Shown: positions 1-36,468 of the stretch, in pieces | How positions within the stretch are numbered: the stretch's first letter is position 1 | Layout: each line of letters begins with the position of its first letter | NCBI GenBank assembly: GCA_030536235.1 | Contig: JAUNQK010000004.1 | Coordinates: 1 to 36,468 of the forward strand | DNA: 36,468 nucleotides | Source of the DNA: Bacillota bacterium | GTDB lineage: Bacteria > Bacillota > Clostridia > Peptostreptococcales > Anaerovoracaceae | Direction of reading: 5' to 3' | Program-made: the position numbers and the translations under genes | Notes under the pieces: model-generated | Databases searched by the model: none | What the model was told of the DNA's origin: nothing | Seen by the model: only the letters and a program-made list of their open reading frames with translations

Positions 1-91
1 TTTAAAGCAGAATAGAAGGAGCAACCAAAAACTCCACAAAAACTTGACACCGCCACACCCAATTTCACTTGTTTTCATTGTTTTCTCATCG

Positions 92-100
92 TGGTATACT
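92..100 (+). promoter_or_regulatory. extended -10 box (TGgTATACT) 6 nt upstream of the ATG at 107
   Basis: TG at 92-93 and TATACT at 95-100, then cttctt, then ATG at 107. There is no purine-rich SD between them. Weak -35-like ttttca lies at 72-77 (17-nt spacer). Confidence 0.3.
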
Positions 101-106
101 CTTCTT

Positions 107-1189
107 ATGGAAAATTTAAGAAGATCAAAACCGAAAAAGAAAATAGGAAAATTCATTGGTAGAACATTACTTGTAATATTTACCACAATACTTGCAGTTG
201 TTTTAGCACTACTCCTTATTGTAGCAGTAATTATTAAGGGCCCATCACCAGCAGCACGTACAACTTTTGTTACTACAGTACTTGAATCTGGTAATTTTAA
301 ATTTATGGCGTCGGTGTTCTTAAGTGATGAAGAAATCCAAGAAATCGTTAATTCAACATCTATGGGAGAAATGGATGCAGATATTGATTCCGGCCTTATT
401 GATACCGAATCAGAAGTAGAAGGTAATTTTGATGAAAACGGAATCGAAATTTCTGAGGTTAATGGAAGAGGCTTCCATGCAACCATGATGGTAGTAAAAG
501 ACCCATCGAAGGTTCGAGTTGGCAGCACTTATCCATGGACAGAATATGGAAAAGAACTCGATAAGATTTGCAACGAAGCAGGTGCCATTGCAGGTGTTAA
601 TGGAGGATTATATCAAGCTGATGCAAATAAGGGTGGAAAACCTTACGGTGTTTGCGTAGTTAATGGCGAGATTCAGTGCAATGATCCTTCTGGCTGGAAA
701 GGGCTTTATCTTATTGGTTTAGATAATAATAATATTTTAAGAATTGAAAGCGTTGATGGTTGGACAAAACAGCAGCTCGAGGACTATGTTAAGACAGAAG
801 GTATTCGTGATGCAGTTGCATTCCAAGATGAAGCATCAGATTCAAATAATCACTTTGTTCCGCTCGTAATTAACGGTGAAGCTCGTGAACTTAAAGGTGC
901 TGGTTCTGGCGCAAACCCAAGAACAGCAATCGGGCAAAGAGCAGATGGGGCAATTCTTCTTCTTGTAACTGATGGCAGAGGCTCTGCAGGGCATTTAGGG
1001 GCTACAGCTTCTGATTTAATTAACGTTATGATGCAATATGGTGCGGTTAATGCTGCTAACCTCGATGGAGGAAGTTCATCTTGCATGTACTACAAAGATC
1101 AATACTTAATGACAAGTGTTACTCTTTACTATGCAAATGCATCTTGGAGACTTCCGACAGCCTTCGTAGTAATGGGAGGTGACAAGTAA
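107..1189 (+). CDS. phosphodiester glycosidase (NAGPA/DUF2233-like) family protein with N-terminal TM anchor
   Basis: C-terminal motifs NPRTAIGQRADG...LLLVTDGR...AANLDGGSSS and GVNGGLY are typical of the family. The basic N-terminus is followed by one hydrophobic helix. Start moved from TTG 44 to ATG 107 (MENLRRSKPKKK...). Confidence 0.8.
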   Translation: MENLRRSKPKKKIGKFIGRTLLVIFTTILAVVLALLLIVAVIIKGPSPAARTTFVTTVLESGNFKFMASVFLSDEEIQEIVNSTSMGEMDADIDSGLIDTESEVEGNFDENGIEISEVNGRGFHATMMVVKDPSKVRVGSTYPWTEYGKELDKICNEAGAIAGVNGGLYQADANKGGKPYGVCVVNGEIQCNDPSGWKGLYLIGLDNNNILRIESVDGWTKQQLEDYVKTEGIRDAVAFQDEASDSNNHFVPLVINGEARELKGAGSGANPRTAIGQRADGAILLLVTDGRGSAGHLGATASDLINVMMQYGAVNAANLDGGSSSCMYYKDQYLMTSVTLYYANASWRLPTAFVVMGGDK

Positions 1190-2364
1190 TGACCAGAATG
1201 GAAAGACACACAGTTAAAAAGCCATTATTCTGGAAGGTGTATCTTGTTTATCTTCTTGTTATCGCTTTAGCATTTGTTGGCATATTTATTTATGTTCGCG
1301 GCATCATGACTCAATATGAAAATAACAGCCCTGAAAATTATGTAGTATGGCTTGCTAAAGATGCATCAGAAAATTCAGAACTTGGAAAATATTTAGAAGA
1401 ACATAATTTTAGCGATAAACGTTTTGGCAATGCTGAAACCAGAAAAGCTGATTTCTACGATACAATTAAAAATGCAGAATTAAAATCAATCGCTGCTAAG
1501 GGTTCGTACGATTCAATTTCCCCTGTATATGATGTAACAGCTGATGGAAAACCATTTATGACAATTGGTATTAGCGAGCAGGGAAACACAACCAAGCTTG
1601 GCATTATGACTTTGTCTGATTGGAAAATTGATTACTGTATTTTGAGAAATGGCTATTTCGAAGATAGTATTAAGCTTGGCGAAGATGGCAAGCTTGATTA
1701 TACAATTAAGCTTCCTGAAAATTACACTCTTATGATTGATAATGAAGAGGCTAATATTGAATCAAGTGGCTTGGCAGAGCTTGCAGAATTTGAATATATT
1801 TATCCATTTGCTAAGGCTCCGCAAGCTAAGGTTTATGAATTAAATGATGTCGAGTACGAGCCATATGTTACTGCTTCAAGAGGTGGTGAAGATGTTCTCG
1901 GCTTTGAAAAGCAAACCGATGGAAGCTATTCAGTTCTCCCAGAATTTTCACCAAGTATAGAGGCTAAAGAATTATGTGATAGCGTTTGCAATCCATTAGA
2001 AATCGGTAAAACTTGGTCGAAGTTTATGACCGACGATGTAGAAGGCCCAAGCCATGGTCTTAATACTGTTATTGCGCAGTGCAGAATATTAAAGGGAACA
2101 AACCTTTACGATATGGCAAACAAATGGGCACATAACGTTGACATTACCTTTGTTAGCGGGCATACAATTACTTCTTGGACTAACGAAAGTGTAACAAATC
2201 ATATTAAGTACAATGATAATTTATTCTCATGTGATGTGTCATTTGATAAGAACATGAATCTTGCCAGAGGCGCCGGAAAACGAACAGATGAATTTAGAAA
2301 TAGAATGTTCTTTGGCAATGTAAACGGGGCTTGGTACCTACTTGATATGATGACTTTAGAATAA
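1189..2364 (+). CDS. hypothetical membrane-anchored extracytoplasmic protein, translationally coupled to the glycosidase
   Basis: TAATG stop/start overlap at 1187-1191, with GGGAGGTG SD at 1172-1179. One N-terminal TM helix (LVYLLVIALAFVGIFIYV). No family motif recognised. Confidence 0.6.
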   Translation: MTRMERHTVKKPLFWKVYLVYLLVIALAFVGIFIYVRGIMTQYENNSPENYVVWLAKDASENSELGKYLEEHNFSDKRFGNAETRKADFYDTIKNAELKSIAAKGSYDSISPVYDVTADGKPFMTIGISEQGNTTKLGIMTLSDWKIDYCILRNGYFEDSIKLGEDGKLDYTIKLPENYTLMIDNEEANIESSGLAELAEFEYIYPFAKAPQAKVYELNDVEYEPYVTASRGGEDVLGFEKQTDGSYSVLPEFSPSIEAKELCDSVCNPLEIGKTWSKFMTDDVEGPSHGLNTVIAQCRILKGTNLYDMANKWAHNVDITFVSGHTITSWTNESVTNHIKYNDNLFSCDVSFDKNMNLARGAGKRTDEFRNRMFFGNVNGAWYLLDMMTLE

Positions 2365-2373
2365 TAAAAAATA

Positions 2374-2443
2374 GATTGCTTCGCTGCGCTCGCAATGACA
2401 TTTGAACAGTTGTCATTGCGAGGGCTGAAAGCCCGAAGCAATC
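2374..2443. repeat. complete palindromic repeat unit ([16 protein letters not shown]-type), likely acting as a bidirectional terminator
   Basis: Left arm GATTGCTTCGCTGCGCTCGCAATGACA (2374-2400), 10-nt loop, right arm TGTCATTGCGAGGGCTGAAAGCCCGAAGCAATC (2411-2443), followed by TTTTATTTT. It lies between convergent genes. The left arm recurs at 34952 and 35027. Confidence 0.85.
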
Positions 2444-2450
2444 TTTTATT

Positions 2451-2870
2451 TTACAAATCTTCTTCAGTTAAAACTTTAAAGCCTGCTTTTTTTAGATATT
2501 CACTTGCAATTCCGTCGCCAGGAATTTTATTTCCTGTGAAGGTGCCATCGTAAATCTTTCCGCATCCGCAAGCAGGGCTTCCCGATTTCATAATGCAATA
2601 ATCAACTTTGCAAAGCTTGGCGAGATTAACTACTGTGTTAGCCCCGAGAGTATATTCTTTAGTAACATCTATACCATCATCTCTTAACACTTTATCAGCG
2701 ACTCTTTCTGATGGATGTCTCGGGGTTGGCAGCCCGCCTAATTGTTCAGGGCAAACCGGAATGAGAGTGTTATCTTTTGCAAGCTCAAGAACTTTTTCTG
2801 AAGTTTTAAGAGCTGCGTCATATCTGCAGGTGCAACCTACTAAGCAGCCACTAACCAAAATATTTGCCAT
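2451..2870 (-). CDS. DUF523 domain protein (TudS-like thiouracil desulfurase family)
   Basis: ILVSGCLVGCTCRYD..., VCPEQLGGLPTPRHPSE and GSPACGCG Cys motifs are typical of DUF523. Start placed at MANILVS (ATG 2870), just after the pyrR stop at 2872-2874. Confidence 0.75.
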   Translation of the reverse strand: MANILVSGCLVGCTCRYDAALKTSEKVLELAKDNTLIPVCPEQLGGLPTPRHPSERVADKVLRDDGIDVTKEYTLGANTVVNLAKLCKVDYCIMKSGSPACGCGKIYDGTFTGNKIPGDGIASEYLKKAGFKVLTEEDL

Positions 2871-2871
2871 A

Positions 2872-3414
2872 TTAATCTTCCTTATCAAATAATTCTACAT
2901 TTGTTGTGCCATCAATTTCTGAGAAATTCACCTTGATTAATTCTTTTTGTGATGTTGGAACATTTTTACCAACATAATCTGGTCTAATCGGTAATTCTCT
3001 GTGACCGCGATCAATTAAAACTGCAAGGCCAATTTTGCTTGGTCTTCCTTGAGAGAAAATTGCTTCGATTGCAGCTCGTGCGGTTCTTCCTGTATATAGA
3101 ACATCATCTACAATGATAATTTCTTTGCCATTAATATCTATTCCGAAGTTGCAGCTATTTACTTCTGGCAAATCGCTCATCTTTGTTAGGTCGTCTCTAT
3201 AAAAGGTGATGTCTAATTCGCAAAGCTCTGGTTTATAACCAATATTCTTATGAATATTATCTGCCAGAATTTTTGCCATAGGAATACCTCTTGTTTTGAT
3301 ACCAACAAGAATTACATTTTCTATATTTTGACTTTTTTCAACTATCTCAAAGGACAGTCTTGTGAGGGCGCGTTTTACAGCCAGCTCATCCATTAATTGT
3401 ACTTTTTTCTTCAT
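2872..3414 (-). CDS. pyrR: bifunctional pyr operon regulator / uracil phosphoribosyltransferase PyrR
   Basis: MKKKVQLMDELAVKRALTRLSFEIVEK..., PRPP loop IIIVDDVLYTGRTARAA, LIDRGHRELPIRPDYVGKN. Start at ATG 3414, i.e. Met25 of the track ORF. Confidence 0.85.
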   Translation of the reverse strand: MKKKVQLMDELAVKRALTRLSFEIVEKSQNIENVILVGIKTRGIPMAKILADNIHKNIGYKPELCELDITFYRDDLTKMSDLPEVNSCNFGIDINGKEIIIVDDVLYTGRTARAAIEAIFSQGRPSKIGLAVLIDRGHRELPIRPDYVGKNVPTSQKELIKVNFSEIDGTTNVELFDKED

Positions 3415-3420
3415 ACTTAT

Positions 3421-3449
3421 ATTGTAATTGCCTTTAGCATTTTTTACAA
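3421..3449 (-). promoter_or_regulatory. candidate pyrR promoter (TTGTAA-17-TACAAT) ending 6 nt before the ATG
   Basis: Minus strand reads TTGTAA (3449-3444), a 17-nt spacer, TACAAT (3426-3421), ataagt, then ATG (3414). No SD in between. Confidence 0.4.
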
Positions 3450-3456
3450 GTATACT
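3428..3456 (+). promoter_or_regulatory. candidate upp promoter (TTGCCT-17-TATACT)
   Basis: TTGCCT 3428-3433, 17-nt spacer, TATACT 3451-3456. Downstream SD GAGGT lies about 6 nt before ATG 3485. It overlaps the divergent pyrR promoter. Confidence 0.35.
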
Positions 3457-3484
3457 AATCTTATAGAAAGATTGAGGTAATGAC

Positions 3485-4144
3485 ATGGAAGATTTCTTAA
3501 AAAATGTAACAATATTTGATCATCCGCTTATTCAACACAAGGTAAGCCATCTTTGCAATGTAAACACAGGTTCAAAGGAATTCTGCGAATTAGTAAATGA
3601 ATTGGCTATGCTGATGGGTTATGAAGCTTTAAAAGATTTGACACTTAAAGACGTAGAAGTTCAGGCTCCTCTTCAGAAGATTACAACTCCTGTTGTAGCC
3701 GAAGATTTCACAATCGTTCCTATTTTAAGAGCTGGCCTTGGTATGGTTGATGGGCTTCGCAGCCTACTTCCAACATGCAGAATTGGCCACGTTGGAATGT
3801 TTAGAGACGAGGAAACTCTGCAACCTGTCCCTTATTATTTCAAATTGCCTGTAGATGTGGCTGACGGACAGGTTATTATTGTAGACCCAGCTTTAGCTAC
3901 CGGTGTAAGTGCAAATGCTGCAATTCAGTCTATTAAGGATGCTGGATGCAAGAGAATTAAATTTATGTGCATTTTCGGGGCAAAACAGGGGTTGGAGCTT
4001 ATTTATAAGAATCATCCAGATGTTCAAGTTTATGTAGCAAGATATTCCGACCAGCCTCTTAATGAAAAAGGCTATATTTTAACTGCTGCCGGAGACGCAG
4101 GCGATCGTGTATGCGGAACATGCAGTTATAAACCACAAAAATAA
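3485..4144 (+). CDS. upp: uracil phosphoribosyltransferase
   Basis: VTIFDHPLIQHKVSHL, ILRAGLGMVDG, PRPP loop VIIVDPALATGVSA, YILTAAGDAGDR. Canonical Upp along the whole length. Confidence 0.9.
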   Translation: MEDFLKNVTIFDHPLIQHKVSHLCNVNTGSKEFCELVNELAMLMGYEALKDLTLKDVEVQAPLQKITTPVVAEDFTIVPILRAGLGMVDGLRSLLPTCRIGHVGMFRDEETLQPVPYYFKLPVDVADGQVIIVDPALATGVSANAAIQSIKDAGCKRIKFMCIFGAKQGLELIYKNHPDVQVYVARYSDQPLNEKGYILTAAGDAGDRVCGTCSYKPQK

Positions 4145-4181
4145 TAGTAATTGTCAAAAAATAGCAATATATAGATGCTTA

Positions 4182-4210
4182 TTGACTGAAACGCCTATAA
4201 GTGATACTAT
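4182..4210 (+). promoter_or_regulatory. candidate promoter of the uracil permease leader (TTGACT-17-TACTAT with upstream TG)
   Basis: TTGACT 4182-4187, 17-nt spacer, TGaTACTAT 4202-4210. Confidence 0.45.
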
Positions 4211-4234
4211 ATTTTGTAGCAAAATACATTAAAT

Positions 4235-4331
4235 CTTTAATCCAATACAGAGAGATTGGCAAGGTGGTTATGTACTATTCTTTTGATGAAGATTAATACC
4301 TTGTCATATTATGTGGCAAGGTATTTTTATG
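4235..4331 (+). promoter_or_regulatory. PyrR-type transcription attenuator (binding hairpin, antiterminator, terminator)
   Basis: Hairpin CCAAT(4242-46)/ATTGG(4255-59) has loop ACAGAGAG, resembling the PyrR-binding UCCAGAGAGG-type loop. GGCAAGGT occurs twice (4258-65 and 4315-22), and both copies are complementary to ACCTTGTC (4298-4305). These are mutually exclusive antiterminator and terminator pairings. Confidence 0.6.
4296..4331 (+). terminator. intrinsic terminator of the attenuator
   Basis: 10-bp stem ATACCTTGTC / GGCAAGGTAT with a 9-nt loop, followed by TTTTTAT. Confidence 0.65.
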
Positions 4332-4380
4332 TGTTTTGTGAGCAATTATAACAATTTCTATTTTAAAGGAGAAAAGAGAA

Positions 4381-5808
4381 ATGAAACTTATTTATGATGT
4401 TCACGAAAAACCAAAGGGAAAGGAAAACTTACTCTTCGCTTTCCAACAGATGATTGCTATCATGGCAGCTACACTGCTTGTTCCAATCATCATGACAAGT
4501 AATGGTCTTCCATCAGACCCAGCTGCAGCATTATTTGGTGCTGGTCTTGGTACACTTGTTTACTTATTATTCACAAAATTCAGCAGCCCAGTATTCCTTG
4601 GAAGTACATTCACATTCCTTGGTGCATACGCAGCATCCATTGGCTATGGCTATGGTTACTGGGGCGTAATCATCGGTGTTGGCTTTGCAGCACTTGTATA
4701 TGTAATCTTCGCAATTGTAATTAAGGCTTCTGGTTCAGCTTGGGTTAACAAGCTTATGCCAGCAGTAATTGCAGGCCCAATTGTAACACTCATCGGGCTT
4801 TCACTTTCCGGCACAGCAACAAGCTGGATGCAGACAAATGGTGGAGAAACTTACAGCTTAGTAACAATTCTTGTTGGTCTTATCACATTCTTTGCTATTG
4901 TTTATTCAACAGTAAAGGGTAGCAAGAATATGAAGCTGTTCCCATTCATTTATGGTATTGGAGCAGGTTACATTATTGCTTTAGTTCTTACACTTATCGG
5001 AAATGCTGCAAATATTCCTGTACTTCAGATTTTAAGCTTCGATTCATTCAAGGCTGCATTTTCACCATTTACATTTAAATCAATCGTAGATATTCCTAAG
5101 CTTTATATCATTCAGGCTGTAAAGACTCAGGGCCAGTATGAACCAATTACAGCAACAGCACTTGCAAACATTGCTCTTATCTATGCGCCAATTGCAGTTG
5201 TAGAACTTGCACAGCATGTTGGTGATCACAAGAACCTTAGCAACATTATTGGTAAAGACCTTATTACAGACCCAGGTCTTGATAAGACACTCCTTGGCGA
5301 TGGTATTGGATCACTCGTTGGTACAATCTTTGGTTCATGCGCTAACACAACATACGGCGAATCAATCGGTTGCGTTGCTATTACAGGAAACGCTTCCTCA
5401 CATACAATTAAGACAGCAGCATTTGGTTGCATGATTCTTTCATTCTTCACACCATTCGTTGCTCTTATCAACTCAATTCCTAAGTGTGTAATGGGTGGCG
5501 CTTGCGTAGCACTTTATGGTCTTATTGCTGTATCAGGTCTCCAGCTTCTCTCAAGAGTTGACCTCGGCGATAACAGAAACCTCTATGTAGTAAGTGCAAT
5601 TCTTGTTTGCGGTATTGGCGGTTTAGCATTGAACTTTGGCCATAACTCAGCAACAGGTGGTTCTTTAATCTCACTCACATCTCTTGCAGCTGCTTTAATC
5701 GTAGGTATTATTACAAGAAAGATTACAGGTGCAAAAGACGATACATTATCTTCTGATACTTTATCCGGAGCAGTAGAAGGAATGAAAAACGTAGACATGG
5801 ATAAATAG
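4381..5808 (+). CDS. pyrP: uracil permease (NCS2 / uracil-xanthine permease family)
   Basis: Polytopic membrane protein with NCS2-like segments (FQQMIAIMAATLLVP, NTTYGESIG). Good SD AAGGAGAAAAG upstream. Preceded by the PyrR attenuator and adjacent to upp and pyrR. Confidence 0.8.
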   Translation: MKLIYDVHEKPKGKENLLFAFQQMIAIMAATLLVPIIMTSNGLPSDPAAALFGAGLGTLVYLLFTKFSSPVFLGSTFTFLGAYAASIGYGYGYWGVIIGVGFAALVYVIFAIVIKASGSAWVNKLMPAVIAGPIVTLIGLSLSGTATSWMQTNGGETYSLVTILVGLITFFAIVYSTVKGSKNMKLFPFIYGIGAGYIIALVLTLIGNAANIPVLQILSFDSFKAAFSPFTFKSIVDIPKLYIIQAVKTQGQYEPITATALANIALIYAPIAVVELAQHVGDHKNLSNIIGKDLITDPGLDKTLLGDGIGSLVGTIFGSCANTTYGESIGCVAITGNASSHTIKTAAFGCMILSFFTPFVALINSIPKCVMGGACVALYGLIAVSGLQLLSRVDLGDNRNLYVVSAILVCGIGGLALNFGHNSATGGSLISLTSLAAALIVGIITRKITGAKDDTLSSDTLSGAVEGMKNVDMDK

Positions 5809-5822
5809 TTTCATCTAAAAAA

Positions 5823-5854
5823 TAGCCTCGACTTAAAAAGTCGGGGCTATTTAT
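5823..5854 (+). terminator. intrinsic terminator after the permease gene
   Basis: 11-bp stem TAGCCTCGACT / AGTCGGGGCTA (one G-U pair), loop TAAAA, then TTTAT. Confidence 0.7.
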
Positions 5855-5855
5855 A

Positions 5856-5864
5856 TGTTATAAT
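5856..5864 (+). promoter_or_regulatory. extended -10 box (TGTTATAAT) 9 nt upstream of the ATG at 5874
   Basis: TGTTATAAT, then atttatatc, then ATG. No SD. Confidence 0.35.
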
Positions 5865-5873
5865 ATTTATATC

Positions 5874-6527
5874 ATGGAAAAGCCAATAATTACCAAAGAA
5901 TGTGCCAAGGCACTTTCTGAGACAAAATTCTTAAATACTTATGATTTACAATATGCTGAAGGGGCACATTATTATATTGCCACAAGGCGTAATGTTGATA
6001 ATTTGACTGCGACAAAAAGCATAGAAGAACAAGATCATATGCTTCCAGATGCAGTCACTTGTTTTATTATAATAAAACAGAAGGGCGAAGAAGATTGTCT
6101 TCTTCTTCAATATGAATATAGATTCCCAATTGGACAGTATGTATTATGCCCACCTGCCGGAATAATAGACGCGGCAGATTGCGAAGGTGGTAATCCACTT
6201 ATCACAGCAACCATTAGGGAAATAAAAGAAGAAACCGGGTTAGATGTTAAGGATACAGATAAGATTTATGTTTTAAATGATTTGCTCTTTAGCACACCGG
6301 GGTTTACCGATGAATGTAACGCACTGGTTGTGGCAGAAATTGAACTAGACGATTTATCACAATTAAGCCATGAATATGCAGAAGCTACAGAATTATTTGG
6401 TGACTTCTTGCTGGTAACCAAAAAAGATGCGAAAAATATATTAAAGCGTGGAAGAGACCCAAAAGGGCACCATATTCCACTTTATGCATATGCAGCATTA
6501 AGTTATTTTGTTCTTAAAGAGGAATAG
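5874..6527 (+). CDS. NUDIX hydrolase (ADP-ribose pyrophosphatase-like)
   Basis: Nudix box core REIKEETGL preceded by PPAGIID...E. Confidence 0.8.
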   Translation: MEKPIITKECAKALSETKFLNTYDLQYAEGAHYYIATRRNVDNLTATKSIEEQDHMLPDAVTCFIIIKQKGEEDCLLLQYEYRFPIGQYVLCPPAGIIDAADCEGGNPLITATIREIKEETGLDVKDTDKIYVLNDLLFSTPGFTDECNALVVAEIELDDLSQLSHEYAEATELFGDFLLVTKKDAKNILKRGRDPKGHHIPLYAYAALSYFVLKEE

Positions 6528-6530
6528 AAT

Positions 6531-7628
6531 ATGAAAGTAGTTTTAGAACACTTAACAAAAAGATTTCCAAACAGAAATAAAAAGCAGGGTGGCTTCGTTA
6601 CAGCAGTTAGCGATGTAAATCTTGAATTGCCAGATGGAAAGCTGGTTGGTCTTCTTGGGCCATCGGGCTGTGGAAAGAGTACAATGCTAAACATGATTTG
6701 TGGTCTCGAAGATGCCACCGAAGGAAAAATTTATTTTGATCAAGAAGATGTAACAAATATTCCGCCTGAAAAACGCGGAGTAGGTATGGTATTTCAAAAC
6801 TATGCTTTGTATCCACATCTTACTGTAAGACAAAATATCATTTTCCCTCTTCAGAATTTAAAAGGTGATGCCAAGCTTAGCAAAGAAGAAATGAATGCTA
6901 AGGCAGAAGAGGTTGCAAAGCTTGTTCAAATAGAAGAATATATGGAAAGAAAACCAAGTGAACTTTCTGGTGGTCAGCAGCAGAGAGTTGCTATAGCAAG
7001 ATCACTTGTTAAGATGCCAAGAGTTCTTCTTTTAGATGAACCACTCTCCAATCTTGATGCAAGACTTCGTCTTCAAACAAGAGAAGAAATAAAACGAATT
7101 CAGGTAAAAACAGGCATTACAACAATCTTTGTTACTCACGACCAAGAAGAAGCAATGAGCATTACCGATGTAATGGTTGTAATGAAAGATGGTGTTATTC
7201 ATCAAGTTGGAAAACCTCAAGAAATTTATGATAATCCAATTAATCTTTTCGTTGCAAAGTTTCTTGGTACTCCGGCAATTAATGTTTTTGATGGAGAGGT
7301 TAAAAACGGAAAGCTTTATATCGGAGAAGATTGCATAAAAGATATAAAAGGTATTTCAGAGCAAAAGGTATACGTTGGTATTAGGCCTGAAGGTTTCCTT
7401 ATTAATGATGCCGGAACTTTCCATTGCAGATTAAAAGGCGTAGAAGTAATGGGCCGCGATGTGAATGTTGTCTTTACAAACCCAAATCATGACGGTTATT
7501 GCAGAGCTATTATTCATAACGATTATGCAGGTTCGGCTAATAAGAAAGACATTTGCTTCGATTTAAAAGATAACAAGATATTAATTTTCTCAAAAGAAAA
7601 CGAGAAACGTTTATATGAAGAAGAATAA
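6531..7628 (+). CDS. ABC transporter ATP-binding protein (MalK/UgpC/MsmX-type, carbohydrate importer)
   Basis: Walker A GPSGCGKST, signature LSGGQQQRVAIARSL, Walker B LLLDEPLSNLD, and a C-terminal MalK-like regulatory domain. Confidence 0.9.
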   Translation: MKVVLEHLTKRFPNRNKKQGGFVTAVSDVNLELPDGKLVGLLGPSGCGKSTMLNMICGLEDATEGKIYFDQEDVTNIPPEKRGVGMVFQNYALYPHLTVRQNIIFPLQNLKGDAKLSKEEMNAKAEEVAKLVQIEEYMERKPSELSGGQQQRVAIARSLVKMPRVLLLDEPLSNLDARLRLQTREEIKRIQVKTGITTIFVTHDQEEAMSITDVMVVMKDGVIHQVGKPQEIYDNPINLFVAKFLGTPAINVFDGEVKNGKLYIGEDCIKDIKGISEQKVYVGIRPEGFLINDAGTFHCRLKGVEVMGRDVNVVFTNPNHDGYCRAIIHNDYAGSANKKDICFDLKDNKILIFSKENEKRLYEEE

Positions 7629-8496
7629 TAAAGCGTGGTTATACCTGCTTCCAGCTATCGCCTTTTTAGGCGTGTTCATGATTTATCCTCTTGTGGATGT
7701 TTTGGTCTATTCATTTGAAGAAGGCTTCAATTTTGCGTCCCAAACTTTCTCAGGGGTTGGTATTTATAATTTCCAATATGTTTTAAGAGACCCGTATTTT
7801 CTTCAGGCTCTTAAAAACACTTTCATATTGGTTGTTATTACTGTGCCTATTTCAACCGGATTTGCACTTCTTGTATCACTTGCTTTAAATTCTATTTCTA
7901 AATTTAAAGAACTTTTCCAAACTGTTTACTTCTTGCCTTATGTAACAAATACTTTGGCAGTAGGTATTGTTTTTATGGTTCTGTTTAAAAAGACTGCTTA
8001 TTCAGAAGGGCTTATTAATTTACTTATTACTTTCTTTGGCGGAAGCTCTGTTGATTTTATTGACGGCCCGTATTGGGCAAAGATGCTTGTTCTTTGCATC
8101 TATACAATTTGGATTGTTCTGCCGTTTAAAGTGCTAATTCTTACAAGTGCACTTGCTTCTGTAAATCAGGATTATTACAACGCAGCAAAAATTGATGGAA
8201 CATCAAAATGGAGGATATTTACAAAGATAACTCTTCCTATGATTTCACCAATGATTTTTTACTTAGTTATCACAGGCTTCATTGGGGCCTTTAAAGCATA
8301 TAGCGATGCAGTAGCATTGTTTGGCGTAGATTTAAATGCTGCCGGAATGAACACCATGGTAGGCTATGTATATGACATGCTCTATGGTAATAGCGGTGGT
8401 TATCCATCTTATGCATCGGCCGCTGCGCTTATCCTATTTGCAATAGTATTAACCATTACATGCATTAACCTTTTGGTAAGTAGAAAGAAAGCATGA
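7615..8496 (+). CDS. carbohydrate ABC transporter permease (MalF/UgpA-like)
   Basis: Six predicted TM helices. EAA loop YYNAAKIDGTSKWRIFTKITLP. Confidence 0.85.
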   Translation: MKKNNKAWLYLLPAIAFLGVFMIYPLVDVLVYSFEEGFNFASQTFSGVGIYNFQYVLRDPYFLQALKNTFILVVITVPISTGFALLVSLALNSISKFKELFQTVYFLPYVTNTLAVGIVFMVLFKKTAYSEGLINLLITFFGGSSVDFIDGPYWAKMLVLCIYTIWIVLPFKVLILTSALASVNQDYYNAAKIDGTSKWRIFTKITLPMISPMIFYLVITGFIGAFKAYSDAVALFGVDLNAAGMNTMVGYVYDMLYGNSGGYPSYASAAALILFAIVLTITCINLLVSRKKA

Positions 8497-9329
8497 AGAA
8501 CAATAATAAAGTATTAAAATTTTTCACATATTTGTTGTTAATAGTATGGGCAATTATCGTGCTATTTCCATTTTATTGGATGATTTTATCATCCATTAAA
8601 TCTTATAGTGCGTATAATGCAGAATATATTCCAAAGTTCTTTACACTTGCCCCAACATTTGAGAATTATATCAATGCATTTACAGCTGTGCCTTTGGCAA
8701 AGTATTTCACAAATACTCTCATATTCACAGTGGCTACAACTGCAATTATGCTTATTGTAACAATTCTTGCCGCATTTGCTTTTAGCCGTTTGGATTTTAA
8801 GGGAAAGAATTTACTCTTTACTTTATTCCTGTCATTAATGATGATTCCAAACGAACTTGTAGTAATAACCAATTTCGTTACTATTACAGATTGGAGTATG
8901 CGCAATACATTTATGGGCCTTATTCTCCCATCAGTAACTTCGGTATTCTATATCTATTTGCTTAAAGAAAACTTCGAGCAGATTCCGGATGAACTTTATA
9001 AAGCTGCAAAGATTGATGGAACATCTGATTTTAGGTATTTAACAAAGGTTATGATGCCGATTTGCCAGCCAACTATTGTAACAGTTGTTATTTTGAAAGC
9101 AATTGAGTGCTGGAACTCTTATGTATGGCCTAGACTTATTACTGATGATAGCAATTTCTTCTTGGTATCAAACGGTATTCAGGCAATTCGTGAAAGCGGG
9201 TTTGGCCGTGAAAATATTCCGGCAATGATGGCTGCAGTAGTAGTTATTTCTTTGCCTTTAATTATTCTGTTCTTGATTTTCCATAAGAAGATTATGGCTG
9301 GCGTTTCAAGAGGAGGTACCAAGGGATGA
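8493..9329 (+). CDS. carbohydrate ABC transporter permease (MalG/UgpE-like)
   Basis: ATGA overlap with the upstream gene. EAA loop LYKAAKIDGTSDFRYLTKVMMP. Confidence 0.85.
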   Translation: MKNNNKVLKFFTYLLLIVWAIIVLFPFYWMILSSIKSYSAYNAEYIPKFFTLAPTFENYINAFTAVPLAKYFTNTLIFTVATTAIMLIVTILAAFAFSRLDFKGKNLLFTLFLSLMMIPNELVVITNFVTITDWSMRNTFMGLILPSVTSVFYIYLLKENFEQIPDELYKAAKIDGTSDFRYLTKVMMPICQPTIVTVVILKAIECWNSYVWPRLITDDSNFFLVSNGIQAIRESGFGRENIPAMMAAVVVISLPLIILFLIFHKKIMAGVSRGGTKG

Positions 9330-10903
9330 AAAAGATACTTGCACTTCTTCTTGCAGCCTCGATGCTCTTTAGCTTAACAGCTTGCCATGGGCAGCGTGGT
9401 CTAAATGCTTTTGAAATGCCAGAGGAATTTGACGAAAGCAAAGAATATAACATTACATTTTGGTCTAAGAATGATACCAACAAAACTCAGGTTGAAATTT
9501 ACAACAAGGCTATAAGTGATTTTGAAAAGTTATATCCAAACATTCATGTAAATATGCGTATCTATACAGATTACACATTAATTTACAATGATGTTATTAC
9601 TAATATTTCTACAAACACAACACCTAATGTTTGCATTAGCTATCCTGATCATATAGCGACATATTTAACTGGTGTTAATATTGTTGCGCCTCTTGAAGAG
9701 TTAATGGATAATGCCGATTATGGTCTTGGCGGAAACAAAGTAAAATTTGATAGCCCTGCTAAATCGCAAATGATTCTGAAATTCCTTGAAGAAGGTGAAA
9801 TTAACGGAAGCTATTATGCATTGCCTTTCATGCGCTCGACAGAAGCCTTGTATATTAATAAGACATATGTTGAACGCCTTGGTTATTCGGTTCCTGATAA
9901 AGTAACTTGGGATTGGATTTGGGAAGTAGCTGATGCTGCTATGGCTAAAAATGAAGACGGCACATTTAAGCTGAATGGCAAGAATGTTATGATCCCGTTC
10001 ATTTATAAGTCAACGGATAACATGATGATTCAAATGCTTAAGCAAAAGGGTGCAGATTATTCGACGCCAGAAGGTGAAATTAAAATCTTTAACGATGACA
10101 CAAAGGATATTCTTTATACCGTTAGAGATCACGCTGAAAAGGAATCATTCTCGACATTTAAGATTTCAAGTTACCCGGCAAACTTTTTAAATGCCGGTGA
10201 ATGTATTTTCGCAATAGACTCTACTGCAGGTTCAACCTGGATGGGAACAGAGGCACCTCTTTCAGATATTTGTTCTGATGATATCGCAGACCCATTCGAA
10301 ACTGTTGTAAGGGTTATCCCGCAATTTGATGTTGAAAACCCGGCCATGATTTCTCAGGGCCCGTCAATTTGTATTTTTAATAAAAACGATAGCGGAGAAG
10401 TTTTAGCATCTTGGCTCTTTGCACAGTTCCTTTTGACAAATGATGTTCAAATAGCTTATGCAAAGACAGAAGGCTATGTTCCTGTAACATCAAAGGCCCA
10501 AGAAACCGAAGCTTACCTTCAGTATTTGGCAGATTCCGGAATCGATAATAACGAGCATTATTCAATAAAAATAGACGCAACCAAGCTTTTATTGGAAAAT
10601 ACTGACAATACATTTGTGACCCCGGTATTTAATGGCTCTGCTTCTTTAAGAAATGCTGCTGGCCAAATGATTGAAAATGTTACAAAATCGGTTAGAAGAA
10701 AGCAGACAGTAGATGAAGCCTATATGGATAAGCTTTATAGCGATATCAATTCGCTATACCGTTTAGACCAGGCTGATACATCAAACACAGATAAAGATAG
10801 CTTAGGGCCGCTTCCGGCAGAATCTAAGGCTTTACTGACAGGTCTGATAGTTGTATGGATTTTCATAATTCTGTACTTTTGTGTTAAAAACCGCAAGAAA
10901 TAG
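9326..10903 (+). CDS. ABC transporter extracellular solute-binding lipoprotein with an additional C-terminal TM helix
   Basis: Lipobox LFSLTAC. Family-1-SBP-like sequence of about 480 aa, then LLTGLIVVWIFIILYFCVKNRKK at the C-terminus. ATGA overlap with the upstream permease gene. Confidence 0.8.
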   Translation: MKKILALLLAASMLFSLTACHGQRGLNAFEMPEEFDESKEYNITFWSKNDTNKTQVEIYNKAISDFEKLYPNIHVNMRIYTDYTLIYNDVITNISTNTTPNVCISYPDHIATYLTGVNIVAPLEELMDNADYGLGGNKVKFDSPAKSQMILKFLEEGEINGSYYALPFMRSTEALYINKTYVERLGYSVPDKVTWDWIWEVADAAMAKNEDGTFKLNGKNVMIPFIYKSTDNMMIQMLKQKGADYSTPEGEIKIFNDDTKDILYTVRDHAEKESFSTFKISSYPANFLNAGECIFAIDSTAGSTWMGTEAPLSDICSDDIADPFETVVRVIPQFDVENPAMISQGPSICIFNKNDSGEVLASWLFAQFLLTNDVQIAYAKTEGYVPVTSKAQETEAYLQYLADSGIDNNEHYSIKIDATKLLLENTDNTFVTPVFNGSASLRNAAGQMIENVTKSVRRKQTVDEAYMDKLYSDINSLYRLDQADTSNTDKDSLGPLPAESKALLTGLIVVWIFIILYFCVKNRKK

Positions 10904-10912
10904 AGTATAATA

Positions 10913-10948
10913 AAGTAAGTATATGCCTTATATACTTACTTTTATTTT
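10913..10948 (+). terminator. intrinsic terminator after the ABC operon
   Basis: 12-bp stem AAGTAAGTATAT / ATATACTTACTT, loop GCCTT, then TTATTTTG. Confidence 0.7.
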
Positions 10949-10970
10949 GTTTTAAGGAAAGGACAAAAAA

Positions 10971-11693
10971 ATGAAAAAAACATTAGCAATTATCTTGGCG
11001 CTGGCTATGATTTTTACTTTCGTAGCATGCGGAGATGCAAACTCTAAGGGCGAAGAACCTACTATCGATGCAAAAAGCGAAGGCGTTATGACCTATGAAG
11101 AGTTTGTTGCTGCAGAACTTGATTCTGAAGTAGTCGTTGAAACTTACGTACAGGCACACCAGTCATGGTGGGAAGATCAGATTACCTGCTATACACAAGA
11201 CCAGGATGGAGCATATTTCCTCTATAACATGGCTTGCTCTGAAGCAGACGCTGAAAAGCTCGTTCCAGGTACAAAGATTAAGGTCACCGGATACAAGAGT
11301 GAATGGGCTGGCGAAGTTGAAATTATCGATGCCACATTTGAATTTGAAGAAGGTAGCTACATTGCTCCTGCATTTGATGTTACAGACTTACTTGGCACAG
11401 ACGAACTTATTAATCATCAGAACAAATTCGTAACATTTACTGGCTTAACAGTTGAATCTGAAGCTTTATATAAGTGGGATGGTTCAGGCCAGGATGGAGA
11501 CGATCTTTACTTCACAGTATCAAAAGATGGTGAAAGCTATCAGTTTACAGTAGAATCCTATCTTTGCGGAGCAGGAACAGATGCTTATGAAGGCGTTAAG
11601 GCTCTTAAGGTTGGCGATACTGTAGATCTTGAAGGTTTCCTTTATTGGTATGAAGGGGTTAACCCACATATTACAGGTGTAACTGTAAAATAA
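10971..11693 (+). CDS. hypothetical lipoprotein
   Basis: Signal peptide with lipobox FTFVAC and SD AAGGAAAGGA. Acidic mature protein; no family recognised. Confidence 0.6.
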   Translation: MKKTLAIILALAMIFTFVACGDANSKGEEPTIDAKSEGVMTYEEFVAAELDSEVVVETYVQAHQSWWEDQITCYTQDQDGAYFLYNMACSEADAEKLVPGTKIKVTGYKSEWAGEVEIIDATFEFEEGSYIAPAFDVTDLLGTDELINHQNKFVTFTGLTVESEALYKWDGSGQDGDDLYFTVSKDGESYQFTVESYLCGAGTDAYEGVKALKVGDTVDLEGFLYWYEGVNPHITGVTVK

Positions 11694-11708
11694 CTGAAAA
11701 GGATATTT

Positions 11709-11742
11709 AAAGGCTCTAAACCGCAAGGTTTAGAGCCTTTTT
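11709..11742 (+). terminator. intrinsic terminator
   Basis: 11-bp stem GGCTCTAAACC / GGTTTAGAGCC with GCAA loop, flanked by AAA and TTTTT. Confidence 0.75.
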
Positions 11743-11750
11743 CATTGCTT

Positions 11751-11780
11751 ATGACAAGCTAAAATATGTTATAATATAAT
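11751..11780 (+). promoter_or_regulatory. candidate promoter of the long envelope/housekeeping gene string
   Basis: ATGACA 11751-56, 18-nt spacer, TATAAT 11775-80. An overlapping TGTTATAAT lies at 11767-75. Confidence 0.4.
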
Positions 11781-11857
11781 GTTATTTTATGTGCTTTTAA
11801 CCACATAGGGGATTTATAAATATAGGGTATTGGTGGTTAAGGAAACAGGGGATTTAT

Positions 11858-13840
11858 ATGATATCGTATTCAGTATTTTTCATTTTTGAATTGCTGCTTT
11901 CTGAATTAGTATTCAGATACAGCGTTTATTCAGAACTAAATATTACGCCGTGGCTAATTGCTTTTGTTTTAGTGATTGCTTTAGCCGCAGCTTTTATTGC
12001 ATCGCTTTTAAAAGGCGTTATAGGGAAGATTTTTGCGGTAATAGTAACTGCATTTAATTTCATTTTTTATGGAACAAATTTAGTTTACTACCATATTTTT
12101 GGAACTTTCCTTTCTATTACGCAGTATTCTCAAGGGGCTGATGCTGTTTCAAATTTCTTTAGAGAAACTTTGCTTGGAATTAAAGAGTCTGCAGTCTATA
12201 TTGCATTGCTATTGATTCCGATAATAGTGCTTATAGTTTTACTAAAGCTTAAGGCATTTAATAAAGATTATAAGATTAAACATACATTTATTCTTTTGAT
12301 TGCCTCAATTTTAATCTTTGTTGGCAGTAGCCTTGGCATCAAAGCAATGCCAGATATCAATTATGGCGTTAAAGATATTTTTTATGAAAGCTTTGTTCTT
12401 TCTCTTTCAGAAAAAGATTTTGGCGTAATGGCATCTGCTATTTTAGAAACCAGAGATGTTTACTTTGGCAAGGGAAATACCATTGTTAAGCAGGAAAGAG
12501 AAAATGATGCAGCTGAGTATTCAAAAAAAGAGTATAACGTTTTGGATATAGATTTTGATGAGCTATCAAGATCTACCCAAGATGTAAAATATCAAAGCAT
12601 TGACGATTATATGGCAGATAAAGTTCCAACAAAAAAGAACTTTATGACGGGTAAGTATAAAGACTATAACGTTATCACTTTACTTTGTGAATCATTTTCG
12701 CCATATGTAATCAGTAAAGAATTAACCCCTACACTGTATAAACTGGCAAAAGAAGGTATTCAGTTTACAGATTACTATAACTGTAACGACAATAATACAT
12801 CGAATTCAGAGTATTCATTTTTAACAAGCTTGATGCCAGATACAACATTGTTTGTTCCTGATGGTGCAGGCTTTGAACAGTTTAGACAATATAATAGTTG
12901 CACAGCATCTCAAAAGAATTATTTGCCACTTACTTTGGCCAATGAATTATCGAAGAGATTTTATAGAACAGTTTTTTATCACAACTATTTGGCATCGTAT
13001 TATAATCGCGATTTAACTCATGGTAATTTCGGATTTGACTTAGTGACAATGAATGATGGGCTTAAATATAGCCCGTATTGGCCAACATCTGATATAGATT
13101 TGATGCAGCAAGCAGTGCCAGATTTAATTGAGAATTATCAACAGAGTAAAAAACCTTTCTATGCCTACTTCTTAACCTTTAGTGGACATATGGCATACAA
13201 CTTTGAAACAAATGAAATTGCTGCAAAGAATTATGAAGATGTGGCAGAGCTGCCATATGACGATGATGTTAAGGCTTATCTTGCCGGAAACATAGAACTT
13301 GAAAAAGCTATTAAATATATGATTAACGAGCTTGATAAGGCGGATATGCTTGATAATACACTAATTGTTCTTGCGCCAGATCATTATCCATATGGGCTTG
13401 GCATTGGACAGTTATCACAACTTACTACTGGCTACTTGGCAAGAAATAAGAACGAAATGGAACTTAACAAGCACAAGGGGGCACTACTTATGTGGACTGC
13501 TTCAATGCTTGATGAACCTCAGCAGGTAGTTGATTGGCCTGTTTCGGAATTAGATATTTTGCCAACCCTGCTTAATATGCTTGGCATTGATTATGATTCC
13601 AGATTGTTAATGGGTCTTGATGCTTTTGCTGATTGCAATCATATTGCAATGTTTGATGACAGAAGCTTTGTAACGAAGGATTTTTATTACAACATTAATA
13701 CCGGCGATGTGGTTTCCAGAAATGGGGCATCAACTGATAATGTTGATTTAGAAAAATATATCTCAAAGATTAAGAATGTATTTGCTGTTTCAGACAGTAT
13801 TTTGTATTCAGATTATTATAAGCACGTATTTGAAAAATGA
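11858..13840 (+). CDS. LTA synthase (LtaS)-family / sulfatase-superfamily membrane protein
   Basis: N-terminal multi-TM block followed by a sulfatase-type domain: NVITLLCESFS, NNTSNSEYSFLTSL (nucleophile region), LTFSGHMAY, LAPDHYPYG. Confidence 0.8.
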   Translation: MISYSVFFIFELLLSELVFRYSVYSELNITPWLIAFVLVIALAAAFIASLLKGVIGKIFAVIVTAFNFIFYGTNLVYYHIFGTFLSITQYSQGADAVSNFFRETLLGIKESAVYIALLLIPIIVLIVLLKLKAFNKDYKIKHTFILLIASILIFVGSSLGIKAMPDINYGVKDIFYESFVLSLSEKDFGVMASAILETRDVYFGKGNTIVKQERENDAAEYSKKEYNVLDIDFDELSRSTQDVKYQSIDDYMADKVPTKKNFMTGKYKDYNVITLLCESFSPYVISKELTPTLYKLAKEGIQFTDYYNCNDNNTSNSEYSFLTSLMPDTTLFVPDGAGFEQFRQYNSCTASQKNYLPLTLANELSKRFYRTVFYHNYLASYYNRDLTHGNFGFDLVTMNDGLKYSPYWPTSDIDLMQQAVPDLIENYQQSKKPFYAYFLTFSGHMAYNFETNEIAAKNYEDVAELPYDDDVKAYLAGNIELEKAIKYMINELDKADMLDNTLIVLAPDHYPYGLGIGQLSQLTTGYLARNKNEMELNKHKGALLMWTASMLDEPQQVVDWPVSELDILPTLLNMLGIDYDSRLLMGLDAFADCNHIAMFDDRSFVTKDFYYNINTGDVVSRNGASTDNVDLEKYISKIKNVFAVSDSILYSDYYKHVFEK

Positions 13841-14934
13841 TAGACAACATAGTATTACTAATTCCATCACTTAATCCAGACAAGAAACTTATTAGAACTG
13901 TAGAAGGTATGATTGCCGCAGGGTTCACTAAGATTCTTGTAGTTAATGATGGCTCAAATAGTTTCCATAGATGGCCTTTTGAAGAAATCGCCGGCTTTGG
14001 TGAAGTAACCTGTATTGGTTATGAAGAAAATAAGGGAAAGGGCCATGCATTAAAATATGGTTTTAAGTATATTCTTGAAAACTATGATAACGTTGCTGGC
14101 GTATTAACCGCTGATGGCGACGGGCAACATATGCCGGCTGATTGCATAAATGTGGCAAACGAAATGCTTGCTAAAAATGAATGCGTTTTTGGATGCAGAG
14201 ATTTTAGCGACCCATCTGTTCCAAGACGTAACAAGATGGGAAATAAAATTAGTATCTTTGCATATAATTTCTTATGCGAAATTAAAATGTCGGATACACA
14301 AACAGGTTTAAGAGCAATTCCTGTTCGTTACCTTAAAGAATTTATAGACGTTGAAGGCGAGAGATTTGAATATGAAACAAATACTCTTATCTACATGAAA
14401 AATCATGATATGCCTTTTAACGAGGTAAAGATTGATACAGTATATGAAAGTGATAGTAATGAAGGGTCTCACTTTAGAGTAGTTGAAGATTCTATAAGAA
14501 TCTATAAGCCACTTATTAAAGCGGGCGGCCCAAGGTTTTTACTCTTTACTTTGGGTTCGCTTCTTGCGACATTAATTGACCTTGCAATCTTTACAGTGCT
14601 CACTCACTTAATAGCAAGAACCTCAGAAGAATTTTTAGCAATTATTGCGTCTGTATTTATTGCTACATATACTGCAAGATTCTTCTCTGCACTGTTTGAC
14701 TATTACTTTAGCCTAAAGTTTGTTTTTAATAAGAATAAGAATCTTAAGAAGGGCGGTTTACTTAGATACTTTGTATTAATGCTGGCTCAGGCCGGCGTTT
14801 CCGCAGCGTTAGTAGCTGTTATTTGTTTCATTTTCGGAATTACAGGTGTAGTAAGAACTGCAATTAAAATCGTTATTGATACTTGTTTATTCTTTGTAGG
14901 ATACAGAATTCAAAGAGAGTGGGTATTTAAATAA
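13837..14934 (+). CDS. family 2 glycosyltransferase (GtrB/DPM1-like) fused to a GtrA-like membrane domain
   Basis: LLIPSLNP..., TADGDGQH DxD region and SDTQTGLR, then four C-terminal TM helices with a GtrA-like pattern. ATGA overlap with the upstream gene. Confidence 0.8.
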   Translation: MIDNIVLLIPSLNPDKKLIRTVEGMIAAGFTKILVVNDGSNSFHRWPFEEIAGFGEVTCIGYEENKGKGHALKYGFKYILENYDNVAGVLTADGDGQHMPADCINVANEMLAKNECVFGCRDFSDPSVPRRNKMGNKISIFAYNFLCEIKMSDTQTGLRAIPVRYLKEFIDVEGERFEYETNTLIYMKNHDMPFNEVKIDTVYESDSNEGSHFRVVEDSIRIYKPLIKAGGPRFLLFTLGSLLATLIDLAIFTVLTHLIARTSEEFLAIIASVFIATYTARFFSALFDYYFSLKFVFNKNKNLKKGGLLRYFVLMLAQAGVSAALVAVICFIFGITGVVRTAIKIVIDTCLFFVGYRIQREWVFK

Positions 14935-15827
14935 TGCTTGGAACAACTTTTTACTTTGATTGGGAAATAAATTTAATACTTGCGATTCAAGCACATTTTG
15001 GAAAAATTGGAGTTTTAATTTCTCAGGTTTGCTCGCTGCTTGGCCAGCAATACCCATTAGTTTTATTGGTATGCATCTTGTATTTTGCCATTGATAAGAA
15101 AATGGGCAAAAGAATTTGTTTGAATTTATTAACAGTTCTTGTGTGGTGTCCAATGATTAAAAATGTGACATTTAGACGCAGACCATATTTTGATAATGAG
15201 AATATCAAAATATTAATTGCTGCAGAGCCATCAGCAGATGCTTATGATATGGTTGCTCAGGGCTTTTCTTTCCCGAGTGCACATTCTGCTTGCTCTGTTG
15301 CTGCTTATCCGGCAATGACACGCTGCTCAAAGAAAAAGTGGCTTAGAGTGCTTGGATGGGTTCTTCCGTTTATTATAGGAATTTCACGTTTTTGTGTTGG
15401 AGCTCATTATCCAACAGATGTAATCGTTGGTTGGGCTTTAGGAATATTTGTAGCATTTATTATTCCGTTTCTGGGGTCAAAATTAAAGAATGAAAATTAT
15501 TTATACTTGATAATTTTGCTGACAGCGATTCCGGGGCTTTTCTATTGCCAAACCACAGACTACTTTAGCGGATTTGGATTACTTCTTGGATTTTTCTTGG
15601 GAAGCCTCTTCGAAGAAAAGTATGTTAATTTTGAAAAACCAAAATCAATCAAATATGCAATTTTAAGAGTTGCACTTGGAATAGGAGTTTTCTTATTATT
15701 CGCACAAGGAATTAAATTTATTTTAGGTGAAGGAATAGTAGTAAGAGTAATCAGATATACTGTTGGTGCATTTATTGCTTTAGGGGTATTTCCTATATTA
15801 TTTAAAAAGTTTGAAAAGGAGAATTAA
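14934..15827 (+). CDS. PAP2-family phosphatase (undecaprenyl-diphosphatase-like)
   Basis: PAP2 motifs KNVTFRRRP, SFPSAHS and SRFCVGAHYPTDV. TAATG overlap with the upstream gene. Confidence 0.85.
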   Translation: MLGTTFYFDWEINLILAIQAHFGKIGVLISQVCSLLGQQYPLVLLVCILYFAIDKKMGKRICLNLLTVLVWCPMIKNVTFRRRPYFDNENIKILIAAEPSADAYDMVAQGFSFPSAHSACSVAAYPAMTRCSKKKWLRVLGWVLPFIIGISRFCVGAHYPTDVIVGWALGIFVAFIIPFLGSKLKNENYLYLIILLTAIPGLFYCQTTDYFSGFGLLLGFFLGSLFEEKYVNFEKPKSIKYAILRVALGIGVFLLFAQGIKFILGEGIVVRVIRYTVGAFIALGVFPILFKKFEKEN

Positions 15828-15829
15828 TA

Positions 15830-16306
15830 ATGGGTCTTAAAGAAGTTCAGGATTATTTTCAGTCAAGAGGAATCCAAAACGAAATCATTTTACTTAATGA
15901 AAGTAGTGCGACAGTTGAACTTGCTGCAAAGGCATTAAATAGAGAACCTGGAGAAATTGCCAAGACTATGGCTCTTCAGCTTAAGGACGGCACAAACATA
16001 GTAATAGTAATTATGGGAACAGCAAGAATTGATAACCGTAAATACAAAGATTGCTTCGGCTGTAAGGCTAAGATGCTTAGCTTTGATGATACTTTAGCAA
16101 TCACTGGCCATCCAGTTGGCGGAGTTTGTCCATTTGGTCTTCCAGAAGGAATTAAAGTTTATTTAGATAAGAGCTTAAAGAAATATGAGACAGTTTTCCC
16201 TGCAGCTGGTACTCCAAATTCAGCAGTTGGTTTTTCTATTGCCGATCTTGAGGCTGCAATAGATGGAACCTGGATTGATGTATGTAAAGAAGAGGAACAA
16301 GAATAA
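15830..16306 (+). CDS. YbaK/EbsC-family aminoacyl-tRNA deacylase-like protein
   Basis: About 158 aa, with ...AKTMAL..., ITGHPVGGVCPFG and VFPAAGTPNSAV, typical of YbaK/ProX editing-domain proteins. SD AAGGAG. Confidence 0.8.
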   Translation: MGLKEVQDYFQSRGIQNEIILLNESSATVELAAKALNREPGEIAKTMALQLKDGTNIVIVIMGTARIDNRKYKDCFGCKAKMLSFDDTLAITGHPVGGVCPFGLPEGIKVYLDKSLKKYETVFPAAGTPNSAVGFSIADLEAAIDGTWIDVCKEEEQE

Positions 16307-17097
16307 TGAATATATTACTTGCAAACGATGATGGCATCGATGCATATGGATTGCATGTACTTGCTGACGCTCTAGCACAAATGAACGATGTAGAGAATAT
16401 CTATATCATTGCTCCAAATACTCAGCGTTCTTGCGGCGGACACGGCCTTACTTTAAACGGTAAGATCGATCTTGAACCTATAAACCCAATGGAATTTAAT
16501 GAAAAGGTAAATTGGGCTTATTCATGTTCGGGGGTTCCTGCTGATTGCACAAGAATTGGTATCTTTATGCTTAAGCAAGCAGGGGTTAGCCTCGATTTAG
16601 TTTGCACCGGAATCAATCATGGGTCAAATTGGGGCAGCGATATTTTCTACAGTGGAACTTTAGCAGCTGCAAGAGAAGCGAGCGTTTGCTTTACTCAGGC
16701 AATAGCTTTCAGCTTATGCGATAATCACCCAACTCATTTTGAACATTTTGCAAAGCTTGTTCCTGAGGTTGTTAAAAAGGCTTACAAAAAGCTTCCTTAC
16801 ACAACAGTTCTTAATGTAAATGTTCCGGATATTCCGGCAGAAGAAATTAAAGGAATGAGAGTTTGTAAGCAGGGCCCGATGGATTATGGCCTTGGTTATA
16901 AAAAATCTTTATCTAATGCTTCTGGTGTTTCTTTCGAATTTGATGGAGGCGAAGTGTATAGAGACAATGTAGACCCTGACTGGGACTGTGTTGTTGGCCG
17001 CGAAGGTTACATTACACTTGTTGCATGCGATCTTATGCCAGTTAGCAAAGAGTCAATGCAAGCTATTGAAAATTTAGGCATTAAGTATAATGAATAG
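16306..17097 (+). CDS. surE: 5'/3'-nucleotidase SurE
   Basis: MNILLANDDGIDAYGL, APNTQRSCGGHGLT, GINHGSNWG, YSGTLAAAREA. Confidence 0.9.
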   Translation: MNILLANDDGIDAYGLHVLADALAQMNDVENIYIIAPNTQRSCGGHGLTLNGKIDLEPINPMEFNEKVNWAYSCSGVPADCTRIGIFMLKQAGVSLDLVCTGINHGSNWGSDIFYSGTLAAAREASVCFTQAIAFSLCDNHPTHFEHFAKLVPEVVKKAYKKLPYTTVLNVNVPDIPAEEIKGMRVCKQGPMDYGLGYKKSLSNASGVSFEFDGGEVYRDNVDPDWDCVVGREGYITLVACDLMPVSKESMQAIENLGIKYNE

Positions 17098-17605
17098 AAT
17101 TAAAGAAACAATAGTAGTAGAAGGGCGCGACGATTTATCGGCAGTGCTTGCTGCTGTTGAGGCAAATGTGATTTGCACTCACGGCTACGGAATTAAAAAA
17201 ACAACGCTCGAAGAAATTAAAAAAGCTAATGAAACTTGTGGCGTTATAGTTTTTACTGATCCCGACCATGCAGGGCAAGTTATTAGAGAAAAAGTTTTAA
17301 GTGTTTGCCCAAATGCTAAGCAGGCATTCTTAACAAAGAACCAGGCTTATAAGGATGGTGACATTGGCATCGAAAATGCTAAGCCCGAGGATATTATCAA
17401 TGCTTTAAATGCTGCAGCTGCAAGCATTGGTGGAAAAGATAAATACACTATGGCTGATATGGATAGACTTGGTCTTTCAGGAGCAAGCGATAGTGCAAAG
17501 AAAAGAGCAGAGCTTGGCGCAAAGCTTGGCATTGGCAGCGGAAATGCTAAAGCATTTTTAAAGAAACTTAATTATTTAAATATAGACGAAGAATTATTGA
17601 AATGA
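17090..17605 (+). CDS. rnmV: ribonuclease M5 (Toprim domain)
   Basis: IVVEGRDDLSAV, VIVFTDPDHAGQVIREKV and GIENAKPEDI match B. subtilis RnmV by eye. Confidence 0.85.
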   Translation: MNRIKETIVVEGRDDLSAVLAAVEANVICTHGYGIKKTTLEEIKKANETCGVIVFTDPDHAGQVIREKVLSVCPNAKQAFLTKNQAYKDGDIGIENAKPEDIINALNAAAASIGGKDKYTMADMDRLGLSGASDSAKKRAELGAKLGIGSGNAKAFLKKLNYLNIDEELLK

Positions 17606-18987
17606 AAAGATCGAGCGGAATATTATTGCCAGTGTTTTCACTTCCATCTAATTACGGTTGCGGAAGTCTTGGCAAAGAAGCTTACAATTTTATAAATTTT
17701 TTAGTTGAAGCTAAACAAACATATTGGCAGATGCTTCCGATTAACCATGTCGGCTACGGAAACTCTCCATATTATTGCTATTCTTCTTTTGCAGGGAACC
17801 CAGCATTGATAGATCTTGATTTGTTAAAAGAAGATGGGATGCTTGATGGCTTTGATTTGGATTCTTTAGATTTTGGTTCTGATTTAACAAGAGTAAATTA
17901 CGAAAAGGTTAATGCGTTAAAATCTAAAGCTCTGCATTATGCATTTGAACACAGAAATATTTTTGAAGAATTTGAAAACTTTAAAAACGAAAATTCAAGA
18001 TGGCTTAAACCATATGCAGAGTTTATGGCAAAAAAGGATAATGATGAATCTGAATACCATGAATTTGTTCAGTTCATTTTCTATAAACAGTGGTATGCAT
18101 TAAAGAAATATGCAAATGACAATGGAATTAAACTGATTGGCGATGTTCCTGTTTATGTTCCACTTGATTCTGCTGACGTTATGGCCGAGCCAGAGTTCTT
18201 TATGCTAGACGAAAAGAATGTGCCTATCGAAGTTGCTGGTGTTCCACCAGATTACTTTAATGAAGAAGGGCAGCTTTGGGGCAATCCTCTTTACAATTGG
18301 GAGGCTATGAAAAATGATGGCTATGGTTGGTGGATTCGCAGAATGGACGGAACATTAAAGCTTTTTGATGTGGTTCGCATGGATCATTTTAGAGGCTTTG
18401 ATAGCTATTGGGCTGTTCCGTATGGTGAAACTAATGCAATCAATGGACATTGGGTTCAGGGCCCGGGAATAGAATTTGTTCATATCATGACATCTTGGTT
18501 TGGCCAGGACAAATTTATTGCAGAAGATTTAGGTATATTAAGTGAAAGCGTTCGAAATCTTTTGAGAGATTCCGGCCTGCCTGGAATGAGAGTTTTGGAA
18601 TTTGCTTTTACAAAGGATAAGACAAGTTCTTATTTACCATATAGATATGATCATAATTGTATCTGCTATACAGGAACTCATGATAATGCTCCTGTTATGG
18701 CTTGGGTTAAAGAGGCAGACGAAGAAGATTTAGCGTTTGCCAGAGAGTATTGCAATTGCATAAATGAAGATATGAATTGGGGCATGATTAAAGTTGGTAT
18801 GGCTTCAGTTGCAGATTTATTTGTTGCGCAAATGCAAGATTATTTAGGGCTTGATGAAAAATCCAGAACAAATACTCCGGGAACAGTTGGCGGAAACTGG
18901 GAATGGAGACTTAAAAAAGATGAAGCTTCAAAAGAGCTTGCGAAACGAATTGCTTTGCTTACAGAAAATTATGGCAGGGCTAGGTGA
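17602..18987 (+). CDS. malQ: 4-alpha-glucanotransferase (amylomaltase, GH77)
   Basis: RSSGILLPVFSLPSNYGCGSLG, LIGDVPVYV, QLWGNPLYNW, VRMDHFRGF, IAEDLG, TGTHDN. Confidence 0.9.
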   Translation: MKRSSGILLPVFSLPSNYGCGSLGKEAYNFINFLVEAKQTYWQMLPINHVGYGNSPYYCYSSFAGNPALIDLDLLKEDGMLDGFDLDSLDFGSDLTRVNYEKVNALKSKALHYAFEHRNIFEEFENFKNENSRWLKPYAEFMAKKDNDESEYHEFVQFIFYKQWYALKKYANDNGIKLIGDVPVYVPLDSADVMAEPEFFMLDEKNVPIEVAGVPPDYFNEEGQLWGNPLYNWEAMKNDGYGWWIRRMDGTLKLFDVVRMDHFRGFDSYWAVPYGETNAINGHWVQGPGIEFVHIMTSWFGQDKFIAEDLGILSESVRNLLRDSGLPGMRVLEFAFTKDKTSSYLPYRYDHNCICYTGTHDNAPVMAWVKEADEEDLAFAREYCNCINEDMNWGMIKVGMASVADLFVAQMQDYLGLDEKSRTNTPGTVGGNWEWRLKKDEASKELAKRIALLTENYGRAR

Positions 18988-18992
18988 TAGAG

Positions 18993-19700
18993 ATGAATAA
19001 TAATCCAATTGGAGTATTCGATAGTGGTGTTGGAGGGCTTTCATGCGTTCCAGCAATCGCCAAAGAACTTCCTAATGAACAAATTATATATTTTGGAGAT
19101 ACTGCCAGAGCCCCTTATGGATGCAGAGACCCTAAAGAGATAATAGAGTTTTCTTTAGAAGTTGCAGATAAATTAATTGGTATGGGATGTAAATCTTTAT
19201 CAATTGCATGTAATACTATAACTGCTGTTGCACTTGACGCGCTCGAAAAGCATTGCAGTGTTCCTGTGATTGGAATAATTCCTCCGGTAATTCAGTATCT
19301 AAATAGTAATTATGCAGATAAAAGAATTGGAGTTATTGCAACAGAAGCAACAGTAAAATCTGGTGCTTATCCATATAAAGCAAAGGCTGCAATTCCATTT
19401 GTTCCAAATATTGAAAAAGCAGGAACTGTTCCTGATGAAGTAATTAGAGAAGTTCTTGATGATTTCGTAGTTGATATTGATGTTTTGGTTCTTGGATGTA
19501 CACATTATCCATTTGCAAGGCCAAGCATTGAAAGATTATATAAAGACTTGATAATAGTTGACCCTGCAGAAGAGTTGGCAAAAAAGACAAAAGAAGTTCT
19601 TACAGCTAATAATTTACTTGCTAAGGAAAAGAAAGAGAATATTTATTTGGCAAGTAAGGTAACAGATACATTTAATGATATCGTAAGGAGGATAAAATGA
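18993..19700 (+). CDS. murI: glutamate racemase
   Basis: IGVFDSGVGGLS, catalytic Cys motifs IACNTITA and LGCTHYPF. ATG 18993 (SD AGGTGA 5 nt upstream) preferred over GTG 18984. Confidence 0.85.
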   Translation: MNNNPIGVFDSGVGGLSCVPAIAKELPNEQIIYFGDTARAPYGCRDPKEIIEFSLEVADKLIGMGCKSLSIACNTITAVALDALEKHCSVPVIGIIPPVIQYLNSNYADKRIGVIATEATVKSGAYPYKAKAAIPFVPNIEKAGTVPDEVIREVLDDFVVDIDVLVLGCTHYPFARPSIERLYKDLIIVDPAEELAKKTKEVLTANNLLAKEKKENIYLASKVTDTFNDIVRRIK

Positions 19701-20287
19701 TTGATCTTGAAAAACTCACAAAAAATTTAAAAGCAAACGGTTTTGAAGTCGCTCATTTTAACACTAAAGAAGAGGCTAGAGAGTATTTATCTTCAAAGCT
19801 TAACGGCAGAACAATTGGTTTCGGTGGCTCAATAACAACTGAAGAAATGCAGCTGATTGATGCCCTTAAAGAAAACAATACTTTATTACATCACTGGCAT
19901 GAAGGTATTTTGTCAGAAGCTGCTAAGGCCGATGTTTATATTTCTTCTGCAAATGCTATTGCTGAAACAGGTGAAATTATTAATATTGATGGCACAGGTA
20001 ACAGAGTATCATCAATGGCATTTGGCCATGAAGAATATTATATGATTATTGGCAAAAACAAGATCGCTAAAGATTATGACAAAGCGCTTTGGCGTGCAAG
20101 AAATATTGCTGCACCTAAAAATGCACAAAGACTTAACAGAAACACTCCTTGTGCTAAGAAGGGTGATAAATGCTATAACTGCAATAGCCCGGAAAGAATT
20201 TGCAGATGCTTAAACGTTCTTTGGAAAAAACCAGGATCATTTAAAACTTTTGAAATTATTTTAGTAGATGAGAATTTAGGATATTAA
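19697..20287 (+). CDS. LUD-domain (lactate utilization LutC/YkgG-like) protein with a Cys-rich C-terminus
   Basis: Size and pattern fit the LUD/DUF162 family (GFGGSITTEE, SANAIAETGEIINIDGTGNR). C-terminal CAKKGDKCYNCNSPERICRC. SD AGGAGG and ATGA overlap. Confidence 0.65.
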   Translation: MIDLEKLTKNLKANGFEVAHFNTKEEAREYLSSKLNGRTIGFGGSITTEEMQLIDALKENNTLLHHWHEGILSEAAKADVYISSANAIAETGEIINIDGTGNRVSSMAFGHEEYYMIIGKNKIAKDYDKALWRARNIAAPKNAQRLNRNTPCAKKGDKCYNCNSPERICRCLNVLWKKPGSFKTFEIILVDENLGY

Positions 20288-20290
20288 TGT

Positions 20291-20463
20291 TAAAGACATC
20301 TTAGGTCTGAGGTTGAAAGTCCAAGCCAGCTATGGGCAAAGGGATCCACGTAAGCGCATAGCAAGAGGCATGCGTGATCATGGCATAGCTTAGAAGTAAG
20401 TCCTCGGAAAATCCGGTAAAGGCAAGTGTGGGGTCAAAGACCTGGTCAGCTAAGATGTTTTTA
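20291..20463 (+). ncRNA. candidate structured RNA / cis-regulatory element of unknown class upstream of a MATE gene
   Basis: 14-bp closing helix (20291-20304 / 20450-20463) with nested helices 20306-12/20402-08 and 20328-34/20384-90. A hairpin spans 20343-20379 and a small hairpin 20432-42. GC content is clearly above the flanks by eye. The only ORF across it is an antisense 61-aa ORF. Confidence 0.4.
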
Positions 20464-20474
20464 TAGATTTTGAA

Positions 20475-21854
20475 ATGTTCAAACAAAAATACAGTACAAA
20501 AGAAATTTTTGAAGAGCTTCCTATTAACAAATCTCTCTTTACTTTATCGCTTCCGGCTATTATAGGACAGCTAATAACACTTATTTATAACATAGCAGAT
20601 ACATTCTTTATTGGGCAGGTAAATAACCCATTAATGATTACTGCAACATCATTGGCATTCCCAATTTTCGCAATGACTGCACCGGTTTCTATTATTACTG
20701 GTACAGGTGGCGGAACATTGATTTCCAGATTGATGGGTGTTCATCAAGATGATGAAGCAAGAAGAGTATCAGCATATAGTATTTGTGTAAATATTGCTTT
20801 GGGGCTTATTTACTCTTTATTAGTATTTGCATTTTTAGAACCTCTTATTGTATTTCTTGGTGCAACAAAGGGTTCGGAAACTTTTATTTATACCAAACAA
20901 TACATGACATGGGTAGTAATTTTAGGTGGTCTTCCAACTATTGTTACAAACTCTATGGCAAATATGCTTAGAAGTGTAGGCCATTCAAAAGAGGCAGGTT
21001 TTGGAGTTGCCTTTGGCGGAATCATGAATATAGTATTAGACCCTATATTTATGTTCGTTCTTTTGCCTGATGGAATGGAAGTTGTTGGCGCAGGTGCTGC
21101 AACAATGATTTCTAACTGCGCTTCAGCTTTATATTTTGCAATTAAGATTTTCCAATTGCAAAAATCTACCCCGCTTAATTATTCATTTAAGTATGGTCTG
21201 CCAAGCAAAACAAATATGTTTAAGGTGTTTGCGGTTGGGCTTCCTTCAGCAACAACTACTTTGCTCTTTGATGTAAACAACATGCTTCTTAATAAGCTTA
21301 TGTCAGCATATGGAGATATTGCAGTTGCTGCTATCGGTATGACAGTTAAACTTGAAAGATTCTCACTTAATACTTGCATCGGTATCTGCCTTGGTATGAC
21401 ACCACTTGTTGCATACAATTATTCTTGCCGGAATTACAGCCGAATGAAAGACTATGTAAATACAACAAGAAGATGGGGCTTAATTATTAGTTTAATTAGC
21501 ATTGCTTTATATGAAATTTTTGCCGCTCCATTTGTAAGAATCTTTATTAAAGATGCTGCGACAGTAGCTCTTGGTGCTGCTTTTCTTAGGAGAAGAGCAA
21601 TTGCTTCCATATTTATGTTCTTAAACTTTTATATGGTGCATTTCTTCCAGGGCATTGGATCGGGCAAACACACATTCTGGTTATCGGTTATCCGTTACGC
21701 ATTTTTATGTATACCGGCACTGTTTGTAATGAATACGTGCTTTGGTATGTACGGGCTTCCAATGGCTCAGGCTGTTGGTGATAGCATTAGTGCTGCAATT
21801 TGTGCAGTTGTTTATACACGGTTCATTAAGAAAAACATTGATTGCGGAGAATAA
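20475..21854 (+). CDS. MATE-family efflux transporter
   Basis: 12-TM protein with a typical MATE N-terminus (LSLPAIIGQLITLIYNIADTFFIGQ). No SD upstream of the ATG. Confidence 0.85.
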   Translation: MFKQKYSTKEIFEELPINKSLFTLSLPAIIGQLITLIYNIADTFFIGQVNNPLMITATSLAFPIFAMTAPVSIITGTGGGTLISRLMGVHQDDEARRVSAYSICVNIALGLIYSLLVFAFLEPLIVFLGATKGSETFIYTKQYMTWVVILGGLPTIVTNSMANMLRSVGHSKEAGFGVAFGGIMNIVLDPIFMFVLLPDGMEVVGAGAATMISNCASALYFAIKIFQLQKSTPLNYSFKYGLPSKTNMFKVFAVGLPSATTTLLFDVNNMLLNKLMSAYGDIAVAAIGMTVKLERFSLNTCIGICLGMTPLVAYNYSCRNYSRMKDYVNTTRRWGLIISLISIALYEIFAAPFVRIFIKDAATVALGAAFLRRRAIASIFMFLNFYMVHFFQGIGSGKHTFWLSVIRYAFLCIPALFVMNTCFGMYGLPMAQAVGDSISAAICAVVYTRFIKKNIDCGE

Positions 21855-21855
21855 T

Positions 21856-23697
21856 ATGAAAAAGAGAATTACTGCTTTCCTTATGGCTTTGTTGGTGCTA
21901 TTTAGTGCTGTCCCTGTATTTGGTGCAAATGAAGCACGAACAGTAAGAATTTGTTATACACATGATGTACATTCACATCTTGATCAGGTGCCAAAGCTTT
22001 ATACGGCTTTGCATGAAGCTTCACTTGGTCTTGATTCTACAAATTGTATTTATGTAGATGGCGGAGACTTTTCGCAAGGAACGCTTTTTCAGGCCGGATA
22101 CGAAACGGGTGCGTATGAATATGGCGTATTATCACTTTTAGGTTGCAGTGCTGCTGCAATAGGAAACCATGAATGGGATCACGCAGGCGAAGGCTTTGCA
22201 AAAATGATTAATTCAGCAAGAGAAAGATATGCTCCGCTTCCTCCACTTCTTGCTGCAAATTTAAACTTTGAAGGTGAACTTACAGAAGAACAAAAAGCCG
22301 TTAAAGATGCTTTAGATTCTATAGGCCCTCATGATTATACAATAATTGAAAGCTCGAATGGGCTAAAAATTGGTGTGTTTGGGCTTAGCGGCGATGAGTC
22401 GATTGCAGATTCTCCAACATCAGGTATGGTTTGGAAAAACTATATTAGTACAGCAAAGAGTGTTGCCTCGGAATTAAAAAACAAGTGCGATGTAATTATT
22501 TGTTTATCTCATTGCGGAACAAATGGTGATGGTAAAACAGGGGAAGATTTTGACTTAGCAGCTGAAGTTCCTGAGATTGATATGATAGTATCAGCTCATT
22601 CTCATACAGCTTACGCCGAGCCAATCTTTGCCGGAAACACATTAATCGCATCTGCCGGTTGCTATTTAGAAAACATGGGGTTCGTTGACATCACAGTTAA
22701 TGCATTTGGTGATGTAAGCTTTTCTAATTACACTCTTGTTGAATTAAATGACAATGTACAAGACAGTCTTTTAGTAAAACAATTTATTGACGGATATAAA
22801 ACAGATATTAATAATACATATCTTGCAGAATACGGGTATGAATATAACCAGAAAATTGCTCATTGCAGCTTTGACTTCATGTCGCTTGATGATATGTATG
22901 CTACTCACCAAGAGTATCCAATGGGCAATTTGATTGCAGATTCATATATATATGAAGCAAGAAAAAATGGCATTAATGATATAGATGTAGCTTTAGTAGG
23001 GCTTGGGACAATAAGAGGGTCGTTTACAGAAGGTGATATTACAACTTCTGATGCCTTTGATATTTGTTCACTTGGTGCAGGTAAGGATGGCTCGGCTGGG
23101 CACCCACTTCTTACTGCCTATATTACAGGAAAAGAACTAAAACTCTTAACAGAACTTGATGCATCACTTGGCCCAATGGTTTCATCAATTAAGATGAGCT
23201 ACAGTGGCCTTAGATATACATTTAATACTAAGCGTATGATTCTTGATAGAGTTACTAAGGTTGGGCTTCATGATGAATTTGGATTTAAAGAAGATTCTGA
23301 AATAGAAGACGATAAGCTCTATAAAGTATGCTGCAATATGTATGCTGCAAATATGCTTGGCATGCTTAATGGCCTTACAAAGGGTTTACTTTCCATTGTT
23401 CCAAAGGACGCAAATGGAAACCCAATTGAAGATTTTTATGATTGCGAAATGCTTACCGAAGATGGAAAAGAAATTAAAGAATGGTATGCATTTGCAGATT
23501 ATTTACACGAAATAGAAGAAATTCCTGATGCTTATAAAAAAGAACAGGGGAGAAAAGTTAAGATTGCACAAGGTGATATTGAATCTATTATAGAGCATCC
23601 GGGCCTTGCTACTTGGATTGCACTTGCAGCTATCATTCTTGTTTTATTAATTCTTTTCTTAATTATTAAATTGATTATTAGAATAATAAAAAAATAA
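21856..23697 (+). CDS. secreted bifunctional metallophosphatase / 5'-nucleotidase with C-terminal TM tail
   Basis: Signal peptide MKKRITAFLMALLVLFSAVPVFGA. Calcineurin-like motifs HDVHSH, DGGDF, GNHEWD and SHCG, plus a 5'-nucleotidase C-terminal domain. Terminal helix WIALAAIILVLLILFLII and no LPXTG. Start moved to ATG 21856. Confidence 0.8.
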   Translation: MKKRITAFLMALLVLFSAVPVFGANEARTVRICYTHDVHSHLDQVPKLYTALHEASLGLDSTNCIYVDGGDFSQGTLFQAGYETGAYEYGVLSLLGCSAAAIGNHEWDHAGEGFAKMINSARERYAPLPPLLAANLNFEGELTEEQKAVKDALDSIGPHDYTIIESSNGLKIGVFGLSGDESIADSPTSGMVWKNYISTAKSVASELKNKCDVIICLSHCGTNGDGKTGEDFDLAAEVPEIDMIVSAHSHTAYAEPIFAGNTLIASAGCYLENMGFVDITVNAFGDVSFSNYTLVELNDNVQDSLLVKQFIDGYKTDINNTYLAEYGYEYNQKIAHCSFDFMSLDDMYATHQEYPMGNLIADSYIYEARKNGINDIDVALVGLGTIRGSFTEGDITTSDAFDICSLGAGKDGSAGHPLLTAYITGKELKLLTELDASLGPMVSSIKMSYSGLRYTFNTKRMILDRVTKVGLHDEFGFKEDSEIEDDKLYKVCCNMYAANMLGMLNGLTKGLLSIVPKDANGNPIEDFYDCEMLTEDGKEIKEWYAFADYLHEIEEIPDAYKKEQGRKVKIAQGDIESIIEHPGLATWIALAAIILVLLILFLIIKLIIRIIKK

Positions 23698-25053
23698 ATG
23701 AAAAACGAATTGTTAAGTAACGATTTAACTACAGGCACTATATGGAAAAAGATGTTGGCATACTTCTTGCCACTTGCAGCAGGAACAGTATTCCAACAGC
23801 TGTATAATGCTGCCGATGGATTAATCGTTGGTAAATATGTAGGAACAATTGCACTTGCCGCCGTAGGTGGTTCTGCCGCATTAGTATCAAATGCACTTGT
23901 AAATTTCTTCGTAGGTTTAACAGGTGGCGGATCAATACTTATTGCTCAATTCTTTGGGGCAAACAATAAAAACAATTTAAAAAAATCTGTATCGACCTCA
24001 ATGATATTTGCTTTCTTTTGCGGAATTGCAATTAGCATTGCATGTTTCTTGTTAACATCGAATATTTTGGTATGGATGAAGAACCCTGCAGAATGCATGG
24101 AAGATTCAATTATTTATCTTCGCATAGTATTTTGCGGGCTGATGTTCCAGCTTGTTTATAATATGTCGGCCGGAATTCTTAGAGCAATTGGCGATTCAAG
24201 AACTCCATTTATCACTTTATCAGTTAGCTGCACAATAAACATTGCTCTTGATTTATTATTTGTTAAAGTGTTCGCTTGGGGTGTTGCAGGTGCTGCTTAT
24301 GCGACTATTATTTCTCAACTTGTTTGCGCGCTGCTTACAACTTCAAAATTAATTAAGTATAGAGCCGAAAGTTATGGTTTGAATTTAAAAGAACTGTGTT
24401 TTGATTGGAATATCTTAAAGAAATCTCTTGCCGTTGGTGTGCCTTTGGCATTCCAAACAATGATGTATGCGGTTACAAATATTCTAATTCAGGTAAGCAT
24501 TAATGTTCTTGGAACAGTTGATGTCGCTGCATGGGCTATTACCGGAAAGCTCGATGGATTCTTCTGGGGGTTCATGAGTGCGGCAAATGCAACGGTAACA
24601 AACTTTATTGGCCAAAACTATGGCAAGGGTGATTATGATAGAATGAAGAAGGGCGTCTATGCTTCATTCGCAATATTTATGATACTTGGGGTGGCCTACA
24701 GCGTGTCTCTTGTAGCATTCTCGAATCAGCTTATACCGTTATTCTCTGACGACCCTGCTGTATTTCTTGTATCAAAGAAAGTTATCAATATTATTGGGCC
24801 GTTCTATTGGGTTTGGGTATTTAATGAGATATTCTCAGGGGCCCTTCGAGGCGAAGGCAAAACTCTTATTTCCTTTATTATTATCGCAATTAGTATTTGC
24901 GGGTTTAGACTGGCCTGGCTTGCAACATTGTTTGCAGCCAAAAGCACAATAGAAATGCTGTCAATTTGCTACCCAGCTTCTTGGGCGGTAGCAAGCTGCG
25001 GCATGGCAATTTATTATATTATCCACATGAGACGCAAAGCTGTGGTACAATAA
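23698..25053 (+). CDS. MATE-family efflux transporter (second copy)
   Basis: YFLPLAAGTVFQQLYNAADGLIVGKYVG and a 12-TM profile. The start abuts the previous stop (TAAATG). Confidence 0.85.
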   Translation: MKNELLSNDLTTGTIWKKMLAYFLPLAAGTVFQQLYNAADGLIVGKYVGTIALAAVGGSAALVSNALVNFFVGLTGGGSILIAQFFGANNKNNLKKSVSTSMIFAFFCGIAISIACFLLTSNILVWMKNPAECMEDSIIYLRIVFCGLMFQLVYNMSAGILRAIGDSRTPFITLSVSCTINIALDLLFVKVFAWGVAGAAYATIISQLVCALLTTSKLIKYRAESYGLNLKELCFDWNILKKSLAVGVPLAFQTMMYAVTNILIQVSINVLGTVDVAAWAITGKLDGFFWGFMSAANATVTNFIGQNYGKGDYDRMKKGVYASFAIFMILGVAYSVSLVAFSNQLIPLFSDDPAVFLVSKKVINIIGPFYWVWVFNEIFSGALRGEGKTLISFIIIAISICGFRLAWLATLFAAKSTIEMLSICYPASWAVASCGMAIYYIIHMRRKAVVQ

Positions 25054-25089
25054 AACTAATTTACAAAAGAAAGAGGTGATTTAGTCCAA

Positions 25090-26106
25090 ATGGACTTAGG
25101 AAGTATTTCTGATATTCCGTTATATTACTATATAGCTTTAGTATTATTGCTATTAGGGGGAGTGTATTTTGCATCTGCAGAGACAAGTTTAGCCTCTGTG
25201 AATAAAATACGTATGATTTCTGATGCGGATGGTGGCAGCAAAAAGGCATCAAAAGTTTTGTATGTTTTAGACAATTTTGATGATGCTTTAACAGCACTTT
25301 TAATTGGAAACAATGTTATGCACATTGCTTTTTCTTCACTTTCAACTGTTTGTGTAACAAAGTTGTGGGGAAATGCCGCTGTTAGTATTGCAACCTTCAT
25401 AACGACTTTCATAGTTTTCATTTTTGCAGAGATGATTCCAAAGGCTTATGCCAAGGCGTGCTCTGAAAGAATTGCTCCAAATGTGGCCCCTTCATTAATA
25501 TTAATAATGAAGATACTTGTTCCATTAATAGCATTCTTTAAGGTGGTAACTAATTTAATTGTTAAACTTTTCCCTGCAGCAAAGGATGAAGATTTAACAG
25601 TAACAGAAGATGAGCTTTCAGATATTATTGAAAGCATTGACGAAGAAGATTGTATAGATGAAGATACAACAGAGCTTCTTCAGTCTGCTCTTGAATACAC
25701 AAAAAACACAGCAAAAGATATTCTTGTTCCGTGGGATAGAGTTGTAACTGTTGGCGAATGGATGGACGAAGACGAGATTTATAAAATCATCGACGAGAAC
25801 CATTACAGCAGATTACCGGTTCTTGATAAGAACGGTAATATCTTAGGTGTAATTCATATTAGAAAATTCTTAAAAGCAAAGATTAGACAAAGAAAAACTC
25901 TTAAGTCTAGATCGATGCTTGATAAACCATACTACATTCCAACAACATTGCCTATTGATGATATATTGCCAGATTTATCTGCCCATAGAACTCATATGGC
26001 ATTTGTTAAAAATGGTTCCAATCAAGTAATAGGAATTATTACGGTAGAAGATATTTTGGAACAGCTTGTTGGAGAAATATACGATGAAGAGGAGGTGCAA
26101 GAATAG
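25090..26106 (+). CDS. CNNM/DUF21 + CBS-pair membrane protein (hemolysin/CorB-like), lacking a CorC_HlyC domain
   Basis: DUF21 TM block (ETSLASVNKIRM..., LIGNNVMHIAF, EMIPKAYA) and a CBS pair (ILVPWDRVVTV ... ITVEDILEQLVGEIYDE). The protein ends right after the CBS pair. Confidence 0.8.
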   Translation: MDLGSISDIPLYYYIALVLLLLGGVYFASAETSLASVNKIRMISDADGGSKKASKVLYVLDNFDDALTALLIGNNVMHIAFSSLSTVCVTKLWGNAAVSIATFITTFIVFIFAEMIPKAYAKACSERIAPNVAPSLILIMKILVPLIAFFKVVTNLIVKLFPAAKDEDLTVTEDELSDIIESIDEEDCIDEDTTELLQSALEYTKNTAKDILVPWDRVVTVGEWMDEDEIYKIIDENHYSRLPVLDKNGNILGVIHIRKFLKAKIRQRKTLKSRSMLDKPYYIPTTLPIDDILPDLSAHRTHMAFVKNGSNQVIGIITVEDILEQLVGEIYDEEEVQE

Positions 26107-27344
26107 TGCTTCCTTATATCGCAATAATTATTTGTTTATTCTTCTCGGCTTTATTTTCCGGGGCAGAGATTGCTTACGCTTCTGCAAGTGAGGTTAAGCT
26201 TAGAAAAACAAATGCAAAGAGAGCTCATAATATCTTTGTAAATTATGAGACTGCTTTAATAAGCATACTTGTTGGTAATAACTTAGTAAATATCGCTTCA
26301 TCAGCACTGGCAACAGTGATTGCAATTTCGCTTCTTGGCGAAAATGGTGCATGGCTTGCCAGCATAATTATGACAATTGTCATAATTATCTTTGGAGAGA
26401 TTAGCCCTAAGCTTATTGCAAATAAGAACCCGGAAGGCTTTGCAAAACTTGTTGCATGGCCGATTAGTATTTGGATGATTATTACTAAGCCTGTAGTAAT
26501 CTTCGCAAATGCTTTTGTAAAACTTGTATCTAACCTTTGGAGAAAACAGGTTGTAGATGATGCTGTAACAGAAGACGATTTAGAAACTATTTTCGATACT
26601 ATCGAAGAAGAAGGTGTCGTTGATGAAGAAACAGCAGATTTATTCCAGGGAACATTAGATTTCGATGACACTCCTGTTTATGAAATAATTACTCCAAGAG
26701 TAGATATGATGGCCATCGACATCGATGATAGTAATGAGGCTAATCTTGAAAAAATCTTAAAATGCAAGTTTAGCAGACTTCCTGTTTATAGAGAAACACC
26801 AGATCATATTGTTGGTATGCTTCATACAACTCAGGTCTTAAGAGATTTGGCAGCTGGCGACGATCTGAATATTCAGGAAATGATGATGGAGGCGCATTTT
26901 GCATATAAGACGACTCCTCTAGCCGATGTTTTTGAGTTAATGCAAAAGACATCATGCCATATGGTAATCGTTACAGATGAATATGGCGGAACCATGGGAT
27001 TTGTTACTATGGAAGATGTTTTAGAGCAGCTGGTTGGAGAAATCTTTGATGAAAAGGATGTTGTAGACGAAGAATTTGTCGAACTTTCAGAGGATAAATT
27101 CGAGGTTGATGGAGACATGCGCCTTGAAGACTTCTTTGACGAACTTGATATGGACGACGAAGAAGATGAAATAGGTGATGATAATGCAACCATCGGTGGA
27201 TGGGCTATGGAAAAAATTGAAGGTTATCCAAAGCTTGGTGATACCTTTGATTACAAGAATCTTCACTTTGAAATAACAGAATGTGAAGAAATGAGAGTAT
27301 TAACACTTAGTGTTATTGTAAATGATAATAATCAGTTATCGTAA
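26106..27344 (+). CDS. CNNM/DUF21 + CBS-pair + CorC_HlyC protein (CorC/hemolysin family, putative Mg2+/divalent cation efflux)
   Basis: GTG start overlaps the TAG of the previous gene. Motifs AEIAYASASEVKL, GEISPKLIA, a CBS pair, then a C-terminal transporter-associated domain (ATIGGWAMEKIEGYPKLGDTFDY). Confidence 0.85.
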   Translation: MLPYIAIIICLFFSALFSGAEIAYASASEVKLRKTNAKRAHNIFVNYETALISILVGNNLVNIASSALATVIAISLLGENGAWLASIIMTIVIIIFGEISPKLIANKNPEGFAKLVAWPISIWMIITKPVVIFANAFVKLVSNLWRKQVVDDAVTEDDLETIFDTIEEEGVVDEETADLFQGTLDFDDTPVYEIITPRVDMMAIDIDDSNEANLEKILKCKFSRLPVYRETPDHIVGMLHTTQVLRDLAAGDDLNIQEMMMEAHFAYKTTPLADVFELMQKTSCHMVIVTDEYGGTMGFVTMEDVLEQLVGEIFDEKDVVDEEFVELSEDKFEVDGDMRLEDFFDELDMDDEEDEIGDDNATIGGWAMEKIEGYPKLGDTFDYKNLHFEITECEEMRVLTLSVIVNDNNQLS

Positions 27345-27359
27345 TATACGAGGTATGCG

Positions 27360-28448
27360 ATGAAAGAACTTAAATGCCCAAATTGCGGAACAGTATTTCA
27401 AATTGATGAAGCAGAATATGCTTCTATCGCAAAGCAAGTTAGGGACAAAGAATTTAAGAAAGAGCTTGAAGCTGCACAAAGCGCCAAGGAAAGTGAGATT
27501 AAACTTGCTGTCATGGAAGCTTTAGAGGAAAAGAACGAAGTTCTTTCGCAGCAGAGAGAAGAGATGCTCTCTCTTGAGAATCAGCTTGAAAGTAAAGACC
27601 TTGAACAAGAACTGGCAGTAAAGTCTTTAAAAGAAACTTATGAAGCCAAGCTTAAGATGAAAGAAGAAGAGGTTGCTTATTATAAAGACCTTAAAGCAAA
27701 ACTTTCAACAAAAGCAATAGGCGAGAGTCTTGAAAAACATTGCGAAATGGAATTTAACAAGATTCGTAGTGCAGGTTTTAAGAATGCATACTTTGAAAAA
27801 GATAACGAAGTGTCTAAAGCTTCTGGGTCGAAAGGTGATTACATTTTTAGAGACTATACAGATGATGGCTTGGAATACATTTCAATTATGTTTGAGATGA
27901 AGAACGAAGCGGACACTACTGCAACAAAGAAGACAAATGAGCACTTCTTTAAAGAACTCGATAAGGATAGAAATGAGAAAGGCTGCGAATATGCAGTGTT
28001 GGTATCACTTCTTGAGCCTGACAACGATCTTTATAATGATGGCATAGTAGATGTGTCATATAAATATGATAAGATGTATGTTATTAGACCGCAGTTCTTT
28101 ATTCCTATGATTACTATTCTTAGAAATGCTGCGCAAAATAGTTTGCAGTATAAAAGAGAATTAGCAATTACAAAGGCTCAAAACATTGATATAACAAATT
28201 TTGAAGCCGAAATGAACGAGTTTAAAGAAAAGTTCGGAAGAAACTATAGAATTGCCAGTGAAAAATTTACAACTGCAATTGATGAAATAGATAAGTCTAT
28301 TGAGCATTTACAAAAAATAAAAGATGCACTTACAGGTGCAGAAAGAAATTTAAGACTTGCTAATGATAAAGCTGAAGATCTTAGCATTAAAAAACTGACT
28401 AAAAACAATCCAACAATGAAAGCAAAGTTTGACGCATTAGAAAAATAG
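27360..28448 (+). CDS. DUF2130 family protein (zinc ribbon + coiled coil + putative PD-(D/E)xK domain)
   Basis: [23 protein letters not shown] is the characteristic DUF2130 N-terminus. A long K/E-rich heptad region follows. GD(160)...FE(179)MK(181) is a nuclease-like motif. Confidence 0.75.
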
Positions 28449-28460
28449 TTTATTCAAAGT

Positions 28461-29786
28461 ATGATAATTGATAGCGTAAGTTTTATATTTAGATTGCTTC
28501 CATTTTTCCTTATCTTTTTCGCTCTGTTTAAGGAAAACTATAGAAAGCCATTAATATTGTGTACAAGTTTATTAATTTGTTCTTGGGGAAGCTTCAAGAG
28601 CTTACTTTTGCTGTTAGTATTTATTCTTGCAAGTTGGCTGTTTGGGCAGCTTATTCCAAAGAATAAAAATTATTTCTATGCATCATTAGGCTTTGATGTT
28701 ATTTTCCTTTGCTTTTTTAAATTCATTGGGCTTAACGGTGCTCTGCCACTTGGAATATCATATTATGTTCTAAGCGGAATGTCTTACTTAATTGATCTTT
28801 GTAGAGGCGATGTAGACCCTAACCAGTCTTTATATAATACCGCCTTTTATTTAGCATTCTTCCCAAAACTAATCATGGGGCCTTTTGTTAAATATAAAGA
28901 TTTTGAAACACAAATTGACAATCCTATTGTTGATGCTAAAAAAGTCTCTGATGGCCTGCTTCGATTCTCTATTGGCCTTGCAAAAAAACTCGCAATAGCA
29001 GGCAGCTTGGCAGAGATGACTGCAAAGTGCTGGGAAGATGCTCCTTTTAGTGGCGCATCTGCATGGCTTGGTGTTATTAGTTTTGCACTGCAACTTTATT
29101 ATGATTTCTCTGGATATTCTGATATGGCCATTGGGCTTGCAAAAGTTTGCGGGTTCAAAATAAGGGAAAACTTCAATTATCCTATGGAATCAGCCTCATT
29201 AAAAGAGTTCTGGTCTAAATGGCATATTTCTCTTGGCGAATGGTTTAAAGATTATATTTATTTTCCTCTTGGCGGAAACAGAAGGGGTGAATTAAGAACA
29301 TACATTAACTTATTGTTGGTATGGCTTGTTACCGGTTTTTGGCATGGCAACGGATTAAATTATATTCTTTGGGGATTATTCATCTTTATCTTTGCTAGCC
29401 TTGAGAAGAAGTTTACCAATTTCTTAGGCAAGGTTCCAAATGGAATAAGAATTGTTTTTACAAACCTTATTGTTTTAATTGGTTGGGCATTTTTTAATTC
29501 GGGTAGTATTCCGGCTGCATTTAATTACATCGGATATATGTTTGGTGGGGCAGCAGCTGCTGGTGATGCTATATCAAGCTTGTATTTTACTCGCTTTATT
29601 GATTTATTAGTATTAGCTATTCTTGGCGTAACACATCTTCCAAAGCAATGTGCTTTAGATATTTTTGACGAAGAAAAGCCTTGGACAGTTGTGTTTAAAT
29701 GTATATTTATTATTGGTTTGTTGGGTGTATCCACTGCAAGTATTATTATCAATGGTTATACTCCTTTTATCTATGCAGGGTTCTAG
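28461..29786 (+). CDS. MBOAT-family O-acyltransferase (AlgI/DltB/PatA-like)
   Basis: Polytopic protein with FWSKWHISLGEWFKDYIYFPLGGNRRG and the TGFWHG catalytic His region. Confidence 0.85.
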   Translation: MIIDSVSFIFRLLPFFLIFFALFKENYRKPLILCTSLLICSWGSFKSLLLLLVFILASWLFGQLIPKNKNYFYASLGFDVIFLCFFKFIGLNGALPLGISYYVLSGMSYLIDLCRGDVDPNQSLYNTAFYLAFFPKLIMGPFVKYKDFETQIDNPIVDAKKVSDGLLRFSIGLAKKLAIAGSLAEMTAKCWEDAPFSGASAWLGVISFALQLYYDFSGYSDMAIGLAKVCGFKIRENFNYPMESASLKEFWSKWHISLGEWFKDYIYFPLGGNRRGELRTYINLLLVWLVTGFWHGNGLNYILWGLFIFIFASLEKKFTNFLGKVPNGIRIVFTNLIVLIGWAFFNSGSIPAAFNYIGYMFGGAAAAGDAISSLYFTRFIDLLVLAILGVTHLPKQCALDIFDEEKPWTVVFKCIFIIGLLGVSTASIIINGYTPFIYAGF

Positions 29787-29795
29787 GAGGTAGCT

Positions 29796-30971
29796 ATGAA
29801 TAATAAGAAATTATACACATATCCAATAATAGCTTCATTCATGGCTTTCATTTTGGTAGTAATGATTATTTCGTTATTTACAAAGCCTGCAGAATATAGC
29901 AACAAGGAAAATCGCGAGCTTGCGCAAAAGCCGTCTATTTTTGCGAGCACCAGTTTTGATCAGTTTACAAATGATATGGATGCTTTCCTTATTGATCAAT
30001 TCCCACTTAGAAATAATGTTATTGAAGCTCAACAAGAAACACTTCTTTCTGCCGGAGAAGATGTTGTTATCGGAGACCTTTATGTATTAGCTGACGATTA
30101 TATTTTCTGCCATACACATGTGACACAGTCTGAAGAAGTTGTCGCAAGAGCAGAGGCTATAGCCGCAAAGAGAGAAGAACTTGGAATTCCTTTCTATTAT
30201 AATATTGTTCCTCAGAAGAATTTATTATTCGCCGATATAGAAGAAATGATTGATGCTGGTGTAGACCAGGCAGATGTTGATCTTACTTTGTCGATATTAG
30301 AAGAATACAATATTCCTGTTATAAACACTTGCAAGTATTTCCAATCATTAGATATGGAAGAAATAGAAAAGAGCTATTATAAGACAGATTACCACTGGAA
30401 TAATTATGGGGCTTATAATGCTTCTGAATTTTTAATTAAGAATCTTGCAAATCAGCATGTAATAAATAAGACTGCAGTTCCTGTTAAAGAAGATTTTGTA
30501 TGGACAGATTTAACCGGAAGAAAATATCTCGGAGATCTTCGTAAACAAGTTTCATTAGAAGTTAATGTTGAAGAATATCTTCCGGTTTACACTCCTGTTA
30601 ATGCAGCAGACTTGAAATACTATACTGATTTTTCAGACAATGAAGTACCAAGAGATACAATAATCTTTGCCGGAAAAGATGATGAGGTTCTTGAATACAA
30701 CAGATTGAATTGTGATAATCCTTCATACCTTCGTGTTGAAAATCCATTCGCTATCGAAGATAAACATGTGCTAATTATTCGTGATAGCTTCGAATGTGCT
30801 ATGAGAGATTATTTAAGCACTATTTTTACAGAAATCAATGTTGTAGACCCACGTCATTCTACTGCTCCTGATTTTGATAAAATTATTGAAGAAAGAGATA
30901 TAGACATGGTGCTTATTATTTATCACAACAGCACTATGGGTGATTATATCGAAAAATATTTAATGAAATAA
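29796..30971 (+). CDS. DHHW/AlgJ-AlgX-like (SGNH-type) extracytoplasmic acyltransferase partner
   Basis: N-terminal TM anchor. YYKTDYHWNNYGAY matches the D-x-H-W active-site motif of DHHW/AlgJ proteins. SD AGGAGGT. Immediately downstream of the MBOAT gene. Confidence 0.75.
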   Translation: MNNKKLYTYPIIASFMAFILVVMIISLFTKPAEYSNKENRELAQKPSIFASTSFDQFTNDMDAFLIDQFPLRNNVIEAQQETLLSAGEDVVIGDLYVLADDYIFCHTHVTQSEEVVARAEAIAAKREELGIPFYYNIVPQKNLLFADIEEMIDAGVDQADVDLTLSILEEYNIPVINTCKYFQSLDMEEIEKSYYKTDYHWNNYGAYNASEFLIKNLANQHVINKTAVPVKEDFVWTDLTGRKYLGDLRKQVSLEVNVEEYLPVYTPVNAADLKYYTDFSDNEVPRDTIIFAGKDDEVLEYNRLNCDNPSYLRVENPFAIEDKHVLIIRDSFECAMRDYLSTIFTEINVVDPRHSTAPDFDKIIEERDIDMVLIIYHNSTMGDYIEKYLMK

Positions 30972-30974
30972 AAT

Positions 30975-30998
30975 AGCGAGCCATTCGGCTCGCTTTTA
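30975..30998. terminator. bidirectional intrinsic terminator between convergent genes
   Basis: Stem AGCGAGCC / GGCTCGCT with loop ATTC, flanked by A-rich (30965-74) and T-rich (30995-98) tracts. Confidence 0.7.
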
Positions 30999-33533
30999 TA
31001 TTAGTTTTACTATATCTTTAAACTTAGTTTTTTCCGGAGCATTTTCTTCTAAAATTCTTCGAATTTCTTTTATGGCTTGATTGACTTCATATTCGAGCTC
31101 TCGGTTAGACATTCTAAGAAGCCCGGCTCTTAAAGCACTAAGCTGTATAAGGCCATCTGATGTCGCAACCTTTACTGAATAGTTTTTGCCTATTTCGTGA
31201 GCAAGGCTTTCGATATATGCGTCGGCGCTTTCACCTTCTTTTGTGTAAACAACATGAATGCCATGGTCATCTTCTTTAGTGCCCAGATTATCTTTAACCT
31301 TATAGCCATCAAATACCAAACATACCTCACAATCTTTATATGCTCTGTAGTTAATAAGCATATCAATTAGTTTTTGCCTTGCGTTTGCAATTTTTTCTTC
31401 TTTAAGGCTTTCCCATGCAAAGATAATGTTATAACCATCTACTATTAAGTATTCTTTTTTAATAGTAGTTTGTTTCTTTTTATAGTTTCCGCCAAAGTCT
31501 ACTGTTACACTTGCAATCTGAGGTCTTTTGATTTCGCCAAACTCTCTTTGCATAATTGCCTCGAGCTCTTTTTCGTCAAAATCTATATTGCCACTTCTAA
31601 CTTTTGGTGCATGCAGCACTTCGAGTTTGTCATCTTTTATTTCGATTCCGCTATCAAGATGAACAAAATCAGGAACCTTATTCCACTTTACATTGACTCC
31701 GGCACCATGAGAACAGAATACTGAATCTGCTGTGTTTTCTACATCACGATCTGCCTCGTAAGCTATTTCTTCTAAGACTTTTGCTGTGTTGTGGCAAGGG
31801 AAGTAACCTGCAAATGTGCAAGAAATATGGCCTCTACCTTTTGTGTAAGAAAGTAAATCTGTTAAGTATAATTGAAGTTCTGAAACAGGGCCGGCGCCAA
31901 CAAGTTCAATTGTGTCTCCTAAATCAATTGGGGCCTCGAAGCTGCAAGACATAGCCTTGCAATCGCTAATAGCGCGGCCAATATATTCTGATGGAACATC
32001 GAGGGTAAAATCGTAATAAGGTTCAAGCAGAATATTTTGCGCAGACATAAGACCTTGTCTAACTGCGCGATATGTTGCCTGTCTAAAGTCTCCGCCTTCG
32101 GTGTGTTTTAGATGAGCACGTCCAGCGATAAGACTAATTTTCATATCGGTAATAGGAGAACCTGTTAAAACACCAAGGTGGGTTTTCTCTGCTAAATTTG
32201 TAAGGACAAGCCTTTGCCAATTCAAATCAAGATCATCTGTGCTGCAAGCTGATGTGAAAATTAATCCGGTGCCTGGTTCGAGTGGCTCCATTAAGAGATG
32301 AACTTCTGCGTAGTGTCTTAATGGTTCGAAATGCCCCATGCCGATAATAGGTTCTGCAATTGTTTCTTTATAAACAATTTTACCTTTATCAATTTCGACG
32401 TCCATATTGTAACGTTCGGAAATTAATTCTTTTAATACATCAATTTGAACCTCGCCCATTAATTGTGCTTCTATTTGCTTAAGCTGGCTATTCCAAACGA
32501 TGCGAAGCATAGGGTCTTCTTCTGCTAAGAGATTTAATTTTTGCATAGCAGTAAAATTATCAACGCCATTAGGCGGAATAATTCTGTAAGATAATACCGG
32601 CTCAAGAATTGGAAGGTCGCCATCGTTTTCTGCACCAAGGCCTTGCCCTGCATCTGTGTTATTTAAACCTGTAAGTGCGTAAACACTGCCGGCTTCGGCT
32701 TTATCTACTGCAGAAAATTTTACGCCAGAATATGAGCGAATTTGCGTAATCTTTTCTTCGCCAATTAGGTCTCTTGGCGCAAGAGTGCCTCCTGTAAGTT
32801 TAATCCAAGTTAAACGAACGCCATCATCGGCATGTGTAATTTTATATACTTTTGCTTTAAATTCATTAGGATAGTTTCTGACCTTGGTATAAGTTTTTAG
32901 TCCATTTAAAAACTTATCTACACCTTGAAGCTTTAAAGCAGAACCTTTAAAACATGGGAAAAGTTTTCTTTTTAAGATAAGGTCTTGAATGGTTTCTGTT
33001 TTTAATGAACCGGTTTCAAGATATTCAGAAATTGCATCTTCGTCTAATTCTGCAATCTGTTCATAATTGATATTATTAAAGTCAACAAAGCCAGTCTTGA
33101 AATGAAGGTTAAGTTCACTCAAAACGTCTTTGTCTGTCAAATCCATTTTATTGATCCATACAAATGTTGGGATATGGTAACGTTTTAGTAGATCCCAAAG
33201 GGTTTGGGTATGCGCCTGAATTCCGTCTGGCCCACTAATAACAAGGATGGCATAGTCTAAAACTGAAAGGGTTCGCTCCATTTCGGCTGAAAAATCCATG
33301 TGCCCTGGGGTGTCAAGAAGGTTAATCTCTAAATCGTCAATATCAAAAATAGCCTGCTTTGAAAAGATAGTAATCCCACGCTGTCTTTCAATCAGGAAAT
33401 TGTCTAAATAAGCATCTTTATGGTCAACACGGCCTAAATTCTTGATTTTGCCGCTCTTGAAAAGCATAGCTTCGCTCATTGTTGTTTTCCCTGCATCAAC
33501 ATGAGCAAGTATGCCAATTACATTTCGTTTCAT
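30996..33533 (-). CDS. fusion protein: TetM/TetO-like EF-G-family translational GTPase + C-terminal YacP/Rae1-type NYN endoribonuclease domain
   Basis: 845 codons from MKRNVIGILAHVDAGKTT (G1), with ERQRGITI, DTPGH (G3) and NKMD (G4). Similarity to TetM continues through domains II-V to about aa 640. The last ~150 aa (31000-31457) carry LIVDGYNIIFAW, CLVFDG, TKEGESADAYIESLA, VATSD and SNRELEYEV, matching B. subtilis Rae1/YacP. No frameshift or stop between the parts. Confidence 0.85.
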   Translation of the reverse strand: MKRNVIGILAHVDAGKTTMSEAMLFKSGKIKNLGRVDHKDAYLDNFLIERQRGITIFSKQAIFDIDDLEINLLDTPGHMDFSAEMERTLSVLDYAILVISGPDGIQAHTQTLWDLLKRYHIPTFVWINKMDLTDKDVLSELNLHFKTGFVDFNNINYEQIAELDEDAISEYLETGSLKTETIQDLILKRKLFPCFKGSALKLQGVDKFLNGLKTYTKVRNYPNEFKAKVYKITHADDGVRLTWIKLTGGTLAPRDLIGEEKITQIRSYSGVKFSAVDKAEAGSVYALTGLNNTDAGQGLGAENDGDLPILEPVLSYRIIPPNGVDNFTAMQKLNLLAEEDPMLRIVWNSQLKQIEAQLMGEVQIDVLKELISERYNMDVEIDKGKIVYKETIAEPIIGMGHFEPLRHYAEVHLLMEPLEPGTGLIFTSACSTDDLDLNWQRLVLTNLAEKTHLGVLTGSPITDMKISLIAGRAHLKHTEGGDFRQATYRAVRQGLMSAQNILLEPYYDFTLDVPSEYIGRAISDCKAMSCSFEAPIDLGDTIELVGAGPVSELQLYLTDLLSYTKGRGHISCTFAGYFPCHNTAKVLEEIAYEADRDVENTADSVFCSHGAGVNVKWNKVPDFVHLDSGIEIKDDKLEVLHAPKVRSGNIDFDEKELEAIMQREFGEIKRPQIASVTVDFGGNYKKKQTTIKKEYLIVDGYNIIFAWESLKEEKIANARQKLIDMLINYRAYKDCEVCLVFDGYKVKDNLGTKEDDHGIHVVYTKEGESADAYIESLAHEIGKNYSVKVATSDGLIQLSALRAGLLRMSNRELEYEVNQAIKEIRRILEENAPEKTKFKDIVKLI

Positions 33534-33539
33534 GCTATA

Positions 33540-33548
33540 ATTATACCA
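33540..33548 (-). promoter_or_regulatory. extended -10 box (TGgTATAAT) 6 nt upstream of the GTPase-NYN ATG
   Basis: Minus strand reads tTGGTATAAT, then tatagc, then ATG (33533). No SD. The whole divergent intergenic gap is only 30 bp. Confidence 0.35.
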
Positions 33549-33563
33549 AAGAGGTGACGGCTT

Positions 33564-34586
33564 ATGTTTAATAATTATAATGAAGTTAAAGAAAACGCTA
33601 AAAAAGTTTTGGCCGGAATTTGTTATGTTTGCCCAGAATGCAATGGGCTTGCTTGCGTTGGCAAGGTTCCTGGATGTGGTTCTAAGGGGCACGGCGCAGG
33701 TTTTATTGATTGCAAAAAATACTTAAATTCAATCAAGATTAATATGGATGCTGTTCATGAACATTTCGAAGCTGATACAAGTGTTGAATTGTTTGGGCAC
33801 AAGTTTGATTTACCATTTTGTGCAGGACCGATTGGTGGAATGCAGTTAAATTATGGCGGAAAGCTTGATGAATATGATTATGCGAAGGCTTTAGTAAATG
33901 GTTGTAAGGATAATGGGATATTTGCCTGGACAGGCGATGGCCCAGATGATTTGATTTTTAGAAAACCACTTGCTGCTATAAAAGAAGCCGGCGGAACAGG
34001 TGTTATTGCATTAAAACCATGGGAACAAGAAAAAATATTTGCAAAAATTAAAGAGCTTGAAGACGCTAACCTTATGGCCTTTGGCATGGACGTTGATGCA
34101 GCCGCTTTAATTAATTTAAAGCTTGCTGGAAAACCTGTATATACAAAATCAGAAGCTGAATTAAAGGATATTGCTCAAAGCACAAAGATGCCATTTATCG
34201 TAAAAGGCGTGCTTACCCCTGCTGCTGCTGAAAAATGTGCAAAGGCTGGTTGCTATGGCATTGTTGTTTCTAATCATGGCGGAAGAATTATGGCAGACTC
34301 AGCTGTCCCTGCAAGTATGCTTCAAGAAATTAAAAAAGCAGTTGGAGACAGCCTTAAGATTTTTGTTGATGGCGGAATCAGAAATGGCGCAGATATCTTT
34401 AAGTGCTTAGCACTTGGTGCAGATGAAGTAATTCTTGCAAGACCATTTGTTACTGCTGTCTTTGGAGGCGGAGAAGAAGGCGTTAAATTATTTATTGAAC
34501 AGCTTGCATCTGAATTAAAAGAAACAATGTTAATGACAGATTCAAGAACGATTAAAGATATTACAATAGATAAAATTAGGTTATAG
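33564..34586 (+). CDS. FMN-dependent alpha-hydroxy-acid oxidoreductase-like TIM-barrel protein with an N-terminal Cys cluster
   Basis: VVSNHGGR, DGGIRNGADIFKCLALGAD and FIVKGV are typical of the glycolate/lactate oxidase family. The N-terminus carries C20-x2-C-x2-C-x4-C-x6-C38. SD AGAGGTG. Confidence 0.8.
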   Translation: MFNNYNEVKENAKKVLAGICYVCPECNGLACVGKVPGCGSKGHGAGFIDCKKYLNSIKINMDAVHEHFEADTSVELFGHKFDLPFCAGPIGGMQLNYGGKLDEYDYAKALVNGCKDNGIFAWTGDGPDDLIFRKPLAAIKEAGGTGVIALKPWEQEKIFAKIKELEDANLMAFGMDVDAAALINLKLAGKPVYTKSEAELKDIAQSTKMPFIVKGVLTPAAAEKCAKAGCYGIVVSNHGGRIMADSAVPASMLQEIKKAVGDSLKIFVDGGIRNGADIFKCLALGADEVILARPFVTAVFGGGEEGVKLFIEQLASELKETMLMTDSRTIKDITIDKIRL

Positions 34587-34598
34587 GAGGAATGAACT

Positions 34599-34952
34599 AT
34601 GTTTTTTATGAATGGCGAGCACAAGCATGAAATTAAATCAGACCTTAAAGGTGGTTTTGGTGATCTTGATTTCAAATATATTGTTCCAACCGATATGATG
34701 TATGGTGCTGGAAACTTCTATGCTGAAGTTACCTTTAAACCTGGCCAGTCAATCGGGCTGCACGACCATGTAGACAACTTCGAAATCTACTATGTTCTTA
34801 AGGGCGAAGCTACAGTTGTCGATGGCAATGAAGAACGTGTGTTAAAGCCGGGAGAATCAGAAATTTGTGCCAATGGTGAGTTCCACTCAATAGCTAATAA
34901 ATCTAATGAAGATACAGTTATTTTGGCAATAATTCTTAACAAAGCTAAGTAG
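34599..34952 (+). CDS. cupin domain protein
   Basis: 117 aa with the cupin pattern G.SIGLHDHVDNFEIYYVLKG...L.PGE......GE.HSI. SD AGGAGGAA. Confidence 0.7.
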   Translation: MFFMNGEHKHEIKSDLKGGFGDLDFKYIVPTDMMYGAGNFYAEVTFKPGQSIGLHDHVDNFEIYYVLKGEATVVDGNEERVLKPGESEICANGEFHSIANKSNEDTVILAIILNKAK

Positions 34953-35020
34953 ATTGCTTCGCTTCGCTCGCAATGACACACATCATAGTCATTGCGAGGG
35001 CCGTCAGGCCCGTGGCAATC
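34952..35020. repeat. second complete palindromic repeat unit ([16 protein letters not shown]-type)
   Basis: Left arm GATTGCTTCGCTTCGCTCGCAATGACA (34952-78) and right arm GTCATTGCGAGGGCCGTCAGGCCCGTGGCAATC (34988-35020). The left arm matches 26/27 with 2374-2400. Confidence 0.85.
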
Positions 35021-35026
35021 TAGTTG

Positions 35027-35053
35027 GATTGCTTCGCTTCGCTCGCAATGACA
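35027..35053. repeat. solo left arm of the same repeat family
   Basis: GATTGCTTCGCTTCGCTCGCAATGACA is identical 27/27 to 34952-34978. No inverted partner follows it. Confidence 0.85.
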
Positions 35054-35070
35054 AAATGAATTAAATCTAA

Positions 35071-35096
35071 AAATAGCCCCAAAAGGGCTATTTTTT
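35071..35096 (+). terminator. intrinsic terminator downstream of the cupin gene and repeats
   Basis: AAATAGCCC / GGGCTATTT stem with CAAAA loop, followed by a T-run. Confidence 0.7.
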
Positions 35097-35168
35097 ATGT
35101 TAAAATTAAGTGTTTGTACAATATATATGGGGGCTGTGGTATGGCACCCCAAGAAAGGAAGAAATAAA

Positions 35169-36468
35169 ATGTCAGAAGACAACAAGTACACTTTCGAGAA
35201 CGAGGAATATCGCCAGACGTATTGGCATACTTGTTCACATGTAATGGCTCAAGCCATTAAAAGATTATGGCCAGAAGTAAAGCTGGCAATTGGTCCATCT
35301 ATTAAAGAAGGATGGTACTATGATATGCTTGCTCCATTTGCATTTACACCTGAGCATATGGAAAAAATCGAAGCAGAGATGAAAAAAATCTGCAAGGAAG
35401 GAATTAAACTTGAACGTTTTGAACTTCCAAGAGAAGAAGCTATTAAATTTATGCAAGATAAAGATGAGCCATTTAAGGTAGAACTTATTCAAGACCTGCC
35501 AGAAGATGCAACCATCTCTTTCTATAAGCAGGGTGAATTCACAGATCTTTGTGCTGGCCCTCACCTTGATTCAACAAGCAGAATTAAAGGTAATGCAATT
35601 AAACTCTTAACATGCAATGCGGCATATTGGAGAGGAGATTCAAATCGTGAAACTCTGCAAAGAATTTACGGTATTGCATTCCCTAAGAAAGAAGAACTCG
35701 ATGCTTATCTTGAAAGAATTGAAGAAGCAAAGAGAAGAGACCACAGAAAGTTAGGTAAAGAATTAGGCTTATTCGCATTTAGAGATGAAGCACCAGGATT
35801 CCCATTCTACCTTCCAAACGGAATGGTTCTTCAAAACACATTATTAGATTATTGGCATCAGGTTCATAAGAAGTGGGATTATCTCGAAATTTCTACTCCA
35901 CAAATTATGAAGAGAACTTTATGGGAGACTTCAGGACACTGGGATCACTATAAAGAAAATATGTACACAACAGTAATCGATGATGAAGATTATGCTATTA
36001 AGCCAATGAACTGCCCTGGTTCAATTCTTGTTTACTCACTTGAACCACACAGCTATAAAGATCTTCCATTAAGATATGGTGAACTTGGTCATGTACATAG
36101 ACATGAACTTAGCGGTGCTCTTCACGGAATGTTTAGAGTAAGATGCTTCACACAAGATGATGCTCACATTCTTCTTGCAAAAGAACAGATTCAAAACGAA
36201 GTAGTAAGAATCACAAAACTTATTGACGAAGTTTATAGTGTATTCGGGCTTCCATATAAGATTTTACTTTCAACAATGCCAGAAGATCATATCGGCACAC
36301 GTGCTGATTGGGAAAAGGCTGAAAACGCATTAGCAGATGCAATCACATCAATCGGTAAGACATATGAAGTTAACCCTGGTGATGGTGCATTCTACGGCCC
36401 TAAGCTCGACTTCGAAATCGAAGATTGCCTTGGTCGTAAATGGCAGTGCGGTACTATCCAGCTCGACT
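35169..36468 (+). CDS. thrS: threonine--tRNA ligase, 5' part (runs off the window end); no N-terminal TGS domain
   Basis: My translation from ATG 35169 (SD AAAGGAAG) is open to the window end and is not in the ORF track for that reason. It reads [18 protein letters not shown] (editing-domain His/Cys motif), [21 protein letters not shown] and class II motifs ([30 protein letters not shown]). Confidence 0.9.

Follow-up and report, generated by a model that had tools for sequence, protein, structure and literature searches.

The locus and its surroundings

The window analysed here, a 36,468-nucleotide stretch of DNA from a Bacillota bacterium (GCA_030536235.1 JAUNQK010000004.1:1-36468), contains a 187-nt gap between a gene for a LUD-domain protein and a gene for a MATE efflux transporter, and this gap holds a GC-enriched segment (Table 1). 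An earlier note on this DNA described the segment as a discrete, structured, noncoding element closed by a long helix, a description that is borne out. As the note had stated, only 3 nt separate the element from the LUD-domain stop codon (TAA, 20285-20287) and 11 nt from the MATE ATG. Its GC content (49% for 20296-20458) exceeds that of the whole window (36.7%). The plus strand folds with -53.2 kcal/mol (z = -3.35, with none of 200 shuffles as stable). The z-score of the reverse strand is close to this value (-3.23), so that fold energy indicates structure but not strand. The minimum-free-energy fold recovers the closing helix and misses the family core described below, and thermodynamic folding was left out of the structure and strand decisions.

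Upstream of the element, nine genes on the plus strand (11858-20287) follow one another head to tail, some with overlaps of a few bases, and lead into the RNA gene. They encode an LTA-synthase-like sulfatase, a GT2 glycosyltransferase, a PAP2 protein, a tRNA-editing domain protein, SurE, RNase M5, MalQ, MurI and the LUD-domain protein. Downstream, the claim that the MATE gene lacks a Shine-Dalgarno (SD) sequence proved correct, with an anti-SD duplex of -0.4 kcal/mol at its start compared to -6 to -16 kcal/mol for the majority of the window's genes. A further MATE gene in this block (23698-25053, plus strand), the second, also has no SD, with aataataaaaaaataaATG upstream and a duplex of +0.2 kcal/mol. 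Having a weak SD or none may thus be characteristic of these transporter genes, with no link to the RNA. An exact lookup of the MATE protein returned one 2.6-kb Logan contig, from run SRR24915801, which ends inside the RNA.

Elsewhere in the window, the PyrR binding site model (RF00515) matches below threshold at 4230-4331 on the plus strand (44.1 bits versus a gathering score of 54; E = 0.005). The match falls within the 236-nt gap that precedes a uracil/xanthine permease gene (4381-5808), next to pyrR (2872-3486, minus strand) and upp (3485-4144). It is probably a genuine PyrR attenuator just below the Rfam cut-off. A single ORF on the minus strand (30996-33692; 898 aa from the first GTG, called as 845 aa) encodes a fusion of a TetM/EF-G-like translational GTPase (domains GTP_EFTU, EFG_III, EFG_IV and EFG_C) with a C-terminal NYN ribonuclease of the YacP/Rae1 type. 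The fusion is conserved, as both domain sets occur in every one of the best 120 homologue clusters (54-89% identity, 813-937 aa); the few named homologues are mostly called "NYN domain-containing protein". This architecture was noted in ten Clostridiales species (Atkinson 2015, PMC4342817), and no functional characterisation of it was found in the literature searched.

Table 1. Coordinates of the RNA, its structural parts and the two flanking genes, in window numbering
Feature	Position	Strand	Details
LUD-domain gene, 196 aa	19697-20287	+	Pfam PF02589; last gene of a tight co-directional array
P1 5' strand	20291-20304	+	5-nt extension 20291-20295 and P1a 20296-20304; pairs with 20450-20463
raiA motif RNA (ModT), RF03072	20296-20458	+	full-length model match; short subtype without P2 and P8
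P1b/P1c 5' side	20305-20318	+	G10-U11 bulge 20305-06, P1b CUG 20307-09, P1c AGGU 20310-13
U19 and turn	20314; 20315-18	+	U19, then the G20-A21-A22-A23 "GAA(A)" turn
P3 hairpin	20319-20345	+	P3a GUCC/GGAU 20319-22/20342-45; P3b GCC/GGC 20325-27/20335-37
P3 loops	20323-24/20338-41; 20329-34	+	AA/AAAG internal loop; apical GCUAUG, the PK1 5' strand
P4 5' strand	20346-20349	+	CCAC; pairs with GUGG 20428-31
P5 hairpin	20354-20375	+	GCGCAU/AUGCGU (20354-59/20370-75), small GC/GC extension, AAGAG loop
PK2 5' segment	20380-20383	+	A-U-G-G; U20381-A20436 and G20382-C20435; flanking G-A pairs per the cryo-EM description
PK1 3' strand	20384-20389	+	CAUAGC; pairs with 20329-34
Single-stranded linker UUAGAAGUAAG	20390-20400	+	near-invariant in alignment A1; proposed KhpA-KhpB binding site
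P6/P7, small-hairpin variant	20402-20422	+	P6 CCU/AGG, P7 CGG/CCG, GUAA bulge where P8 would branch
3' segment	20428-20449	+	P4 3' strand 20428-31; 8-nt linker GGUCAAAG with PK2 and bulged A142 (20437)
3' segment, P1 part	20440-49	+	P1c ACCU 20440-43, GGU bulge 20444-46, P1b CAG 20447-49
P1 3' strand	20450-20463	+	P1a part 20450-58; U-run 20458-20462; end 11 nt before the MATE ATG
MATE efflux transporter gene, 459 aa	20475-21854	+	Pfam, NCBIfam; no Shine-Dalgarno

A raiA RNA of the short subtype

When the whole window was scanned against Rfam 15, RF03072 (raiA RNA) was the sole match above gathering score. The match scored 136.5 bits compared to a gathering score of 101.3 (E = 8.9e-34) and spans model positions 1-209, end to end and not truncated. 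The covariance model matched the plus strand only, the 36-kb window contains one copy, and a permissive scan of the window (E <= 1) also returned raiA alone at this locus. The element had been described as unassigned. This was wrong, as RF03072 covers all of it far above the gathering score. The earlier note had also named a confident match to a known Rfam family as the outcome that would remove the element's novelty, and the Rfam scan produced such a match. The host fits the family's range of Bacillota or Actinomycetota, and the relatives of the RNA are found in an Anaerovoracaceae metagenome-assembled genome (MAG; locus L046), other Clostridia and Acidimicrobiia. The element is a conventional member of raiA/ModT, a known, curated and structurally solved family. 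The raiA motif RNA, listed in Rfam since its discovery by Weinberg 2017 (PMC5737381), received a revised consensus in Soares 2024 (PMC10861870), genetic studies described phenotypes in two species (Soares 2024, PMC10861870; Lence 2024, PMC11706538), and several structures have been determined by cryo-EM (He 2026, PMC12968392).

Helices were placed by hand on the published architecture (PMC12968392), with position 1 at 20296. The window RNA has every core helix of the family, the two pseudoknots and the conserved linker. The 43-nt insertion of the model is reduced to only 4 nt, which is the "small hairpin" variant of P6, with no P2. P1 has its three parts (P1a, GU bulge, P1b, GGU bulge, P1c), and the GAA(A) turn and A142 are present as sequence. 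The linker UUAGAAGUAA at 20390-99 fits the conserved UUAGA(A/C)GUAA (PMC12968392).

Homologues were collected by an exact-pattern scan of one genome per GTDB species, limited to the spacing of the short subtype. The scan gave 51 loci, 43 from Clostridia (many labelled Anaerovoracaceae, Aminipila or Fimisoma) and 8 from Acidimicrobiia. Fifty of these loci and the window were aligned with MAFFT, and the alignment (A1, n = 51) was built without structure. On A1 the published architecture, including the pseudoknots, is 95.4% paired, with 31 pairs changed on both sides. None of 500 shuffles matched the observed values, and slid controls were 33-44% paired. Compensatory change is extensive in P1 (13 of 14 pairs changed on both sides, and 8 of 9 in P1a alone), in PK1 (6 pairs, 100% paired, 5 changed on both sides) and in P5, where all six pairs changed on both sides, pairing is 88% and loop length varies. 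The three pairs of P7 also changed on both sides. P3a, P3b and P6 are 100% paired, and one P3a pair (columns 32/52) is CG in 43 sequences and GC in 8. P4 is 100% paired and near-invariant, with one compensatory change from AU to GC. One P1c pair (columns 20/183) is UA in 40 sequences, AU in 9, including the window, and CG in 2, with none unpaired. Parts of P1b, P1c and PK2 were held constant by the search pattern itself, so that their invariance is no evidence: P1b is invariant in A1, and PK2, which is 100% paired but invariant in columns partly fixed by the pattern, is compatible with the architecture only. The closest relative, L046, is 96.9% identical to the window RNA in nucleotide sequence, with five differences, among which are one compensatory change in P1a (U-A to C-G) and one change there from A-U to G-U. 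For the neighbouring murI, LUD and MATE coding sequences, nucleotide identity between the two is 67-73%.

These alignments also allow the helices proposed in the earlier note to be assessed. The 14-bp closing helix, TAAAGACATCTTAG/CTAAGATGTTTTTA, with 13 Watson-Crick pairs and one G-U pair, is P1, and the AGCTATG/CATAGCT helix is PK1, supported by compensatory changes in the 51 homologues. The proposed interrupted hairpin survives in part: its GCAT/ATGC core is P5 and shows compensatory changes, whereas its GAT/ATC and CAC/GTG parts show none, one of their pairs is open in 24 of 51 sequences, and the bases concerned are used instead in the 3' strand of P3a and in P4. The TCTGAGG/CCTCGGA helix is refuted, with two of its pairs broken in 39 and 28 of the 51 homologues; its 5' half falls in P1b/P1c. 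The small GGTC-AAA-GACC hairpin is invariant in the alignment, which places it beyond the reach of covariation, and it conflicts with P1c and PK2 of the solved structures. The proposed structure as a whole reaches 88.5% pairing on A1 because it shares P1, PK1 and the P5 core with the published architecture.

The closest published counterpart in layout is Mp-raiA from Mogibacterium pumilum (163 nt; cryo-EM, PDB 9E75; He 2026, PMC12968392), which is of the same subtype, lacks P2 and P8, and has a small bulged P6/P7 hairpin. Within its Rfam bounds the window RNA also measures 163 nt, with G20-A21-A22 and A142 at identical numbers. In the numbering of Ns- and Ca-raiA, G10, G14 and U19-A23 coincide with the window RNA, and these residues are stated to be conserved in Mp-raiA (PMC12968392). 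The likeness to Mp-raiA is one of length, layout and landmark residues in the published description; P1 of the window RNA has 14 bp. GTDB places Mogibacterium in the Anaerovoracaceae, the family label of L046.

The closing helix of the window RNA is longer than the one in the Rfam model, with a native P1 that extends five pairs beyond the 9-bp P1a. These five pairs (A1 columns 1-5 with 199-203; 20291-20295/20459-20463 in the window) are formed in 36-47 of the 51 sequences, with many compensatory changes. Uninterrupted P1 pairing of 17-25 bp is found in a quarter of the loci. P1a length has been called highly conserved (PMC12968392). Native short-subtype raiA transcripts may have a longer stem than the constructs studied.

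Gene context and transcription

The genes that flank the RNA in the window are atypical for the family. The reported context, typical and not obligatory, is comFC upstream in 74% and raiA/hpf downstream in 66%. Gene neighbours were identified by tblastn for 44 clostridial loci, 43 from the genome scan and the window. A ComFC-like gene, with double zinc ribbon and phosphoribosyltransferase domains (Pfam), lies upstream on the same strand in 32 of 43 clostridial loci, and an hpf/raiA homologue lies within about 1.2 kb downstream in 28, mostly 70-500 nt away and co-oriented in 27. The window departs from this context, which is a frequency feature and not a defining one, and which its clostridial relatives show. 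Gene and domain annotation revealed neither comFC nor hpf in the 36-kb window, and one candidate for comFC, the phosphoribosyltransferase gene at 2872-3486 on the minus strand, is the pyrR gene mentioned above. The neighbours of the window RNA are LUD-domain and MATE genes instead of comFC and hpf(raiA), and the gaps to the flanking ORFs are 3-8 nt upstream and 11-16 nt downstream, compared to the tens to hundreds usual in the family. Other genes found downstream among the 44 loci encode CdaA (three loci) and a solute-binding protein (two loci). In the three CdaA loci (L011, L022 and L048), the gene that follows the raiA RNA encodes a CdaA-type diadenylate cyclase, a c-di-AMP synthase. This recalls the published link between ModT and cyclic dinucleotides, and three loci prove nothing.

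A MATE gene lies downstream of the raiA RNA in three of the 44 loci, namely the window, L046 and L008 (Firmicutes bacterium UBA1764), which form one syntenic clade. They share the block murI-(LUD)-raiA-MATE-5'-nucleotidase-MATE-CNNM-CNNM, and in all three the distance from the RNA to the MATE start is 11-22 nt. Proteins of L046 are 60-82% identical to those of the window. The order of the nine-gene array is kept in L046, whose LUD orthologue (74% amino acid identity) occupies the same position; in L008 the LUD-domain gene is missing and murI adjoins the RNA. When metagenomes were scanned with the LUD protein, five loci (52-64% identity) turned up, and a raiA RNA adjoined none of them. Since raiA does not accompany these other LUD homologues, the LUD-raiA adjacency is confined to the window and L046. 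The odd neighbourhood is thus a property of one small clade and goes with the synteny of the whole block. The position of the RNA upstream of MATE is best read as inherited synteny in this clade and not as a regulatory pairing.

Signals for transcription of the RNA vary within the clade and its relatives. No convincing sigma-A promoter was found before the window RNA. The hexamers closest to a -10 box, GATATT and TATTAA, coincide in part with the LUD stop codon and lack a usable -35, and no promoter-like site was found on the plus strand from 20077 to 20667. In L046 a TTGACG lies at suitable distance and the -10 is poor. A strong promoter of the RNA's own is thus absent in the window and L046, whereas L008 has a good sigma-A promoter (TTGTTA-17-TACAAT). 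The -10 box of L008 and those of L039, L041 and L040 (TATAAT) are located about 6-8 nt before P1. Scoring of -10 and -35 boxes across loci was confounded by variable P1 extensions, and only the clear cases from the alignment are given here. A U-run follows P1 directly in the window, in its six closest relatives (L046, L008, L039, L040, L041 and L009) and in about half of all loci. Together, the -10 boxes of the relatives and the U-runs fit a transcript that would start and end at P1.

Studies of homologues suggest how the window RNA may act. [quoted passage not shown] Deletion delays the transition to stationary phase, reduces sporulation and aggregation, and increases c-di-GMP, and these phenotypes are complemented in trans, even by orthologues from other species (PMC10861870, PMC11706538). 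The KhpA-KhpB proteins bind four raiA RNAs, including one of the short subtype, at about 2 µM, probably at an exposed linker (PMC12968392). By analogy with the two clostridial homologues, the window RNA would be a discrete, very stable RNA of about 165-175 nt. It would fold into the conserved pyramid-like core formed by P3a-P3b, P4, PK1 and PK2, with P1 as a protruding arm, and the exposed UUAGAAGUAAG linker would be the proposed site for KhpA-KhpB. It would act in trans on the passage from growth into stationary phase, affecting sporulation, aggregation and the level of c-di-GMP. The RNA could originate from a weak promoter that overlaps the end of the LUD gene or by excision from a read-through transcript of the array, and the MATE gene would probably be transcribed by read-through past the U-run at the end of P1. 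Among the identities offered in the earlier note, the stand-alone small RNA is the one that agrees with what raiA RNAs are shown to be in other species. In this respect the raiA homologues resemble 6S RNA and OLE RNA, being abundant, stable, trans-acting and probably ribonucleoproteins. The Rfam scan shows no sequence or structural similarity to either, and the likeness is one of lifestyle only.

Alternative readings and implications

We consider it very probable that the element is a raiA/ModT gene of the compact subtype, from Anaerovoracaceae-like Clostridia, that it gives rise to a discrete, trans-acting RNA, and that its adjacency to MATE is inherited synteny. A variant of this reading is that in the clade of the window raiA has left the comFC-hpf locus for a co-directional, operon-like array, where it adjoins the MATE gene, and the RNA is matured from a polycistronic transcript, with P1 and the U-run coupling MATE expression to RNA synthesis. 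The lack of a strong promoter in the window and L046, together with the lack of an SD before the MATE gene that follows raiA in both, is in keeping with this variant, which we regard as unlikely; L008 has a good promoter. If the variant were true, P1 and the U-run would work as a leaky terminator or a barrier to translation, and the RNA would combine roles in cis and in trans, a combination not described for the raiA family.

Alternatively, the raiA RNA could also, or instead, act in cis as a 5' leader of the MATE mRNA, with P1 and the U-run serving as a leaky terminator, a processing site or a translation barrier. MATE expression would then be tied to RNA folding, ligand state or protein occupancy. 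Like riboswitches and other 5'-leader regulators, the window RNA has a conserved, pseudoknotted fold just upstream of a transporter gene on the same strand, followed by a U-run. The 3' strand of P1 ends 11 nt from an ATG that lacks an SD, and promoter-like sites are lacking on the plus strand across 20077-20667. The window, L046 and L008 all have U-runs directly after P1, and all three retain the short spacing to MATE despite protein identities of only 63-67%. However, the whole block is syntenic, and the adjacency thus needs no special selection. The other 41 clostridial members have a different and usually more distant downstream gene, and a stem that closes a 140-nt multi-helix fold would be an atypical intrinsic terminator. 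A search for an expression platform at the locus identified no compact terminator hairpin, no SD to sequester and no alternative pairing, and showed P1 followed by U5, 11 nt before the ATG. Unlike riboswitches, raiA RNAs have no consistent downstream gene, no recognised platform based on alternative pairing and no known ligand; members of the family lack expression platforms and the mutants are rescued in trans (PMC10861870, PMC11706538). The window sequence deviates at no conserved position in a way that would hint at a new function. We hold this leader function to be quite improbable, and a cis effect on the MATE gene is unlikely. The suggestion in the earlier note of a riboswitch or cis-regulator of the efflux pump is unsupported, given that MATE is downstream in 3 of 44 clostridial loci and hpf in 28, and that phenotypes are rescued in trans.

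The element was also proposed to be a MITE or similar mobile element with 14-bp terminal inverted repeats. Its ends are indeed inverted repeats, matching at 13 of 14 positions. However, neither the arms nor the core have another copy in the 36-kb window beyond chance, the flanks (AATG and TAGA) form no target-site duplication, and the raiA family is reported to be single-copy per genome (PMC10861870). At orthologous loci the arms differ in sequence yet stay complementary, as the strands of RNA helices do and transposase-binding ends do not. We reject this option as extremely improbable. Another option, prompted by a likeness of the joints GAAAGUCC and AGAAGUAA to intron and RNase P cores, is a degenerate piece of a group II intron or of an RNase P-like RNA. 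It has next to no probability, as the Rfam scan of the whole window at E <= 1 gave neither family and the purine-rich joints correspond to two conserved parts of raiA RNAs, the GAA(A) turn and the linker between PK1 and P6.

With the raiA/ModT gene retained as the identity of the element, the identification itself carries little weight, as the family has long been catalogued and this copy conforms to it. Specialists on raiA RNA may nevertheless gain from two small leads. One is the length of P1: most RNAs of the short subtype are closed by a helix that exceeds the 9-bp P1a in the Rfam model by several pairs. The other is the clade to which the window belongs. In this clade raiA is separated from comFC and hpf and lies nearly without spacers between protein genes, and it thus offers a natural test of whether the RNA is made from its own promoter and terminator or by maturation from an mRNA.

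Follow-up and report, generated by a model that had tools for sequence, protein, structure and literature searches.

A single complete coding sequence of 845 codons plus a TAA stop joins an EF-G/TetM-like translational GTPase to a Rae1/YacP-type NYN nuclease domain. It is read on the minus strand at positions 30996-33533 of the window, by which we mean the whole 36,468-nucleotide stretch of DNA that was analyzed. The best explanation of the protein is a housekeeping, ribosome-dependent GTPase with a covalently tethered Rae1-type endoribonuclease. Our main reading, to which we assign a probability of about 45%, is that the GTPase senses stalled ribosomes and brings the tethered nuclease to the mRNA that they carry.

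The architecture itself is not new. In ten Clostridiales species, Ruminococcus albus 7, Eubacterium rectale ATCC 33656 and Clostridium cellulolyticum H10 among them, Tet proteins were noticed to have a YacP-like NYN domain (Atkinson 2015, PMC4342817), and the TetM-NYN_YacP fusion was described in Clostridia (Matelska 2017, PMC5499597). Both studies recorded the architecture and left its function open. We recovered the A. rectalis member listed in Atkinson's Additional file 8 as a homologous orthologue. The window protein is another member of this known fusion family, with the same architecture, from the same bacterial class and with no difference in kind. The original prediction knew of no characterized member, and our literature search likewise found no experimental work on the fusion.

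Reading frame and domains of the fusion protein

The frame opens with the ATG at 33533 and closes with the TAA at 30998-30996. A longer reading that starts from GTG and extends to 33692 was dropped because all homologues begin MKxxVxGILAHVDAGKT, and their N-termini fit the ATG at 33533. The nearest database protein is 89% identical to the window protein, and full-length homologues share its architecture. The GTPase and the nuclease had been predicted to form one uninterrupted fusion, and a single frame is what we find in the window and at the orthologous loci: it is intact in 75 of the 75 loci with enough sequence, each from a different genome, with neither a stop nor a frameshift between the two halves. 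This rules out an assembly artifact or two separate genes. The few split copies of the fusion look like frameshifts because their break points differ from copy to copy, and the short NYN-containing database proteins found on long contigs are frameshift-split copies.

All motifs quoted in the original prediction are present in the translation. The G domain (residues 1-216; 32886-33533, minus strand, as for all protein features below) matches Pfam GTP_EFTU over residues 5-216 (E 4.3e-47) and has a shortened G' insert, about 22 residues shorter than that of TetM in the alignment of the two. It retains every G motif, namely AHVDAGKT (G1), T55 within RGITI (G2), DTPGH78 with the catalytic His (G3), NKMD (G4) and GSA (G5). 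Residues K16, T55, D74, H78, K129 and D131 are invariant in 75 of 75 sequences and are conserved in a set of 113 sequences as well. Domain II is a beta-barrel at residues ~224-305 (32619-32864), with strands at 226-300 in the AF2 model (pLDDT ~90), and PF22042 (EF-G_D2) is on record for many homologues. Domains III (residues 311-382; 32388-32603; EFG_III, E 1.3e-08), IV (residues 384-499; 32037-32384; EFG_IV, E 1.1e-15) and V (residues 502-578; 31800-32030; EFG_C, E 1.5e-15, match spanning residues 502-582) all score above the Pfam cut-offs and follow in EF-G order. On these matches, the fusion belongs to the EF2 (EF-G/Tet) family of translational GTPases. The tip loops of domain IV are GHFEPLRHYAEV (400-411) and AGRAHLKHTEGGDFR (470-484). 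Conservation along the protein peaks in domain IV, which argues for a specific contact with the decoding center.

The Pfam scan that had been proposed as a check returned NYN_YacP (PF05991) together with GTP_EFTU, EFG_III, EFG_IV and EFG_C. The Rae1/YacP-type NYN (PIN-like) endoribonuclease domain occupies residues 695-839 (31017-31451), and the profile matches residues 696-839 over positions 1-150 of 166 (E 4.6e-42; 144.3 bits against a cut-off of 24.6). The B. subtilis YacP/Rae1 structure 5MQ8 aligns over Rae1 residues 3-147 with 40% identity (E 3e-20). Both matches bear out the NYN assignment. Four acidic residues, D699, D742, D771 and D793, fall at the VDGYN, VFDA, ETAD and TSD motifs in the alignment with B. 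subtilis Rae1. All four are invariant both across 113 homologues and across a set of 75 independent species genomes, and the loss of active-site residues in orthologues that would have spoken against the nuclease was seen in neither set. The fusion is a predicted Rae1-type endoribonuclease in which the nuclease residues are conserved.

The two parts had been described as separated by a linker of about 50 amino acids. In fact, about 113 residues separate the GTPase body from the NYN domain: a conserved, family-specific C-terminal extension (residues 579-645; 31599-31799; PCHN...ADSVFCSHGAGxNVKW...MHLDSG) and then a tether some 50 residues long (residues 646-694; 31452-31598). In the AF2 model the extension forms one helix and four short strands, with a pLDDT of 82-88 within the full-length protein versus 66.6 when folded alone, and C580, C607, H609, H625 and W617 are invariant among homologues. 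Neither a Pfam search (E ≤ 10) nor a fold search returned a match for it, and among 1.84 billion representatives searched it occurs in the GTPase-NYN_YacP architecture only. As modeled, the extension is a conserved structured element between the GTPase and the tether. The tether has low predicted order (pLDDT < 50 at residues 648-658 and 664-691 of the AF2 model) and comprises a conserved helix, DEKELEAIMxREFGPIKRP, followed by a variable stretch rich in R/K/P/E/A. The region 645-695 measures 46-57 residues in all homologues.

Gene context, distribution and inheritance

The fusion gene appears to form its own transcription unit, flanked by a promoter-like box and a terminator. An extended -10-like box that matches the consensus (TGGTATAAT; 33540-33548, minus strand) ends 7 nt before the ATG, and no Shine-Dalgarno sequence precedes the ATG in the window. 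Because a Shine-Dalgarno sequence is missing near the ATG, we propose a leaderless mRNA, for which TGGTATAAT is the candidate promoter and which would be monocistronic. The same combination of -10 box and missing Shine-Dalgarno sequence recurs at loci L081 and L082/83; a Shine-Dalgarno sequence is present in 54 of 74 other orthologues. One base past the stop codon starts a terminator-like GC-rich hairpin (AGCGAGCC-ATTC-GGCTCGCT; 30975-30994) with U-tracts on both strands. It has the look of a terminator that works in both directions and would also serve the convergent upstream gene. Rfam returned no known RNA element close to the gene.

An operon or HTH partner was remarked on for TetM-NYN_YacP fusions (Matelska 2017, PMC5499597). 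We saw neither a conserved operon nor an HTH partner, and no partner gene is conserved across the 78 loci compared; the best neighbor, a PsiE-family gene, lies downstream in 16 of them. The neighbors are chromosomal housekeeping genes, and the GC content is native. One orthologue, in one lineage only, adjoins the hibernation factor gene hpf, and a BrnT/CopG toxin-antitoxin pair adjoins the A. rectalis copy.

A census of the architecture, suggested by the original prediction, shows that it is broad in Clostridia: a relative is encoded in no fewer than 557 species-level genomes, with hosts in Oscillospiraceae, Lachnospiraceae, Ruminiclostridium and Monoglobus. The protein tree tracks taxonomy, and the fusion is, to judge from this tree, inherited vertically. 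Carriage by mobile elements was considered and rejected. The "plasmid" matches are chromosome fragments of Monoglobus and Agathobacter, the "phage" match MT835563 is bacterial DNA, and none of the plasmid and phage records with the fusion is a genuine case of carriage.

The rlmB-yacP-sigH neighborhood, seen in C. difficile as the reference arrangement, occurs at 0 of the 78 fusion loci. The canonical slot for a stand-alone rae1 beside rlmB is empty in Monoglobus and Vescimonas; the Monoglobus "plasmid" records examined include neither the chromosome record nor plasmid 1 and cover the genome in part. The empty slot is compatible with the fusion being the Rae1 of its lineage. A homologue search with C. 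difficile Rae1 as query returned Peptostreptococcaceae matches only.

Proposed function and its alternatives

The best reading of these sequence features is a GTP-dependent factor that would carry its own nuclease to the ribosome. The GTP-bound five-domain body would dock at the ribosomal GTPase center, and the tip of domain IV would enter the decoding/A-site region and so select ribosomes with an accessible A site, that is, stalled or collided ones. Docking would raise the local concentration of the NYN domain, held on its tether of about 50 residues via the C-terminal extension. By analogy with B. subtilis Rae1, the cut made by the NYN domain would lie away from the A site, either behind the stalled ribosome at its trailing edge or, in a collision, in the mRNA between the ribosomes. 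GTP hydrolysis would free the factor, and the truncated mRNA would pass to trans-translation. We infer the ribosome-binding state of the fusion, its RNA target, the position of the cut and the gating by GTP. Of the two relatives, TetM recognizes POST ribosomes, whose A site is empty, and EF-G the rotated PRE state. The GTPase center of the ribosome is far from the mRNA exit, so that a tether of this length may fall short of the Rae1-type cut site. The tether length held to 46-57 residues and the extension that is modeled confidently in the whole protein only both support the proposal.

The analogy draws on B. subtilis Rae1, which is by experiment a translation-dependent mRNA endonuclease (PMC12407103; PMC13622287). 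Its cut falls 12 nt upstream of the codon in the A site, at the tail of ribosomes that have stalled or collided (PMC12407103), and this cleavage feeds tmRNA rescue after collisions (PMC12407103; PMC13622287). The original prediction had Rae1 and TetM share the A site. This idea is outdated, as it was based on a docking model of 2017 that the same group withdrew in 2025. Since Rae1 cuts upstream of the A site, a nuclease held elsewhere by a tether is sterically compatible with a GTPase bound in the A site. We regard the protein as housekeeping because it is found in at least 557 species genomes, its tree follows taxonomy, it has no partner gene, its GC content is native and it has its own promoter-like box and terminator.

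Alternatively, the nuclease may act on rRNA or tRNA instead of mRNA. It would then cut 16S or 23S rRNA near the factor site, or the A-site tRNA, and serve ribosome inactivation, dismantling or quality control in stress, stationary phase or sporulation, or else rRNA maturation. In favor of this, the C-terminus of EF-G and TetM lies near domain IV and the decoding center (3J9Y, 4V5F), the stand-alone yacP is located with mrnC and rlmB, and one orthologue has hpf beside it. Moreover, NYN_YacP was first predicted to act in rRNA/tRNA maturation (PMC4342817; PMC5499597). However, mRNAs are the only experimentally defined substrates of any Rae1 homologue (PMC12407103; PMC13622287), a target beside the docking site would make the tether needless, and the adjacency of hpf is limited to one lineage among the 78 loci. 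We consider such a target unlikely.

Nor is it probable that the GTPase anchors the protein passively on the ribosome, or plays an EF-G-like part of its own, and only co-localizes Rae1 with ribosomes, with no gating by GTP. The tether is predicted to be flexible, and the stand-alone Rae1 of B. subtilis acts without any GTPase (PMC12407103). Yet the residues for GTP binding and hydrolysis, His78 among them, do not vary in any sequence examined, and the constrained tether length, the conserved helix and the extension argue for a defined geometry.

A tetracycline ribosomal-protection protein of the TetM/O/W class with an accessory RNase, in which resistance would be primary and perhaps RNase-assisted as Atkinson 2015 suggested, is very improbable. 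Names and best matches point that way: tet_protect is the best NCBIfam model, TetM is the best PDB sequence match (3J9Y; E 6e-73, residues 5-578, 249 bits), PGAP names orthologues TetM/W/O/S family ribosomal-protection proteins and the HMMs of Atkinson 2015 (PMC4342817) put the fusions in the Tet subfamily. As anticipated for automated pipelines, the names given are tetracycline-resistance protein, "GTP-binding protein" and "NYN domain-containing protein". However, the scores fall far below the cut-offs of the tet_protect (NF012153; 398.7 versus 775 bits), TetM/W/O/S (NF033148; 275.7 versus 1100 bits) and Tet(M) (245 versus 1420 bits) models, and domains IV-V score 61 bits with EF-G versus 50.5 bits with TetM. 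YSPVS and Pro509 are the residues of the tetracycline-dislodging tip in ribosomal-protection proteins. In domain IV loop III, the tip of which dislodges the drug (Donhofer 2012, Li 2013, as cited in PMC4342817), TetM YYSPVSTPADFR aligns with AHLKHTEGGDFR of the fusion, and YSPVS is replaced by HLKHTEGG, nearly invariant in the family. The fusion is also inherited vertically, whereas the Tet subfamily is discontinuous, with multiple horizontal transfers suggested (PMC4342817). Its neighbors are chromosomal housekeeping genes, and the "plasmid" and "phage" records that contain it are chromosome fragments or bacterial contamination. Judged by its sequence, the fusion is not a tetracycline ribosomal-protection protein. 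Because the fusions lack the drug-displacing loop and score at about half of the cut-off, gut resistome surveys are likely to count them falsely as resistance genes.

The original prediction also raised an anti-phage shut-off of translation. Triggered arrest of translation by a toxin or by an anti-phage effector of abortive infection would suit the frequency of NTPase-nuclease fusions in defense systems and the BrnT/CopG pair by the A. rectalis copy, but is hardly credible for a gene with 0 PADLOC families at E ≤ 0.01, no immunity, sensor or partner gene conserved nearby in 78 loci, a housekeeping context, a vertical phylogeny, broad rather than patchy presence and native GC content, and that is absent from genuine phages and mobilizable plasmids.

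More tentatively, the fusion may be the Rae1 of Oscillospirales, Lachnospirales and Monoglobales, as a single-chain surveillance factor that reads the A site of stalled or collided ribosomes, cuts their mRNA under GTP control and triggers trans-translation. It would then be the first known case of a translational GTPase equipped with an mRNA-decay nuclease, and a natural experiment on the targeting of Rae1-type nucleases to ribosomes. Because it hard-wires a docking GTPase to Rae1, it offers a direct handle, through cryo-EM, GTPase mutants and cleavage mapping, on the recognition of stalled or collided ribosomes by Rae1, a question in PMC12407103 and PMC13622287. The fusion is kept in hundreds of dominant gut Clostridia species (among them Blautia, Roseburia, Agathobacter, Flavonifractor, Oscillibacter, Faecousia, Ruminococcus) and is probably part of their core translation quality control. 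Rae1 HMM censuses without a length filter have probably counted fusions as ordinary Rae1.

Comparison with known systems

With TetM/TetO (3J9Y, 4V6V) the fusion shares the five-domain body of a translational GTPase, at 28% identity in the structural alignment, and a loop I of domain IV without the GGRG insert of EF-G. TetM ends in a short C-terminal helix, whereas the fusion has a 260-residue C-terminal addition and a shorter G' insert. EF-G has the same domain order and gives the top structural matches (Foldseek E 1e-49, ~690 columns), and the His at its domain IV tip aligns with H474. In contrast to EF-G, the fusion lacks the loop I GGRGQ motif and much of G', has a nuclease added and scores 258 bits with the EF-G equivalog against a cut-off of 659.

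We propose a functional analogy with SmrB of E. coli, Cue2/NONU-1 of eukaryotes and MutS2 of B. subtilis, where rescue starts with the recruitment of a nuclease to ribosomes that have stalled or collided. MutS2, an ATPase-SMR protein, joins an NTPase to a nuclease-type domain as the fusion does. All of them have the unrelated SMR fold and are recruited by an N-terminal hook, ubiquitin binding or the MutS clamp, with no translational GTPase. In Hbs1-Dom34/Pelota and other A-site probes delivered by translational GTPases, such a GTPase tests the A site of the stalled ribosome for surveillance, a concept similar to the one proposed for the fusion (see also Atkinson 2015, PMC4342817). Hbs1, however, is of the EF1 family, and what it delivers is a separate protein, with no covalent nuclease.

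The nearest relative of the nuclease is Rae1 of B. subtilis (5MQ8/5MQ9; PF05991), which is alike over the whole fold, with the same acidic residues and with the motifs VDGYN, VFD, TKExE(S/T)AD and ATSD also found in the fusion. Rae1, about 170 residues long, stands alone as the product of a gene in the cysS-mrnC-rlmB-yacP-sigH cluster, whereas the NYN domain of the fusion is the C-terminus of an 845-residue GTPase, encoded at genomic positions unrelated to that cluster and with a predicted ribosome-docking module built in.

A single polypeptide with two conserved catalytic centers

The fusion is a single polypeptide. Its 845 codons lie on the window's minus strand and run from the ATG at 33533 to the TAA at 30998-30996. 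A longer ORF with a GTG start was rejected because the homologues open with MKxxVxGILAHVDAGKT, which sets the start at 33533. All motifs quoted in the original prediction were found in this ORF, and an HMM scan bore out the proposed union of GTPase and nuclease by returning five Pfam domains: GTP_EFTU (residues 5-216, E = 4.3e-47), EFG_III (311-382, 1.3e-08), EFG_IV (384-499, 1.1e-15), EFG_C (502-582, 1.5e-15) and NYN_YacP (696-839, 4.6e-42). When compared to solved structures, residues 1-578 match TetM (3J9Y, 249 bits) and EF-G (approximately 220 bits) end to end, and the C-terminal part matches residues 3-147 of Bacillus subtilis YacP/Rae1 (5MQ8; E = 3e-20, 40% identity).

The same five domains are present in all of the best 120 database homologues, which share 52-100% identity and are around 840-910 residues long. 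Two separate genes, or an assembly artifact, had been considered as ways in which the fusion could fail; every locus with sufficient sequence instead carries one unbroken ORF. Where a short NYN-containing entry comes from a long contig, it is one part of an occasional split copy, of 603+241, 419+436 or 591+264 residues (locus L098, 3212-5726; locus L100, 3677-6311; and the cluster of protein P0009, as P0259 + P0250). Since their break points differ, they look like frameshifts, and the split copies are probably frameshifts or pseudogenes rather than a conserved two-gene form.

We modeled the full-length protein with AlphaFold2 (pLDDT 83.5). The linker of about 50 residues proposed at first is recovered as a tether of low model confidence at residues 646-694, but the model adds a further conserved and structured extension at residues 579-645, composed of a helix and four short strands (pLDDT 82-88). 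Within this extension, C580, C607, H609, H625 and W617 are invariant among homologues and may mark a putative metal site. In isolation, the piece spanning residues 576-650 gives a poor prediction (pLDDT 66.6), and searches found neither a Pfam match for it (E <= 10) nor a fold match. Its 660 matches among 1.84 billion representative proteins are confined to the fusion architecture, and all full-length ones place it at about 580-700. We read residues 579-645 of the model as an extension that packs against the GTPase body rather than a domain in its own right. One helix of the tether, DEKELEAIMxREFGPIKRP, is conserved, and all homologues keep the 645-695 region at 46-57 residues.

The NYN domain lies directly C-terminal to the tether and, as predicted, keeps its acidic residues in the orthologues, with D699, D742, D771 and D793 invariant. 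Motifs G1-G5 of the GTPase are also intact, and K16, T55, D74, H78, K129 and D131 are invariant in 75 out of 75 species sequences. Both catalytic centers are under strong purifying selection.

Vertical inheritance and genomic surroundings

When the C-terminal 262 residues were searched against one genome for each GTDB species, at least 557 species genomes proved to encode a relative. Among the matches listed are Oscillospiraceae, Faecousia, Oscillibacter, Flavonifractor, Intestinimonas, Ruminiclostridium, Blautia, Roseburia and other Lachnospiraceae; separate searches detected the fusion in Monoglobus and Agathobacter rectalis. A neighbor-joining tree of 75 fusion proteins agrees with taxonomy, with one clade of all Lachnospiraceae-labeled sequences, one of Oscillibacter, Flavonifractor and Intestinimonas, and one of Faecousia and allies. 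The GC content of the gene (38.0%) matches that of the window (36.7%). The fusion gene behaves like a housekeeping gene of long standing that has been inherited vertically.

We rejected two apparent cases of mobility. The only records with the fusion in plasmid collections are chromosome fragments, and the phage-collection hit examined, a full-length copy at 5397-8024 of the fecal virome contig MT835563.1 ('UNVERIFIED: Bacteriophage sp.'), is flanked by genes for NAD(P)HX dehydratase and diaminopimelate epimerase (DapF) on what looks like bacterial chromosomal DNA. Mislabeling affects several PLSDB 'plasmid' records, such as Clostridioides difficile NZ_CP149721.1 and Monoglobus NZ_OY725736/OY725739, which are chromosome fragments with rlmB, sigH, tuf, nusG, ribosomal protein genes and secA; in the case of Monoglobus, the assembly is broken up into at least 18 such 'plasmids', from 2 kb to 518 kb in size. 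A PADLOC search of the fusion returned nothing.

Across 78 loci, no neighbor gene of the fusion is conserved, and its neighbors are ordinary chromosomal genes such as those for ThrRS, HPF, transporters and aminotransferases. The most frequent, in 16 of the 78 loci and within a Faecousia/Oscillospiraceae subgroup, is a PsiE-family gene directly downstream on the same strand, encoding a small membrane protein (Pfam 28.4 bits, cut-off 23.9; for example, L017 3360-3821 and L098 5827-6282). At one of the closest relatives (L082, 9381-9914 and 14564-15304), an HPF gene lies divergently beside the fusion and a YlmH-type S4-domain gene 2 kb downstream; both are translation-related, and the arrangement is not kept at other loci.

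In the window, the fusion gene is monocistronic, divergent from FMN-dependent dehydrogenase and cupin genes and convergent with an MBOAT/AlgX-like pair. Between the AlgX-like and fusion genes, a hairpin at 30975-30994 with a perfect 8-bp GC-rich stem and T-runs on both strands looks like a bidirectional terminator common to the two. Upstream of the start (33531-33548, minus strand) there is no Shine-Dalgarno sequence and a TGGTATAAT box ends 7 nt 5' of the ATG, which together hint at a leaderless mRNA. The closest relatives (L081, L082/L083) have the same upstream layout. Of 74 other orthologues, 54 are preceded by a Shine-Dalgarno sequence, and in many of these a TGnTATAAT-like box lies farther upstream.

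Elsewhere in the window, a raiA RNA motif at 20296-20458 on the plus strand (Rfam RF03072; 136.5 bits, gathering score 101.3) occupies the gap immediately upstream of a MatE efflux gene (20475-21854). Directly past the cupin gene, a 37-nt direct repeat occurs twice (34942-34978 and 35017-35053). The copies are 89% identical and 75 nt apart, and the peptide CHCERSEAI recurs in the spurious ORF that they create on the minus strand. Around window positions 25090-27344 and L081 positions 5112-7351, a tandem pair of CNNM/CBS/CorC transporter genes, MatE genes and the FMN-dehydrogenase/cupin pair are in synteny between the window and its 78%-identical relative (GCA_045616685.1). By this synteny, the two belong to the same little-sampled lineage.

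Proposed action on the ribosome and relation to Rae1

The GTPase-NYN_YacP architecture has been published twice, in silico only. Additional file 8 of Atkinson 2015 includes Ruminococcus albus 7, Eubacterium rectale and Clostridium cellulolyticum (PMC4342817), and Matelska 2017 reported a TetM-like-NYN_YacP fusion in some Clostridia, leaving its role open (PMC5499597). Full-text literature searches found no experimental study of the fusion, in line with the statement that no characterized member was known. The window protein is a further, uncharacterized member of an already recorded architecture.

The model of Rae1 action has since been revised (PMC12407103), and according to a 2026 preprint, Rae1 acts on collided ribosomes, upstream of trans-translation (PMC13622287). 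Neither mentions the fusion; the Rae1 census of the preprint used an HMM without length filter and so probably included fusions in its Rae1 count. We propose that the GTPase body would dock at the factor-binding site and the conserved tip of domain IV would probe the A site. The NYN domain, on its tether of constrained length, would cut ribosome-bound mRNA outside the A site, like stand-alone Rae1, and GTP hydrolysis would reset the factor. The tether may extend to the mRNA exit of the bound ribosome or, from a collided ribosome, to the mRNA between two ribosomes; less probably, rRNA or tRNA would be the target. The originally predicted mechanism was right in spirit, but its premise of cleavage in the A site is outdated; the revision helps the model, as domain IV and nuclease no longer conflict sterically within the A site.

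In C. difficile, yacP occupies the slot adjoining rlmB. Unlike in C. difficile and Bacillus, this slot holds no yacP/rae1 in Monoglobus pectinilyticus and Vescimonas fastidiosa (L087 5965-8339; L088 5947-8887), where rlmB is followed by a gene for a YmdB-like phosphoesterase in one species and by a gene for a hypothetical protein of 718 residues in the other. This is compatible with the fusion standing in for stand-alone Rae1. Widespread in gut Clostridia, the fusion family offers a concrete route to how Rae1-type nucleases get targeted to ribosomes.

The tetracycline-resistance label and comparison with TetM and EF-G

As anticipated, orthologues have received the name 'TetM/TetW/TetO/TetS family tetracycline resistance ribosomal protection protein' from the NCBI pipeline, for example at 6120-8921 of the A. 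rectalis locus L084 (WP_306784676.1) and in the cluster member HJA36329.1. For the fusion, this label is very probably wrong. The fusion falls short on each of the defining features of tetracycline ribosomal-protection proteins for which we tested it, namely the HMM cut-offs, loop III and a mobile, patchy distribution. Because the orthologues so named reach approximately half of the family cut-off score and have no drug-displacing loop, resistome surveys are likely to register them as false positives.

The GTPase body is an EF-G/TetM paralogue. Its domain IV is the best-conserved stretch of the entire protein, with the tip loops GHFEPLRHYAEV and AGRAHLKHTEGGDFR almost invariant among homologues, and domains IV-V alone slightly favor EF-G over TetM, with scores of 61 and 50.5 bits, respectively. 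Compared to TetM, the G' insert is shorter by about 22 residues, and the tetracycline-displacing YYSPVSTPADFR of TetM aligns opposite AHLKHTEGGDFR. Loop I of EF-G has a GGRG insert that domain IV of the fusion lacks, but the His at the tip of EF-G domain IV pairs with H474 of the fusion.
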